In this document: in pieces, positions 1-47,808 of the stretch
Layout of the letters: each line of letters begins with the position of its first letter
Position numbering within the stretch: the stretch's first letter is position 1
Virus genome (UHGV): UHGV-1373571
Reading direction: 5' to 3' (one strand)
Length of the DNA stretch: 47,808 nt
Source of the DNA: a virus
The notes under the pieces: model-generated
What the model was told of the DNA's origin: nothing
Databases searched by the model: none
What the model saw: only the letters and a program-made list of their open reading frames with translations
Made by a program: the position numbers and the translations under genes

Positions 1-44
1 ACGTATTTCGTCGATAAGACGCCGGACCATAGCGAAAACAGGCT

Positions 45-395
45 GTGGATGATGGCCAACATGGGGAGGGTGATCTAATGGGCTTTCCTTCACCCGCGAC
101 GGATTACGTTGAGCAGCGACTGTCTGTCAACTCGATCTGCAATGTCGGGCCGAACACGCTCCTGTTCGAGCGTTCTGGCGGTTACGTTGTGCTGGATATC
201 TCCCTGAAACCAAGGCAGGGAAGTCAGGTTCTGATCCAGCACGGTGGCGGGACGGAGCTTGCCACGCTGAGAGGAAAGTCGCTGATAACCGAAGACGGCG
301 AAGCGATTGAAGGTGAGGCATTGGACGATGTCACTGTCGCCGGCGTCGTGACGCACATCATTTGTGATGTGCGAAGCGATAGCCTGGCGTTTTAA
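45..395 (+). CDS. UmuD-like (LexA/S24 family) protein, divergent, possibly degenerate; lies outside the prophage left boundary
   Basis: 116-aa ORF. The segment GFPSPATDYVEQR matches the conserved cleavage-region of UmuD/MucA (E. coli UmuD CGFPSPAADYVEQR, recalled from memory). The C-terminal DVTVAGVVTHII resembles the UmuD tail DVFGVVIHVV. The catalytic SGDSM serine motif is not recognisable (RSGGYV instead). Confidence 0.35.
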   Translation: MDDGQHGEGDLMGFPSPATDYVEQRLSVNSICNVGPNTLLFERSGGYVVLDISLKPRQGSQVLIQHGGGTELATLRGKSLITEDGEAIEGEALDDVTVAGVVTHIICDVRSDSLAF

Positions 396-569
396 CCATG
401 AAAGAGTGGTGCGCACCGTAACTACAACAAGTATGTCCGCAGTTATGGTGCGATACATTGCGGATTGAGTAAACGGCCAGTGTTCATTTCTGGATAGCTG
501 CTCGCAGATTTTGGCATCTCAGGAGATGGCGCAGATGGAACCTGACCCTGGAAGAGTTCGCGTAATGGC

Positions 570-1730
570 TTACTGGACTGCACGACCATCGATGTAATCA
601 GCCCACCACTGCATCATCTCTCTGCGTTTATCCAGATACTGAGCATGGTTGTAAATTCCGCGTATTGACCCGCTGGCGGTGTGCGCGAGTTGTTTTTCAA
701 TCGCGTCCGCTGGCCAGCCATGCTCATTCATTATTGTGCTGAACTGATGGCGGAATCCGTGCCCGCTCGCCAGCCCCTCATAGCCAATCCGCCGGATAAC
801 TAATAATACGGCATTCTCGCTGATGGGCTTTTTCTTATCATTCCGCCCGGCGAACACAAAAGAGGAAACAGGGCTTGTGATCGGTTTGAGAGTATTCAGG
901 AGATTTATTACCTGATCTGACATCGGAACCACATGAACGCGGCGCCCTTTCATTACCTCTTCGTCGATGGTTATCATCCTGTTTTCAAAGTCGACGTTTT
1001 CCCATTGCATAGAACGGAGTTCTTTTGTACGCAGTGCAGTATATTGCAAAACCTGTGTGGCAATTTTCGAAATAATACTTCCGGAAAAGCCAGATAGCGC
1101 GTTATTGAATGCTGGTATCTGATCAGCAGGAAGGAAAGGGTAGTTTTTCTTTCTATATCCCTTCATGGCATCAGCAAGGTCAGGAGCCGGATTATATTTG
1201 GCCCTTCCTGTAACGATCGCATACCTGAATACCTCACCACATCTTCTTCTGGCTTTATTGGCCCTCTCCATTGCCCCACGTTCTTCAAACCTCCGTATCA
1301 CCTCCAGTATCTGCATCGGCTCAATATCCTGTATTTCCAGATACCCGATCATTGGCAGAATATCGTCACGGAACATGCGAGAAAGTTCATCCGCATATCC
1401 TTCTGACCAAACCTGCCGCTTGTGGTCGTACCATTCATGATAAATAGCTGAAAATGAATTGTCCTTCACAGACAACTTTTTGGCCTTAACCGGATCGACC
1501 CCGACAGAAACATCCTTCCTTGCGGTCCACGCTTTATCCCGGGCTTCCTGCAATGACATGAGAGGGTATTTGCCCACAGTCAGCACCTTCTCTTTGCCGT
1601 CGAGCTTATAGCGCAACTGCCACACCTTTTTGCCAGACACCGGAACGTACAGGTACAGGCCATTGCTGTCGAGCATTCGGTAGGGTTTGTCTTTAGGCTT
1701 GGCGGCCTCTATCTGCTTAACGGTGAGCAT
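570..1730 (-). CDS. int: phage integrase, tyrosine recombinase of the P4 type
   Basis: 386 aa. The N-terminus (MLTVKQIEAAKPKDKPYRMLDSNGLYLYVPVSGKKVWQLRYKLDGKEKVLTVGKYP) is the characteristic P4-integrase arm-binding region. The C-terminal catalytic domain carries the conserved R...HGFRH...Y signature (GHGFRHQFST ... YNHAQY). It lies at the prophage edge. Confidence 0.9.
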   Translation of the reverse strand: MLTVKQIEAAKPKDKPYRMLDSNGLYLYVPVSGKKVWQLRYKLDGKEKVLTVGKYPLMSLQEARDKAWTARKDVSVGVDPVKAKKLSVKDNSFSAIYHEWYDHKRQVWSEGYADELSRMFRDDILPMIGYLEIQDIEPMQILEVIRRFEERGAMERANKARRRCGEVFRYAIVTGRAKYNPAPDLADAMKGYRKKNYPFLPADQIPAFNNALSGFSGSIISKIATQVLQYTALRTKELRSMQWENVDFENRMITIDEEVMKGRRVHVVPMSDQVINLLNTLKPITSPVSSFVFAGRNDKKKPISENAVLLVIRRIGYEGLASGHGFRHQFSTIMNEHGWPADAIEKQLAHTASGSIRGIYNHAQYLDKRREMMQWWADYIDGRAVQ

Positions 1731-1979
1731 GGGTAAAATTCCGGCGGGTAAAGTTGTTTTACTCGTTTTTTACCCGCCAAAAGGTGTGGCTGTCAACGGC
1801 CTGAGGCGAACTACTGCGAACAGGGATTTCATGAGAGGCTTGATACTGGCGGGATTCGGCGAACTAGAGCGGATTGCGGCGAACTCAAAATAAGTGTCCC
1901 CTGCATACATCTAACCTGATATGCAGGGGTTTGAAATGGATGATGTTTTTTACGTGTGAAAAATATTTTACTCGTTACT

Positions 1980-2180
1980 TTACCCATCGGAGCGGGACAG
2001 GAGCTTTTCTCTGAACTTGCAGTGGTCACTATATAACCACCTCGCTCTGCCGTGGATGAGTTTGGCTTTGGGGAGATCGCCGGACTTAATCCGGTCGTAT
2101 ATGAAGGTTTTTCCAAAGCCAGTATCCGCCATGATGAATTTCAGATCAACAAGGCTATCTGGTTGCATCTCATGTTTCAT
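1980..2180 (-). CDS. AlpA-family DNA-binding protein / excisionase
   Basis: 66 aa. The MerR-like HTH of the AlpA family (FIMADTGFGKTFIYDRIKSGDLPKAKLIHGRARWLYSDHCKFRE) sits immediately downstream of int on the same strand. Confidence 0.75.
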   Translation of the reverse strand: MKHEMQPDSLVDLKFIMADTGFGKTFIYDRIKSGDLPKAKLIHGRARWLYSDHCKFREKLLSRSDG

Positions 2181-2220
2181 CTTCCACCTCTCGTTACAGC
2201 CAAATGCTTACCACGTTCTT

Positions 2221-2880
2221 TCATTGGATCCCCCTCTGTTTGCGCATTAGCTCAAACTCTTCAAGAACCTTTTCCTTTGCTTTCTGGTAAGCCTCGGAAG
2301 CCTCTTCTTCTGTATCGTAATCGCCAAGATAGATGCCTTTATAATTAACAGTTATCCTTGCTGACCACCTACCTGATGGACGTTTAGTTACACCAACAAA
2401 TCGAGATTTGCTTCCCTTCACTTTCCTTCTGTTCAACTGCTGTTCAGATGGTGTGGCCCAACGACAATTTTCCGGTGAATACCCCTTTTCGTTATCGATG
2501 CGGTCCAGCGTAAACCCATCAGGACGAGAGCCCATATCAGCGTAAAACGAGCTGAAGTCATGCCATTGATGGCACACTGTTATTCCTCGCCCGCCATAAT
2601 CCTTGTATCTCTTATCGTTAGGGTTTTCGCATCTCTGTATCATGAGATCCCAAATTTTATATTCTGAAGAACTCGACAAGCCGTGAGTCTTTTTTGCTTC
2701 AACCTTCAAGCACCCACATGATTTTGTGTGACCACTTTTAACGTAAGAAAGGCGAATAATTTTAGTTCTACCGCAATCACAGTAAAATTTACCCTTATAA
2801 ACCCCTTTTTCATCTTTGGTGAAAGGCTCAATTAGCGTGAGCATGCCCACCTTTTCGCCAACATCAAACTTCACGCGCAT
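2221..2880 (-). CDS. HNH homing-endonuclease-like protein with AP2 DNA-binding domain
   Basis: 219 aa. HNH_3-type motif (GYSPENCRWATPSEQQLNRR) followed by an AP2 domain (SRFVGVTKRPSGRWSARITVNYKGIYLGDYDTEEEASEAY). Cys-rich N-terminus. Confidence 0.7.
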   Translation of the reverse strand: MRVKFDVGEKVGMLTLIEPFTKDEKGVYKGKFYCDCGRTKIIRLSYVKSGHTKSCGCLKVEAKKTHGLSSSSEYKIWDLMIQRCENPNDKRYKDYGGRGITVCHQWHDFSSFYADMGSRPDGFTLDRIDNEKGYSPENCRWATPSEQQLNRRKVKGSKSRFVGVTKRPSGRWSARITVNYKGIYLGDYDTEEEASEAYQKAKEKVLEEFELMRKQRGIQ

Positions 2881-2881
2881 A

Positions 2882-3100
2882 TCATTTGCCCTCCTGTTTC
2901 AACCGTAGTTCGATATCACTGGCGCAACTAACACAGCGCTGACAACCCGCCACCAGTTCCCGGCGCCGCTCGGGTATCTCTTCCCCACAGTCGCGGCAGT
3001 GAGTAGCTGAAACTGCATTGTGGTTGATGCGCATGTTCTGGATGGTCATTTCAAGCCGGCGCTCTGCCAGCTCGTTGGCCTGATCGATGATTTCTGGCAT
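2882..3100 (-). CDS. TraR/DksA-family C4 zinc-finger protein
   Basis: 72 aa, C-x2-C-x17-C-x2-C (CRDCGEEIPERRRELVAGCQRCVSC), typical phage TraR-like. Confidence 0.65.
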   Translation of the reverse strand: MPEIIDQANELAERRLEMTIQNMRINHNAVSATHCRDCGEEIPERRRELVAGCQRCVSCASDIELRLKQEGK

Positions 3101-3101
3101 G

Positions 3102-3320
3102 TCAGCGCTCCTTTATCTTTCCGTTCAAAATGCCGATTTCCACATAGAGATGGCTTGGCGTTAACCCAAGCTGCCTTATCAGCGGCATGCATCCGTTGAG
3201 GATCGGTCGTGATATCTCGTCGCAACTTAAAGCGGGAGATGACCTCCGCTTTGCCTTAACCTCATCGTTAGCCCTGCGCGCGATGCTTCTGAGCGCATTT
3301 TTCTTTTCTTCTGGCGTCAT
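3102..3320 (-). CDS. hypothetical protein
   Basis: 72-aa ORF, coupled (overlapping stop/start) to its neighbours in the leftward operon. Confidence 0.4.
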   Translation of the reverse strand: MTPEEKKNALRSIARRANDEVKAKRRSSPALSCDEISRPILNGCMPLIRQLGLTPSHLYVEIGILNGKIKER

Positions 3321-4486
3321 GCGACCCCCATATAAGCGCGAATGAAAGCCGCGGCTGCCTGTGCGTTTATAGCGTTGCCGTACCCTTTCAGGCGGCCGAC
3401 GCGGTTGCTGCTTGCCACTCTTGCCACCCCGGGCTCGACTCGTCCCATGCGTGCGGCAGCCCCATCAACCAGCGGGAATGTGCCGGGTTCAACTGGACGC
3501 CATTTGCCATCTCGACAAAAGAGCCAGTCCGCATCTCGCCAAAAACCGTTAACCTCAAGGGGCCGGTAATCCCCGCAAAGTCCTGCAGACGCTGCTGGGT
3601 CTTGCTCCCGTCCTGTCGATGCATGTTCATGGCCGCATCCACTGACGGCGATCGAGTGTTGCTCGTTGTCGGTGTTGGCCAACCCGTCATGAAAGCCTGG
3701 CGCGGCAGCTGGTCCAGTCGCTCCTTCCCGTCCCGCTGCGCCGTCATTCCCGCTGAGTCCTTCCAGTCGCGCGACGTTGGAGTTACCCAGCCCGCCATTC
3801 TGGCCGCCCCGCCCAATGTTGTTCCCCTGTTTGGCGCATTCGCGGCTGCTGCCTGTCCTGCAACCTGGTTGTTGTCGATCGTGGTTGGCGTCGGCCAGCC
3901 GGACATCATCGCCGCCGTTTGAATATTCATTCCGCCCTGGCGCCCGGACGTTCCCGCGCCGGTCACTGATGACGCTGTTGGCGTTGGCCACCCAGTAGGC
4001 CCGCTCTCTGATGTGCGGCGCACCGACGCCCGCTGACGTAAACGGCACAAGTCCGAAGGCGTATCCCACTCCTTCCAGGTCTGCTTGTACAAGGTCGAAC
4101 CATGTGTTTGCGTTACCGCTTGCAACCTGTTCGCCAAAGACATGCTGAGGTCTGCGCTCGCTGATGAGATGGAAGAAGTGGGGCCAAAGGTGCCGCTCGT
4201 CAGCAAACCCATCTCCTTTGCCTGCCGCGCTGAAAGGCTGGCACGGGCAGGAGCCAGTCCAGACCGGGCGATCGTCAGGCCATCCTGCGAGGCGGAGGGA
4301 ATGGGACCAGACGCCGATACCGGCGAAAAAGTGGCACTGGGTAAATCCTTTGAGGTCGTCAGGTGTGACATCTTCAATACTCCGTTCGTCAACTTCGCCC
4401 GGGGCGATATGCCCGTCAGCTATGAGGTTACGCAGCCACTGCGCCGCGAATGGGTCGATCTCGTTGTAGTAAGCTGCCGCTCTCAT
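3317..4486 (-). CDS. DNA (cytosine-5)-methyltransferase with an expanded low-complexity variable region
   Basis: 389 aa. Canonical C5-MTase motifs in order: I FAGIGVW, IV PCQPFSAAGK (catalytic Cys), VI FGEQV (ENV variant), VIII RERAYWVA, X GYGNAI at the C-terminus. About 150 aa of Gly/Asn/Arg-rich sequence sits where the target-recognition domain is expected. Confidence 0.8.
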   Translation of the reverse strand: MRAAAYYNEIDPFAAQWLRNLIADGHIAPGEVDERSIEDVTPDDLKGFTQCHFFAGIGVWSHSLRLAGWPDDRPVWTGSCPCQPFSAAGKGDGFADERHLWPHFFHLISERRPQHVFGEQVASGNANTWFDLVQADLEGVGYAFGLVPFTSAGVGAPHIRERAYWVANANSVISDRRGNVRAPGRNEYSNGGDDVRLADANHDRQQPGCRTGSSRECAKQGNNIGRGGQNGGLGNSNVARLEGLSGNDGAAGREGATGPAAAPGFHDGLANTDNEQHSIAVSGCGHEHASTGREQDPAASAGLCGDYRPLEVNGFWRDADWLFCRDGKWRPVEPGTFPLVDGAAARMGRVEPGVARVASSNRVGRLKGYGNAINAQAAAAFIRAYMGVA

Positions 4487-5139
4487 GCTGCCTCCGTCTT
4501 CACAACTTCAATGGCGCAGCCGGGGATCAACTCAACGGAAGCGGTGGCGCACTGGTTGCCCCAGTGACTCCAGCCTGGCGCTGCGCTTCGGCTGAAAAGC
4601 TCAATCCGCGGCACGTCGCCGTAGAGCAGTTCTAGGCGGTGCCTAACTTCCCACGGTTTCTCGCTGTGCGCGCCGAGCGGGCTGTAGACCACCTGCTTAA
4701 TGCCGGCGTGTTTGCGCTCCAGCCCGGTGCCGCGGGTGGCGATTAGTACGTCTTCGGTGTTGGCGCGGGTGTGGTTGCCACCGTTCATGCGTGTCTCGGC
4801 ATTCAGCAGGTCGAGGAAGTCGTAAAAGTCGGCTAACTCTCCCTCTGCCAGGGCCTTGGTAATGCGCAGTTCGGCCAGCTGATTCAACTTCACCCAGGTG
4901 AAACCCTTCATTGTGCGCACCGTAAAGCCCCAGGCTTCGGCCAACTCGATCGCCTCCTGGTTGTGGGTGCCGGTGTACCACATCGCCAGCACAGCGTTAT
5001 CCGCGGCGAGCTCCCACACCGGGAGCCGCTTCATATCGAGCAGGCTCATGGTGGGGTAGTGATCGACGGCGGCGCCGTTGCTTATCGTGTTCCCGTAAGA
5101 CCAGGCTGGGTCGGCATAGATAAGTGAGTAGCGGTTCAT
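4483..5139 (-). CDS. DNA N6-adenine methyltransferase, MT-A70 family (phage Dam-like)
   Basis: 218 aa; the N-terminal IYADPAWSY motif is the DPPW-type catalytic motif of MT-A70/phage Dam methylases. Confidence 0.8.
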   Translation of the reverse strand: MNRYSLIYADPAWSYGNTISNGAAVDHYPTMSLLDMKRLPVWELAADNAVLAMWYTGTHNQEAIELAEAWGFTVRTMKGFTWVKLNQLAELRITKALAEGELADFYDFLDLLNAETRMNGGNHTRANTEDVLIATRGTGLERKHAGIKQVVYSPLGAHSEKPWEVRHRLELLYGDVPRIELFSRSAAPGWSHWGNQCATASVELIPGCAIEVVKTEAA

Positions 5140-5570
5140 AGGACTGACTCCATTTCATCGATATAGAGGCCAGATGCGATAAGCCGGCGGCGCCGGGCCG
5201 CTTTATCAATACATTTCTGGCGGTTGCCAGAGGCGGCCTGAGCTATCGAGCGCTTAGTGAACAGGCGAGTTTTACCCTGCGGGGTAATGACCTTTGGCCT
5301 TGTGATCAGGTCAAAGGTGCGATCGCATATGCCATTCTCGTTGAGCCAGGTTTCCGATGCGATCAGCTGCGCAATGCGGCCTTCTCCCTTGGTTATGCCG
5401 TTCGCTACTCGGTTAAATTCGACAAGCGTCACGCCGAACTTCTCCGCTATTTCGCTGCCCGTTACAGGGCGGCCGCGAGTCTGAATCATCCAGATCACGC
5501 GCTCGCGAAGGCCGGAGAATTTCCCTGCTTTGCCGGGCCTGCGGTAAAATGGAGTGCGTTTCATTTCCAC
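5136..5570 (-). CDS. hypothetical phage protein (basic, possible DNA-binding)
   Basis: 144-aa ORF translationally coupled between exo and the methylase genes. Confidence 0.5.
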
Positions 5571-6241
5571 TGCTCCCCGAAGGTAAAGCCGATCTCCGCC
5601 AGCGATTCATCCATCTTGCTGATGAAATCCGGCACCATTTCGTTGAAGACGCTCATGTATTTGTCGTCGCGCTCTACAACCACGTGGTGAATGCCTTCTC
5701 GCTTCATGCGAGGGTCATAATTCGCGAAATACCAGGCATCCTTTCCGGTTACCCACATGCTGAATTGCACCTGGGCCATGTAGGCGGATTTGATAGCCTC
5801 GAAGCCGCCAAGCCGGAATTTCATGAAGTCGCGAGAGGTGAAAGGGCACTTCAGCTCAAGGCCGCGACCATCACTGCACAGGCCATCAGGTGAGCAGGCG
5901 GTGCGCATACCTTCGTCACGGAAAAGGATCGGCGACTCTGTTACCTTCACGTCGGTGGTGAACTCAAACAGGGTGCGAGCGTCGGCCTCATACTGTTTCC
6001 CCCAGGCCAGCGCCTTGGCGTTAACTTCCGGCGCCACGCCGGTGCACACTTCGGCAAGGAGCGTAAGAAAGTAGGACATCTTCATATCAGTCCATTTCTT
6101 ACCTGCCTTGGGCTTAGAAATGACGTTGTGAACTTCCGAGGCAGTTATCACGCCCAGGCGTAAGCGGTGCCAGGATTCGTCTCCCTGTTCAACGCGGGTA
6201 ACGTCAATGCCAGTTCGCTCGAGGATAATTTCTGGTGTCAT
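5561..6241 (-). CDS. exo: lambda-type 5'-3' exonuclease (Red alpha, YqaJ-like viral recombinase domain)
   Basis: 226 aa, near-colinear with phage lambda Exo as recalled (MTPDIILQRTGIDV...[15 protein letters not shown]...[33 protein letters not shown]). Same length as lambda Exo. Confidence 0.9.
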
Positions 6242-7083
6242 GCTGCCACCTGCGCTTTTTTCTGGAGGAAGCTAAAGCCTTTCTGCGCTTCTTCTTCGGT
6301 GAGCTGTGATGCCTGGAAAATGTCACGCTTGAAGATGTTGCTGCACAGAGGCAGGAAGTCCTGTTCCCAGTCCTTATTCAGGGACGTCAGGAGGTCGGTA
6401 ATTGCCTGCAACGTTTCCTCACTGGCCACCAGGGGGAGTGCCTCTGTCGTGCTGCGCGGCGTTACGTCACGCGCATCCACTTCCAGCGTTTTACCTTCCA
6501 TCTCTTCGGCAGTGGGCTGCTGGCCAATTTCAGGCCACGCCTTACGCAGAGCCTGAGCCTCGGCACACTTCGCCAACTGGCCGTAAGGGCGCTTTTTCCA
6601 CATTGCGTTTGGCGCGGTAGTGTCGCGGCCGGCGGTGGCATAGTTCTCAACCCAGTATTCTTTCGCGCTGAATTCGACGATTTCCCCGCTCGGCATGCGC
6701 TTGCTGACCGTGTACTTGCACCATTGAGGTACGGTCACTTCAATGCCGGTAAGCGTCAGAGTGACGTCCGGGCCGAACTCTGGTTCTTTTGCGCCAGCGT
6801 AATCACCGGAGCGATCGGCCTGAATCCGATAAAGCCCGATGCCAGGCATAACCACATCGCGCCACTCGCTTTTCCCCGTCTTCGAGTCCTTAACGCTCAT
6901 CGGCACCAGATGAACGGGCTTCAGAAGCGGATCGAGGTTTCTGGCCCGGCAGTAGTCCAGCGCCATCATCACCGACTCATCCTTGGCGCCAGGATAAATA
7001 CTGTTCTTGAGGGCGCTCCATGTAGCGCCGTCAATTCCTCGCTCAGCAAGAGAGCTGGCTGTAATCACAAGTTCGTTAGCCAT
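6238..7083 (-). CDS. bet: single-strand annealing protein, RecT/Red-beta family
   Basis: 281 aa. The C-terminus ([25 protein letters not shown]...[10 protein letters not shown]) parallels the lambda Bet C-terminus. Coupled to exo. Confidence 0.8.
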
Positions 7084-7098
7084 TGCTATTCCCCAAAG

Positions 7099-7383
7099 TT
7101 AAAACGGGCAGCCGGTGCGGTGATCCCAGTCGTATTCCGCCTGGGCGTAAGCTACTGCAGAGATGAGATCGTTATATGCCTCGCCAGCTGCATCGCTGCG
7201 GAGGCCTTCGTATGGGCTTTTGTCCATAGGTACAGAGAAGCGGAACAGGCCTGACGGCTCTTTCGGAAGGGCGTCGATAATTTCCTGCGCCCGATCGTCA
7301 ATCCACTTTTGCTTTTCTTCGGTGAGCGACTGTTCAGCCCATTTCCGTTCTTCGATAGCGTCGTATGCGCGGTATGCGTTCAT
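7099..7383 (-). CDS. gam: Gam-like RecBCD inhibitor (short GamS-like form)
   Basis: 94 aa beginning MNAYRAYDAIEERKWAEQ...EEKQK, similar to the internal-start region of lambda Gam ([30 protein letters not shown]). It is in the position expected next to bet. Confidence 0.5.
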   Translation of the reverse strand: MNAYRAYDAIEERKWAEQSLTEEKQKWIDDRAQEIIDALPKEPSGLFRFSVPMDKSPYEGLRSDAAGEAYNDLISAVAYAQAEYDWDHRTGCPF

Positions 7384-7463
7384 AGCTCGCTCCTGAAATT
7401 TGGTTGTAAGAATCCCGGCACCGTATTGGCTGCCTGATAGATCTGTTAAATTCTTCGGTTCGA

Positions 7464-7670
7464 TTACCGGCTGAGACCTTGTCCCAACCCGTTCAGATAA
7501 ACTTCAACCAGCAAGTCGGTTGTGTAAGTCCGCTCAATCCCGCGATGCAGGTACAGGCGACCGCGTTTATTTGCTGATGCTGTCCAGGTGCTTTCCCGAT
7601 GCTTAACGAGCATCCCTGGGAGAACGGCGCCGCGGTTAACGGTCTGTGTCCCGTAATGATGACTAACCAT
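7464..7670 (-). CDS. hypothetical small basic protein
   Basis: 68-aa ORF with a GGGGGTG SD-like sequence upstream. The alternative 96-aa frame 7493..7783 is judged less likely. Confidence 0.3.
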   Translation of the reverse strand: MVSHHYGTQTVNRGAVLPGMLVKHRESTWTASANKRGRLYLHRGIERTYTTDLLVEVYLNGLGQGLSR

Positions 7671-7769
7671 TGAACACCCCCGTAGCGTGCAGAATTTTGA
7701 TAATCAACGCTGTCCAGATAACGCCGCAGATCAGCAGGCAGTAAATCAGTGAACGAATGCCGTTTCTGC

Positions 7770-7886
7770 TCATGCTGAACCACCAGGCATCAGGCATAAC
7801 GCGCTTGCTATCAGTACGCATACGACGATGGCGAATGCGTGTGCCAGAAACTTAAACCACTCAGTTTTATCTTCTTCGCGGATCAT
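7770..7886 (-). CDS. hypothetical small membrane protein, first gene of the leftward operon
   Basis: 38-aa ORF (MIREEDKTEWFKFLAHAFAIVVCVLIASALCLMPGGSA) with one hydrophobic helix and an AAGGGTGA RBS. Not in the ORF track (under 60 aa). Confidence 0.3.
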   Translation of the reverse strand: MIREEDKTEWFKFLAHAFAIVVCVLIASALCLMPGGSA

Positions 7887-7969
7887 CTCTTCACCCTTGC
7901 CTTAAAGCCGGCCAGCTGAGCGTTGTTGCTAATGACCGGCGTTGCCGGTGTTGTTTGGATGAGATAATA

Positions 7970-8008
7970 ATGTACTAATGGTTCATCATTGTAAAGTACC
8001 AAAAGTAC
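7970..8008. promoter_or_regulatory. candidate left operator (OL) sites for the cI-like repressor, with the PL region
   Basis: Two 15-bp dyad sites, TGTACTAATGGTTCA (7970-7984) and AGTACCAAAAGTACA (7994-8008), spaced 24 bp apart. They match the TG(A/T)AC-N5-GT(T/A)CA sites found between cI and cro. Confidence 0.4.
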
Positions 8009-8252
8009 ATTTTTGATTTATGGATAGTTCAGATTGAGGTAACTTAATGAACTTTAAGTATATTTATTTATGGTCTGTTTGGTTAAGAGAATGGAAATGG
8101 TGTTGGCACTGGATGTGTTGATGCTGCGGGAAGAGTGGGGCAGTAAAAACCCGGCGCGGTGGCCGGGGTGTAAAGGTGGTCAGTGTGGCTTAGGATGAAT
8201 CGCCACGGGTTTAATAGACACCTCAGAGTCATTTAAGATGACTTAAAGAGAG

Positions 8253-8537
8253 GTGCCCATGAGCGGTAAGCGTTATCCCGAAGAGTTTAAAATTGAAGCG
8301 GTAAAACAGGTTGTTGATCGCGGCCATTCTGTTTCCAGCGTGGCAACACGTCTCGGTATCACCACCCACAGTCTTTATGCCTGGATAAAGGCATATGGCC
8401 CGGATTCCTCAACCAATAAAGTCCAGTCAGACGCTCAGGCTGAGATCCGACGCCTCCAGAAAGAGCTGAAGCGGGTTACCGACGAACGGGACATATTAAA
8501 AAAAGCCGCGGCGTACTTCGCAAAGCTGTCCGACTGA
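8253..8537 (+). CDS. IS3-family transposase OrfA (HTH)
   Basis: 94 aa with an HTH and leucine-zipper-like C-terminus (RRLQKELKRVTDERDILKKAAAYFAK). Confidence 0.9.
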   Translation: MPMSGKRYPEEFKIEAVKQVVDRGHSVSSVATRLGITTHSLYAWIKAYGPDSSTNKVQSDAQAEIRRLQKELKRVTDERDILKKAAAYFAKLSD

Positions 8538-8593
8538 GGTACGCCTTTATCCGTGACAACACCCATTGCTGGCCTGTCCGACTGCTTTGTCGG

Positions 8594-9406
8594 GTGCTGG
8601 ATGTGCATCCGAGTGGTTTTTACGCCTGGCTTCAGCAGCCGGATTCACGGCGGCATCATGCTGACCTGAGACTGACGGGGCTGATAAAGCAGTTCTGGCT
8701 GGAGTCGGGTTGCGTTTATGGTTATCGCAAGATCCACCTCGACCTGCGGGATACCGGACAACAGTGCGGAGTTAACCGTGTCTGGCGACTGATGAAGCGT
8801 GCCGGGATAAGGGCTCAGGTCGGGTACCGTAGCCCACGGGCACGTAAGGGTGAAACCAGCATCGTGACGCCCAACAGGCTCCAGCGGCAGTTCAACCCGG
8901 AAGCACCGGATGAGCGTTGGGTAACGGACATCACCTACATCCGGACTCACGAAGGCTGGCTGTATCTGGCTGTGGTTGTTGACCTGTTCTCGCGCAAAGT
9001 TATTGGCTGGTCAATGCAGCCCCGGATGACAAAGGATATTGTCCTGAATGCACTTCTGATGGCCGTGTGGCGACGTAATCCTCAAAAGCAGGTGCTGGTT
9101 CATTCTGATCAAGGCAGTCAGTACACAAGCTATGAGTGGCAGTCGTTCCTGAAATCACACGGGCTGGAGGGCAGTATGAGCCGTCGCGGTAACTGTCATG
9201 ACAACGCAGTCGCAGAAAGTTTTTTCCAGTTACTGAAACGTGAACGGATAAAGAAAAAGATCTACGGAACGCGAGAAGAAGCTCGCGGTGATATTTTTGA
9301 TTACATCGAAATGTTTTATAACAGTAAGCGTCGGCATGGTTCGAGTGATCATATGCCACCAACTGAATACGAAAAACAATATTATCAGCGGCTCGGAAGT
9401 GTCTAG
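8594..9406 (+). CDS. IS3-family transposase OrfB (DDE integrase core), expressed as an OrfAB fusion by a -1 frameshift
   Basis: 270 aa from the first ATG. The frame stays open upstream to the slippery site at 8498-8505 (fusion reads ...YAFIRDNTHCWPVRLLCRVLDVHPSGFYAW). DDE residues lie in WVTDITYIRT..., ...VHSDQGSQY... and ...NAVAES.... Confidence 0.9.
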   Translation: MLDVHPSGFYAWLQQPDSRRHHADLRLTGLIKQFWLESGCVYGYRKIHLDLRDTGQQCGVNRVWRLMKRAGIRAQVGYRSPRARKGETSIVTPNRLQRQFNPEAPDERWVTDITYIRTHEGWLYLAVVVDLFSRKVIGWSMQPRMTKDIVLNALLMAVWRRNPQKQVLVHSDQGSQYTSYEWQSFLKSHGLEGSMSRRGNCHDNAVAESFFQLLKRERIKKKIYGTREEARGDIFDYIEMFYNSKRRHGSSDHMPPTEYEKQYYQRLGSV

Positions 9407-10332
9407 ATTATCTGTGGCGATTCAGGAAGTTCTGGTTTCTTAACTGCCTCAACAATTCTTAATGCATCCACTGCTGAAATCGCTCCATCGGCGGACTTCT
9501 TAGATAAATAATCTCCAAGACGATTAGGAATGTATTCATTTTGCATCCACCGTCTAAACAACCCTAATGCGTCATCCGGGTAGATCCAGGCGTCAACAGG
9601 GCCTGCACGATGTTGAGGAAACCAGTCTGGATAAACATGTGGCGACTTTGTGCGCTGGCCATACTTTTCGTCACAACCATTGGCGACCCAGTATTTTGAC
9701 CACATCGTGCCAACACTTATATCTGGAATTGCCGAGGGACCAAAGTCAAAGTTACCTTTAACCATTTTTAATGAAAGATCTGCCATTTCTCTAAATACAG
9801 AAAAATATCCAAATGGAACCTGATCATTCATTAATAGTCTTTCATGGAAGCACTCAAGAGCGCCCCGCTGTGGGTTCTCTGGGTCAATCCCTACACTTAA
9901 GTATATGAATCTACGCAGTTGAGAACCCGCTAACTTACGAAAGTTAGATAAAGCTACTTCACGACTACCCTGAGTAGCTTCAAATGCGTAATACTCAAGA
10001 AAGGCCATGCAGACAACATCAGGGAATGCGTTTGTCTCTGTGCCTTGAATTACTGTCTTATGAAATAATCGGTTGAGATTTAATCCTTGCTCTCTAAGCT
10101 TTTGGTCTATGAATTGGCCTCTTGGTTTCGTCCTTTCATCGTCCCAGTTTGAGGCGAGCCGAAGGAGAGCTGCATGGTCCACGCCACATAATCTAGCCAA
10201 ACCTCGCTGAGTTAAAAATGGAGACCCATCATTCATAACGCCCATTTGTATGCCATCAACATCGGCTTCTTTTATCGGGTATAGTTCCATTTGTAGCTGG
10301 TGACCAGATAATGCCAAAGGTAAGTTATCCAT
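9403..10332 (-). CDS. KilA-N/Bro-N-like domain protein in the rexAB position downstream of cI; candidate BstA-like abortive-infection protein; the last codons are supplied by the IS end
   Basis: 309 aa. The N-terminal DGIQMGVMNDGSPFLTQRGLARLCGVDHAALLRL fits the KilA-N/Bro-N G..WF.A.D.A..LG pattern. AAGGAA RBS. Same strand as cI and 78 bp downstream of it. The C-terminal ESPQII is read from the IS right end. Confidence 0.5.
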   Translation of the reverse strand: MDNLPLALSGHQLQMELYPIKEADVDGIQMGVMNDGSPFLTQRGLARLCGVDHAALLRLASNWDDERTKPRGQFIDQKLREQGLNLNRLFHKTVIQGTETNAFPDVVCMAFLEYYAFEATQGSREVALSNFRKLAGSQLRRFIYLSVGIDPENPQRGALECFHERLLMNDQVPFGYFSVFREMADLSLKMVKGNFDFGPSAIPDISVGTMWSKYWVANGCDEKYGQRTKSPHVYPDWFPQHRAGPVDAWIYPDDALGLFRRWMQNEYIPNRLGDYLSKKSADGAISAVDALRIVEAVKKPELPESPQII

Positions 10333-10410
10333 TTGAATTCCTTAATTATTATGGTGATGACCACTTTGTTGTGTCAAATCGCCAAAGCACCTAATCAGGC
10401 CACTTGCTGG

Positions 10411-11133
10411 CTACCCATGCTTCCTGTACGTCTGCGGCATGCTTCCGATCACCTTGCCGAACACGAACACCCTGTTCATCTCGTCTTTCTCGATAGGGTC
10501 CCACGCTGCATAGCTTTTGTTATCTGAGATAACCAGCAGCTTATCCTTCATCTTCTGAAGGCGCTTAACGTGTGCAGTATCGTCGTACAGGAAGGCGTAA
10601 ATTCCATCACCGTCAAACTTCGTTACACTGATATCGACGAACAGCAGATCACCTGGCTCGATCGTACCAGACATACTATCGCCACGGACGTTTATGATCC
10701 TGATGTTCTCCGCTTTACGCCCATCGAACATGTGATTCGCATCGGCTGGCGCATACTCAACAGAGCGGAGGATTTCAACGAACTCTTGGTTTACCACTCC
10801 AGGTCCTGCGCTGACGGCGATATCCAAGAGGTCAACCCTAAAGACGTCTTTCCGATTAGTTGCCGCCCCAGGCTCAATACCGTCCTCATCCGCATCGCCA
10901 AGTAGGTACGATGCAGACGTGCCTATGTGGGAAGCTAAAGCCTGGAGTGTCCCCCGCCTTGGTATTGACTCCCCGTTAAACCATTTGCTCACGGCCTTCG
11001 GTGTCAACTTCATCCTCTTGGCGATCTCAGCCTGGCGACCATGTGGCATCAATCCAGCTTTATCGCAGGCCAGCGCTAGCCTCAGAGAAAATTCTTTTCG
11101 CGCTCTTTCTTCGTGAACCATGTGTTCAATCAT
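10411..11133 (-). CDS. cI: cI-like prophage repressor (HTH_XRE + S24 LexA-like peptidase domain)
   Basis: 240 aa. N-terminal HTH (QAEIAKRMKLTPKAVSKWFNGESIPRRGTLQALASHIGTSASYL). C-terminal S24 domain with a Ser-Lys dyad (VRGDSMSGTIEPGDLLFVD ... HVKRLQ). Divergent from a cro-like gene. Confidence 0.85.
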   Translation of the reverse strand: MIEHMVHEERARKEFSLRLALACDKAGLMPHGRQAEIAKRMKLTPKAVSKWFNGESIPRRGTLQALASHIGTSASYLLGDADEDGIEPGAATNRKDVFRVDLLDIAVSAGPGVVNQEFVEILRSVEYAPADANHMFDGRKAENIRIINVRGDSMSGTIEPGDLLFVDISVTKFDGDGIYAFLYDDTAHVKRLQKMKDKLLVISDNKSYAAWDPIEKDEMNRVFVFGKVIGSMPQTYRKHG

Positions 11134-11185
11134 AATATCACTTGCGTGAACTATCAGTTCCGACTTAATATGTACTTACAGTTCA
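11114..11185. promoter_or_regulatory. candidate right operator (OR1-3) region, with divergent PRM/PR
   Basis: Three dyad sites: TGAACCATGTGTTCA (11114-11128), TGAACTATCAGTTCC (11147-11161), TGTACTTACAGTTCA (11171-11185). A candidate PR has -35 TTGCGT (11142-47) and -10 TAATAT (11163-68), with site 2 lying between them. Confidence 0.4.
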
Positions 11186-11201
11186 TTATTGAGGGTTAAA
11201 C

Positions 11202-11429
11202 ATGGCACCTAACAGTCTTGGCGAAATCATCAAAAAGATTCGCGTTCCTGTTGTAGCTAAAGCCTGTGGTTGCTCTCCGCGCGCAATTTACAAGTGGATT
11301 GCCAACGGAAGCCTGCCGAGAACGGACTACACCGACGAGACCAATTACGCAGAAAAAATCGCTCTCGCTTCTGGCGGCCAGTTTACTGCTGCGCAGATCC
11401 GGGAAGTCAGCAAGCCTAAAGCCGCCTGA
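11202..11429 (+). CDS. cro: Cro-like HTH regulator
   Basis: 75 aa, HTH (VAKACGCSPRAIYKWIANGSLP), GAGGG RBS. First gene of the rightward operon, opposite cI. Confidence 0.7.
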   Translation: MAPNSLGEIIKKIRVPVVAKACGCSPRAIYKWIANGSLPRTDYTDETNYAEKIALASGGQFTAAQIREVSKPKAA

Positions 11430-11469
11430 CTGGCGGCCATTCCAAACAACACCAGAGGAAGTATCACAA

Positions 11470-11691
11470 ATGGAGAGTTCAACGGCACGCAACAAAACAG
11501 AGGCTCTCAGAATAGAGAGCTGGTTGCACAACCGGATAGCCGAGATCGGCACTACAACCATCGCAAACGTGGCCGGAGTGAATAAGTCGACGGTGAGTCG
11601 CTGGCGGGAAAGTCTGCTGCCGAACATGTCGCTGCTGCTGGCCATCCTGATTTCTAACAGGCCAGGAGAGAAAGGTGACTTTGAAGCATGA
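11470..11691 (+). CDS. cII: CII-like transcriptional activator
   Basis: 73 aa. MESSTARNKTEALRIESWLHNRIAEIGTTTIANVAGVNKSTVSRWRESLLPNMSLLLAIL is colinear with lambda CII (NKRNEALRIESALLNKIAMLGTEKTAEAVGVDKSQISRWKRDWIPKFSMLLAVL). GGAGG-like RBS. The upstream part of track ORF 11266..11691 overlaps cro and is rejected. Confidence 0.7.
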   Translation: MESSTARNKTEALRIESWLHNRIAEIGTTTIANVAGVNKSTVSRWRESLLPNMSLLLAILISNRPGEKGDFEA

Positions 11692-11776
11692 GTGGGAACA
11701 GAAAGGCGAAAGCCGCAGTGCGGGAACACTAACGGCTTTCTACGCGAATTAACTGGATCAATTCACAGGAGTAATT

Positions 11777-11923
11777 ATGCCTAAGAGCAACAGATTTTAC
11801 CAGGCACAAACACACAAAAATGTTACCCGCGACCGCTTCATTCGCTCTGTTAACCCGGTGGTTGGCATGAAAATGCGCGCCATCCTGGAAGAGCTGAAAC
11901 GGAAGGAGGAAGGCCGTGAGTAG
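11777..11923 (+). CDS. hypothetical small basic protein
   Basis: 48-aa ORF with a GGAG RBS, directly upstream of and overlapping the start of the O-like gene. Confidence 0.3.
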   Translation: MPKSNRFYQAQTHKNVTRDRFIRSVNPVVGMKMRAILEELKRKEEGRE

Positions 11924-13001
11924 CCTAGCAAAAGTAATACCTTTCAGACCGTCTGTAACGGTCGTGGAGCGTCAGGTGGCAGATATCGATGATGGGTATA
12001 CCCGCATCGCTAACGAGCTGCTGGAAGCGGTTATGGCTGCTGATTTAACGGCTCGCCAGCTGAAGGTCGTTCTGGCGGTGATCCGCAAAACTTACGGGTT
12101 CGGGAAAAAGTTTGACCGCATTACCAATACCCAGATCGCAGAAATGACCGGCATTCACCATACGCATGTCTGCAAGGCCAAGAACGAGATGATTGCAATG
12201 AACATCATCGTTACAAATGGCCTGGCGATCGGGGTGAATAAGGTGATTTCTGACTGGAATTTCAGCATTAGCCAAAATGGCAAATCATTAGCCGAAACAG
12301 CTAATGAAACATTAGCCAAGTCAGCTAATACCCATAAGCCAACTCAGCTAAACACAAAAGAAACTATTCAAAAGAAAGAAAGAAAAGATCCCCCTAAATC
12401 CCCCAAGGGGGAAAACTCACTCGCTCAGGAAGTGATGGATTACTTCAACGAGCTAACGGGTAGTCGTTGTGCTGCGCTGGCACCTTTTGAGAAAGCTCTC
12501 TCCACGGTGAAGAGCAAAGACCAGTGCTACACCGCTGAAGAGCTGAAGCTGGTTATCCGCTGGGCCCATGTGAACTGGGGTCACAGCTTCAAGCCAGAGA
12601 ACCTGTGTCGTATGACCCGATTTGATGGATACCTGTCAGACGCCCTGATATGGGCAGATGGTCATGGAAGCAACCCGAAAGCCTGTCCGCACGAAGAGAT
12701 CATCAAGCTCTGGAATGAAAAATTCCCTTCGAAGGCCGTCTCACTGCATGAGTGGAACCGCCGCCGTCCGGCCTATCGAGACCTGGAAGCTGTGTGGAAC
12801 GGCAAAACCACCCAGGGCAACTGGCGAGAACTGAAGCACATGGGAATGGCCTTCGAGCTGATTAGCAAGTCTTCCCTGTTCGTCACCAGAGGCGATCAGC
12901 CATGGCTGACTCTCGACTGGATACTGAATCCGAAGAACTGGGGATCTGTCTACGAGCAGGCCATCAACGAGCACCGTGAGCGCAAGGGAGTCAAAGCATG
13001 A
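11916..13001 (+). CDS. replication initiator, lambda O-like (N-terminal iteron-binding domain)
   Basis: 361 aa, GTG start. The N-terminal domain resembles replication protein O (ARQLKVVLAVIRKTYGFGKKFDRITNTQIAEMTG). The coding region contains iterons and an A-rich tract (see ori feature). Followed by a helicase gene. Confidence 0.8.
   Translation: MSSLAKVIPFRPSVTVVERQVADIDDGYTRIANELLEAVMAADLTARQLKVVLAVIRKTYGFGKKFDRITNTQIAEMTGIHHTHVCKAKNEMIAMNIIVTNGLAIGVNKVISDWNFSISQNGKSLAETANETLAKSANTHKPTQLNTKETIQKKERKDPPKSPKGENSLAQEVMDYFNELTGSRCAALAPFEKALSTVKSKDQCYTAEELKLVIRWAHVNWGHSFKPENLCRMTRFDGYLSDALIWADGHGSNPKACPHEEIIKLWNEKFPSKAVSLHEWNRRRPAYRDLEAVWNGKTTQGNWRELKHMGMAFELISKSSLFVTRGDQPWLTLDWILNPKNWGSVYEQAINEHRERKGVKA
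12266..12420. promoter_or_regulatory. putative replication origin: four ~21-24-bp iterons plus an A-rich unwinding tract inside the O-like gene
   Basis: Direct repeats CATTAGCCAAAATGGCAAAT / CATTAGCCGAAACAGCTAATG / CATTAGCCAAGTCAGCTAATA / CATAAGCCAACTCAGCTAAAC (12266-12352). They are followed by ACACAAAAGAAACTATTCAAAAGAAAGAAAGAAAAGA and the palindrome TCCCCCAAGGGGGA. Confidence 0.6.
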
Positions 13002-14371
13002 GCCGTTTTATTGATTTATACGTTGAGCAGGCCGTCATTGGCGGAATAATGCTTGCAGCAGGTCGCGCAGATGGCGCCGACATGGCTACCGATGCGATTG
13101 AGGGGCTGACTGAGGACCACTTCACAGCAACGCCCCATAAAGTGGCTCTGCGGTCCTACAAACGCCTCAGCGAGTCCGGGGAGAAGATAGACCTGCTGAC
13201 GTTGACCAGCGACCTTGAACGGCTTGGCGCGCTGGAAAGTGCGGGGGGATTCGCTTACCTGGCTGAATGCAGCAAAAACACGCCATCGTTCGCTAACCTG
13301 GCCGCCTACTGCGAAAAGCTACGGGAAATGCACCTTGGACGTCGTATGACCCTAGCCCTACAGGTAGGGATACAGAAACTGTCCGAACCATCCAGTGAGG
13401 GTATCGCTGACATCATCGGCAACATACAGGCCGATATCTCCGGTATTGAGCACAGTGCGGACTACGGAACTGAACACATCACCACCGGGATCGACATGTC
13501 GTTAGAGGCCATCCAGTCGATTATTAGCGGCGATATCTGGAAGCACAAAACCGAGCTTGGCATGGCAACCATCGACAGCGCTTTTGGCGGGTTTAACAAC
13601 ACAGATTTCATCGTTGTTGGCGGTCGACCGGGCATGGGGAAAACCATGTTCAGCACCACCGTAACCGAGACAGTCGGCCTGAAAAACAAAAAGCCGGTGC
13701 TGTTCTTCAGTCTCGAGATGCCAGTGGAACAAATCTCTGAGCGAGTCGCTTTCCACCGGGCGCGGGTAAGCAAAGAAGATCTGCTGAGCAAGGTTAGCGG
13801 GAAAATGGACGAGGCATGGGGGAAGGTTAGTCACTGCATGAAGGAGTTCATCGACTCTCCGATCTACATCAACGATAAGCCGTCCCTAAGCGTTCACCAG
13901 GTGCGTGCGGAAGCGCGGCGTATGAGCAAGAAGTTGGGCGGACTGGGCGTGGTAATCGTCGATTATCTTCAGAAAATGCGGATGTCAGACCCGGAGAACA
14001 TGAACCGCAGCGTAGGGGAGATCGCCACTGGTCTGAAGAACCTGGCGAAAGAATTGCGTTGCCCGGTCATCGCTCTGGCCCAGTTGAACCGAAACCTGGA
14101 GCAGCGCGCTAATAAGCGTCCCGTTGCGGCAGACCTGCGAGAGTCTGGCGTTATTGAGCAGGAGGCAGATGTGATCTTCATGGTGTATCGGGATGAGAAG
14201 TACAACGAAAACACCGAACTGAAAGGCATCACCGAAATCATCTGTGTGAAGTCCCGCCATGCGCCGGGGGCAGAAAAGACCTACCACTTCAGCAGCCGCT
14301 ACTCAGGCCTGGACCCGGTAGATTTCACCTACAGCGGCCAGATGCAACAGGAGGCTGACTATGAGTGCTAA
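12998..14371 (+). CDS. replicative DNA helicase, DnaB family
   Basis: 457 aa. Walker A GGRPGMGKT, Walker B VVIVDYLQ, and a DnaB N-terminal domain. Confidence 0.9.
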   Translation: MSRFIDLYVEQAVIGGIMLAAGRADGADMATDAIEGLTEDHFTATPHKVALRSYKRLSESGEKIDLLTLTSDLERLGALESAGGFAYLAECSKNTPSFANLAAYCEKLREMHLGRRMTLALQVGIQKLSEPSSEGIADIIGNIQADISGIEHSADYGTEHITTGIDMSLEAIQSIISGDIWKHKTELGMATIDSAFGGFNNTDFIVVGGRPGMGKTMFSTTVTETVGLKNKKPVLFFSLEMPVEQISERVAFHRARVSKEDLLSKVSGKMDEAWGKVSHCMKEFIDSPIYINDKPSLSVHQVRAEARRMSKKLGGLGVVIVDYLQKMRMSDPENMNRSVGEIATGLKNLAKELRCPVIALAQLNRNLEQRANKRPVAADLRESGVIEQEADVIFMVYRDEKYNENTELKGITEIICVKSRHAPGAEKTYHFSSRYSGLDPVDFTYSGQMQQEADYEC

Positions 14372-14675
14372 GACGATGAAAGGCAAACAGGCAATTCTGC
14401 GTTATCTCGAAACGCACAGGACCTTTACCGCGAAGGATGTGGCCACAGAGTGCGGCATGACCATCAACTGCATCACGAAGAATGCGCTCGATCTGGAGCG
14501 GGCCCGCAAAATTGTCCGGGTGAGCAAGGCCTGGCGAACGGTGACTTATCGCCTGGCGACACCGGAAGAGCAGGCCGGAACCGCGCGCAACTGCACCAAC
14601 GGAATATTTCAGGAGTGCCGCAACAGTCCGGCGATGAAGCGGGTACTGGCTGTTTACGGGAGGACATCAGCATGA
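14361..14675 (+). CDS. hypothetical protein (possible winged-helix)
   Basis: 104-aa ORF overlapping the helicase stop. Confidence 0.5.
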   Translation: MSAKTMKGKQAILRYLETHRTFTAKDVATECGMTINCITKNALDLERARKIVRVSKAWRTVTYRLATPEEQAGTARNCTNGIFQECRNSPAMKRVLAVYGRTSA

Positions 14676-15127
14676 CTATCACACTACAGGCAGTAAACGA
14701 GCTCATCGCTTCCCTGGAGACCGCAGGCGAGCCGTCGATCAGAGAGCAGAAGTTCCTGAAGCTGGCGAAAGCGTACCAGCAGCTGGCGGCGGAGAATGTG
14801 GCGCTGAAGGACATCAACGCATGGTGCAAAACTGATGCATTCAAAAACATGTACCGGGAGTTTAAAACAGCAGAGTCTCTTGGTTGCTCAGATGTGGATT
14901 GCATGCATGATGCAATGCTTGTCGCAATTATGCATGCGCCGGAAACCCCGGCCACCGATCGCATCGTAGCCGGGATTAAGGCCGATGGGGTGGCGTTGGT
15001 TAAGTCTGCATTTGAGATGCATATCCAGTATGCATCCTGCTATCAGGATGAAATTGTTGGAATGGAATCAGCGATGAGCATTGCATGCCAAGTAGAGTCG
15101 CAGCTGCGCGAGGGGGCCGACAAATGA
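14672..15127 (+). CDS. hypothetical protein
   Basis: 151 aa from the ATG at 14672 with a GGGAGG RBS. The track ORF extends upstream to 14450 in-frame, but that part overlaps the previous gene. Confidence 0.5.
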   Translation: MTITLQAVNELIASLETAGEPSIREQKFLKLAKAYQQLAAENVALKDINAWCKTDAFKNMYREFKTAESLGCSDVDCMHDAMLVAIMHAPETPATDRIVAGIKADGVALVKSAFEMHIQYASCYQDEIVGMESAMSIACQVESQLREGADK

Positions 15128-15330
15128 GCGGCCGTATCCCTAACTTCGGCTGGAATCGCCTGAAACTGGCAAAGCTCACCTATGAGCAATTGGCGGAGCT
15201 TGAAGAACAAGTGAAGGCTGAGCATGCCTGCAAAAACGGCATTCACCTCTTCGACAAAGCCGGTCAGCGCAAACTCGATGCCCTTCGCTGGGCCGTATAC
15301 AACAAGCAGAAGGCGGAGCGAGCTGCATGA
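15124..15330 (+). CDS. hypothetical protein
   Basis: 68 aa from the ATG at 15124 (ATGA overlap with the previous stop). The track ORF begins at 15085. Confidence 0.4.
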   Translation: MSGRIPNFGWNRLKLAKLTYEQLAELEEQVKAEHACKNGIHLFDKAGQRKLDALRWAVYNKQKAERAA

Positions 15331-15875
15331 CTAATATCACCGAACTGGCGCAGCGTATGCGCACGGCAGCAGAGAAAGCCGGAGTCGAGCAGTGGGTTAA
15401 CAATCGCGGGGAGGTAAACACAGCCGATTATGAGGTTGATGGTGGCACGTATATCGACCACATTTGCGACTGTGAAATCGTCGGAACAGAAAGCCCGCGT
15501 GCAGAATTCATCGCCATGGCTAACCCTGCCAACGTCATCGACCTGGTAGAGGCGCTGGAGAAGGCGCAGCGCTACATCGAGGAGTTGCGGGAGTGGAATG
15601 CTGGTCTCGCGCAGGAGTCATGCGAACGTCAACAAAGAATATCCGAGCTATTGGAAGGAAAAGTAGGCAACGCTCTTCTTGAGCGTGAAAACCATCATGT
15701 TGAGCTGGTTGGGAAGTTGGCTGAGCGCATCGCCGAGCTGGAGTCCCGCACCGTCACCGTGAAGCTGCCGGAGTCATTCAGGTTGGCTAAATCATCGAGC
15801 GGATTAACTTACTACTACGCCGACGAGGTCGATGCAGCGCTTACCGCCGCTGGCATCAAGGTGGAGGCTGAGTGA
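15327..15875 (+). CDS. Ead/Ea22-like coiled-coil protein
   Basis: 182 aa, coiled-coil-rich. The family assignment is from memory of lambdoid nin-region Ea22-like proteins (...LTYYYADEVDAALTAAG...). Confidence 0.4.
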   Translation: MTNITELAQRMRTAAEKAGVEQWVNNRGEVNTADYEVDGGTYIDHICDCEIVGTESPRAEFIAMANPANVIDLVEALEKAQRYIEELREWNAGLAQESCERQQRISELLEGKVGNALLERENHHVELVGKLAERIAELESRTVTVKLPESFRLAKSSSGLTYYYADEVDAALTAAGIKVEAE

Positions 15876-16255
15876 TGGCACTGACCAAAAAACAGCGCGC
15901 AGAGCTGCGCATGAAATTTGGCGGCCGCTGCGCTTACTGTGGCTGTGAACTTGGCGATAAATGGCACGCTGATCACGTCGAAGCAGTACGAAGGAATATC
16001 AGTAACGGCTACGCAATGGACAGACCAGAAAACGACACGGTCAGCAACATGGTTCCGGCATGCATCTCCTGCAACCTGTTCAAAATGTGCAGCACGGTTG
16101 AGGACTTTCGCAATCGCATTGCAACTCAGGTTGATGTGACTCGCCGGGCATCGAGAAGCTACCGTACAGCGGAATCATTCGGCCTGGTTCAACCAACTAA
16201 CGCGCCGGTAGTGTTCTGGTTCGAAAAGTATCAGGCAGAAGGAGCCAACCAATGA
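15872..16255 (+). CDS. HNH endonuclease
   Basis: 127 aa. CxxC ... HADH ... N ... CxxCN pattern (GGRCAYCGCELGDKWHADHVEAV...VPACISCNLFK). Confidence 0.75.
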   Translation: MMALTKKQRAELRMKFGGRCAYCGCELGDKWHADHVEAVRRNISNGYAMDRPENDTVSNMVPACISCNLFKMCSTVEDFRNRIATQVDVTRRASRSYRTAESFGLVQPTNAPVVFWFEKYQAEGANQ

Positions 16256-16956
16256 CCAAATCAACCATAACCAAAGAGCGCCTGGAAGAAATTGTCAGCG
16301 ACCCAATGATTAATCAGGGTAGCGAGTTTGCGATGATGGCCCGCATGGCGCTGGCCGCAATGGACAGCGAGCCGGTGGCGTGGACATGGCACTATCGTGA
16401 GCAATGGCATGTCACAAACGATAAATGCCGGGCAGAATTTGTCGCAACAGATGGTGATGTGGCTGTACTGCCGCTCTATCGCCACGCGCAGCCGGTGCCG
16501 GTAGTGCCTGATGAATTGCTGAAGGAGTACCTTCGATTAGTGCAATGCATGCTATCGGATTATAGGGATGGTAATTACGGCAATGCACAGCGATGGATCA
16601 GGCACATAGCAAAAGCCTCCGATGATTTTGAGCGAAAGTACGGGCTTTCTCCATGGGAAATGGCTCGCAAGACCTGCCGCGCCGCCATGCTCGCAGCCGC
16701 CCCGCAGTCATCCGGCAGTGAACCGGCCACCGTGCCGGGTAAATGGATTCCGGTAAGCGAGCGCATGCCGGAAGTTGGCGTTAAGGTCTTGTGCTTCCCA
16801 GTAGAGGGTGAGCCGATTCATGCAGTATTCAATGGTCAGTTATGGCTACAGGATATTTCATGGAGTAATAGTGACGAGCCAATTGATAACGTCATAACTT
16901 GCAATGTAACCCACTGGATGCCGCTGCCGGCCGCCCCGCAGGAGTCAAAACCATGA
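16252..16956 (+). CDS. DUF551-domain phage protein
   Basis: 234 aa. The C-terminal KWIPVSERMPE...VTHWMPLPAAPQ matches the DUF551 signature (...W.P..E..P ... THWMPLPEPP). Confidence 0.6.
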   Translation: MTKSTITKERLEEIVSDPMINQGSEFAMMARMALAAMDSEPVAWTWHYREQWHVTNDKCRAEFVATDGDVAVLPLYRHAQPVPVVPDELLKEYLRLVQCMLSDYRDGNYGNAQRWIRHIAKASDDFERKYGLSPWEMARKTCRAAMLAAAPQSSGSEPATVPGKWIPVSERMPEVGVKVLCFPVEGEPIHAVFNGQLWLQDISWSNSDEPIDNVITCNVTHWMPLPAAPQESKP

Positions 16957-17040
16957 CAGAGGGAATGCGACAGCACCGCGCTTTCGTGCTGACTTGTTTG
17001 CTGGCAAGAGCTAAGCGCAGAACGGCGCAGGGGGTGAAAG

Positions 17041-17241
17041 ATGGACAAAATTGATTCTGATTTTATCGTCCTGCAGGAATTGGCTGCCCGCATTGAGCAA
17101 AACCCAAATAACGCTGGCTGGTACATGCACAGAGCCTACATGCTTGGTAGTGGTTGCAGCGCTGACGAGGCGCTTGTACATCCACCACGCGACTATTCCG
17201 GGCCAATGTTGCATGTGATTATTGGGAGTAAAGATGCCTAA
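17041..17241 (+). CDS. hypothetical protein
   Basis: 66-aa ORF in the nin-like region. Confidence 0.4.
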   Translation: MDKIDSDFIVLQELAARIEQNPNNAGWYMHRAYMLGSGCSADEALVHPPRDYSGPMLHVIIGSKDA

Positions 17242-17279
17242 ATCCCCCGCAGAACGCAAAGCCGCGCAGGAGATAACGA

Positions 17280-17510
17280 ATGGATAACAAACCAGAATGG
17301 CAGCAGCAGGCTGAGAAACTGGCTGAACTGTACGGAACAAGTTTCGTGACATTCAGGAACGGAAAGGAGCCTGAGTGTGTCGATCCCACGAAAGTGGTGC
17401 TTTCATTTGATGCCGAAAGAAAAAGGCGCTTTGACGAGTTCAAAGAAACCGTGCGGCAGGAGCACGCGATGGCATCCAGGCTGACCAGGCATCGCTTTAT
17501 ACCGAAATGA
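17280..17510 (+). CDS. hypothetical protein
   Basis: 76-aa ORF. Confidence 0.4.
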   Translation: MDNKPEWQQQAEKLAELYGTSFVTFRNGKEPECVDPTKVVLSFDAERKRRFDEFKETVRQEHAMASRLTRHRFIPK

Positions 17511-17528
17511 GGATGATAGTGGTATATA

Positions 17529-17555
17529 ATCCCCTCCACAGCAGAGGGGATTTTT
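17529..17555 (+). terminator. hairpin plus T-run in the nin-like region (candidate internal terminator)
   Basis: ATCCCCTC-CACAGCA-GAGGGGAT followed by TTTT, directly before the ATG at 17556. Preceded by TATATAAT. Confidence 0.35.
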
Positions 17556-17813
17556 ATGTCACAGTGGAATATCGCATCAAAGTCAAAAGATGAGCAGGAT
17601 AAGGTCAATGTCGACCTCGCAGCTTCCGGCGTCGCCTACAAAGAGCGGCTTAACATGCCGGTTGTCGCCGAAGTGGTAGCCAGAGAGCAGCCTGAACACC
17701 TGCGCGAGTATTTCATGGAGCGCGTCCGCTACTACCGAGAGCAAAGCACCCAGCTCCCGCGCGTCAGCGACCAGCGCTATCTGGAAATGGCAGAGCAGAA
17801 CGCCAAGAAATAG
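17556..17813 (+). CDS. hypothetical protein
   Basis: 85-aa ORF. Confidence 0.45.
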
Positions 17814-18013
17814 CGATTTTTTCGTATATGCTCATTTTGCTTTTATCCCCGGGAAGGGCGATAATTACCTCGTCAGCCTGAGCAACTGACACTAATGACC
17901 GGCGCCAAGTGGGGACACATGGCGCACAAAACCTTAAAGCAATCCCTGTCACCGATGGCGAAAGCCACCGGCGATTTTCTGCATTCAGCGTTTAGCCTCT
18001 CCGGAGGTGAAGC

Positions 18014-18481
18014 GTGAAGCAACAATTCTGCCTTATCAACGACAACGTTAAGCGTAACGTCGTCAGCTTCATCCAGTCTCTGCCCGTCGACCACCGATCG
18101 CCGCTGATTATCGAGGCGCGCGAAGAAAGCCGCACCGACAAACAGAATCGTCTCATGTGGCCACTTTTGAAAGACCTGAGCGATCAGGTTATTTGGCACG
18201 GCGAAAAGCTGGAGCCAGCGGAGTGGAAAGACCTCATCACTGTGCTGGTCAGCCAGATGCAAAACCCGGAGCGTGAACAGAAATCCGCCCCGGGCATCAA
18301 CGGCGGCCGCGTCTACTTCGGCGTTCGCACCTCTCAATCCAGCAAGCGCTACATGGTCGAGGTGATCGAGGCGATTTACTGGTTCGGCACCGAGCACAAT
18401 GTGAAGTTTAGCGAGAAGTCCAGCAGTCGGATTGCATGGGCCCAGGAATGGAGGGCTTCGCATGCACAGTCTGCTCGCTAA
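18014..18481 (+). CDS. ninB: NinB/Orf-family recombination protein
   Basis: 155 aa, GTG start. DKQNRLMWPLLKDLSDQVIWHGEKLEPAEWKDLITV parallels lambda NinB DQNRKLWACLGDVSRQVEWHGRWLDAESWKCVFTA. Confidence 0.75.
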   Translation: MKQQFCLINDNVKRNVVSFIQSLPVDHRSPLIIEAREESRTDKQNRLMWPLLKDLSDQVIWHGEKLEPAEWKDLITVLVSQMQNPEREQKSAPGINGGRVYFGVRTSQSSKRYMVEVIEAIYWFGTEHNVKFSEKSSSRIAWAQEWRASHAQSAR

Positions 18482-18632
18482 GGTCATGGATCGCGGCATC
18501 TTCCGCGTTCCGGCGCGCCGCAAACGCAAGGTCGAAGTTAAGCCTTCCGACATCCCAACCCTGAAAGACTACACCGCCCGCCTGGTCGATAAGAAGTGGC
18601 TACGCCTGAGAGCAAGGAGGCCACATGCTTAA
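18462..18632 (+). CDS. hypothetical small basic protein
   Basis: 56 aa from the ATG at 18462. The track ORF starts at 18432. Overlaps the ninB stop and the ninG start. Confidence 0.3.
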   Translation: MHSLLAKVMDRGIFRVPARRKRKVEVKPSDIPTLKDYTARLVDKKWLRLRARRPHA

Positions 18633-19206
18633 ACGTGCTCAACGCCGGTGCAAAATCTGCCGGGCCAAATTCACCCCAGCATTCGAAAACCATCGTTGGT
18701 GCTGTCCTGAGCATGGCGCTGAATTTGCCTTGCAGGAACTGGAGAAGAAGCGCGAAAAGCAGGCTCAGGCGAAAGCTAAGAAAGAACGCGCAGCCTGGCG
18801 CAAGCGCAAAGCAGCGGTGAAGCCTCTCCGGCACTGGGAAGACATGACTCAGCGTGTCGTTAACGACTATATCCGCGAGCGTGACCACGATCTGCCGTGC
18901 ATCAGCTGCGGCACGTTTGACACGGTTCAGTGGGAAGCTGGCCACTACCGCTCCCGCGGTAAAGCATCTCACCTGCGATACAACGAGGACAACATTCACA
19001 AGCAGTGTCATCACTGCAACGTGCAAATGTCAGGTAACCAGCAGCAGTACCGCATCGCTCTGGTAGAGAAAATCGGCTCTGAGCGCGTCGAGGCGCTCGA
19101 AAACAACAACACCCCTCACCGATACACCATCGAAGAACTGGAAGGCATCAGGCGCCATTACAGCGCGCTACGCCGTGCGCTCATAAAACAACGGGAGGCC
19201 GCATGA
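18625..19206 (+). CDS. ninG: NinG/Rap-family recombination protein
   Basis: 193 aa. Cys/His-rich with an HNH-like core (CISCGTFDTVQWEAGHYRSRG...HKQCHHCN), typical of lambda NinG. Confidence 0.7.
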   Translation: MLKRAQRRCKICRAKFTPAFENHRWCCPEHGAEFALQELEKKREKQAQAKAKKERAAWRKRKAAVKPLRHWEDMTQRVVNDYIRERDHDLPCISCGTFDTVQWEAGHYRSRGKASHLRYNEDNIHKQCHHCNVQMSGNQQQYRIALVEKIGSERVEALENNNTPHRYTIEELEGIRRHYSALRRALIKQREAA

Positions 19207-19427
19207 GCAAAATCCAATATCCAATGTCCACTGCCGCTGTTTTTGATGACGTGGTTTATCCCATCCACCTGAACGGATCGCATCAGATAGAGAGCGAGGT
19301 TATGGGCGCGATCAGATGGTTCTGCCGGTGGAACAACGAGGAGATGGCCGTCGTTAAGGCGCATGTGCTGTTTAGCTGCTGGGGCCTTTACCTGACGTAT
19401 GACCAGCTTATAGCGGAGGTCAAATGA
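19203..19427 (+). CDS. hypothetical protein
   Basis: 74-aa ORF, coupled. Confidence 0.4.
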   Translation: MSKIQYPMSTAAVFDDVVYPIHLNGSHQIESEVMGAIRWFCRWNNEEMAVVKAHVLFSCWGLYLTYDQLIAEVK

Positions 19428-19564
19428 ACCGTGACGTTATCGAACGCATCCGGGATCGCTGGCAAAAGCTCCGCCTCTGCCGGCACCGCGGCACCGTACT
19501 GGTTGACTACCGCATACTGAGAAATTTCGTTCGCATCTATCAGACCCTGGGAGAGACAGCATGA
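19424..19564 (+). CDS. hypothetical small basic protein
   Basis: 46-aa ORF (MNRDVIERIRDRWQKLRLCRHRGTVLVDYRILRNFVRIYQTLGETA), ATGA-coupled on both sides. Confidence 0.3.
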   Translation: MNRDVIERIRDRWQKLRLCRHRGTVLVDYRILRNFVRIYQTLGETA

Positions 19565-20253
19565 TTAATACCCAATACCTCCAGTATGTTCGCCAGCAGC
19601 TGATAGTGGCCACCGCTGATCTGAGCGGTGCGACGAAAGGGCAACTGGTGGCCTTTGCAGAGAACGCGCAATTCACCGCTACGGCGCGCAGCCGGGGAAG
19701 GAAGAAAATAGCCGATCCGGTAACCGGCCGCATGGTAAACCCATCCAGCCCACCAATTCCCGGGCAGCAGTCCCGCGCTAAGGGTTCATCAATCGCTCTC
19801 GTTCTGCCCGTTGAGTATTCGACGGCCAGTTGGCGCCGGGCTCTGCTGTCGCTGGAAGAGCATCAGAAAGCGTGGTTGCTGTGGAACTACAGCGACAATA
19901 TCCGCTGGGAGCACCAGGAGACGATCACCCGGTGGGCATGGGAGCAATTCAGCGAGAAGCTGGCCGGTGTGCGCATTGCAAAAAAGACAGTCGATCGCCT
20001 TCGTCAACTTATCTGGCTGGCGGCGCAGGACGTCAAAGCCGAACTGGCAGGGCGGGATACGTATGAATACCAAAAGCTTGCCGCCCTGGTCGGAGTGACC
20101 CCGAAGAACTGGTCAGAAACGTTTACGGAGCGGTGGGAGGAGATGAAAACAACCTTGCGGCGCCTTGATAGCGATGCCCTGTTGCAGGTAACGCGATCAC
20201 GTTCACAACAAAAGGCGACAAATTTTGACTCAAGTCTTGCAAAACTGGATTAA
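19561..20253 (+). CDS. putative late-gene antiterminator, assigned by position only (Q-like; lacks cysteines)
   Basis: 230 aa. It sits between ninG and the lysis cassette and is followed by a short leader with a strong intrinsic terminator (tR'-like). No zinc finger, so if it is a Q analogue it is not lambda-Q-like. Confidence 0.4.
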   Translation: MINTQYLQYVRQQLIVATADLSGATKGQLVAFAENAQFTATARSRGRKKIADPVTGRMVNPSSPPIPGQQSRAKGSSIALVLPVEYSTASWRRALLSLEEHQKAWLLWNYSDNIRWEHQETITRWAWEQFSEKLAGVRIAKKTVDRLRQLIWLAAQDVKAELAGRDTYEYQKLAALVGVTPKNWSETFTERWEEMKTTLRRLDSDALLQVTRSRSQQKATNFDSSLAKLD

Positions 20254-20342
20254 ATGAGTCATATTTGAGTCTACTTTGATATGCTGCCTTAACTTTAAGT
20301 GGCGGCATGAAGATGATAGTCACATACCAGTTTGTAAAATTA

Positions 20343-20370
20343 GCCTCGGCATCCCGCCGGGGCTTTTTTA
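20343..20370 (+). terminator. intrinsic terminator, tR'-like
   Basis: GCCTCGGC-ATCCC-GCCGGGGC (8-bp stem including one G-U pair) followed by TTTTTTA. Confidence 0.7.
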
Positions 20371-20689
20371 TGCCTGCACTCCGGTCAGGGCTCTTGGGTA
20401 GAGACGTGCTGCACGACACGTTGAAGCCCTACACGCGCAGAGTCCTGAACCAGATTGCAGGGCACAACAGGTAAGAGCATTGAGTCGATAATCGTGAAGA
20501 GTCGGCGCGCCTGGTTAGCCAGTGCTCTTTCCGTTGTGGTGAGAACAGGATCTGTAATGGGTACTCAGCCAAAGAACCTTCCTGTAGGGCGCTGAGCTAA
20601 GCAGCACGTAGCGGCCAACCACCACCTCATCCCTCTACCTTGGGACCATTACGGCTACCGCGCCGTCGCTTTTACCCTTGGTATTTCTT

Positions 20690-20714
20690 CCCGCCCTGAG
20701 CGGGTTTTTTATTT
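20690..20714 (+). terminator. second intrinsic terminator upstream of the holin gene
   Basis: CCCGC-CCTGA-GCGGG followed by TTTTTTATTTT. Confidence 0.5.
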
Positions 20715-20821
20715 TCAGGGTCGCGGGAATCACCCTCGACGCTTTGTTGGTAAATCAGCCCGACGGCCCTGAACCTTTTACTGACTACAGATAGCACCCC
20801 GAACATTATCGGAGGTGAGAG

Positions 20822-21136
20822 ATGCAACGTATGAACCCAACCGATGGTCACAATCTGCCTTACTGGTGGTCAGCCTTGCTTGGTATCTTTTCCGTCCTGA
20901 GTCTGCAGGATTATGTCTTCATCATTGGCGCCCTGATCTCTGCCTTCTTCACAATCAAGACGTATTACGCAAAGCGCAAGGAAGAGCGAGAGCGACTGGA
21001 TGAAGAGAAAAAGCGCACGCAGCTGTTGGCCAGTTATCTGGCTGATGTCTCCGCAAAGCCTGGGGGTGACCGCCCGGCTTCAGCCGAAGTGGTAACCGAG
21101 GCTTTGAAGCGGATCGCAAGTGATACACAGGGGTGA
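20822..21136 (+). CDS. holin, two TMDs (pinholin-like), with a dual-start motif
   Basis: 104 aa. MQRM dual start (Met1 and Met4 separated by an Arg). TMDs [14 protein letters not shown] and [14 protein letters not shown]. Charged C-terminus. GGAGG RBS. Confidence 0.75.
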
Positions 21137-21642
21137 TCATGACGCCATCAATGAGGAAGAAACTGATTGGCGTGATCGCCGGCGGTGGCGGAGCCATAGC
21201 CATTGCTTCTGCGCTCATCACTGGCCCAACTGGTAACGATGGTCTTGAGGGTGTGCGATACAACCCTTATCAGGATGTGGTAGGCGTCTGGACTGTCTGC
21301 TATGGCCATACTGGCAAAGACATCATGCTCGGCAAGAAGTACACCGAGGCTGAATGCCGTGCGCTGCTCAATAAAGACCTGAACACCGTCGCACGCCAGA
21401 TTAACCCGTACATCCAGAAGCCGATCCCCGAGACAATGCGCGGGGCTCTTTACTCGTTCGCCTATAACGTCGGCGCTGGCAATTTCCAGACCTCCACGCT
21501 GCTGCGCAAAATCAACCATGGTGACCAGAAAGGTGCATGTGATCAGCTGCGCCGCTGGACCTACGCCAAGGGTAAGCAGTGGAAAGGCCTGGTAACTCGT
21601 CGCGAGATTGAGCGCGAAGTTTGTCTGTGGGGGCAGAAATGA
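21133..21642 (+). CDS. SAR endolysin, T4-type lysozyme (GH24)
   Basis: 169 aa. The N-terminal signal-anchor-release segment is [23 protein letters not shown]. The catalytic E-8x-D-5x-T triad context reads [25 protein letters not shown]. Confidence 0.85.
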
Positions 21643-21742
21643 GATACGTACCGTCGGCGATATGCATGGCCGCGGCGGGATTCATTGCCGCCAGTGGACA
21701 TGATGGGTGGGGGTGGTTTCTTTTCGTTGGGGTAATTCTGCT

Positions 21743-22120
21743 ATGACTCGCCTAACCGCCATCGTAAGCGCTGTGATTATCTCCCTTATTGCCTCAATGG
21801 CATGGGCTATTCACCATTACCGCGACAACGCCATCACCTTCAAAGAGCAGCGTGATAAAGCAACGGTCAGGGCGGAAACCGCCGAGACCGTTAGCAATAG
21901 CGTGGTCACCGCAATGAACCTCATCAATGACATTTCCCGGGCAACCCAGAATGCAAAGACCGAACTTTCCCAGGCAGGTGAGAAGCGTGTTATCTACATC
22001 AGGCAGGCGCTTGAAGGCGATCAGTGTGCTAAGCAGCTTGTTCCTGCTGCCGCTGCTGACAGCTTGCGGGAATACGCGGACGGTATACGTGCCGGCTCCG
22101 GTGGTCCCGATAAGCGCTGA
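21743..22120 (+). CDS. Rz-like inner-membrane spanin
   Basis: 125 aa from the ATG at 21743 (the track ORF starts at 21707). N-terminal [23 protein letters not shown], then a periplasmic coiled coil. Rz1 is nested in the +1 frame. Confidence 0.65.
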
Positions 22121-22280
22121 CCTTACTGCAGACACACCGATCCCCGGAATGGAGGTTCCGTTCACGTGGCAGGCTAGTCTGGAGTTAAACGCGAAGCTTT
22201 ACTCTGCGCTGGGGCAGTGCAATCTGGATAAGGCGGGGATTAGAAAGATAGAGGAAGGACGCCGTAGTACTTTGCAATAA
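21927..22280 (+). CDS. Rz1-like outer-membrane lipoprotein spanin (start uncertain)
   Basis: In the +1 frame within and beyond Rz. Signal peptide with lipobox [21 protein letters not shown]. Pro-rich mature part. Confidence 0.55.
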
Positions 22281-22353
22281 TGCTGCAGATTAGGATGACG
22301 ATGGCATTAATTGTCGGGGCAAAAGGCGCCAATGAATTTAGTACTTCTAACAT
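22240..22353 (-). CDS. hypothetical 37-aa hydrophobic peptide antisense to the Rz1 3' end
   Basis: [37 protein letters not shown], preceded by a perfect AAGGAGG SD with 5-nt spacing (CAACCAAGGAGGTATACATG). One predicted TM helix. Not in the ORF track (under 60 aa). Confidence 0.45.
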   Translation of the reverse strand: MLEVLNSLAPFAPTINAIVILICSIIAKYYGVLPLSF

Positions 22354-22547
22354 GTATACCTCCTTGGTTGTGAATGGTTGTCAGTGCTTCTCTTGTGTAA
22401 CTTATGTCTCCCTGTGGCCGCTCCTACTCCGGTAACATTAAAGGCCTTAAGTGGTTATTTTTTGCTCTATACTCGCCGCTGTTGAATCCGCGGGATGTTG
22501 GACAAGCCCTTTCTAATAGTGAGTCTTAATAGCTTCTGAGCAGTTTT

Positions 22548-22565
22548 TGTCTCTTATAAGAGACA
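22548..22565. promoter_or_regulatory. 18-bp perfect palindrome TGTCTCTTATAAGAGACA flanked by GACAAG(C/T)CC(T/A)TTC direct repeats
   Basis: Seen directly in the 460-bp ORF-poor spacer between the lysis cassette and the packaging/head operon. Confidence 0.4.
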
Positions 22566-22740
22566 AGTCCATTCATGCCTGCAGGCAAAGGCGGGAACCG
22601 AAAGAGGCGTTCAATAATTTTATAAAATTCTGCAAATGATGCCTTTTTGGTGTCATTAGCAGAGTTTTATGTAAATTTACTGATGCTGCGGTGACAAAAT
22701 TACCGAGAAAGCATCAAGGCAACCCAGGGGATTATTCTGT

Positions 22741-23376
22741 ATGGCTGAAAATAACAATCGCAGACCATACCCTCCTGTCAACTTCGCTGGCGAAAACTGG
22801 CTGCCATATACCCGGCTGATCCCTGCTTTCGAAATTGGCGATTGGATTAACCAGAACATCCTCTCTGAAGAGGGGCGAATCCATAACCCTGACCATACGC
22901 ACCTGGTCGATGCTGATGTGGCATTCATGTGGGCCTCTGGCTCCTTCGCCAAAAGTGGCCGCATTGTGCTGGGTCAATGTGAGCAGGTAATGATGCGCGC
23001 CGGCGGCTGGCAGAAGTCCCGCATGGAGCAGCAGATGCATGAATGGTTCGGTCGTATACCGAAGTTCATCATCACTCTGGCTGCCGACTACTGCGAGCAA
23101 TGCAACGATCTGGAGTTCTGCGCACTGGTAGAGCATGAGCTTTATCACATCGCCCAGGCTACCGATGACTATGGCGCGCCGAAGTTCAACAAAGAGACCG
23201 GGATGCCGGTGCTCAAACTTCGCGGTCATGACGTCGAGGAGTTCGTCGGAGTGGTCCGGCGTTACGGCGCCAGCAAAGACGTGCAGGAAATGGTTGATGC
23301 GGCGAACAGGCCGGCGGAGGTTGCTCATATCGATGTTGCCAGAGCATGCGGGACGTGCATGCTGAAACTGGCTTAA
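22741..23376 (+). CDS. putative zinc metallopeptidase (HExxH motif), unknown family
   Basis: 211 aa containing LVEHELYHIAQ (HExxH). First gene after the long spacer, upstream of terS. Confidence 0.5.
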   Translation: MAENNNRRPYPPVNFAGENWLPYTRLIPAFEIGDWINQNILSEEGRIHNPDHTHLVDADVAFMWASGSFAKSGRIVLGQCEQVMMRAGGWQKSRMEQQMHEWFGRIPKFIITLAADYCEQCNDLEFCALVEHELYHIAQATDDYGAPKFNKETGMPVLKLRGHDVEEFVGVVRRYGASKDVQEMVDAANRPAEVAHIDVARACGTCMLKLA

Positions 23377-23407
23377 TAACTGGACTGTACTGGACGGATG
23401 GTGAAAC

Positions 23408-23893
23408 ATGGCTGCACTAAAACCAGAGGTGAAAGCCGCCATCGTTCAAATGCTTGCGTGCTATGACACGCCTTCGCAGGTGGTCGAGGCTGTCCAGAAA
23501 GATTTCGGTATCACCATCACTAGGCAGCAGGTTGAAACTCACGACCCGACAAAGGTTAGCGGCAAGACGCTCGCCAAAAAATGGGTAGACCTCTTCAACC
23601 GTACCCGCGACCGCTTCCTCAACGAAATTTCCGACATTCCGATCGCCAACAAGGCCTACCGCCTGCGCGTCCTGCAGCGAATGTCGACGACTGCCGAGGG
23701 TATGAAAAACCTCGGGATGACAGCTCAGTTACTGGAGCAGGCAGCAAAAGAGGTTGGCGACGCCTATAGCAACAAGCAAAAGTTCGAGCTGACCGGTAAA
23801 GACGGCGGCCCGCTGAATCAGGTGACGTACACCGCTGAAGACTATGCGAAGGCCCAGCAGAAGCTGGAGGGAAGGTTAGAAGGGCTGGACTGA
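23408..23893 (+). CDS. putative terminase small subunit (DUF2280-like)
   Basis: 161 aa, HTH-like N-terminus (AIVQMLACYDTPSQVVEAV), immediately upstream of and coupled to the terminase large subunit. Confidence 0.55.
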   Translation: MAALKPEVKAAIVQMLACYDTPSQVVEAVQKDFGITITRQQVETHDPTKVSGKTLAKKWVDLFNRTRDRFLNEISDIPIANKAYRLRVLQRMSTTAEGMKNLGMTAQLLEQAAKEVGDAYSNKQKFELTGKDGGPLNQVTYTAEDYAKAQQKLEGRLEGLD

Positions 23894-23894
23894 T

Positions 23895-25571
23895 ATGAGC
23901 GGAATTATCGAATGGGATGACCTGTCATTCCCGGAGCGCGTGATCATCCGTTCAAAGTCCACGAAGTCATTCCTGAACTTCACCCGGATATGGTTCGAGA
24001 TGATTCAGGGCGATCGGCTGCTGGTTAACTGGCATCACCGCCTGATGGCTTCGAAAATTGATGATCTGCTTGCCGGGCGCCTTGTCCCGCGAAACCTGAT
24101 TATCAACATCCCGCCAGGCGGTACAAAAACAGAGTTCTTCTCCATCCACTTCCCGGCGTATGTCAACGCCCTGGTGCAGGAGAAGCGGCTTAAACGCTTT
24201 CGTAACCTGAATATCTCTTTTGCTGACACGCTGGTAAAGCGTAACAGCCGGCGCACCCGCGACATTATCGCCAGCCGTGAATATCAGGAGTTCTGGCCCT
24301 GCTCGTTTGGTGTCAACCAGGCAGAAGAGTGGGAGATAAAGGACGATCGAGGGCGCTCTATAGGCCAGACGGTATCGCGCTCAAGCAACGGGCAGATCAC
24401 CGGTGGTCGTGGTGGCTACTATGGACCAGAGTTTTCCGGCATGGTGATGCTGGACGACTACAACAAGCCGGTGGACATGCTCAGCGAGTCCCGACGCAAA
24501 AGCGCGAATACGCTGCTGGTAAACACCATTCGATCACGCCGCGGCGATAAGTCGAAAGAGCACCCGACTCCGTTTGTGAGCATTCAGCAGCGCCTGCACA
24601 CCGATGACGCAACGGGCTTCATGCTTGCCGGCGGAATGGGCGTGCCGTTTCACCATGTCGCCATACCGGCCATGATCGACGAGAAGTACATCCAGTCGCT
24701 CGATGAGCCATGGCGTTCGCTTTGCTGGGAAACGGTCAAAGATACCGATTCAGTGGTCGTTGGTGGCGTTCGCTACTGGTCCTACTGGCCGCAGATGGAA
24801 GACGTTAACGACCTCCTGCAACTGTGGGAAAAGGATCGCTATACCTTCCTGTCGCAATACCAGCAAAACCCGATGGCGCTGACAGGCGGGATTATCGACA
24901 CCAGCTGGTTCAGAACGTACACCACGCTGCCGAAGCTTACGCACCGCGCCGTGTACGTCGATACGAACAGCGGGAAGGTAGAGGACTGGCTGGATTACAC
25001 CGTGTTTACGCTGGCTGGCATGGGCGTGGACGGGAATCTGTACATCATCGACGTCGTTCGCGGCCGGTGGGACCCGGAAGACCTCCTGAAGAAAGCGGAA
25101 GAGGTTTGGGAAAAGTGGCGCCTCTCTGGCTCCATGCGGGTCATGCCGCTGCGTCATATGGCCATTGAAGAGAAGCAGGCCGGACAGGGCCTCATCACCA
25201 CTCTGAAAAAACGTAGTCAGACCCCCGGGCAACTCGCCATCCCGGTGAGGGAAATCCCGCGCGGCACCGGGCAGAACAAGCTTGTTCGCTGCCTTAACGT
25301 CATCCCCCAAATCAAAACCGGGAAAGTGTTTGTCCCCGCCACGCACACCGACGACGGACAGAAGCTTTCCAGCATCTTCTACGAGGACGGCACGATCGCA
25401 GGCTCAACGGAGTGGGTGCTGACGGCGATGACGGAATGCGCTGCTTTCTCCGCTGATGACAGTCACGACAACGACGACATCCTCGATACCTGGATGGACG
25501 CAATCGACGACAACCTGATTTCCGGCCCGCAGCCGATGGTTATCGACCCGAATCAACTCAGGAGAATTTAA
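23895..25571 (+). CDS. terminase large subunit
   Basis: 558 aa. N-terminal ATPase (INIPPGGTKTEF), C-terminal RNaseH-like nuclease with acidic residues (VYVDTNSG...DDSHDNDDILD). Confidence 0.85.
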   Translation: MSGIIEWDDLSFPERVIIRSKSTKSFLNFTRIWFEMIQGDRLLVNWHHRLMASKIDDLLAGRLVPRNLIINIPPGGTKTEFFSIHFPAYVNALVQEKRLKRFRNLNISFADTLVKRNSRRTRDIIASREYQEFWPCSFGVNQAEEWEIKDDRGRSIGQTVSRSSNGQITGGRGGYYGPEFSGMVMLDDYNKPVDMLSESRRKSANTLLVNTIRSRRGDKSKEHPTPFVSIQQRLHTDDATGFMLAGGMGVPFHHVAIPAMIDEKYIQSLDEPWRSLCWETVKDTDSVVVGGVRYWSYWPQMEDVNDLLQLWEKDRYTFLSQYQQNPMALTGGIIDTSWFRTYTTLPKLTHRAVYVDTNSGKVEDWLDYTVFTLAGMGVDGNLYIIDVVRGRWDPEDLLKKAEEVWEKWRLSGSMRVMPLRHMAIEEKQAGQGLITTLKKRSQTPGQLAIPVREIPRGTGQNKLVRCLNVIPQIKTGKVFVPATHTDDGQKLSSIFYEDGTIAGSTEWVLTAMTECAAFSADDSHDNDDILDTWMDAIDDNLISGPQPMVIDPNQLRRI

Positions 25572-27092
25572 GTGTGGTGGTTTAAAAAGAAAGAAGTCGC
25601 CGCGCCTGAGCCGGCAAAAGAACCGGAAGCACCGAAGGTCGGGATCAGGCCCGAGTCCGTGGCCGAAGTCCGCGCATCACCGAAAAGAGAGTTTCAGCGC
25701 TACGAACCGCCGAAAGGGGTGATCCCCGAGGCTATCAAAAGCGCCATTCTGGCAATGGACTCTACGCCTTACGATGCTCTCAATGCTGCGTATGGCGGTT
25801 ACGGCTACGGCGACTTTGATAGCTTTCCCGGATACCCGTATCTGGCCACGCTGGCGCAGAAGCCTGAATATCGCAAGATGGTTGGCACCATCGCGGAAGA
25901 AATGACCCGCAAATGGATAAAGCTCAAAACTGTCGGCGATGAAGACAAGGCGGATCGGGTAAGAAAACTTGAAGAGGCCATGAAGCGGTTTAAGGTGCGC
26001 GAGCGCTTTAAAGAAGCCGCAGAACACGACGGCTACTTTGGCGGCGGCCAGATTTACATCGACGTTCGTTCGCCGCGGGGAATCTCCGCATGGATGGACG
26101 ACAACGAGCTGCAATCGAAGCTCTTCATGAGCGACAAGAAAATCACGAAAGGCAGCCTGCAGGGGTTCAGGGTCATCGAGCCTATCTGGACCTATCCGGG
26201 GATTTATAACTCCGACAACCCGCTGAGCCCGGATTTCTACAAGCCGACGCAGTGGTTTGTCATGGGTCGGACCGTACATGCAAGCCGGATGATTGATTTC
26301 GTCTCGCGGCAGGTGCCGGATCTGCTGAAAGCATCGTATAACTTCCGCGGCCTGTCTCTCTCGCAGATTGCTGAGCCATACGTCAATAACTGGCTTCGCA
26401 CCCGCGACAGCGTCAGCGACATGATTCACTCGTTCTCTGTTCCGGTAATCGGAACAAATATGAGCACGATTCTGCAGGGCGGTGGGGCAGATAGTCTTCT
26501 GGCAAGGCTTGATGTCTTCAACCGATGCCGCGATAACCGTGGCGCATTCGCTAAAGACAACAACCCTACCCAGCCAGAAACGGTTGAGTTCGTTAACGCC
26601 CCGCTTAACGGTCTGGATGCCCTGCAGGCACAGTCGCAGGAGCACATGTCTGCGGTTTCGAGCATCCCGCTCGTCAAACTGCTGGGCATTACTCCAAATG
26701 GCCTTAACGCAACGTCTGACGGCGAAATCCGCGTTTTCTACGACTACATTCACGCCCTGCAGCAGTCTGTTTTTAAAGACAACCTGAAGCGTGTGATGGA
26801 CATTATTCAGCTCTCTGAGTTCGGCGACATTGACGATGGCATAACCTTCGACTTTGAGCCGCTGTACGAAATGAGTGCTAAAGAGCGGGCGGAAATTCGC
26901 AAAGTAGACGCGGACACTGACGCTGTCTATGTGGCCGCCAGCGTGCTCTCTGGCAACGAAGTCCGCGAAAAAATTGCCGGTGACCCGGATTCGCCCTATC
27001 ACTCTCTGGACCTGAATGATGACCTCGAAATCGAAGACGACTACGACGAAGAGGAAGAAGCAGACCCTGACGATAAGGGCGGTTCATCCTAA
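25572..27092 (+). CDS. portal protein
   Basis: 506 aa, GTG start. Follows terL. Acidic C-terminal tail (DLNDDLEIEDDYDEEEEADPDD). Confidence 0.7.
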   Translation: MWWFKKKEVAAPEPAKEPEAPKVGIRPESVAEVRASPKREFQRYEPPKGVIPEAIKSAILAMDSTPYDALNAAYGGYGYGDFDSFPGYPYLATLAQKPEYRKMVGTIAEEMTRKWIKLKTVGDEDKADRVRKLEEAMKRFKVRERFKEAAEHDGYFGGGQIYIDVRSPRGISAWMDDNELQSKLFMSDKKITKGSLQGFRVIEPIWTYPGIYNSDNPLSPDFYKPTQWFVMGRTVHASRMIDFVSRQVPDLLKASYNFRGLSLSQIAEPYVNNWLRTRDSVSDMIHSFSVPVIGTNMSTILQGGGADSLLARLDVFNRCRDNRGAFAKDNNPTQPETVEFVNAPLNGLDALQAQSQEHMSAVSSIPLVKLLGITPNGLNATSDGEIRVFYDYIHALQQSVFKDNLKRVMDIIQLSEFGDIDDGITFDFEPLYEMSAKERAEIRKVDADTDAVYVAASVLSGNEVREKIAGDPDSPYHSLDLNDDLEIEDDYDEEEEADPDDKGGSS

Positions 27093-27843
27093 CGCTGGCG
27101 TTGAAGCATGGTACCGCCGACAGCTTGATAAGCAGGTGCAGGAAATGCAGGCGTCTGTTGTCTACTGGCTGTCGGCAAACTATCGGGCCAGCGGCGCGGC
27201 TTTCGCCATGGATGCATCGCCTGCAGTGATGATGCGGAATGCCATGCAGAAACTGGCTAAGCGCTGGACGCGGCGGTTTGATGACATGGCGCAAAAGCTT
27301 GCCGACAGGTTCGCTAACGACGCCATGAAAAACGCGGATACTTCACTGGCCACAGCCTTCAAAGATGCGGGGTTTACTGTCGAGTTTAAGATGACCTCGC
27401 AGATGAATAACGCTCTTCAGGCAACCATCGCCGAGAATGTCGGCCTTATCCGATCCATCCCCGAGAAGTATTTCACCGAGGTGGAAGGGCTGGTTATGCG
27501 GTCGGTAGCGCGTGGGCGCGACCTGTCCTATCTCACCGATGAACTCCAGAAGCGATACGGGATTACCCGGCGCCGTGCGGCGTTCATTGCCCGAGATCAG
27601 AACAACAAGGCCACCTCAGTCGTTCAGTCTGCGCGACAGCAAGCGCTCGGCATTACCCAGGGAATATGGAAGCACTCCCATGCAGGGAAAAAGCCTCGCC
27701 AGTCCCATGTAAAAGCCAATGGCAAGCTGTTCGACCTCTCGGAGGGGATGCTCATTGATGGCGAGTACATCATGCCAGGCGAGTTACCAAATTGTCGTTG
27801 CACCTGGGAGGCTGTCATTCCAGGGCTTTCAAAACAGGATTGA
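27016..27843 (+). CDS. head morphogenesis protein, Mu gpF / SPP1 gp7 family
   Basis: C-terminal ...GELPNCRCTWEAV (the NCRC motif of the MuF family). The start is uncertain: 27016 overlaps the portal by 77 nt, and the alternative ATG is 27145. The conserved PNAGVEAWYRRQL stretch lies upstream of 27145, which favours the longer form. Confidence 0.65.
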   Translation: MMTSKSKTTTTKRKKQTLTIRAVHPNAGVEAWYRRQLDKQVQEMQASVVYWLSANYRASGAAFAMDASPAVMMRNAMQKLAKRWTRRFDDMAQKLADRFANDAMKNADTSLATAFKDAGFTVEFKMTSQMNNALQATIAENVGLIRSIPEKYFTEVEGLVMRSVARGRDLSYLTDELQKRYGITRRRAAFIARDQNNKATSVVQSARQQALGITQGIWKHSHAGKKPRQSHVKANGKLFDLSEGMLIDGEYIMPGELPNCRCTWEAVIPGLSKQD

Positions 27844-29016
<1,173 letters not shown>

Positions 29017-29017
29017 C

Positions 29018-29500
29018 ATGGCAGGTTTTCAGACACGAATTAACCAGTATCCGGCCCCCGGCGTCGAAGGGGCCTTTGCTGGCACCAACCCTCACGCGAC
29101 CTATCAGGCCGGCGAGGGAGCTCTGGTTGCTGGCGAGGACGGCCTGACTGTCGGCCGCTTCGCCTGGGTCGTTGACGGTGTGGCTTCCAATGCCGGTAGC
29201 GGTGTTCCGTCTGGCTTTGTCCATCGTGACGGTCAGACCTCGATCACCATCTGGCTGGGCCAGGCATCCATGCTTATCCAGCCCGGACGCGAAATCACCC
29301 TGATGGTTGCCGGTGACTTCTGGGCCAAAACGTCAACCGCTGCCACCCGCGGGCAGAAGGTTTTTGCATCCCTGACCACCGGTGAGGTGCAAGTCGCCGC
29401 AGCCGGCGCGACCGTGGCCGGTTTTATCGAGACCGCATTCTATGCCGCAAGCGATTGTGACGCTGGCGAGCTGGTCAAAATCAGCACCTGGAGCAAGTAA
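29018..29500 (+). CDS. putative capsid decoration/cement protein (DUF2190-like)
   Basis: 160 aa, Gly/Ala-rich beta-type protein immediately upstream of the major capsid gene. Confidence 0.45.
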
Positions 29501-30537
29501 TGAACGAATTTCAGCGACACTACGCCGCAGCTAGCGGGAAATATGGCATTGTGCTGCCCGGCGCAAAGGACTACCTGAAGCCGGAGTTTGCGGAGAATTT
29601 CGCACTGGCGATGGATGCCCAGCCGCAAATGGTTACTGCGAATAACGCCGGTATCCCGGCCTACTTCACGAACTACGTCGATCCGGAACTTATCCGCGTT
29701 CTCGTAACGCCGATGAAGGCCGCAGAGATTATCGGTGAAGTGAAAAAAGGCGACTGGACGACGCTGACCTCGCAGTTCCCGATCGTCGAGTCGACTGGTG
29801 AAACCAGCGCTTACGGCGACTTCAACAACAACGGCATGACGTCCGCCAACGTTAACTGGGTACCGCGCCAGTCGTTCCATTATCAGACTCACACCCGCTG
29901 GGGTGAGCGCGAGCTGGACATGTACGGCGCCGGGCGTATCGGCTATGCCGCCGAGCTCAACGTGGCCTCTGCGCTTGTGCTGAACAAGTTCCAGAACAAG
30001 TCCTACTTCTACGGCATCGCCGGACTGGAAAACTACGGTCTGCTCAACGATCCGTCTCTGAGCGCTTCGGTTACTCCGGCGGCGACTGGTTCCGGCGGTG
30101 GCGTTACCTGGGCAACGAAAGACGGGCAGGCTGTATATGACGACATTTCCGGTCGCCTCTATAAGCAGCTGGTCTCTCAGACCAAAGGCCTCGTAGAGCG
30201 CACCGATCGCATGGTACTCGGCATGTCGCCGGAAATGGAAGTCAACCTGACCAAGACGAACCAGTACAACGTGAACGTCACCGATCAGCTGAAGAAAAAC
30301 TTCCCGAACATGCGTATCGAAACCGCTGTTGAATACAGCACCGCCTCAGGCGAGCTGGTGCAACTGATTGTTGAGCGTCTGGGTGAGCAGGACACCGCTT
30401 ACGCAGCATTCACCGAGAAGATGCGCGCGCATGCTGTCGTGGTGGAAGAGTCTTCCTGGCGGCAGAAAAAATCCGGTGGCACCTGGGGTGCAATCATTCG
30501 TCAACCGCTGGGCATTGCCAGCATGATCGGGGTGTAA
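29500..30537 (+). CDS. major capsid protein
   Basis: 345 aa. Size and position after the scaffold and decoration genes. Highly expressed-type codon usage. Confidence 0.65.
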
Positions 30538-30538
30538 C

Positions 30539-30865
30539 ATGGCCGAAACAGTAACTGTAGGATGCAAACTGCCGAACGGCCTGATCCTGGAGCAGGGCGG
30601 GTACAAAGTGGAGCTTAACGGCTCCAACTCCTCTCTCGTTTTCGGCGGCTACGGCCTGACCGAAAACGTGGACAAGGAAGCGTTTGAAGCATGGATGGCA
30701 GTACATGCTGATCAGCCATACGTTCGCAAAGAGCTAGTGTTTGCCCAGGCGAAAACCAGCAGCGCCCAGGCGAAAGCGAATGAAAACGCTTCGGAGAAAA
30801 CTGGTCTGGAAGGTCTGGATCAGAACAACCCGGCCCCGGGCGTTGAGAAGGCGGACAAAAAATAA
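30539..30865 (+). CDS. hypothetical head-associated protein
   Basis: 108-aa ORF. Confidence 0.45.
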
Positions 30866-31308
30866 TGGCGATCGTTGTCTTTGATGTTGCCGCATTTCGT
30901 GAGCGTTATCCGGAGTTCGATGCCGTAAGTGGAACGCTGCTTAATGCGTACTTCACGGAGGCAACGATTTACCTTGATAACACGGACCGCAGCCTGGTTG
31001 CGGATGTTGCTGTCCGCGCCGTCTTCTTGAATATGCTGGTTGCTCACATCGCGGCTTTGAATTCAGGCGTAAACGGCGAGAAGGCGTCTGGTCTGGTAGG
31101 TCGGGTGGCAAGCGCATCAGAGGGGTCTGTATCGGTTTCGACTGATGCGGGTCCTTCCAGTGCGTCATCGTGGTGGTATCTCCAGACGCCATACGGCGCT
31201 GCTTACTGGCAAGCTACAGCCCCTTATCGCACTGTGCGATATGTCCCTGGGTCCTCTCCTTCGATGTACCCTGGCCATTATAACCGCCGCTCTTTCATCA
31301 GGAGGTAG
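30865..31308 (+). CDS. putative head-tail connector/adaptor (DUF4054-like)
   Basis: 147 aa, by position after the capsid genes. Confidence 0.4.
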
Positions 31309-31310
31309 CT

Positions 31311-31874
31311 ATGGATGGAATGTCAGGCGGAGATAAGCTGATGGAGCACCTGCAGTCGATCGCAAAGGGGCTGTCCTCTGGCGATGATTTGAAGGTTGGT
31401 TTCCTTGAAGGGTCCAAATACCCCGACGGGACGCCGGTAGCACTTGTGGCAGCCACCAACGAATTTGGCGGCACTGTAAAAATCCCGGCGCATACCAGGG
31501 ATTTGAACTTTTACGTTCGCCGTGACGGCGTTTCTCGCTTCGCTAAGCCATCAAAGGCCAATTTCGCGCAGTCAGTAATGATACCCGAGCATATCGTTAC
31601 GATCCCATCCAGGCCGTACTTCAGGAAGACCATTTCTGAACATGGTCCGGAGTGGGGCGGAGAGCTTGGGAAACTCATGAAGGCAAACGATTTTGACGCC
31701 CGCAAAAGCCTGGCGCTGATGGGAGAGCGGATCAAGGGGCAGATTCAGTCGTCAATCATCGCCTTTTCTGAGCCGCCGAACGCAAAAAGCACGGTCGACA
31801 AAAAAGGGTTTAATGACCCATTAATCGACTCGGCCCACATGCTGAACTCGGTCGACTACGAGGTGAAAGAGTGA
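31311..31874 (+). CDS. hypothetical virion structural protein
   Basis: 187-aa ORF. Confidence 0.45.
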   Translation: MDGMSGGDKLMEHLQSIAKGLSSGDDLKVGFLEGSKYPDGTPVALVAATNEFGGTVKIPAHTRDLNFYVRRDGVSRFAKPSKANFAQSVMIPEHIVTIPSRPYFRKTISEHGPEWGGELGKLMKANDFDARKSLALMGERIKGQIQSSIIAFSEPPNAKSTVDKKGFNDPLIDSAHMLNSVDYEVKE

Positions 31875-32239
31875 ATCTTCATTCCATAGTGCGAAGCGCC
31901 ATTAGCGCGGTTAATCCTCGCGTCGAGGCGCAGATTTACCGCTCGATCGGACCAATCAAAAACCCGGATTACTCGACTTCTCCTGGCTTCGCGCCGCCGG
32001 TAACGATGATGGTGCAAAAGCAGGCGCTGAGTCAGGCTGATATCAGGCACATGGATAACATGAATATCCAGGGTGTGCTGGTCAGTATCTGGACGGATGG
32101 CAACTGGTGCGGGATTAACAGGGATCGGCAGCAGGGCGGCGATAAGTTCGTTATCGGCGATGAAACATGGCTGGTTGTGGATGTGCCTGAAATCTGGCCG
32201 GACTGGACGAGGGTTATCGCATGTCAACAATTGACGTAG
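31871..32239 (+). CDS. hypothetical virion structural protein
   Basis: 122-aa ORF. Confidence 0.45.
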   Translation: MNLHSIVRSAISAVNPRVEAQIYRSIGPIKNPDYSTSPGFAPPVTMMVQKQALSQADIRHMDNMNIQGVLVSIWTDGNWCGINRDRQQGGDKFVIGDETWLVVDVPEIWPDWTRVIACQQLT

Positions 32240-32772
32240 GCCTGCAGGTCACTGAAAGCGATCTGTTTAAGGCGACTGGCGATTTCCTTTCCGTCCTCTT
32301 CCCGGATGCAGAGATCACGCAGACTCAGCAAAATCAGACACCCATGCCGAAAGGCGGATTCATTACTATGACGCCGCTTTTTCTGACGGACCTATCAACC
32401 AGTGCTGTCAATTACGAGTATGACGGCGTTAGCGATTACGGGCGGGCAGAACTTCGCCGCGTTGATGAATGGCAATGTCAGCTCGATTTCTACGGAGATC
32501 AGGCGCAAAACAATGCCACCATCTTTTCGCGTGTTGCCCGCTCCGAATTCGCATGCACCTGGTTCAGGGAAAACGCAAATGTCCTGGTACCGCTTTATTC
32601 CGGCCCCCCGCGGCAAACCTCGATGATCAACGGCGAGAAACAGTGGGAATCCCGCTGGACGCTTGAATTCCACGCAAACCCGCTGATTGTCGTCAGCGTT
32701 CCTCAGCAGTTTATGACAGGCGCAGATGTAATATCGCAGCCGGTCGACGTGAGATTTCCTCCGGAGAAATAA
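32221..32772 (+). CDS. putative tail completion/terminator protein
   Basis: 183-aa ORF directly upstream of the sheath gene. Confidence 0.4.
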   Translation: MSTIDVGLQVTESDLFKATGDFLSVLFPDAEITQTQQNQTPMPKGGFITMTPLFLTDLSTSAVNYEYDGVSDYGRAELRRVDEWQCQLDFYGDQAQNNATIFSRVARSEFACTWFRENANVLVPLYSGPPRQTSMINGEKQWESRWTLEFHANPLIVVSVPQQFMTGADVISQPVDVRFPPEK

Positions 32773-32775
32773 TAA

Positions 32776-34257
32776 ATGGCAATTTCGCTATCAAAAATCG
32801 CCCAGATGCTTCCCGGCGTACTGAAGGCGACAGGGACAGCTATTGATCTCAATGGCCTGTTCCTGACCGACAGCGCATACGCGCCGGTTGGTGCAGTACC
32901 CTCATTTTCCAGTGCGGATGAGGTAAAGGCGTACTTCGGCAGCGCGTCGATTGAGTACACCGCCGCCGTGCTGTATTTCGCCGCATTCACCGGTAAAACG
33001 CAGATGCCTGGCAAGCTGTATTTTAGCCGATTCAATACCGCAGCAGTGGCGGCATTCCTTCGTTCCGGATCGCACGCCGCGACCACGCTGGCACAGCTCA
33101 AGTTGCTTTCGGGTACGCTGACTCTGACCGTTGATGGTACGGAGGAGACTTCTGCGGCTATCAACCTCAGCGGCGCCACCAGTTTTGATAACGCGGCAGA
33201 GCTGATTGAAACCGGCATTGGCTCCTCGGTTGTAGTGACCTGGGATAGCGTGCTGAAGAAATTTATCATCACTTCTGCCACCACGGGCGTGGATAGCACC
33301 ATTACCTTTGCCGATGAAGGTACGCTGGCCACAGGCCTTAAACTGACCGAAGCGACCGGCGCGGTGATCTCTCAGGGGGCGGCGCCGGCGGTGGTTGACG
33401 ATATCTTTACTGCCATTCTTGCCAAAGAGCAGGACTGGGTAACATTCTCCACGACGTTCGCTGTCACCAAAGACCAGGCTAATGCGTTTGCGCTCTGGAC
33501 AAACAGCCAGAACCATCGCTTTGCCTATGTCCCATGGGACGCATCAGGAACGGCAATCGTGGCGGGCAGCTCGAATGCACTGGTGTACGACATCATCAAC
33601 ACCTACGCCTATAACGACATCTGCCCGGTGTATGGTTATCCGAACCACGCAGCAAACGCTATGGGGTTTGTGGCTGCGCTGAACTTCACGCAGGCCAATG
33701 GGCGCTGTTCTCTGAATGGTCGTCAGGTGTCCGGCCTGCTGCCGATGATCAGCAACGATACTGATTACGAGGCGGCTAAGGCCAACGGCTATAACTTCTA
33801 CGGAAACTATGCCTCGAATGCAGTCGAAACCAACCAGTGGGCGCCCGGCTCTATTACCGGTGATTACGCCTGGCTTGACGCATGGGCTGGTCAGGTATGG
33901 GTAAATGCTCAGCTTCAGGCGGCTCTCGTTGCGCTGTTCCAGCAGGCGAGCAATCTGCCTTACGCAGCAGCCGGGAAAGCTCGTATTGAGTCGTGCATGA
34001 AGCCGACCATTGAGCAATTCAGGGCATGGGGTGGCATGACGGCGGGAACCGATCTTGACCAGTCGCAGATCGACCAGATTAACGCCATCGCTGGCGTTGA
34101 TGTTACGGATTCGCTTCTGGCTGAAGGGTATTACGTCTATATCGGCCCGTTCACCCCGGCAATGCGCGCCGCGCGTACCAAGCCAACGGTTTACTTCTGG
34201 TACACCGACGGCGGGATCATCCAGGGTATCACCGTTAACAGCGTGGAGGTGCAGTAA
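32776..34257 (+). CDS. contractile tail sheath protein (DUF3383-like)
   Basis: 493 aa. Size and position directly upstream of the tube gene. Confidence 0.6.
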   Translation: MAISLSKIAQMLPGVLKATGTAIDLNGLFLTDSAYAPVGAVPSFSSADEVKAYFGSASIEYTAAVLYFAAFTGKTQMPGKLYFSRFNTAAVAAFLRSGSHAATTLAQLKLLSGTLTLTVDGTEETSAAINLSGATSFDNAAELIETGIGSSVVVTWDSVLKKFIITSATTGVDSTITFADEGTLATGLKLTEATGAVISQGAAPAVVDDIFTAILAKEQDWVTFSTTFAVTKDQANAFALWTNSQNHRFAYVPWDASGTAIVAGSSNALVYDIINTYAYNDICPVYGYPNHAANAMGFVAALNFTQANGRCSLNGRQVSGLLPMISNDTDYEAAKANGYNFYGNYASNAVETNQWAPGSITGDYAWLDAWAGQVWVNAQLQAALVALFQQASNLPYAAAGKARIESCMKPTIEQFRAWGGMTAGTDLDQSQIDQINAIAGVDVTDSLLAEGYYVYIGPFTPAMRAARTKPTVYFWYTDGGIIQGITVNSVEVQ

Positions 34258-34700
34258 TGGCCGGTCAAAATATTACGTCGGCAGACGCCATCATTGAGCT
34301 GGTAATCGCTGAACTCTACCCATCCGGGTTTAACCTGGAGCAGTTCGAAGCGCAAAACATCTTCGAAATGGGTGATACCGACACGGCAGAGTACCAGCGT
34401 ACTGCTGACGGTAAACTGCTGGGTGGTTTTATTTATGGTGATCTGCCGTGGACATTCCATCTGGCGGCATCATCCCCGTCGATTAAGTACATCGACAACT
34501 GGCAAACCACTCAGATGACCACGCGGTCTGTGCTGCGTGTCAATGGGACGGTGATCCTGCCATCGCTGGGTAAAAAGTACATCATGACCAACGGTATCCT
34601 GCAGCGCGCGCGCCGTATGCCGTCTGCCGGCCGTGTGCTTCAGCCGGTAACTGGACTCATCCAGTGGGAAACTGTCACCCCGGCAGACTACTCAGCGTAA
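34257..34700 (+). CDS. tail tube protein (DUF3277-like)
   Basis: 147 aa, coupled to the sheath gene and followed by a strong terminator. Confidence 0.55.
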   Translation: MAGQNITSADAIIELVIAELYPSGFNLEQFEAQNIFEMGDTDTAEYQRTADGKLLGGFIYGDLPWTFHLAASSPSIKYIDNWQTTQMTTRSVLRVNGTVILPSLGKKYIMTNGILQRARRMPSAGRVLQPVTGLIQWETVTPADYSA

Positions 34701-34706
34701 AAAAAA

Positions 34707-34734
34707 TCAGCCCGGCTAAGTCCGGGCTTTTTTA
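34707..34734. terminator. intrinsic terminator after the tube gene, potentially bidirectional
   Basis: A8 run, then AGCCCGG-CTAAGT-CCGGGCT, then TTTTTT. Confidence 0.75.
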
Positions 34735-34882
34735 TACCAGAAATAAACCTCCTGCGCGTCGCAGCGCATTTAACTCCCGAGTCTTTCAGAAAGCTGAGCC
34801 TGAGAAATGCCGTATAGGTGCGGACCTTCTCGGGGCGGCATTTCTGTGCGAACAGGCTCATCTTTCTAAAGGAAATACCGCA

Positions 34883-35440
34883 ATGTCATACCCAACAGTT
34901 ATTAACGGACTTGATTTCCGTGACCTCATTTTTGTTGCTGACAACGACCCGGTAACTGACTCGTTTATGGTGGCGAAGGCATTTGGGAAACGTCCTGACA
35001 ACGTCATTCGTGATATCGAAAAGACTATTAAGGCATGCCCGGAAGAGTTCGATACAAAACTCAATTTTGAGGTTTGCTATAAAAACAATGAGTTGCAGAA
35101 TGGAAAGCCGCAGAAATTCTATCGCCTCCGCAAAGATGGGTTAATGCTTCTGGTTATGTCCTACACCAAAAAAGAGGCGATGCGTATCAAGATCGCCTAC
35201 ATCAACGCCTTCAACTGGATGTACGCGATGCTCCAGGTTGGGCGGCGCCAGTTTGAAGAAGAGCGTAATGCCGTCATGCTGGAGTTCCTGAAAGAGAAGG
35301 ATGTTGCCAGTATGTCTGGTCGCCTGCTGCGCCGGTGGGGGAAAGAGAAGAAGCCCCAGCTACTTTCACGCATTGAGCAACTGGACAAGCAAGGCCAGTT
35401 GGCATTGCCCGGTTTTCCTGGTGCGCTTACCGAATCATGA
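34883..35440 (+). CDS. rha: phage regulatory protein Rha family (moron between tube and chaperone genes)
   Basis: 185 aa from the ATG at 34883. DLIFVADNDPVTDSFMVAKAFGKRPDNVIRDIEK matches the Rha N-terminal domain signature. Own upstream region and flanking terminators. Confidence 0.65.
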   Translation: MSYPTVINGLDFRDLIFVADNDPVTDSFMVAKAFGKRPDNVIRDIEKTIKACPEEFDTKLNFEVCYKNNELQNGKPQKFYRLRKDGLMLLVMSYTKKEAMRIKIAYINAFNWMYAMLQVGRRQFEEERNAVMLEFLKEKDVASMSGRLLRRWGKEKKPQLLSRIEQLDKQGQLALPGFPGALTES

Positions 35441-35490
35441 AAACCACAAATTAGTGGTTTTTGTATGGCCCGCCACGGTGGGCTTTTTTA
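35441..35490 (+). terminator. tandem hairpins with T-run after rha
   Basis: AAACCAC-AAATTA-GTGGTTT, then GCCCG-CCACGG-TGGGC, then TTTTTTATT. Confidence 0.6.
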
Positions 35491-35519
35491 TTGCCAGATA
35501 ACTCATTCAGGAAACAAAA

Positions 35520-35996
35520 ATGGCTCGTAAAAGCATCGTATTCACGGTTGAAGCAGATAATCGTGACAAGGGTAAGCAGTTCAAAATCACCGAAATGCCG
35601 GCAAGAAAGGCCGAAGAGTGGGCGATCCGCCTGGCGTGCGCCGTGATTGGCGCCGGCGTTACCGTTCCCGACAATATGATGATGGCCATCCGTGCTGCGG
35701 TGGCGCCGGCCCCAGCCGAGGATAACGCAGAAGCTCGCGAGCTGTACGAAAGCGTGATGTCCAGCGGCATGGCAGGTCTCGCTCAGTGGGGTATCACTTC
35801 ACTGGCTAAAGTTCCGTTCGCACAGTCAAAGCCTCTGCTTGATGAGTTGCTTGGCTGCGTGAAATTCCTCGGCGGTAACGGTATCGAAACAGCGCTTGTT
35901 GACGAAGGGCAGATCGAAGAAATTAGCACCTGGTCACGCCTGAAAATCGAAGCCTTCAAACTCCATATCGCTTTTGTAGCAGCCACCGCAAGTTAG
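35520..35996 (+). CDS. tail assembly chaperone (G-like), with a probable -1 frameshift extension to 36214 (GT-like)
   Basis: 158 aa. The -1 frame is open from 35927 to 36214 (…EIPLSVPEDSDRGFIQYANVPRTIAAVISGKMATLHELDTVYSVQDMWWLIEIMTVDN…) with no start of its own. Position between the tube and tape-measure genes. Confidence 0.5.
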   Translation: MARKSIVFTVEADNRDKGKQFKITEMPARKAEEWAIRLACAVIGAGVTVPDNMMMAIRAAVAPAPAEDNAEARELYESVMSSGMAGLAQWGITSLAKVPFAQSKPLLDELLGCVKFLGGNGIETALVDEGQIEEISTWSRLKIEAFKLHIAFVAATAS

Positions 35997-36191
35997 AAAT
36001 CCCATTATCCGTCCCGGAAGATTCAGATCGCGGCTTCATACAGTATGCGAATGTACCGCGCACCATCGCCGCGGTGATCTCCGGGAAAATGGCGACACTC
36101 CACGAACTGGACACGGTATACAGCGTTCAGGATATGTGGTGGCTGATTGAAATAATGACCGTGGATAACACCAACAGAGCCATAGCGGAGA

Positions 36192-38114
36192 GTGATCATG
36201 GCAGCAACGGTAATTGACGCCCTCCTGGTGACGCTGGGCCTTGATACTTCTCAGTTCCGCAAAGGCCAGCAGGAAGTCAGTGACGACCTGAAAAAGCAGC
36301 GCGAAGACGCCAAAAACACCGCCAAGGAAATGGCGGAGCAGGGCAAGAAAGCCGCTTCGTTCTTCAGCAGCATAAAGACGGAATTGCTGGCACTGACTGG
36401 CGTTACCGTCACTGCAGGCGGCCTGATAAGCTTTGTGAAAAGCACCACTTCCGGCCTGATGGATTTATCGATCCAGTCGAAAGCGCTGGGACTATCGGCC
36501 CGCGAGCTTGACGGTTGGTCAAAGTCAGCTGAGGCGGCAGGAAGTTCGGCTGAGAAGATAAGCGCTTCTCTGCAGGGGTTTCAGGGCGCTATACAGGGCG
36601 CGAGGGTCGGCGATTACAGTAGCTCTATTTTTGGTGGTCTGGCGCAATTAAATGCGCTGACAGGCCAGAATTTTGACGTGTGGGGACAGGACGCCAGTTC
36701 TCTGGCCAAAACATCCCTTGATGCGCTACGGAAAATCAGCGATCCAAACCTTCGCCGGCAGGTCGGGTTAAGTCTTGGATTTGATGATGCAACCTTGCAG
36801 CGTAATCAGGAAGGGAAATTCCTGCCTGACGTTGATCGCCTGACCAAAAGCTCCGGCATTACAGACGCCTCAACCAAAGGCGCAAAGGAATTTACAGCTG
36901 CATGGGCGGAGCTAGGCCAAAATCTCGACACGGTAAAAAACCAGATTTACGTGGGCTTGATACCAACCATTCGCGATCTGAATGGTCTCCTCATAGAGTG
37001 GTCGTCTGGTAACGCAAAATCCTCTTCATTCTTCAAAGAGCTGAAGCGGGACATTAACGACATTACTGGTATTGACCTTGGTAGCTGGACGCTATCAGGC
37101 GATCTGCGCAACCTCAAAGATAACTTTTCCATGCTCGGAAAAGTGCTAAACCACCTGGGTAACGCTTTAAACGAGCTCAATAACGGCAACTTCTCCAAGG
37201 CTGCCGATGAGTTTAAAAAGGCGTGGTACGGAACAGAAGACGGAAAGCCTACCGGTAATGATGCTCTGCCCGGGGTGACAAGTAGCTCCCAAAGCATTTA
37301 CGAAAACAGCACGTATAAAAAATATAATGACCTCCTGAACAAGTATCTTCCCGAGTGGCTGGGGGGAACACCTTCGGACAGAAAGAAGGACCAGGATGAG
37401 AAGTCTTACTGGGATACGACAAAGACTCTGCTTTCTAAAATAGCCGATGCCATTGTCACCCCTGCTGGCGCCTCCTCTTTAGAGCCAAGTATCGGGGGGT
37501 ATCAGCCCAACGTCCCGCTTAACGCTCAGGCTGCTCGCCTTGGCGCCAAAGGAAAGGCATTTCTTCAGGCGATGGCTGGCGAATTCGGGGCGCTGGAAGG
37601 TAAATATGGACTTCCGGCCGGACTGCTGTCTTCGGTAGCTGCTACTGAATCAGGTGGCGACCCGTTCGCAGTATCCCCAAAAGGGGCGAAAGGCCCATTC
37701 CAGTTTATGGATGGAACTGCCAGAGACTTGGGTTTGAAGGGGATGGACGTTTATGACCCCCACAAGTCAGCGGATGCCGCTGCAAGATACTTGCGCTATC
37801 TGCTGGATGCTACTGGTGGCGATCTGGAAAAAGCTCTTGCCTCCTATAACTGGGGGCTCGGAAACGTCCAGAAGAAAGGCATGGATAACCTACCGTCGGA
37901 AACTCGAAATTACGTCCCTAAAGTCATGGCCGGAATGCGCCCCGGCGCCGGGATGGCCGTAGACCGCGCGATGCCCGGGCAGTCCGGTGCGACTTATCAG
38001 TTTTATGGCACCAAAATCACCACCCAGGCCCAGAACGTGGAACAGCTTACCAGCGACATCAAAAAGCACGGCGACAACCGTGTCATGCTTTTGGCTGGCT
38101 ACTCAGGACAATAA
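36192..38114 (+). CDS. tail tape measure protein with a C-terminal lytic transglycosylase (SLT) domain
   Basis: 640 aa. The N-terminus is coiled-coil/helix-rich. The C-terminus carries SLT motifs (AATESGGDPFAVSPKGAKGPFQFM ... AAARYLRYLL ... SYNWG). Confidence 0.75.
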   Translation: MIMAATVIDALLVTLGLDTSQFRKGQQEVSDDLKKQREDAKNTAKEMAEQGKKAASFFSSIKTELLALTGVTVTAGGLISFVKSTTSGLMDLSIQSKALGLSARELDGWSKSAEAAGSSAEKISASLQGFQGAIQGARVGDYSSSIFGGLAQLNALTGQNFDVWGQDASSLAKTSLDALRKISDPNLRRQVGLSLGFDDATLQRNQEGKFLPDVDRLTKSSGITDASTKGAKEFTAAWAELGQNLDTVKNQIYVGLIPTIRDLNGLLIEWSSGNAKSSSFFKELKRDINDITGIDLGSWTLSGDLRNLKDNFSMLGKVLNHLGNALNELNNGNFSKAADEFKKAWYGTEDGKPTGNDALPGVTSSSQSIYENSTYKKYNDLLNKYLPEWLGGTPSDRKKDQDEKSYWDTTKTLLSKIADAIVTPAGASSLEPSIGGYQPNVPLNAQAARLGAKGKAFLQAMAGEFGALEGKYGLPAGLLSSVAATESGGDPFAVSPKGAKGPFQFMDGTARDLGLKGMDVYDPHKSADAAARYLRYLLDATGGDLEKALASYNWGLGNVQKKGMDNLPSETRNYVPKVMAGMRPGAGMAVDRAMPGQSGATYQFYGTKITTQAQNVEQLTSDIKKHGDNRVMLLAGYSGQ

Positions 38115-38117
38115 CTC

Positions 38118-38957
38118 ATGTCGTTTTCTCTGAATGTCTCGACAGTGCTATCCGCCATTCAGGGAGGAAGCCTGTTATCCGTCCTTAACAGCGCCCTGTC
38201 GCCAACTTACCGGATCACCTATAACACCGTTGACGAGTCGCTTTTGACGGCTGCAGCCGGTCAGGAGGTTTTCTCTCCGTCTGGCTGGGTTAGCGTTGAT
38301 CGCTACGGTGATGCGGCGGTGACTAAGGGTCCGGTGGAAAAGGGCAGGTACACGTCCTACAACAAAGTGAAACAGCCGTCTGAACTGAGGATCATTTTTG
38401 CCCTTGAGGGGTGGACGGCTTTTTCTGGTTCACTTCCTAACCTGACCAATTTCTCTTTGCTGAGCCGGAACAATTTCATTCAGAAACTGGATGAGATGAA
38501 AAACACGGCCAGCACCTACAACATCGAGACACCGGACACGGTGTATTACAGCTACGATCTTACCCACTTCGATTACTTTGTGGGTTCGTATCGCGGGCAG
38601 ACGTTGTTGATGGCGAACTGCACTTTCGAGGAGATCATGGACGGCGGGGAAGTCATGCTTTCAAATGCTGTTATTGAAGGGCCGCCGACCAACAACGCAA
38701 AAACCAACAATGGCGCCGCAGCATCAACGCAGGTGATCACCGGGGCAACGAAAGAGGTGACATTGAGCGATGTTAAGAATGCCTGGTCAAGTGCAGACAC
38801 AACCTTATCAGACTCTCTACAGACGACCGGGGCTGCGATTGTGTCCAACGTTAACTCGGCGGCCGAGTCGGTCTCTAAGGCGTGGGACAGCTCTTCTACT
38901 GCAGTTTCTAAGCAGATAAAAAGCACCGTCTCCGACTTTCTGGAAAAGGTGATGTGA
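38118..38957 (+). CDS. hypothetical tail/baseplate protein
   Basis: 279-aa ORF following the tape measure. Confidence 0.45.
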   Translation: MSFSLNVSTVLSAIQGGSLLSVLNSALSPTYRITYNTVDESLLTAAAGQEVFSPSGWVSVDRYGDAAVTKGPVEKGRYTSYNKVKQPSELRIIFALEGWTAFSGSLPNLTNFSLLSRNNFIQKLDEMKNTASTYNIETPDTVYYSYDLTHFDYFVGSYRGQTLLMANCTFEEIMDGGEVMLSNAVIEGPPTNNAKTNNGAAASTQVITGATKEVTLSDVKNAWSSADTTLSDSLQTTGAAIVSNVNSAAESVSKAWDSSSTAVSKQIKSTVSDFLEKVM

Positions 38958-38958
38958 C

Positions 38959-39264
38959 ATGCAGGAAATTAGCTTATCACCGTCACTATCTCAAAAGGTC
39001 TATGTCACGCTTGGCGGCCAGAACTGCGCGATCAAGTTACATCAGCGTTCAACCGGGTTTTACGCCGATCTGTATGTCGATGACAAGCCGATATTTCAGG
39101 GTGTTCTCTGCCTGAACTGCGTTTACCTGGTTCGGTATAAATATCTGGGGTTCAGTGGCGATCTGGTTTTCGTTGACTCAAAAGGTACAGCCGATCCTTA
39201 TTACGACGAAATCGGCACCAGATTCAAGCTGTATTATGCGACGAGCAGTGAGGTCGGCAGATGA
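38959..39264 (+). CDS. hypothetical tail/baseplate protein
   Basis: 101-aa ORF. Confidence 0.4.
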   Translation: MQEISLSPSLSQKVYVTLGGQNCAIKLHQRSTGFYADLYVDDKPIFQGVLCLNCVYLVRYKYLGFSGDLVFVDSKGTADPYYDEIGTRFKLYYATSSEVGR

Positions 39265-40130
39265 GTTACAAGGAGAGAGAACTTACCGTATCGTTCACGC
39301 TGGCCAACGGTACGTTTGACGGTGGCATTGGTAACACGCTGACGGTTAAAGGCTTCAAGTGTGAAGCTGCTATATCTGCCTTTGGCGGCGCTACAGGCAC
39401 AATGATGGAGCTAAGCCTGTGGGGCCTGTCGCTGGAGAACATGGCCAAGCTGACGACCAACGCGCAAAAAATAATCGCCGCCGAGCAAAATGCTATCGTC
39501 GTTTATGCTGGCGACACCCGTGTTTTTTCCGGGTCAATAACATCAGCCAGGATTAACCTGAACCAGATGCCGGATGCGCCGATTGAGATAACCGCGGCGG
39601 CCGCCGGCAGGGAGCGCCTGATCCCCTGTGAGCCCACATCCATTCGCGGCGATGCGGATGTGGCTGATATGATTCGCGCTCTTGCCTTTAAAGTTGGCCT
39701 GAAATTCATCAATGTCGACGTCAAAAGCACCGAGCGCAACCCGGTATACAAAGGCAATGCTATAAAGCAGATCATTGAAATAGCAGCTGCGCATAAAATA
39801 ACGGTAAATATTGATTTTGGCACCGTCACTATTTACACCGGGAAGAAACCCTCTGACTCTGTCGTTCCATATGTTTCTCCATCAACAGGGCTTATTGGGT
39901 ATCCGATTTTTTATGACATGGGGATTAACTTTCGCTGCATTTACTCTCCATCTCTGAAACTGAATACCAAAATCATCCTTGAGACTGACCTGCCGCACGC
40001 AAGCGGGGAGTGGATTATTCAGGCAGGAACTACTCATTATCTTTCCTGTAAAGTTCCCGGTGGCCTGTGGGAAACGTTCGTTGTGGCCGCGCCTGGGTAT
40101 CTTGTAAAAGGGGATGAAAATGCTAACTAA
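39261..40130 (+). CDS. putative baseplate hub protein
   Basis: 289-aa ORF, by position. Confidence 0.35.
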   Translation: MSYKERELTVSFTLANGTFDGGIGNTLTVKGFKCEAAISAFGGATGTMMELSLWGLSLENMAKLTTNAQKIIAAEQNAIVVYAGDTRVFSGSITSARINLNQMPDAPIEITAAAAGRERLIPCEPTSIRGDADVADMIRALAFKVGLKFINVDVKSTERNPVYKGNAIKQIIEIAAAHKITVNIDFGTVTIYTGKKPSDSVVPYVSPSTGLIGYPIFYDMGINFRCIYSPSLKLNTKIILETDLPHASGEWIIQAGTTHYLSCKVPGGLWETFVVAAPGYLVKGDENAN

Positions 40131-40707
40131 CCAGACCCCTGAGAGTGTGTCATCGCAGGGTAACGCCATATTATCGCTGCTACATTCAGCGCTGAAAGGA
40201 ATGACGTTTGTTGATATTGTTCTGGTTAGGGAGGTTGAAGGCGATGTGTTGACCGTTCTCCCCCTGGTTAATGATGTAGACGTTTCAGGCCGGGCCATTG
40301 CCAATCAGGACGTTTACCAGATCCCATACCTCAGACTTCAGGCGGGAAACAGCGCGGTAAAAATGGAGCCAAGGCCAGGAGACATTGGTCTGGTTGTGAT
40401 CTGCGACAAGGACACCACGAACGTTAGGGAAACCAGATCAGGGGGGCCCGCACCAACTCAGCGCCGCCACTCGTATTCCGATGCGATGTACATAACCGCA
40501 ATAGCCAGCATGAATGGGGAACCTACTGAATTTGCTGAATTTACTGGAAGTGGCATAAATATAAAAAGCCCTGGCGTGGTTAACATCAATGGCTTGAAAG
40601 TCCACTCAGATGGCAAACTTGAGCTTGTCGATGGCTCTATCGTTGATGGGCATGACCATGGCGGGGTAATATCAGGGGGAAGCCGAACCGATCCCCTGGA
40701 GCCGTGA
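40114..40707 (+). CDS. putative baseplate spike/gpV-like protein
   Basis: 197-aa ORF, by position and size. Confidence 0.35.
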   Translation: MKMLTNQTPESVSSQGNAILSLLHSALKGMTFVDIVLVREVEGDVLTVLPLVNDVDVSGRAIANQDVYQIPYLRLQAGNSAVKMEPRPGDIGLVVICDKDTTNVRETRSGGPAPTQRRHSYSDAMYITAIASMNGEPTEFAEFTGSGINIKSPGVVNINGLKVHSDGKLELVDGSIVDGHDHGGVISGGSRTDPLEP

Positions 40708-41495
40708 TGAAAAAATTAATAGTCATTTCAGCATTTATCCTTTTTGCCTTATCTCCGCCAGCCATATCAAAGCAGATAACATCACATTTAAAAATGGTTG
40801 ATGGCTATTTTAATGGAATTCTCACGGCAAATGATGACGAGCCGATATGGTTTGGTATCTTAGAGTTTGACTTTTTGGGCAGCCAGCACCTAACCTGCAG
40901 AATGGACTCAATGCATACCTCCGGAGATGCACCGGACAGGATGTCGTCAGTTAACTACCGTTGCCAAAACGGGTTTTCTGTCCAGCTATCAAAAAAAGAA
41001 AATGAAAGGTACGCTACTTTAAGCCTACAAAACATAAACTTCGACAGTGGCGATGAAAGGCAGTTAGGTAGTTACAAGGTTACCTCTTCAATCCCTTTAA
41101 CGATGATTGAAAATAATAAATATAATGATGATTTGTTCAATAAGAGGAACGCCGAGAGGGAGCGATGGATAAAGGAAAATACTGTTGACGTTTTTTCAGC
41201 GTGCGACATTATTATGTCATCCCACCTTCTGGCTTATCAAATGGTAAATACTGGAACACAAAATAACAGCGCAGGCAGGAATGAAATAAGGGATGCGCTG
41301 TCAAAACTTTACCCAAAAAATGCGGATGAAATGGCTCAATCCTTTATAAGCTTTCACTCTGGAGACAAAGAGCCTTTCGGGATGCCGCTTACATTTGGAG
41401 TTAAGGGGCGCATGATTAAAATGTGCATGGATCAGCCTGGTGATTACATTCCTGAGTTTGGCTCGCTGGTCATGTCAGGTAAAATATTCAGATAA
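40707..41495 (+). CDS. secreted protein of unknown function (AT-rich moron within the baseplate cluster)
   Basis: 262 aa from the ATG at 40707 (track start GTG 40704). Sec signal peptide MKKLIVISAFILFALSPPAIS. Four Cys. The gene is clearly more AT-rich than its neighbours, and a UUCG-loop terminator follows. Confidence 0.6.
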   Translation: MKKLIVISAFILFALSPPAISKQITSHLKMVDGYFNGILTANDDEPIWFGILEFDFLGSQHLTCRMDSMHTSGDAPDRMSSVNYRCQNGFSVQLSKKENERYATLSLQNINFDSGDERQLGSYKVTSSIPLTMIENNKYNDDLFNKRNAERERWIKENTVDVFSACDIIMSSHLLAYQMVNTGTQNNSAGRNEIRDALSKLYPKNADEMAQSFISFHSGDKEPFGMPLTFGVKGRMIKMCMDQPGDYIPEFGSLVMSGKIFR

Positions 41496-41534
41496 AAATC
41501 TCTTATTTATAAACCACAGTAATTAAACAATAGA

Positions 41535-41557
41535 CCTCGCTTCGGCGGGGTTTTTTT
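41535..41557 (+). terminator. intrinsic terminator after the AT-rich moron
   Basis: CCTCGC-TTCG-GCGGGG followed by TTTTTTT. Confidence 0.7.
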
Positions 41558-41570
41558 ATGGGCGAAATCC

Positions 41571-41927
41571 ATGAAAACAATCTCTCTCAAACTCGATCCC
41601 GACACCTGGGATCTTGTCCTTGATGAGCTGGGTAATATCGCCACGGTTGAAAATCCCTACGCCTGCGCTCAGGACGTAGCGACGGCATGCCTGGCTATAC
41701 GCGGCGAGTGCATTTACGAAAAAGACACCGGCGTTAATTACAAAGAGCTGCTGAACGTTAAGGCCAGCACCGGCGCCATGGCGGCCGCGCTTCAGGTTGA
41801 AGCGTTGCGGATGAGCTATATCGCGCGCGCTGAGCCGACGCTGATTAACAACCGCGATACGCGCCGCACTACCGGCGTTATTGCGATCGTGGATACCAAC
41901 GGCCTGGATTCCAGCGTCACCCTGTGA
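41571..41927 (+). CDS. putative baseplate wedge protein (gpW/gp25-like)
   Basis: 118 aa. Size and position immediately before the baseplate J-like gene. Confidence 0.4.
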   Translation: MKTISLKLDPDTWDLVLDELGNIATVENPYACAQDVATACLAIRGECIYEKDTGVNYKELLNVKASTGAMAAALQVEALRMSYIARAEPTLINNRDTRRTTGVIAIVDTNGLDSSVTL

Positions 41928-41934
41928 GGAAAAA

Positions 41935-43167
41935 ATGACGACAATCTCTACGGCGGTACCGGCCGTGACCTTTTCTACCACTGGCCTTGATGTTCCAGAT
42001 GAGGGAGACATTCTTGCCGGGCGTATAGCAGATATTGGTTCTGCATTCGGGACGGCGATGAGCACGAACCTCAAGACGCCGCAGGGGCAACTGGCTGTCA
42101 CTGATACTGCAATCATCGCCGACAAGAACGATCAGCTTCTGGCTATCGTCAACAACATGAACCCGGACTTTTCCTCCGGCAGATTTCAGGATGGCATCGG
42201 CAGGATTTACTTCCTCGATCGCATTGCTGCTGCGGGTACGGTTGTAACGGCCACATGCTCCGGCGTACCGGGGACGGTGATCCCGGCACAGTCCTATGCA
42301 ACCGACGATAACGGTTATATGTACGTGTCACTGGCTGCAGGAACGATAGGCGCCGACGGGACGGTAAAGATCGAGTTCCAGAACCTGACTACCGGGCCGA
42401 TAGCTTGTCCCATCGGTACCCTGACAAACATCTATGTCGCGGTAAGTGGCTGGTCGAGTATCACCAACGAGACCGCGGGTGTACCGGGCTCGAATGTTGA
42501 AGGGCGATCTGCATTTGAGTATCGCCGTCGCCAGTCAGTGGCACGTAACGCCTTCAACACGGCAGCGGCTGTGCGGGCTGCTGTCCTGGAAGTCGATGGG
42601 GTACTTGATGTTTATGTGATCGACAACAAAGAGCCCACTTCTGTCGAAAAAGGTTCCACGAATTACACGCTGCTTGCCAGCTCGATTTATATCGGGGTTT
42701 ATGGCGGGGCAGTGGCAGACATTGCAGCGGCCATCAATAAAAAACTTCCCCCTGGCACTGTTATGAACGGTGACACCACCGGGACCGTGCAGGATACCGA
42801 AAATTATGACGCCCCTTATCCGGAGTACACCTACAGGTGGAAAACGCTGGATGCGGTGAGCGTTCATATCAAGGTGGAATACGAGGAAAATGATGGCCTT
42901 CCATCAGATATCAACGCGCAGATCAGAACGGTCGTCCTGAATGCCTTCACCGGAGCAGATGGCGGTACCCGGGCGCGTGCCGGCGCGCGAATTTATGGCA
43001 GCCGGTATATCGGACCTATCCAGGCGCTTGATGCACAGAACATGAACGTTCTTTCTGTCCAGGTCTCTCTGGACGGAACCACCTGGTCTAGTGCGCTGAC
43101 TATGGGGATAGATCAGGAGCCGACTCTCGATGCGACAAACATCATAACGGAGGCGGTAAGTGAATAA
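41935..43167 (+). CDS. baseplate J-like protein
   Basis: 410 aa from the ATG at 41935 (GAGG RBS). The track ORF starts at 41881 and overlaps the previous gene. Size and position typical of gpJ/gp47. Confidence 0.55.
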   Translation: MTTISTAVPAVTFSTTGLDVPDEGDILAGRIADIGSAFGTAMSTNLKTPQGQLAVTDTAIIADKNDQLLAIVNNMNPDFSSGRFQDGIGRIYFLDRIAAAGTVVTATCSGVPGTVIPAQSYATDDNGYMYVSLAAGTIGADGTVKIEFQNLTTGPIACPIGTLTNIYVAVSGWSSITNETAGVPGSNVEGRSAFEYRRRQSVARNAFNTAAAVRAAVLEVDGVLDVYVIDNKEPTSVEKGSTNYTLLASSIYIGVYGGAVADIAAAINKKLPPGTVMNGDTTGTVQDTENYDAPYPEYTYRWKTLDAVSVHIKVEYEENDGLPSDINAQIRTVVLNAFTGADGGTRARAGARIYGSRYIGPIQALDAQNMNVLSVQVSLDGTTWSSALTMGIDQEPTLDATNIITEAVSE

Positions 43168-43747
43168 TGTCGACTGGACGATCTACGCGCAGTACGTGAA
43201 CTCAACCAGCCTGCGGTCACTGATTGACACCTTTAACGCTTCTGTAGCGCCAGAGGACTGGATAGACACGTTCTATGACCTCGTATTCAACATCGAGACC
43301 TGTGGTGATTACGGGCTGATGTGCTGGGGTAAAATCGTTGATGTAGAGCGCTTGCTGACTGTGACGCCATCCCAGCAGTTTCTGGGGTTTGGCGAAGCGA
43401 CCAGTACCCCGGCAGAACTCACCGACCCGCAACCCTTTAACCAGGCTCCTTTCTATACCGGCGTGCAGGACACGAACACTGTGGTCCTGACCAATGATGC
43501 ATACCGCAAGCTGATCATGTGCAAAGCGATGGCGAACATCAGCGACTGCACCGTGCCGGTCATGAATCGCATGCTGGTGTACATGTTCGGAGCCAGTGGG
43601 CGAGCTTACGTGCGTGATGATGGCAACCATGTCATGAGCTACGTATTCGAGTTCCAGCTTTCCGATTCGGAGCTGGCCATAGTGCAAAGCTCCGGAGCAC
43701 TTCCTTCCCCGCCTGGGGTAAAAGTAAACATCGTTCAGGAGGTCTGA
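43160..43747 (+). CDS. putative baseplate/tail-fibre attachment protein (gpI-like)
   Basis: 195-aa ORF coupled to the J-like gene. Confidence 0.4.
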   Translation: MNNVDWTIYAQYVNSTSLRSLIDTFNASVAPEDWIDTFYDLVFNIETCGDYGLMCWGKIVDVERLLTVTPSQQFLGFGEATSTPAELTDPQPFNQAPFYTGVQDTNTVVLTNDAYRKLIMCKAMANISDCTVPVMNRMLVYMFGASGRAYVRDDGNHVMSYVFEFQLSDSELAIVQSSGALPSPPGVKVNIVQEV

Positions 43748-43748
43748 A

Positions 43749-44792
43749 TTGAACAATTCAGCCATGCCGTCACGTCTGACGGTTGTTTTTTCTGCGAGTG
43801 GTGACAAAAACACGATCCCGGTAAATTCCACCCCTGAAACGTTGGCTGATGGCCTTGCCGCGATGGACTCAGGATTTCCTCCGCTTACCCGCATCGCTCT
43901 ATCTGCTGGCGGTAAGCCGCCAAAGGGGCAGGATTTTAATGGGATTTTTAATGATGCCTATACTCGCCTTCAATGGGAGCAAGCAGGAGGTTTCTATACA
44001 TTCGACTCTGCATTTTCGGCAGCTATCGGTGGATACCCAAAAGGCGCGATTCTTATCAATTCAGCCAGGGATGGATTCTGGCAAAGCACTATCGAAAATA
44101 ACACGACAAATCCTGATGCTGGCGGTATTGGATGGATTAATTATTCATCAGGACGACTCCTGAACGTGCAGACATTTTTATCATCCGGCACTTATACGCC
44201 AACCCCTGGTGCTAAGTCGGTTGTTGTTGAAATGGTTGGCGGTGGTGGTGGGAGCGATGCTGCCCCAGCCACTGGAGCGGGGCAGGTGTCAATAGTTTCA
44301 GGTGGTGGGGCCGGTTCATATGCTAAGGGTAGATTTTCAATAAATTTCACCAGCATTAGCATCGTTGTTGGCGCTGGCGGGCAGGGAGGCACCGCAGCAT
44401 CTCCGGTTGGCTCTGTTGGTGGTTCAAGCTCATTTGGATCGCTAATGGTTGCGCCTGGCGGAACAAGAGGGCCGTCTGCCGGACCAGCAAATCCACCTTT
44501 TCTACCTCAGGGTAATGTCGCATCAAGCGCTCCTTCCGGTGCCAATATCATAGGCTCTCCAGGAGCCCCATCTACACCTGCATACGCTAACGCAACCCAG
44601 TCATTCCTCGGATCACCTGGGGCAAGTAGCGTTTTTGGGGGTGGGGGATGGGTGCCATCATTTGGAGACCCGGCTATTGAGGGGCAGGCATATGGTTCAG
44701 GCGCATCTGGTTCTTCACAAGGACCATCCTCTCCGGCAGTGAATGGCGCCCGGGGGAAAGAAGGCATCGTGATAATTTATGAATATTCATGA
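43749..44792 (+). CDS. tail fibre protein, glycine-rich
   Basis: 347 aa, TTG start with AGGAGG 6 nt upstream. The C-terminal half is Gly/Ser/Ala-rich (VGGGGGSD...GGGAGS...GAGGQGG...GGGGWV). Confidence 0.6.
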   Translation: MNNSAMPSRLTVVFSASGDKNTIPVNSTPETLADGLAAMDSGFPPLTRIALSAGGKPPKGQDFNGIFNDAYTRLQWEQAGGFYTFDSAFSAAIGGYPKGAILINSARDGFWQSTIENNTTNPDAGGIGWINYSSGRLLNVQTFLSSGTYTPTPGAKSVVVEMVGGGGGSDAAPATGAGQVSIVSGGGAGSYAKGRFSINFTSISIVVGAGGQGGTAASPVGSVGGSSSFGSLMVAPGGTRGPSAGPANPPFLPQGNVASSAPSGANIIGSPGAPSTPAYANATQSFLGSPGASSVFGGGGWVPSFGDPAIEGQAYGSGASGSSQGPSSPAVNGARGKEGIVIIYEYS

Positions 44793-44801
44793 GAATAAAA
44801 A

Positions 44802-47573
44802 ATGACAATCACCGAAACGCAAAAAACTGCTCAATTAGCAGCAGATGCCGCCGTTAGTGCCGCAGAAGCCAAACAATACATGCTGGAGGCTGAGCAAGGA
44901 TATCAGGATACTAGTGCTGCCGCCCAGCAAGCCCAGGATGCAGCTGGATCAGCTCTTTTATCCAAGCAGAGCGCGGCTACATCAGAAGAAAATTCACTGC
45001 AATATGCAACAGAGGCGGGAGTTGCAAGAGATGAGGCTGTAACAGCAGCATCTAATGCCTCTGAATATGCACTGAACAAGTTCACATTCTATAAAACGCC
45101 GAGCGATCCGGACGGTACAATTGCAGGCCTCGCTGCCACTACAAACGGTCAGTCATTCCGCGTAGCGGAAGGCCCGGGAGCCACAGCGGCTTTCAAAACT
45201 TACGAGAACCAGGATGGGGTGGCCGTGCTGCAGGCTTCTCAGCCAGGCACGGCAGCCATAACAGGGACAATCCGCGAGTTTCCGACGCCGGCGGCTGCGC
45301 AGGCTGATGCAGACGCCGGCAATATTGCAGTTGGAGCAAAATGCCTGGTCGTAAGCTCAGCGGATAACACTATTTCAGATGAGTATATAAATAACTCCGG
45401 AACGGTAACTCCAACTGGGCGTTCTGTCCCGTCCAAGGCATATGCTGATTCTTTAAGCAATGCAATCTATAGTGCGCCAAACGTATTATTCGACCCATTG
45501 TGCGAACAGTTGCTGTCGAACCCCACTCTTGGCGGGAAAACGCATATCCTGCTTGGGACTTTGACAGCGGCGGCATCAACTAACTCAAAAACTGGATTCC
45601 CGGCCATCATTGCTGGCCCGGATTCTGGAGCAATTGCGGCAAGGAGCGTATGGCTCGCTGATTGTGGCATCAACGTTGGTGATGTGATCAATGTAAAAAC
45701 CATCACATGGTATGCAAATGCCGGTGGTCGGATTGCCTATGTTTTCAGGAATTCAAGCGGGACGGCAATAGGCACACAAACTCTTCAATATGCCACTTCA
45801 TCCGGCATAAACATGATGGTGAATACTTTCACCGTGCCATCTACTGCGGTAAGACTTGATTTACGGGTGGAGAATACTGCCAGCGCCGGCCTTGTTGAGC
45901 TGGCTGGTTCTTTTGTCATTGCAGCAAATTCGGTTACCAATAAATTTGTGCCAGGGAGACCGGCATCTCCTTACTCAATCCCATTGAGCACAGATTCTGT
46001 CACAACAGCATCTATTCAGAAGCAGGCAGTAACGGTTGATAAAGCGGCATTTTTTGTTCCTGGTAAAAACCTGTTTGATAAAAGTGCTGTTACGACCGGT
46101 TATTATGTTAATAACTCAACGGGTAATTTGATTGCAAACGCATCGTACTCGGCATCAGATTATATGCCTGTTATCGCAGGACAGAATTACACTCAGAGTT
46201 ACTCGCATCAGACCGCTTTTTACGATGCAAATAAGGTTTACATTTCTGGCGTATTAGCCCTTGGCACCCCAACCACGCCGAGGACTCTACTTGCTCCTGC
46301 TGGGGCTGCTTATGTCAGGATGACCGTCGCAAACACTGTTCTTGATACTACTCAGTTCGAAAAAGGTAGCGAGTCAACGCCGTACCAGGCGTACAGTTTA
46401 TATCTTGACCCGGCACTGATTGATACCTCAAGCTTCAATGTAAATTCAGTGCCTGAATATATTGAGCGAGAGTATCAGCTTAGGGTGACCAGGATGAAGC
46501 TTGCTCAGCTTGAATCCGGGGCATCAGCTATCCTGACCATCGGAATCTTTGGTGATTCCTGGCCAACTCAGCCAAATCGGTTTTCACAGCCATTAGCGAA
46601 GGCGTTGAGAGCAAAGTATGGTGCTGGGCCAGGAGTTGGGTGGACGTCGTTTGGCAGGCACGCCACATCGGAGAACATAATTAACGGTAACGTGTTTTCT
46701 CCGAGCAGTTCAGACGTATTGAAAACATTGTTCACATGGACGGGTAACTGGTTATTTAGCTATAGCGGCACTAAAAACCCAACTAACTCCAGTCCTGATA
46801 CTGCCGTGGTTACGTCATCCACACCAGGGGATGCACTGAAGGCCACTGTACCAGGCACCTCTGACGGCGGGTGGTCAACCTGCAGGCTGGGCTTTGTGGG
46901 TACAAGTGACGGTGTTATTCGATATAACTGGGATGGAGGGGCATGGACGACGCTCAACGTGCAAGGTAGCGGACTGCTGTTTGTTGATATTAACCCACCG
47001 GCTACTGTAAATGCCTCTAATGTGATTAACGTTGAGGTTGTATCTGGCACGGTATCGTTATGTGGGATAAAGCCGATTGGCACTGGCTCTGGTGTGCGCG
47101 TTCATAAGCTTGGCGCATCTGGTTCAAGTCTTGCTTCATGGCTGTCAATGGACGCCACTGATTTCGGAAAGGCTCTCGCCGAGATGGCGTTGGACACCGT
47201 TATCATCCTTACTGGTACAAACGACCAGCGGATCACTGGTGGCGCTACTGCATTTGAAGCTAACCTGCGCGCTTTTATTGCTCGTATCCGGGCGACGTTG
47301 CCCGGCGCTGATATCCTGTTTGTCATGCCATGCGAGAATGAGCGGACTGACAACCCGGTAACGATGGCATCAATGGCAGCCAGGGCCAGGACTGTAGCCT
47401 CAGATCTGAATTGCGCGTTTATAAACCTGCAATATATCTTCGGCGAAAACCCTGCAGATTATGCCTATGGTTCGATACACCCCTGGTTTGCTTCTGACGG
47501 TATCCACCCAGACCCGGCAACTGGAGGTTACCTGATAAAGGATGCCATTTACCGCAGTATGACGTATCGATAG
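44802..47573 (+). CDS. tail fibre/tailspike with a C-terminal SGNH/GDSL hydrolase (esterase) domain
   Basis: 923 aa. The Ala/Gln-rich N-terminus is typical of side tail fibres. The C-terminal block carries GDSW (ILTIGIFGDSWPT), the GTND region and the DGIHP catalytic D-x-x-H of SGNH hydrolases. Confidence 0.7.
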   Translation: MTITETQKTAQLAADAAVSAAEAKQYMLEAEQGYQDTSAAAQQAQDAAGSALLSKQSAATSEENSLQYATEAGVARDEAVTAASNASEYALNKFTFYKTPSDPDGTIAGLAATTNGQSFRVAEGPGATAAFKTYENQDGVAVLQASQPGTAAITGTIREFPTPAAAQADADAGNIAVGAKCLVVSSADNTISDEYINNSGTVTPTGRSVPSKAYADSLSNAIYSAPNVLFDPLCEQLLSNPTLGGKTHILLGTLTAAASTNSKTGFPAIIAGPDSGAIAARSVWLADCGINVGDVINVKTITWYANAGGRIAYVFRNSSGTAIGTQTLQYATSSGINMMVNTFTVPSTAVRLDLRVENTASAGLVELAGSFVIAANSVTNKFVPGRPASPYSIPLSTDSVTTASIQKQAVTVDKAAFFVPGKNLFDKSAVTTGYYVNNSTGNLIANASYSASDYMPVIAGQNYTQSYSHQTAFYDANKVYISGVLALGTPTTPRTLLAPAGAAYVRMTVANTVLDTTQFEKGSESTPYQAYSLYLDPALIDTSSFNVNSVPEYIEREYQLRVTRMKLAQLESGASAILTIGIFGDSWPTQPNRFSQPLAKALRAKYGAGPGVGWTSFGRHATSENIINGNVFSPSSSDVLKTLFTWTGNWLFSYSGTKNPTNSSPDTAVVTSSTPGDALKATVPGTSDGGWSTCRLGFVGTSDGVIRYNWDGGAWTTLNVQGSGLLFVDINPPATVNASNVINVEVVSGTVSLCGIKPIGTGSGVRVHKLGASGSSLASWLSMDATDFGKALAEMALDTVIILTGTNDQRITGGATAFEANLRAFIARIRATLPGADILFVMPCENERTDNPVTMASMAARARTVASDLNCAFINLQYIFGENPADYAYGSIHPWFASDGIHPDPATGGYLIKDAIYRSMTYR

Positions 47574-47646
47574 GTGTAACCACTATTGATCTGCCTGCAG
47601 GATAAAACTACTGTACATAAAAACAGTATTTATCGGAGGGCAGATC

Positions 47647-47808
47647 ATGCACCATCAGTCAGACATCGCCGCGGCGTTCCGCGAGTCGGTATTGCGCAAC
47701 TCCAAAGGCTACCAGTTCCTGCACACAAAGGATTTTGTGTCAGCGCTTCGCCGGCGCGGCATCCACTTTTCCGATGTGGAAGCTAACACCTGGATCGCAC
47801 GCGAGCAG
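47647..47808 (+). CDS. hypothetical protein, 3' partial (runs off the window)
   Basis: ATG at 47647 with a GGAGG RBS. MHHQSDIAAAFRESVLRNSKGYQFLHTKDFVSALRRRGIHFSDVEANTWIAREQ... Confidence 0.4.
   Translation, partial: MHHQSDIAAAFRESVLRNSKGYQFLHTKDFVSALRRRGIHFSDVEANTWIAREQ

What the first reader, a model, noticed from the sequence alone, without database searches (positions are those of the whole stretch)
9403..10332. KilA-N-like gene in the rexAB position next to cI: candidate BstA-like prophage defence gene
A 309-aa ORF lies 78 bp downstream of the cI-like repressor on the same strand, between OL and cI. That is where lambda carries rexAB and where other temperate phages keep exclusion or abortive-infection genes expressed in the lysogen. 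Its N-terminus fits the KilA-N/Bro-N DNA-binding pattern (DGSPFLTQRGLARLCGVD). The C-terminal ~200 aa have no motif I recognise. This combination matches the published description of BstA-family abortive-infection proteins, which are about 300 aa, carry an N-terminal KilA-N-like domain and sit next to the prophage repressor. I cannot confirm sequence identity from memory, so the call is an inference and the protein could belong to a different family.
Basis: partly seen in the sequence, partly recalled or inferred. Interest (0 to 1): 0.75.

Follow-up and report, generated by a model that had tools for sequence, protein, structure and literature searches.

The report
Known BstA prophage defence gene, IS-tagged

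Summary
The 309-aa ORF at 9403-10332 (-) is real. It lies 78 bp downstream of a cI-type repressor on the same strand, inside an OL/OR-bracketed immunity region of a Klebsiella pneumoniae prophage.

It is a full-length BstA: PADLOC BstA E=5e-119, PHROG 6287 E=2e-108. It is 289/290 identical to the available part of the protein from K. pneumoniae 52.145, the strain whose BstA(Kp) Owen et al. 2021 showed to confer phage defence with cognate self-immunity. The kind is already known.

1. A 1229-bp IS3-family element (8196-9424, 3-bp duplication GGA) sits in the last codons. The native tail KPH is replaced by ESPQII, and the gene is cut off from its native terminator. The same allele is present in all six K. 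pneumoniae genome loci retrieved.

2. The start codon is straddled by a direct repeat, TGGTCA(Y)CA, 57 bp apart (10301-10363). BTP1's experimentally defined 63-bp aba element has the same layout. In 122 distinct BstA start regions, 55 carry such a pair at 56/57 bp, against 1-8 at decoy spacings.

No Pfam KilA-N hit was found. Fold searches weakly support a KilA-N/APSES-like N-terminal domain.

The parts
9403..10332 (-). bstA coding sequence as it now stands (309 aa). Residues 1-303 are native; residues 304-309 (ESPQII) and the stop are read from the IS end.
9403..9423 (-). IS-encoded tail: six codons (ESPQII) plus the TAG stop, replacing the native KPH plus TGA.
   Evidence: Homologues P0001, P0003 and P0011 end ...ELPKPH.
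8196..9424 (+). IS3-family insertion sequence, 1229 bp. orfA is 8253-8537 and orfB is 8594-9406. It has 33-nt imperfect terminal inverted repeats, TGAATCGCCACGG... / ...CCGTGGCGATTCA.
   Evidence: Full-length 100% identical copies occur on K. pneumoniae plasmids.
8193..8195 (.). Left copy of the 3-bp target-site duplication GGA.
9425..9427 (.). Right copy of the 3-bp target-site duplication GGA.
8180..8192 (-). Displaced native 3' end of bstA (T AAG CCA CAC TGA, i.e. ...KPH stop).
   Evidence: The IS-deleted reconstruction aligns contiguously (97%) across the junction with the uninterrupted locus L001. Native junctions are also present in L083-L085 and L121.
8140..8167 (-). Native Rho-independent terminator of the cI-bstA unit (CCCGGCCACCGCGCCGGG followed by TTTTT), now 1.2 kb from the gene.
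   Evidence: sequence
10301..10363 (-). Candidate anti-BstA (aba) element, 63 bp. It has direct repeats TGGTCA at 10358-10363 and 10301-10306 (extended form TGGTCAYCA), 57 bp start to start, straddling the ATG at 10332.
   Evidence: Definition of BTP1 aba.
10348..10377 (-). Sigma-70 promoter-like site TTGACA-18-CATAAT (11 of 12) in the cI-bstA spacer. Its spacer and -10 overlap the upstream repeat. Function unproven; the leader would be only about 10 nt.
10411..11133 (-). cI-type prophage repressor (HTH_3 + Peptidase_S24).
8045..8060 (-). OL-side operator-like 16-mer TACTTAAAGTTCATTA.
11173..11188 (+). OR-side operator-like 16-mer TACTTACAGTTCATTA, between cI and the cro-like gene (11202-11429).

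Best explanation
This is the bstA gene of a lambdoid Klebsiella pneumoniae prophage, essentially the BstA(Kp) allele that has been tested experimentally. By homology, it is made in the lysogen together with or just downstream of cI. By homology it also acts as a single-protein abortive-infection defence: when a foreign phage replicates, BstA gathers at the phage DNA and blocks its replication, the infected cell still lyses, and no progeny are released. This behaviour was shown for BstA(BTP1), and defence was shown for BstA(Kp); it is inferred here. The N-terminal domain (about residues 16-150) has a KilA-N/APSES-like DNA-binding fold. The C-terminal BstA_C domain has no known biochemistry. The prophage's own lytic growth is spared by a cognate aba DNA element. 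I place that element at 10301-10363: two copies of TGGTCA(Y)CA, 57 bp apart, one 31 bp upstream of the ATG and one in codons 9-12. I infer that BstA recognises these two sites through its N-terminal domain, and that the variable bases of the repeat set the cognate specificity. An IS3-family element later inserted into codon 303/304. It swapped the last three residues for six IS-encoded ones and separated the gene from its terminator. The conserved core is intact, so the protein is probably still active, but this has not been shown.
Against: There is no experiment on this allele. The IS changes the C-terminal charge (KPH to ESPQII). It removes the terminator, so transcripts now run antisense into the IS. 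It also sets up convergent transcription with the transposase genes. Any of these could lower or abolish activity. The window's exact repeat is only 6 nt (9 nt with one mismatch); judged alone, such a repeat at 55-58 bp is expected by chance in about 6% of loci. Its closest species-level relatives, L004 and L005, carry only degenerate copies. Direct binding of BstA to aba has never been shown, and Owen et al. saw no loss of BstA foci with high-copy aba. Pfam KilA-N and Bro-N models do not hit.
Confidence: 0.85

Rival explanations
1. The gene is a BstA relic. The IS insertion (altered C-terminus, lost terminator, convergent transposase transcription) has inactivated or strongly attenuated it, so this prophage no longer provides BstA defence.
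For: The IS sits inside the coding sequence at codon 303/304 and replaces KPH with ESPQII. The native terminator is displaced by 1.2 kb. The IS allele occurs in a clonal-looking set of K. pneumoniae genomes, so its persistence could be mere hitch-hiking.
Against: Residues 1-303, including every invariant column, are intact. The HMM match already ends at residue 301. The extreme C-terminus is variable in the family. A much larger C-terminal sfGFP fusion of BstA(BTP1) is reported as functional. The ORF remains open in all six genomes sampled.
Confidence: 0.2
2. The TGGTCA repeats, and the family-wide pairs at 56/57 bp, are not the immunity element. They could be an autoregulatory operator for a bstA promoter, or a by-product of conserved coding and ribosome-binding context. 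The real aba(Kp) would then lie elsewhere in the locus.
For: The upstream repeat lies in the spacer and -10 of an 11/12 promoter-like site. The downstream copy is in coding sequence (Ser-Gly-His-Gln) at a semi-conserved G-x-Q position. aba(Kp) was mapped only to 'the locus including upstream sequence'.
Against: In BTP1 the homologous repeats are the mutationally defined essential part of aba. Coding constraint cannot explain why a non-coding upstream copy tracks the in-gene copy in several loci, nor the sharp 56/57-bp peak. Residues 1-15 are variable and predicted disordered (pLDDT 30-54). An operator role and an immunity role are not mutually exclusive.
Confidence: 0.2
3. The protein is a KilA-N/Bro-type antirepressor or regulator rather than a defence protein.
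For: Weak fold-level hits to antirepressor, Bro-N and KilA-N proteins for the N-terminal domain.
Against: No Pfam KilA-N, Bro-N, ANT or KilA-C hit in any of 35 family members. There is full-length, very strong similarity to BstA models and to experimentally tested BstA proteins. The gene sits in the lysogen-expressed cI operon position, not in an early lytic operon.
Confidence: 0.01

Closest known systems
BstA(Kp), locus BN49_1470 of Klebsiella pneumoniae Kp52.145 (Owen et al. 2021, PMC8585504)
   Same: 289/290 identical over the 290 residues available from the CIP 52.145 draft contig. The cI-78 bp-bstA layout is the same. The upstream spacer is identical at 74 of 78 bases, including both TGGTCA copies.
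   Different: One substitution (V288 here, A in 52.145). The C-terminal KPH is replaced by IS-encoded ESPQII, and the terminator is displaced by a 1229-bp IS3-family element. Two base differences lie just 3' of the upstream repeat (TCACCATAAT here, TCATCACAAT in 52.145). The last 16 residues of the 52.145 protein could not be compared, because the contig ends there.
BstA(BTP1) with its 63-bp aba element (Salmonella phage BTP1, st313-td / STMMW_03531)
   Same: Full-length homologue, 47.9% identity. Same position downstream of cI, followed by a terminator. A direct repeat straddles the start codon at -28/+28 in BTP1 and at -31/+26 here, 56 against 57 bp apart.
   Different: The repeat word differs (CCCGCCA against TGGTCA), which fits the published finding that aba elements are cognate and not interchangeable.
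Lambda RexAB
   Same: Same slot between cI and OL/PL, expressed in the lysogen, with an abortive-infection outcome (discussion in Owen et al.).
   Different: Unrelated proteins with a different mechanism (a membrane ion channel, against inhibition of phage DNA replication). This is a positional analogue only.
KilA-N / Bro-N / fungal APSES DNA-binding domains
   Different: No sequence-profile hit to Pfam KilA-N or Bro-N in 35 members. The C-terminal BstA_C domain is unrelated to the C-terminal domains of antirepressors.

Membership tests
BstA abortive-infection family | Full-length sequence similarity to BstA profile models | tested here: met
   PADLOC PDLC02356 E=5.3e-119, residues 10-301 on profile 4-291 of 292. 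PHROG 6287 E=2.1e-108.
BstA abortive-infection family | Homology to an experimentally validated BstA | tested here: met
   47.9% identity to BstA(BTP1) over 98% of the length. 289/290 identical to the K. pneumoniae CIP 52.145 protein, the source strain of the tested BstA(Kp).
BstA abortive-infection family | C-terminal BstA_C domain (PF26567) | tested here: met
   Precomputed PF26567 hit for this exact 309-aa protein in L077-L082 and for all listed homologues. The local Pfam copy returned nothing, and none of the 35 relatives scanned hit PF26567 either, so the local copy apparently lacks this model.
BstA abortive-infection family | N-terminal KilA-N(-like) DNA-binding domain (residues 32-147 of BstA(BTP1), found by HHpred in the original paper) | tested here: inconclusive
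   [not shown]
BstA abortive-infection family | Located immediately downstream of the prophage repressor on the same strand, followed by a Rho-independent terminator | tested here: met
   78 bp after cI, with no terminator between them. The native terminator at 8150-8167 is now separated from the gene by the IS. The layout matches BTP1 and CL707.
BstA abortive-infection family | Cognate aba DNA element: about 63 bp spanning the start codon, with essential terminal direct repeats | tested here: inconclusive
   A sequence candidate is present at 10301-10363 (TGGTCA x2, 57 bp apart). The geometry is shared by 55 of 122 distinct BstA start regions. Its function cannot be tested with these tools.
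BstA abortive-infection family | Abortive-infection phenotype: blocks replication of foreign phage DNA, gives population-level protection, and is suppressed by its own aba | not testable with these tools
   Published for BstA(BTP1). Defence and cognate immunity are published for BstA(Kp). Not shown for the IS-tagged allele.
KilA-N/Bro antirepressors | Pfam KilA-N or Bro-N domain plus an ANT/KilA-C type C-terminal domain, encoded in a lytic or immI-type operon | tested here: not met
   No such Pfam hits. The C-terminal domain is BstA_C. The gene lies in the cI operon position.

The most novel reading that the evidence does not exclude
The aba self-immunity element is a conserved bipartite DNA site found across the BstA family, not a BTP1 peculiarity. 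It consists of two copies of a roughly 10-nt motif (template about TGNNCANCAC) held 56-57 bp apart across the bstA start codon. In several loci the two copies share the same locus-specific word, so the variable bases could set the cognate BstA-aba specificity. On this reading, aba(Kp) is the 63-bp segment 10301-10363 of this window. Specificity could then be reprogrammed by swapping repeat words together with the matching N-terminal domain. I found no description of this family-wide architecture in Owen et al. 2021 or in later papers of the held library.
Probability: 0.55. Interest if true: 0.55.

Novelty: already known. Interest (0 to 1): 0.3.

Why it matters
For annotation, this turns many Klebsiella 'hypothetical protein' entries into a named, experimentally backed defence gene. 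In some genomes the gene is mis-started as a 259-aa product. It also shows that one K. pneumoniae lineage carries an IS-tagged allele whose activity is worth checking before phage-therapy susceptibility is predicted from defence-gene content.

For mechanism, the original study left open how aba is recognised and what makes it cognate. The 56/57-bp paired-motif rule found here gives explicit, mutable predictions for any BstA locus, including this one.

Tried and rejected
- Pfam-A scan of the protein and of 35 relatives at E<=10: no KilA-N, Bro-N or any other meaningful family.
- NCBIfam: no hit.
- Profile search of PDB sequences with the family alignment: no hit at E<=10, so no solved BstA structure was found.
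- Foldseek against PDB: nothing below E=0.6.
- Megablast of cI-bstA against the phage collection: only cI matched (Klebsiella phages, 80-93%). bstA DNA has no near match there.
- Genome contigs (one genome per species) did not contain the window's own prophage. The host was instead identified by exact-protein look-up.
It was repeated with alignment A2.
- Literature searches for follow-up work on BstA or aba mechanism found nothing beyond citations.
- The antirepressor reading was considered and rejected (see rivals).
- The 11/12 promoter-like site as the main bstA promoter was considered. I left it open because the predicted leader (about 10 nt) would truncate the Shine-Dalgarno sequence.
- Minus-strand ORFs at 17873-19026 were scanned as possible morons. 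They have no hits and overlap a NinB gene called on the other strand in L077, so I treat them as spurious.

Full report
**1. The observation.**
The window has an ATG-initiated 309-aa ORF at 9403..10332 on the minus strand. A 240-aa HTH_3 + Peptidase_S24 repressor lies at 10411..11133 on the same strand, 78 bp upstream. The quoted peptide DGSPFLTQRGLARLCGVD is residues 35-52.

The block sits in a lambdoid immunity region. On the right are a cro-like HTH gene (11202-11429), a CII gene (11470-11691), and O-type and DnaB-type replication genes. On the left are RecT, YqaJ and an integrase. A 16-mer, TACTTAMAGTTCATTA, occurs exactly twice in 47.8 kb: at 11173-11188, between cI and cro, and at 8045-8060, left of the ORF. 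I read these as OR- and OL-type operators. No terminator-like site separates cI from the ORF. The ORF has lower G+C (0.41-0.47) than its surroundings (0.53-0.59), as is usual for accessory genes. The description is therefore correct.

**2. What the gene is.**
- The protein matches the PADLOC BstA model over its whole length (E=5.3e-119) and PHROG 6287, 'BstA abortive infection system, replication inhibitor' (E=2.1e-108).
- tblastn finds BstA of Salmonella phage BTP1 at 47.9% identity over 98% of the query. The E. coli phage CL707 immunity-region ORF matches at 42%.
- In both of those phages the gene lies directly downstream of cI and is followed by a terminator and OL/PL.
- A database search finds 423 relatives. 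All 120 listed carry the precomputed domain PF26567 (BstA_C).
- The window protein keeps every invariant column of 27- and 35-sequence alignments.
- An exact-sequence look-up shows the same 309-aa protein annotated as 'hypothetical protein [Klebsiella pneumoniae]' on 53 contigs. Its 90% cluster contains a partial protein from K. pneumoniae CIP 52.145 that is 289/290 identical to the window protein. That is the strain (Kp52.145, locus BN49_1470) from which Owen et al. 2021 cloned BstA(Kp).
- Owen et al. showed that BstA(Kp) defends Salmonella against phages. They also showed that P22 carrying the bstA(Kp) locus with its upstream sequence becomes specifically immune to it.
- Window positions 1894-20332 are 99.99% identical to K. 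pneumoniae chromosome CP025087.1.

The gene is an already characterised one.

**3. The KilA-N claim.**
Neither this protein nor any of 34 relatives hits Pfam KilA-N or Bro-N, even at E<=10. NCBIfam and PDB sequence searches are empty.

The label 'KilA-N-like' is reasonable at fold level. It matches the HHpred-based statement of the original paper. It is not demonstrable by sequence profiles here. PADLOC also reports a secondary hit of residues 35-144 to an 'HTH' defence-associated model (E=1e-9).

**4.
- The IS3-family transposase genes (8253-8537 and 8594-9406, plus strand) belong to a 1229-bp element at 8196-9424.
- The element has 33-nt imperfect terminal inverted repeats and a 3-bp target duplication, GGA, at 8193-8195 and 9425-9427.
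- The same 1229 bp occur at 100% identity, full length, on K. pneumoniae plasmids.
- The element lies inside bstA. Residues 1-303 are native. Residues 304-309 (ESPQII) and the stop are read from the IS end.
- Deleting the IS and one duplication copy in silico restores a 306-aa protein ending ...PELPKPH. That is the C-terminus of homologues P0001, P0003 and P0011.
- The reconstructed junction aligns contiguously with the uninterrupted locus L001. Native junctions are present in L001 and in four IMG/VR contigs whose matched stretch is 99-100% identical. All six K. pneumoniae genome loci that encode this exact 309-aa protein carry the IS junction.
- The native Rho-independent terminator (8150-8167) is now 1.2 kb away. 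cI-bstA transcripts must therefore run antisense into the IS.

Three facts suggest the protein is still active. The HMM match ends at residue 301. The extreme C-terminus varies in the family. A C-terminal sfGFP fusion of BstA(BTP1) is reported as functional. I estimate about 0.75-0.8 that it is active; this is inference, not demonstration.

**5. The aba element.**
Owen et al. mapped BTP1 self-immunity to a 63-bp DNA element made of 29 bp upstream plus the first 34 bp of bstA. Its terminal CCCGCC direct repeats are each essential. aba elements are cognate to their own BstA.

In the window, TGGTCA occurs 31 bp upstream of the ATG (10358-10363) and again at +26 (10301-10306, codons Ser-Gly-His-Gln). 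The copies are 57 bp apart, giving a 63-bp unit. BTP1's copies are at -28 and +28, 56 bp apart. Extended, the copies read TGGTCATCA and TGGTCACCA.

Judged alone, this is weak evidence. About 6% of loci would show some 6-mer pair at 55-58 bp by chance. I therefore tested the family.
- In 73 loci (this window, four annotated or metagenomic loci including BTP1 and CL707, and loci from one genome per species), exact repeats of 6 nt or more that straddle the start pile up at 56 bp (15) and 57 bp (14), against about 1 at every other spacing.
- There are 32 at 55-58 bp, against 4.35 expected from control anchors in the same loci, and they use 29 different words.
- An independent set of 79 IMG/VR loci shows the same peak.
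- Pooled and dereplicated, 55 of 122 distinct start regions have 12-mers matching at 9 or more of 12 positions at 56/57 bp. Eight decoy spacings give 1-8 of 122.
- In several loci the two copies share the same locus-specific word: GGTCAGCA twice (L105), GGGCAGCA twice (L108), GATCGCCA twice (L008), CCCGCCA twice (BTP1-like), TGGTCA twice (this lineage). All fit a common template of roughly TGNNCANCAC.
- The downstream copy lies in the variable, predicted-disordered N-terminal tail. That tail is free to carry a DNA signal.
- The repeats are identical in Kp52.145 although four of the 78 spacer bases differ.

I conclude that 10301-10363 is the probable aba(Kp). The paired-motif architecture at 56/57 bp is a family property. 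I found no description of this family-wide pattern in the original paper or in later papers of the held library.

Caveats: related loci are not independent. The closest species-level relatives, L004 and L005, have only degenerate copies. One 94%-identical allele, L086, lacks the upstream copy altogether. Function is untested.

**6. Mechanism.**
The following is shown in the literature for BstA(BTP1), and in part for BstA(Kp). Expression is constitutive in the lysogen. The protein relocates to replicating foreign phage DNA. Phage DNA replication is blocked, the infected cell lyses without progeny, and the population is protected. DNA-form aba on the cognate prophage suppresses the system.

An 11/12 sigma-70-like site, TTGACA-18-CATAAT at 10348-10377, overlaps the upstream repeat. 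It could give bstA its own BstA-regulated promoter. The predicted leader is very short, though, so I leave this open.

**7. Verdict.**
The gene is a member of a known family and nearly identical to an experimentally characterised allele, so its novelty is 'already known'. The residual interest lies in two things: the IS-tagged allele, present in all six K. pneumoniae genome loci retrieved, and the generalisable aba architecture, which makes the open question of BstA-aba recognition directly testable.

Noticed in passing
window 10348-10377 (-): A near-consensus sigma-70 promoter-like site (TTGACA-18-CATAAT, 11 of 12) lies in the 78-bp cI-bstA spacer. Its spacer and -10 overlap the upstream aba-like repeat. 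In Kp52.145 the -10 reads CACAAT. The predicted transcript would have only about a 10-nt leader.
   Followed up: partly
window 10330-10335, 10288-10293 and about 10242-10248 (-): CAAATG(G) occurs three times at 42-45-bp intervals: at the start codon, at Met15 and at Met30. A related repeat at spacing 87 (start-codon context against the IQMG codons) was the best repeat in several relatives. It may be only coding and ancestry. Some NCBI records start the gene later, giving 259-aa or 256-aa products.
   Followed up: no
L086 (IMG/VR contig IMGVR_UViG_3300036791_000329), start region: This BstA is 94% identical to the window protein and keeps the in-gene GGTCACCAG copy, but it has an unrelated upstream sequence with no matching repeat. 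It could be a natural allele without self-immunity, or one with the partner copy placed elsewhere.
   Followed up: no
L078 and L079 against the window (window about 5139-7429): Otherwise near-identical K. pneumoniae prophages with the same IS-tagged bstA carry an Erf/Arf/HNH recombination module where the window and L077 carry RecT/YqaJ/GamL. The module has been exchanged inside one prophage lineage. The window's integrase end (1-1893) also differs from L077.
   Followed up: partly
window 3317-4486 (-) and 4483-5139 (-): Two adjacent orphan DNA methyltransferases sit in the early-left operon, one C5-cytosine type (PF00145) and one MT-A70 type. They are probably anti-restriction functions of the phage.
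   Followed up: partly
[not shown]
   Followed up: no
L081 and L082, cI gene (locus 9506/9536-9922): In two K. pneumoniae genomes the repressor upstream of the IS-tagged bstA is called as only 138 or 128 aa (Peptidase_S24 part only), instead of 240 aa. This could be a truncation or a gene-calling difference. It was not checked at the DNA level.
   Followed up: no

Follow-up and report, generated by a model that had tools for sequence, protein, structure and literature searches.

What is a hydrophobic peptide gene doing on the minus strand at the end of a phage lysis cassette, and what would transcribe it? The question arises in a 47,808-nt stretch of the virus genome UHGV-1373571 (hereafter the window), where the gene lies in the late region of a lambdoid prophage whose nearest relatives are temperate phages of Klebsiella and Enterobacter. 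The lysis genes comprise a holin (20822-21136), an endolysin (21133-21642), Rz (21707-22120) and, on the plus strand, an embedded Rz1 (o-spanin) frame with the lipobox LLTAC (22011-22280), which overlaps Rz and extends past its end; in relatives, the neighbours of the peptide gene are annotated as Rz1/LysC. The endolysin carries an N-terminal hydrophobic segment, which suggests an enzyme of the signal-anchor-release type. Across a gap of 460 bp, the next genes are those for a PhageMetallopep protein (22741-23376), a small terminase of the DUF2280 type and TerL.

The original prediction described a 37-aa ORF at 22240-22353 on the minus strand (stop codon included), with an AAGGAGG, a 5-nt spacing and an ATG, and all of this is confirmed. 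The Shine-Dalgarno (SD) sequence occupies 22359-22365, five nucleotides before the ATG at 22351-22353, and is unpaired in predicted folds. The single transmembrane helix that had been proposed corresponds to one strongly hydrophobic stretch of 17 residues (Kyte-Doolittle 2.30), and the overlap with the 3' end of Rz1 is borne out, covering the last 41 nt of that frame. The direction had been misjudged, however: the gene runs away from the 460-bp spacer and into Rz1, and does not point into the spacer. The gap is instead the upstream promoter and leader region of the peptide gene, and its description as "ORF-poor" was incomplete, having missed a T7-family promoter some 160 nt upstream. That promoter entirely changes the regulatory logic of the peptide gene from the one originally envisaged.

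The 37-aa minus-strand ORF is a real gene. Our comparison covered 62 loci, made up of 21 viral contigs retrieved when a conserved block from the gap served as query, 25 more retrieved with a mid-leader block, and a remainder of four E. coli prophages, eight contigs with an identical peptide, three GenBank phages and the window itself. An AAGGAG(G) Shine-Dalgarno sequence, an ATG and an open hydrophobic frame of 36-38 aa occur at the same spot in all 62 of these related prophage loci, so that the opposite-strand accessory gene suspected at the end of the lysis cassette is genuine and conserved. Among 34 unique sequences the peptide frame is open in every one, and each of the five other frames is open in only 0-6. 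The ORF is under purifying selection, with pN/pS values of 0.34 for class A, to which the window's peptide belongs, 0.59 for class B and 0.43 for class C; between the 37-aa and 36-aa subclasses of class A, pN/pS is 0.35 at a pS of 0.75, where synonymous sites are near saturation. In addition, gene callers independently called the identical peptide on 10 metagenome contigs.

Three classes of peptide are distinguished at this position. Class A peptides begin with MLEVLNSLAPF…, with subclasses beginning MLEYLKALSPY… and MLAILIALSPF…, while class B peptides begin with MSHIEIIQLIDSY… and class C peptides with MLKISLFRTIVNHKITF…. The best 17-residue hydropathy ranges from 1.6 to 2.3 across classes, and one membrane helix is feasible in each. 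The family is small, since an exhaustive HMMER search of 1.84 billion proteins returned two small relatives together with spurious repetitive proteins. No family in Pfam, PADLOC or PHROG was matched by the four peptide classes searched, and the protein models of the PADLOC defence catalogue gave 0 families at E up to 10. The cassette-bearing lambdoid prophages reside in Klebsiella and, more rarely, in E. coli and Enterobacter. Individual peptide variants occur on at least 1000, 445, 435, 298, 252 and 158 contigs; the named carriers of these variants are Klebsiella pneumoniae, K. variicola and K. quasipneumoniae only, and all copies are labelled hypothetical or uncharacterised. The cassette was found in 5 of 5426 complete E. 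coli genomes, in which PGAP left the peptide unannotated.

What lies upstream of this gene is a 23-mer, TATTAAGACTCACTATTAGAAAG, that resembles the promoters of T7-family single-subunit RNA polymerases (22509-22531, minus strand), with a predicted +1 at the A of position 22514. It emerged as a conserved block in the peptide-sense alignment of the upstream region, about 20 nt downstream of a palindrome. With matrices built from curated promoter annotations of T7, K11 and BA14, it is the top site in the window for all three (15.9, 11.5 and 19.5 bits, respectively), and it is unique, the next-best site scoring at most 7.5 bits. Throughout 195 kb of related loci, sites of at least 15 bits occur once per locus, at the same position and always directed toward the small ORF. 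The best promoter scores of the 62 loci range from 17.4 to 31.7 bits, against a maximum of 5.0 in 41 control loci; the controls were chance matches from a scan of GTDB representative genomes, and another such scan gave zero matches. From the exact score distribution, the chance expectation is 0.009-0.04 sites per window for the copy found here and 2e-6 to 2e-3 per prophage for the copies in other loci. In the BA14 record (L025, EU734171), two annotated promoter features (10827 and 18157) are shifted by one base relative to the rest, and they bring the minimum self-score of the BA14 matrix down to -3.7.

At the level of the family, the sequences have the layout of T7-group promoters, 23 bp from -17 to +6 with the conserved CACTATA core at -7 to -1 and a G or A start, and their scores reach those of genuine phage promoters. 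The copy in locus L003 scores 31.7 bits, compared with 26.0-39.2 for genuine T7 promoters, and a K11-type copy scores 28.8 bits on the K11 matrix, compared with 29.7-39.2 for genuine sites. The window's own copy falls below the genuine range, at 15.9 bits on the T7 matrix (genuine sites, at least 26) and 19.5 on the BA14 matrix (genuine median, 33). It has A at +1 and +3, is the weakest match in the family, and may be weak, decaying or less active than the others. The window form …CACTATTAG… resembles the A-initiating phi2.5 promoter of T7 and BA14-type promoters.

At least five specificity flavours of the 23-mer exist across the family, namely T7-, K11- and KP32-types and two GACTC/-12A types, and four of the five match promoters of known lytic podophages, present at 2-13 sites per genome or, in one case, at five sites on one contig. 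The T7-type, TAATGCGACTCACTATAGAGAGA, scores 31.7 bits and matches 1906 sites in 323 T7-group genomes; a sub-variant with CAGTATAG carries a change identical to that in T7's own phi1.3 promoter. The K11-type, AATTAGGGCCCACTATAGAGACC (28.8 bits on the K11 matrix), has matches in 135 Klebsiella podophage genomes, and the KP32-type, AATTAGGTAGCACTATAGGGAGG, in 386 genomes, 362 of them Klebsiella phages, with 10-13 sites each. The specificity region from -8 to -12 matches phage polymerase groups for the K11, T7, KP32 and -12A flavours, and the A-start flavour of the window is less close.

In the -12A type, (A/T)ATTAAGACTCACTATAGGAAG, the core TTAAGACTCACTA, including the -12A, is common to five promoters of one uncultured T7-like phage of about 41 kb, L102 (IMGVR_UViG_3300031372_000020). 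Its promoter consensus is TTAAGACTCACTAWAGGGAGA, and an ORF of 895 aa in this phage is 77% identical to T7 RNA polymerase. The flavour of L102, with A at -12, is also found in the window's cassette. Four E. coli copies were inspected (L105-L108), and every one has a GACTC-type promoter.

A comparison with KP32 bears on how such promoters may have been acquired. A genuine KP32 promoter (L104, isolate 194, record 20642-20674) has a 23-mer identical to that of the prophage locus L041, and the similarity extends beyond the promoter to about +16 (GGGAGACGCATCCA versus GGGAGGTGCATCCA), a hint that recombination with infecting podophages is how prophages acquire such promoters. Moreover, 12 different pairings of the five promoter types with the three peptide classes are seen among the 62 loci, indicating that promoter and payload reassort freely as modules. 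This modular reassortment, along with the absence of the cassette from otherwise related phages, fits an accessory element engaged in an arms race.

The prophages themselves do not encode the polymerase that these promoters call for. No gene for a single-subunit RNA polymerase was found by tblastn in the window or the other loci (E 0.4 or worse), where the largest ORFs encode a GDSL-lipase tail protein and an SLT-domain protein. A window scan and the upstream alignment likewise revealed no conserved sigma-70 promoter on either strand; the lone sigma-70-like site in the window (22656-22627, minus strand) lies outside the conserved module, and one such site compares with 1.7 expected by chance.

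Established directly are the build of the cassette, selection on its coding frame, the matches of the promoter in its several flavours, the lack of a polymerase gene and reassortment between modules; together they suggest the following model. Read in order, the cassette comprises a hairpin, a T7-family promoter, an unstructured leader of about 160 nt, a very strong Shine-Dalgarno sequence and a single-helix peptide of 36-38 aa. Because the prophage has neither a matching polymerase nor a conserved host-type promoter, the cassette would stay silent both in a lysogen and while the prophage itself grows lytically. The RNA polymerase of an infecting T7-like podophage, appearing after the shut-off of host transcription has begun, would then recognise the chromosomal decoy promoter and transcribe the cassette, and a surge of membrane peptide would follow from the resulting translation-ready mRNA. 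This peptide could depolarise or permeabilise the inner membrane, or act as a mistimed holin-like factor, so that, before new virions have matured, the infection would fail or lysis would come at the wrong time, and sibling lysogens would be protected. Promoter flavours would be expected to follow whichever polymerase specificities prevail among local lytic phages. A point against the model is that T7-like phages break down the DNA of their host, which limits the time available for expression of the cassette.

Transcription by the invader's polymerase, toxicity of the peptide and a defensive outcome are what we infer from sequence in this model. A toxic or exclusion role is still the most plausible one for the peptide, and we consider it probable that the cassette is a silent unit transcribed only by the polymerase of an invading T7-like phage, whose membrane peptide would abort or mistime the infection. 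Evenly balanced, in our judgement, is the broader proposition that Klebsiella prophages contain a natural promoter trap, in which a lethal or lysis-mistiming peptide is wired to a decoy promoter for T7-like RNA polymerases whose flavours track co-circulating podophages. The trap appears to be the best explanation because it combines a promoter for a foreign polymerase, an mRNA for a membrane peptide that is ready for translation, variants that mirror those of lytic phages, selection on the peptide and the reassortment of modules. The other explanations considered below would each account for less of the evidence, above all for the phage-matched flavours.

The closest parallel to the cassette in known phage biology is found in the T7 group itself, in the unit formed by the phiOR promoter and gene 19.5. 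Both have a 23-bp promoter with the invariant core CACTAT(A/T) and a phage-specific region from -8 to -12, an AAGGAGG-type Shine-Dalgarno sequence and a small hydrophobic membrane protein as product. The distance from the predicted start site to the ATG is 150-162 nt in all 62 prophage loci, and the corresponding leaders measure 160 nt in T7, 162 in BA14 and 147 in K11, so that the genomic syntax of gp19.5-type units (phage-polymerase promoter, leader of about 150-160 nt, strong Shine-Dalgarno sequence and small transmembrane protein) is present in the cassettes. Unlike the phiOR unit, the cassette lies in a lambdoid temperate phage that has no such polymerase, antisense to the phage's own operon, and its peptides have 36-38 aa rather than the 49-51 aa of gp19.5. 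The latter protein is dispensable and is predicted to be membrane-spanning, and mutations in it compensate for the loss of the T7 holin or endolysin, for which it is suspected of being a secondary holin (PMC2680503, PMC8365609).

At the protein level, class C peptides and gp19.5 have the motifs H-x-[IV]-T-[YF] and LTG-x-x-LS in common. The alignment score with gp19.5 was reached by 1 and 12 of 2000 shuffles for class C and by 28 of 2000 for the window's peptide; the result was significant for class C only. Membership of the gp19.5 family was rejected for these peptides, which gave no match to PF17553 (E up to 1), an hhalign probability of 0.3% and a marginal permutation test. Neither blastn-short nor nhmmer detected homology between the prophage leaders and the phiOR-19.5 leaders of T7, BA14 and K11. 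The cassette and the phiOR-19.5 unit are thus treated here as sharing a layout, by analogy.

This likeness opens the strongest of the competing explanations, according to which the cassette is an evolutionary relic, a phiOR-19.5-like module once acquired by recombination from the right-hand terminus of a T7-like phage genome and now without function, or else a peptide gene that modulates the prophage's own lysis. The matching layout and spacing speak for this explanation, as do the weak gp19.5-likeness of class C, the extension of the KP32-L041 similarity to +16, which is suggestive of recombinational capture, and the position next to the lysis genes. A relic is nonetheless expected to decay rather than to diversify in step, and what is seen here is an ORF under purifying selection behind a promoter that is intact in 62 of 62 loci, in five flavours that each match living phage groups and reassort with the peptide classes. 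The leader has no homology to T7-like phages, and the prophage is unable to transcribe the cassette itself. We therefore regard this explanation as unlikely.

The leader deserves separate attention. The predicted leader runs for 161 nt from +1 to the ATG (22354-22514, minus strand) and contains a conserved core of about 90 nt (22388-22483), whose blocks AACAGCGGCGAGTATAGA, TTTAATGTTACCGGAGTAGGA…GCCAC and TAAGTTACACAAGAGAA are common to all promoter types and peptide classes. No conserved uORF was found in this core, which may join the promoter and payload modules as a linker for recombination, or may serve another purpose. Folding of both strands gave no stable or conserved RNA structure (fold z = 0.23), and none of the nine pairs predicted by RNAalifold involves the Shine-Dalgarno sequence, which is left free. 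No relevant Rfam family was matched at either gathering or permissive thresholds (E up to 10).

These properties of the leader bear directly on the resemblance to type I toxins that the original prediction had pointed out. Under this explanation, the peptide would belong to a type I toxin-antitoxin (TA) system, or be a small toxin transcribed by the host, and would be kept in check by an antisense RNA or an antisense late transcript. Systems of this type (hok/sok, ldr/rdl, tisB/istR and zor/orz) likewise encode small, hydrophobic membrane peptides behind long 5' UTRs and reside on mobile elements, and hok/sok excludes T4. The peptides, at 36-38 aa, have the size and hydrophobicity of such toxins; they also have a strong Shine-Dalgarno sequence and a long 5' region, the late transcript of the prophage would be fully antisense to the peptide mRNA, and one weak sigma-70-like site lies upstream (22656-22627, minus strand).

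That site is within chance expectation and outside the conserved module, however, and the other hallmarks of a TA system are missing: no known family or sRNA antitoxin was recovered from Rfam, no conserved host or antisense promoter was detected, and the leader has no fold that occludes the Shine-Dalgarno sequence. The search for a cis-antisense RNA, whether through Rfam or a conserved antisense promoter, likewise came back empty. In contrast to type I systems, control of the cassette would be purely transcriptional and exerted by a foreign polymerase, and the five phage-matched T7-family promoter flavours would be left unexplained by a host-transcribed toxin. A type I TA system is not supported by these results, and this explanation seems decidedly improbable.

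A different use of a foreign polymerase would be piracy, in which the prophage exploits the invader, for example with the T7-type promoter as a transcription-primed replication origin of the T7 kind by which the region is amplified, or with a factor expressed from it for escape from the doomed cell. T7 promoters followed by A+T-rich DNA act as replication origins of T7 (phi1.1A/B, phiOL and phiOR), satellites such as P4 use the transcription factors of their helpers, and the cassette adjoins packaging genes. Against piracy stand the absence of a T7 concatemer-junction or packaging signal, a prophage size of about 48 kb that exceeds the capacity of the T7 capsid, transcription directed away from the packaging genes, and a membrane peptide of 36-38 aa as the only conserved and selected product, all of which make it very improbable.

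The limits of the cassette show what kind of element it is. Just upstream of the promoter lies a perfect 20-bp palindrome, TTGTCTCTTATAAGAGACAA (22547-22566, with no strand assigned), which marks the upstream edge of the module. Changes in its arms are compensatory in L036, L056 and L061 (TTGCCTC…GAGGCTAA), and in L056 and L061 pairing through G·U works only on the peptide-sense strand. The palindrome was rejected as a classical terminator for want of a U-run. Conservation upstream starts about 30 nt beyond it, whether the neighbour is the metallopeptidase or the small terminase; a PhageMetallopep-family gene separates the cassette from the small terminase in some loci and is missing from others.

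At the other end, the predicted transcript has a 3' untranslated stretch (22128-22239, minus strand) that is antisense to the 3' end of Rz1 and accompanies the module in other phages. This stretch is near-invariant even where the remainder of Rz1 is absent (L001, L002, L003, L013 and L017), and in several phages the cassette is accompanied by only the last ~125 nt of Rz1. In those phages a bidirectional hairpin terminator follows the Rz1 remnant (L001 2478-2663; L003 2475-2663); in the window, no convincing terminator, including the T7-type, was found after the ORF. In two relatives that lack the module, CobraSix and ST147-VIM1phi7.2, homology ends some 10 codons short of the Rz1 stop. By this comparison, the cassette is an accessory insert at the junction of the lysis and packaging genes. 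Rz1 remnants devoid of the lipobox carry the GenBank label 'Rz1 lytic protein' (MK714353, MK448231).

An accessory gene at this site and on this strand, absent from related phages, recalls bor, which has the equivalent position and strand in lambda, but the analogy put forward in the original prediction ends there: a bor-like moron, constitutively expressed and conferring a host-surface phenotype by lysogenic conversion, would be a lipoprotein under its own host promoter, and the cassette has no conserved host-type promoter or terminator and its peptide no signal peptide, lipobox or likeness to Bor or any named family, which renders this explanation extremely doubtful.

The proposed trap has its nearest conceptual counterpart, it would seem, in the laboratory. 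Djordjevic et al. in 1997 reportedly engineered a 'triggered suicide' defence in Lactococcus, in which a phage-inducible promoter was fused to a lethal gene. The logic is shared, in that a lethal payload is silent until the transcription machinery of an invader switches it on; the lactococcal system was man-made and relied on a phage activator together with the host polymerase, whereas the cassette is natural, exists in several flavours and would depend on the complete specificity of a foreign polymerase. The expression 'triggered suicide' also appears in reviews on dairy phages (PMC3530524, PMC5745470). Cross-activation between satellites and helpers offers a second comparison. The late promoters of P4 are activated by Ogr of P2, and PICI and PLE elements are induced by helper proteins; here too a resident mobile element is silent until a specific incoming phage supplies a transcription factor. 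Satellites respond so as to spread themselves, whereas the only product of the cassette is a tiny membrane peptide, and the factor sensed would be the polymerase itself.

No precedent for a cassette of this kind was found in the searchable full-text literature, a body of work that leaves most subscription journals outside its coverage and in which silence is absence of evidence only. As far as could be found, T7-family promoters in lambdoid prophages are undescribed, whatever their function. For phage therapy of Klebsiella pneumoniae infections, T7-like podophages of the genus Przondovirus (KP32 and K11 types) rank among the leading candidates, and the cassette sits unannotated or 'hypothetical' in thousands of Klebsiella assemblies. 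If the model is right, a 23-bp sequence could help to predict the podophage resistance of strains that carry these prophages.

More generally, the trap would be a defence without a sensor protein or an antitoxin, in which the polymerase of the invader is both trigger and executor, and an immune mechanism in which a virus is sensed by the specificity of its own transcription. It would also give a natural reason why closely related T7-like phages differ so puzzlingly in promoter specificity, and might be one of the pressures that diversify polymerase and promoter specificity in the Autographiviridae.

One copy of the peptide is divergent. The Enterobacter phage CobraSix encodes a class-C-like peptide, MLTSQGWVAILQAPITYILVWFSLSVIHYMITGVPLV (L109 2784-2897, minus strand; YP_010675428.1), at another genomic position and behind another leader. 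Upstream of it are only weak T7-family-like 23-mers of 6-11 bits, which counts against the model, and no cognate lytic phage for this promoter-like site was found in the collection searched. Relatives of the CobraSix peptide are present in genomes of Enterobacter hormaechei and E. kobei.

Follow-up and report, generated by a model that had tools for sequence, protein, structure and literature searches.

A PF18894 putative metallopeptidase gene linked to the DUF2280 probable small terminase gene in temperate phages

The metallopeptidase gene, its neighbours and its family

The window, a stretch of 47,808 nucleotides of the virus genome UHGV-1373571, contains an open reading frame at positions 22741..23376 on the + strand that starts with ATG and encodes a protein of 211 aa. 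The ORF finder, Pfam family PF18894, PHROG 513, the RefSeq name of its relatives and an AlphaFold2 model underlie its designation as a metallopeptidase gene, and its translation contains CALVEHELYHIAQ / EFCALVEHELYHIAQ around HELYH. Profile searches identified the upstream genes as a Q antiterminator (19561-20253), a holin (20822-21136), a lysozyme (21133-21642) and an Rz-like spanin (21707-22120), with an AT-rich gap of 460 nt listed between the spanin and the metallopeptidase ORF. A conserved untranslated leader (22619..22740, + strand) travels with the gene in ~20 related loci and is conserved in four Klebsiella phages. On the downstream side, a 31-nt spacer (23377..23407, + strand) leads to a DUF2280 gene of 161 codons (23408..23893, + strand; PF10045, E = 1.4e-48), which probably encodes the small terminase (TerS). 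Its stop codon abuts the start of the TerL gene (23895..25571, + strand; PHROG 38, E = 1.4e-99; NCBIfam TIGR01630), and the portal gene follows (25572-27092; profile search). The ORF list and the profile searches confirmed the preliminary description of this DNA, which had placed a 211-aa HExxH protein between the lysis genes and terS, at the head of the packaging operon.

The same description had proposed that the gene could be a moron, and this idea was not supported. The GC content of the ORF (0.553), its GC3 (0.651) and its codon usage are those of the neighbouring late genes, and its distribution is not sporadic and is coupled to DUF2280. Consensus matching found no promoter- or terminator-like site on the + strand between the Rz/spanin gene and the ORF; by the same means, such sites were seen only after Q, as expected for a pR'-tR' arrangement. 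The metallopeptidase gene would be transcribed with the Q-dependent late genes. A search with defence-related profiles (PADLOC) gave no match and hence no positive evidence for the anti-defence role that had also been suggested, and Rfam returned no match across the whole window. Separately, a palindrome at 22547-22566 was found to be conserved in four independent phage assemblies, which rules out an origin as a Nextera/Tn5 adapter artefact.

The preliminary description could not place the protein in a named family from sequence alone. Such a family exists: Pfam PF18894 (PhageMetallopep), 'Putative phage metallopeptidase'. The window protein matches positions 2-134 of the 134 profile positions with an E-value of 3.3e-43 and 147.4 bits, against a gathering cut-off of 23.7 bits, and all 122 diverse relatives match the profile as well. 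An HExxH motif alone is weak evidence, but the match over the whole protein to PF18894, together with its conservation in the relatives, lifts it far beyond chance here, and we assign the ORF to this family with high confidence. The protein also matches PHROG 513 (E = 2.5e-100). Its homologues form 4,338 clusters at 90% identity; at 50% identity and E <= 0.001 they form 842. The PF18894 family occurs in 143 phage records, in at least 583 IMG/VR stretches and in E. coli prophage contexts. Public records already hold proteins that are 93-96% identical to the window protein. RefSeq names the 93%-identical genes of E. coli prophages 'putative metallopeptidase', a name that some phage depositors have likewise used. 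In its length class, its HExxH motif and its phage context, the window protein is a typical member of the PF18894 / PHROG 513 family, from which nothing sets it apart; the gene as such was already catalogued and annotated. A literature search for PF18894 returned one text match, a genome description, and no experimental paper on any member; the paper on Pseudomonas phage JBD44 (PMC11898732) does not treat gene 16.

PHROG 513 carries the label 'transposase', which has also been given to homologues in phages ZF40, ENT47670, phiPSA1 and others. The label is without domain support except for a weak HTH_Tnp_1-like N-terminal extension in some long members, and the extension of these longer members is its likely source. 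Of the best 150 representatives, 36 (about a quarter) measure 245 aa or more; in most of these, the N-terminal extension includes a helix-turn-helix (HTH)-like segment of the IS3-OrfA type, with weak matches to HTH_Tnp_1, HTH_8 and MerR. The window protein has no such extension. A homology between the HTH of the long forms and that of DUF2280 was rejected (hhalign probability 1.3%). The mislabelling in PHROG 513 and in several GenBank records is worth correcting in annotation pipelines.

Conserved residues and predicted fold

Residue conservation was assessed in an alignment of 122 diverse sequences that are 32-53% identical to the window protein. Four residues are invariant in these relatives: H132, E133, H136 and H163. 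The first three belong to the HExxH motif, H132-E133-L-Y-H136 (codons at 23134..23148, + strand), which by analogy with zincins would provide two metal ligands and the catalytic base, and which is kept in 127 of 128 full-length representatives. The fourth opens the block H163-D164-V-E166 (23227..23238, + strand), whose conservation makes it a candidate for the third metal ligand. D164 and E166 are 93-96% conserved, and several members have Q, S, T or A in place of E166. Because H163 is never substituted, it is a likelier third ligand than E166, and the substitutions weaken the case for E166 as a third ligand of the gluzincin type. By this analogy, H132, H136 and H163 probably bind the metal, and E133 would serve as the catalytic base.

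Conservation extends well beyond the putative metal site. The residues P9, H52, H54, L55, W64, W90, G104, T112, G154, D164 and E166 are at least 90% conserved in the 122 relatives, and the same list gives R174, G176, P192, C203, G204 and C206. H52 and H54 form a near-invariant HxH motif, H52-T-H54 (22894..22902, + strand), with 98% and 96% conservation. A proline-rich N-terminal motif, R8-P-Y-P-P12 (22762..22776, + strand), has P9, P11 and P12 conserved at 86-91%, and these three prolines are invariant in a second alignment. The C-terminal CxxC motif, C203-G-T-C206 (23347..23358, + strand), is specific to a subfamily (C203 98%, C206 88% conserved) and falls in the low-confidence tail of the AlphaFold2 model. 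It is missing in Bordetella phage PHB04 and in the loci L098 and L099, and C206 is often V or T. We considered a single structural zinc site made up of H52, H54, C203 and C206 and rejected it on account of these replacements and of short, distant members that keep the HxH motif without the CxxC. Amino-acid conservation in the core reaches 0.9-0.99 while synonymous sites vary (mean synonymous codon diversity 0.36), a pattern that indicates strong purifying selection on the protein.

The AlphaFold2 model, calculated from the alignment of the 122 relatives, has a pLDDT of 93 and a pTM of 0.88. It predicts three strands (residues 60-65, 78-82 and 109-114), with a backing helix (89-103) inserted before the last of them, and a helix (123-134) that ends in HExxH and is followed by a small hairpin and two further helices (169-175 and 179-188). 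Residues before 26 have no predicted helix or strand. PMC5512222 defines the zincin-like core by a sheet of three strands, then the helix with HExxH and then a helix that supplies the third ligand; the predicted order of secondary structure elements fits this core. Together with the PF18894 match and the confidence of the model, this makes the earlier description of a zincin-type HExxH protein reasonable.

Comparison with solved structures gave no significant match, whether the single sequence, the 122-sequence profile or a Foldseek search with the model was used, so the chemistry, presumed to be that of a peptidase, could be that of another hydrolase. The sole thematically coherent weak Foldseek matches among solved structures were M48 and minigluzincin proteases. 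A viral structure library returned PF18894 proteins, three uncharacterised proteins of Bacillus phage G and, weakly, SprT-like proteins. Zinc binding and peptidase chemistry are both inferred.

Coupling to DUF2280 and the repeats upstream of terS

To describe the genomic setting of the family, we used 100 loci, comprising the window, annotated relatives and IMG/VR contigs, in which the family gene was located by HMM. The gene after the metallopeptidase gene encodes a protein of 149-165 aa, usually after a gap of 30-32 nt. It is a DUF2280 gene immediately downstream in 93 of the 100 loci and after one small inserted ORF in 2 more, so that DUF2280 lies within 0.5 kb downstream in 95. The other 5 loci carry distant members of the family; 3 of them are on contigs of 90-140 kb with DUF2280 not adjoining. 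Phage records with the metallopeptidase and with DUF2280 are equally numerous for the host genera Acinetobacter (62/62), Pseudomonas (44/44), Vibrio (8/8) and Burkholderia (7/7), and each gene was found in 52 of 5,426 complete E. coli genomes, the two being adjacent and ~31 nt apart among the matches that list both.

Two observations bound this pattern. In Salinibacter phages (181 near-identical records), DUF2280 is followed by TerL and preceded by a gene for a membrane protein, with no metallopeptidase gene. In Bordetella phage PHB04, a short PF18894 protein is encoded ~2 kb upstream of the terminase region with no adjacent DUF2280. The linkage between the metallopeptidase gene and DUF2280 is nevertheless close to certain; it is near-obligate, not absolute. 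Among the findings that the preliminary description had named as overturning its own proposals is that the gene proves to be a conserved terminase accessory factor. Position is indeed conserved across divergent phages, which bears this out at the level of gene linkage only. What is new here is the near-obligate coupling, at the level of a module, to the DUF2280 small terminase.

The DUF2280 family carries no functional label. Its identification as TerS draws on its size, its position abutting TerL, its predicted layout and its fold matches, which together make it probable. An AlphaFold model from a shallow alignment (pLDDT 59.5) begins with a bundle of three helices, continues through long helices and a disordered linker, and closes with a C-terminal helix; weak as the model is, this fits the TerS layout given in PMC9611059. 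The best fold matches are the Sf6 and G20c small terminases, neither of them significant.

The extent of the shared block was mapped by BLASTN of the window region against all loci. On the left, homology ends exactly at the start codon, 22741, in ~22 loci, or at ~22619, about 120 nt upstream, in ~20 loci. The right boundary, seen in ~70 loci, falls at 23766..23820 (+ strand), inside codons ~120-137 of the 161 codons of DUF2280. Past this boundary, the TerL genes belong to at least 11 clusters with little or no detectable mutual similarity. Despite the change of TerL, identity to the window remains 70-96% for the metallopeptidase and 60-87% for DUF2280. By these homology boundaries, the metallopeptidase gene and the N-terminal three-quarters of DUF2280 recombine as one block: the tail of DUF2280 goes with its own TerL, the DNA-recognition part with the metallopeptidase.

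Within this block, the two proteins evolve at different rates. The metallopeptidase gene is the slowest-evolving gene of the region. In 481 pairs of loci, the metallopeptidases are at least 92% identical while the N-domains of DUF2280 are at most 80% identical, and the reverse pattern occurs in none. This asymmetry suggests an enzyme that is not matched to any one TerS specificity and whose substrate is something constant, which could be a conserved part of DUF2280 or TerL, DNA-bound proteins generally, or a host protein.

The spacer between the two genes contains a tandem ACTGGAC (23379-23385 and 23389-23395, period 10), followed by the ribosome-binding site of terS. Of the 40 distinct spacers compared across related loci, 18 have a perfect direct repeat of at least 6 nt, whereas shuffled spacers would give 0.87 (maximum 4). 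A repeat of at least 5 nt occurs in 24 spacers; its period is 10 nt in 22 of these and 11 nt in the other two. The repeats are lineage-specific, with both copies changing together: ACTGGAC, ACCTGGAC, TTTATAC, TATGAC, TTTGGAA and TCAGGAC. A third, inverted copy (GTCCAGA on the + strand) lies on the - strand at 23492..23498, in terS codons 29-31, ~85-100 nt into the gene. In an alignment of 36 sequences, its complementarity to either spacer copy holds in 79-80% of cells. Shuffles give 65-66%, with 0 of 500 as high as the real alignment, and sliding the site gives 31-55%; doubly changed cells number 30-35, against ~11 in shuffles. The inverted copy changes even where this alters the encoded residues (VQ, VL, IQ, VK). 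The pattern recurs in the distant lineages L086 and L092. Acinetobacter phage AM106 has GCTGTACG as its spacer repeat but lacks the inverted copy within terS. Very short spacers carry no repeats, and lineages with spacers of 8-13 nt and no repeats keep the gene pairing.

We also considered that the spacer repeats might pair, as RNA, with the site inside terS, and disfavoured this, although the complementarity and covariation are significant: RNAalifold predicts no such helix, and the proposed structure is weak, with 7 bp closing a loop of ~100 nt. Because no helix is predicted, we read the three copies as protein-binding sites; from the sequence pattern, they would be recognition sites of a DNA-binding protein, most plausibly DUF2280 itself. 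The repeats of 6-7 bp at the 5' end of terS are a candidate TerS/pac recognition site. Such a placement would resemble that in P22 and SPP1, whose pac sites are found within or around terS (PMC9611059).

Possible roles and comparison with known systems

Our preferred reading, which we hold tentatively, is that the metallopeptidase is an accessory enzyme that assists DUF2280-type packaging initiation. The protein, a member of PF18894, would be a zinc-dependent hydrolase with a zincin-like core. Its gene is the conserved upstream partner of the DUF2280-type small terminase gene instead of an independent accessory gene. This gene, the short spacer, with lineage-specific repeats in many lineages, and the presumed part of DUF2280 for DNA recognition and oligomerisation are inherited as one block, with the C-terminal tail of DUF2280 and TerL exchanged independently of it. 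The enzyme would act at packaging initiation, on a protein at or near the TerS-DNA complex. This role is favoured by the strict neighbourhood with terS, by the intact module and by the HTH fused to the enzyme in many long forms; both the TerS identity of DUF2280 and a part in packaging are inferred. Several observations count against it: the low confidence of the DUF2280 model and the lack of significance of its TerS fold matches, the Salinibacter phages with DUF2280 and no metallopeptidase, and the distant family members away from DUF2280. In addition, the metallopeptidase is conserved above the DNA-recognition domain of TerS, which argues against allele-specific co-adaptation and fits a constant host target equally well.

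A more specific version, which we consider unlikely as it stands, would make PF18894 a third, enzymatic component of packaging initiation in the large set of phages, probably headful, whose small terminase is of the DUF2280 type. A zinc protease would be recruited to the TerS-pac complex, by its own HTH in the long forms and by TerS in the short forms. It would open the way for TerL, either by processing TerS or by removing proteins bound to the DNA; the repeats would be pac elements. The tight pairing of this enzyme with a small-terminase gene is found in thousands of temperate phages that infect Klebsiella, E. coli, Salmonella, Pseudomonas, Acinetobacter, Vibrio and Burkholderia. If it is necessary for packaging, a protease would join the short list of terminase helpers (HNH proteins, IHF, herpesvirus pUL33), and this would bear on pac-type generalised transduction in these pathogens. 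The coupling at the level of a module makes a packaging role directly testable.

The main rival is that the gene encodes a late protease directed at a constant host protein, either for takeover or to counter a defence that senses late proteins, and occupies a fixed slot upstream of terS with no part in packaging. We consider this somewhat unlikely. It would account for the slower evolution of the metallopeptidase compared with TerS and for its indifference to the type of TerL and of head, both of which would be anticipated if the target lay outside the virion machinery, for a DUF2280 that works without it in Salinibacter phages and for distant members away from terminase genes; zincin domains are, moreover, common effectors in phage conflicts (PMC5512222). 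An accessory gene of this kind would not be expected to co-occur almost 1:1 with DUF2280 across phages of Klebsiella, E. coli, Pseudomonas, Acinetobacter, Vibrio and Burkholderia, nor to sit in an intact recombination block, and the gene has no promoter or terminator of its own, no atypical composition and no similarity to defence profiles.

The linkage could also act purely in cis. Here, pac would extend from the 3' end of the metallopeptidase gene across the spacer into the 5' end of terS, and recombinants that separate the two genes would lose packaging specificity, regardless of the activity of the protein. The co-varying, lineage-specific spacer repeats with their inverted copy ~100 nt into terS, and the precedent of the P22 and SPP1 pac sites in and around terS (PMC9611059), speak for such an arrangement. 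Yet the repeats sit at the terS side of the spacer, and on its left the block begins precisely at the start codon, ~640 nt away from them. Synonymous-site variation has no deep valley inside the metallopeptidase gene, which gives no sign of a cis site and led us to reject a pac site hidden within it. Pairing is also kept by the lineages with short, repeat-free spacers. We regard a cis-only explanation as improbable.

A further alternative concerns the chemistry. The protein could be a zincin-fold metal hydrolase acting on nucleic acid instead of a peptidase, helping TerL cleavage as HNH proteins do in HK97-like phages. YbeY, a zincin-like protein, is an RNase. The five near-invariant histidines, together with D164 and E166, exceed the needs of a single zinc site, the genomic slot is that of terminase-associated HNH genes, and a gene annotated by depositors as an endonuclease abuts the metallopeptidase gene in Acinetobacter and Burkholderia phages. 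That gene is additional to the metallopeptidase gene, however, not a substitute for it, and Pfam did not confirm an HNH domain. HExxH with an invariant Glu is the classic peptidase signature and all weak fold and profile neighbours are peptidases, so a nucleic-acid hydrolase appears quite improbable.

The roles proposed in the preliminary description, phage repressor cleavage of the ImmA/IrrE type or virion (prohead) maturation, are suggested by an HExxH motif in a temperate phage, but we find them scarcely credible: neither the window protein nor the 122 relatives match a Peptidase_M78 or prohead-protease profile (Pfam, PHROG), the gene belongs to the late operon, well away from the immunity region, with the same neighbours in relatives, and a 70-96% identical protein joins at least 11 unrelated TerL types and differing downstream genes, which makes capsid maturation unlikely.

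Returning to the packaging-accessory reading, several known metalloproteases and terminase helpers offer comparisons. ImmA/IrrE proteins (Peptidase_M78, COG2856) are likewise a family of HExxH zinc proteases in mobile elements. They differ from the protein described here, which has no match to Peptidase_M78 at E <= 0.1 (E <= 1 for the 122 relatives), no adjacent XRE-type repressor gene and a late-operon position. DUF4157-type zincins, also raised in the preliminary description, gave no profile match with the window protein or the 122 relatives. The M48 proteases and minigluzincins (Ste24/ZMPSTE24, HtpX, jannalysin, selecase) share the arrangement of sheet, backing helix and HExxH helix, in matches that are poor (E 1.6-4.5, probability <= 0.12, TM-score <= 0.21). 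Unlike them, the window protein has no membrane segments, and the expected Glu ligand (E166) is not invariant.

SprT-like proteases (Wss1/Spartan) and ArdC-type proteins also have a small HExxH domain, with a probable His as third ligand in PF18894, and their association with DNA-binding modules parallels the N-terminal HTH of the long PF18894 forms. The window protein differs in the 27-residue spacing between H136 and H163, in having no context of DNA-protein crosslinks and in lacking ArdC-N. A SprT-like assignment (PF10263), which the preliminary description had put forward for checking, found no profile match in the window protein. Sub-threshold SprT-like matches in 7 of the 122 relatives (best E = 0.012, all far below the family cut-off) and Foldseek probabilities of 0.28-0.47 to viral SprT-like models make a distant relationship at the superfamily level possible.

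In genomic setting, the comparison is with the HNH terminase accessories of the HK97 gp74 type, HNH proteins being listed among packaging helpers (PMC9611059). Their fold and motif are wholly different, and they belong to cos-type, HK97-like terminases, whereas the metallopeptidase belongs to DUF2280, with a putative packaging function. Like the metallopeptidase, they stand outside the canonical TerS/TerL pair, and in both cases a small metal-dependent enzyme is encoded by a gene conserved beside the terminase genes.

Repeats at the terS start and an exchange boundary inside the gene

A short motif of 6–7 bp occurs three times around the start of the DUF2280 gene, the probable small terminase gene terS. 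Two direct copies (23379–23385 and 23389–23395) lie 10 nt apart, directly 5' of the terS ribosome-binding site, while a third, inverted copy is found about 85 nt inside the gene (23492–23498). Across related phages, the sequence of the motif is specific to each lineage and all three copies co-vary. For the three-copy motif, recognition by TerS (as a pac site) is the favoured candidate role; RNA pairing over a long distance, across the beginning of terS, is less likely.

Further downstream, a recombination hot spot was located inside DUF2280 at 23766–23820 (codons ~120–137), where the homology of about 70 related loci to the window stops. The C-terminal tail of DUF2280 and TerL, the latter falling into at least 11 unrelated clusters, are swapped as a separate block. 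This pattern of exchange fits a DUF2280 C-terminal tail that binds TerL.

Features upstream of the metallopeptidase gene

An ORF in the +1 frame (21927–22280) begins within the Rz-like gene, shares the 3' part of that gene and extends 160 nt beyond it. Because it contains a lipobox-like LLTAC, this ORF resembles the gene of an outer-membrane spanin of the Rz1 type in an overlapping arrangement. Between the spanin genes on one side and the metallopeptidase ORF on the other, the conserved non-coding DNA at ~22400–22740 contains a perfect 20-bp palindrome, TTGTCTCTTATAAGAGACAA (22547–22566), in AT-rich (GC 0.43), untranslated surroundings. A search of Rfam gave no matches for the palindrome stretch. 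An adapter artefact was ruled out as its source, since four independently assembled Klebsiella phages keep the palindrome.

Database labels and a region recorded twice

The metallopeptidase family carries the label 'transposase' in PHROG 513 and in the GenBank records of phages ZF40, ENT47670, phiPSA1, YMC11/02/R656, PHB04 and others. The sole basis found for this label was that some long members have an N-terminal extension with a weak HTH of the IS3-OrfA kind, and the label is probably a propagated misannotation. For E. coli 2023CK-01482, the same metallopeptidase–DUF2280 region is recorded twice, on the chromosome (NZ_CP141749.1, ~3.88 Mb) and on a record typed as a plasmid (NZ_CP141750.1, 47,948 bp), which is probably the phage genome in its excised circular form, assembled separately.

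Lineages with other arrangements

In Acinetobacter phage AM106 (locus L003), the metallopeptidase stop codon is followed by a hairpin resembling an intrinsic terminator (GAGCC-TTAT-GGCTC and T8; ~4629–4650), then by the repeats and terS. With such a hairpin between the two genes, co-transcription of the metallopeptidase and terS may be absent in some lineages. A set of 181 near-identical records of Salinibacter ruber phages (for example phage 4_3, locus L100, 2932–3980) encode DUF2280 followed by TerL without the metallopeptidase, which is replaced upstream of DUF2280 by a hydrophobic, membrane-like protein of 172 aa. These phages are a natural example of the DUF2280 terminase type operating without the enzyme.
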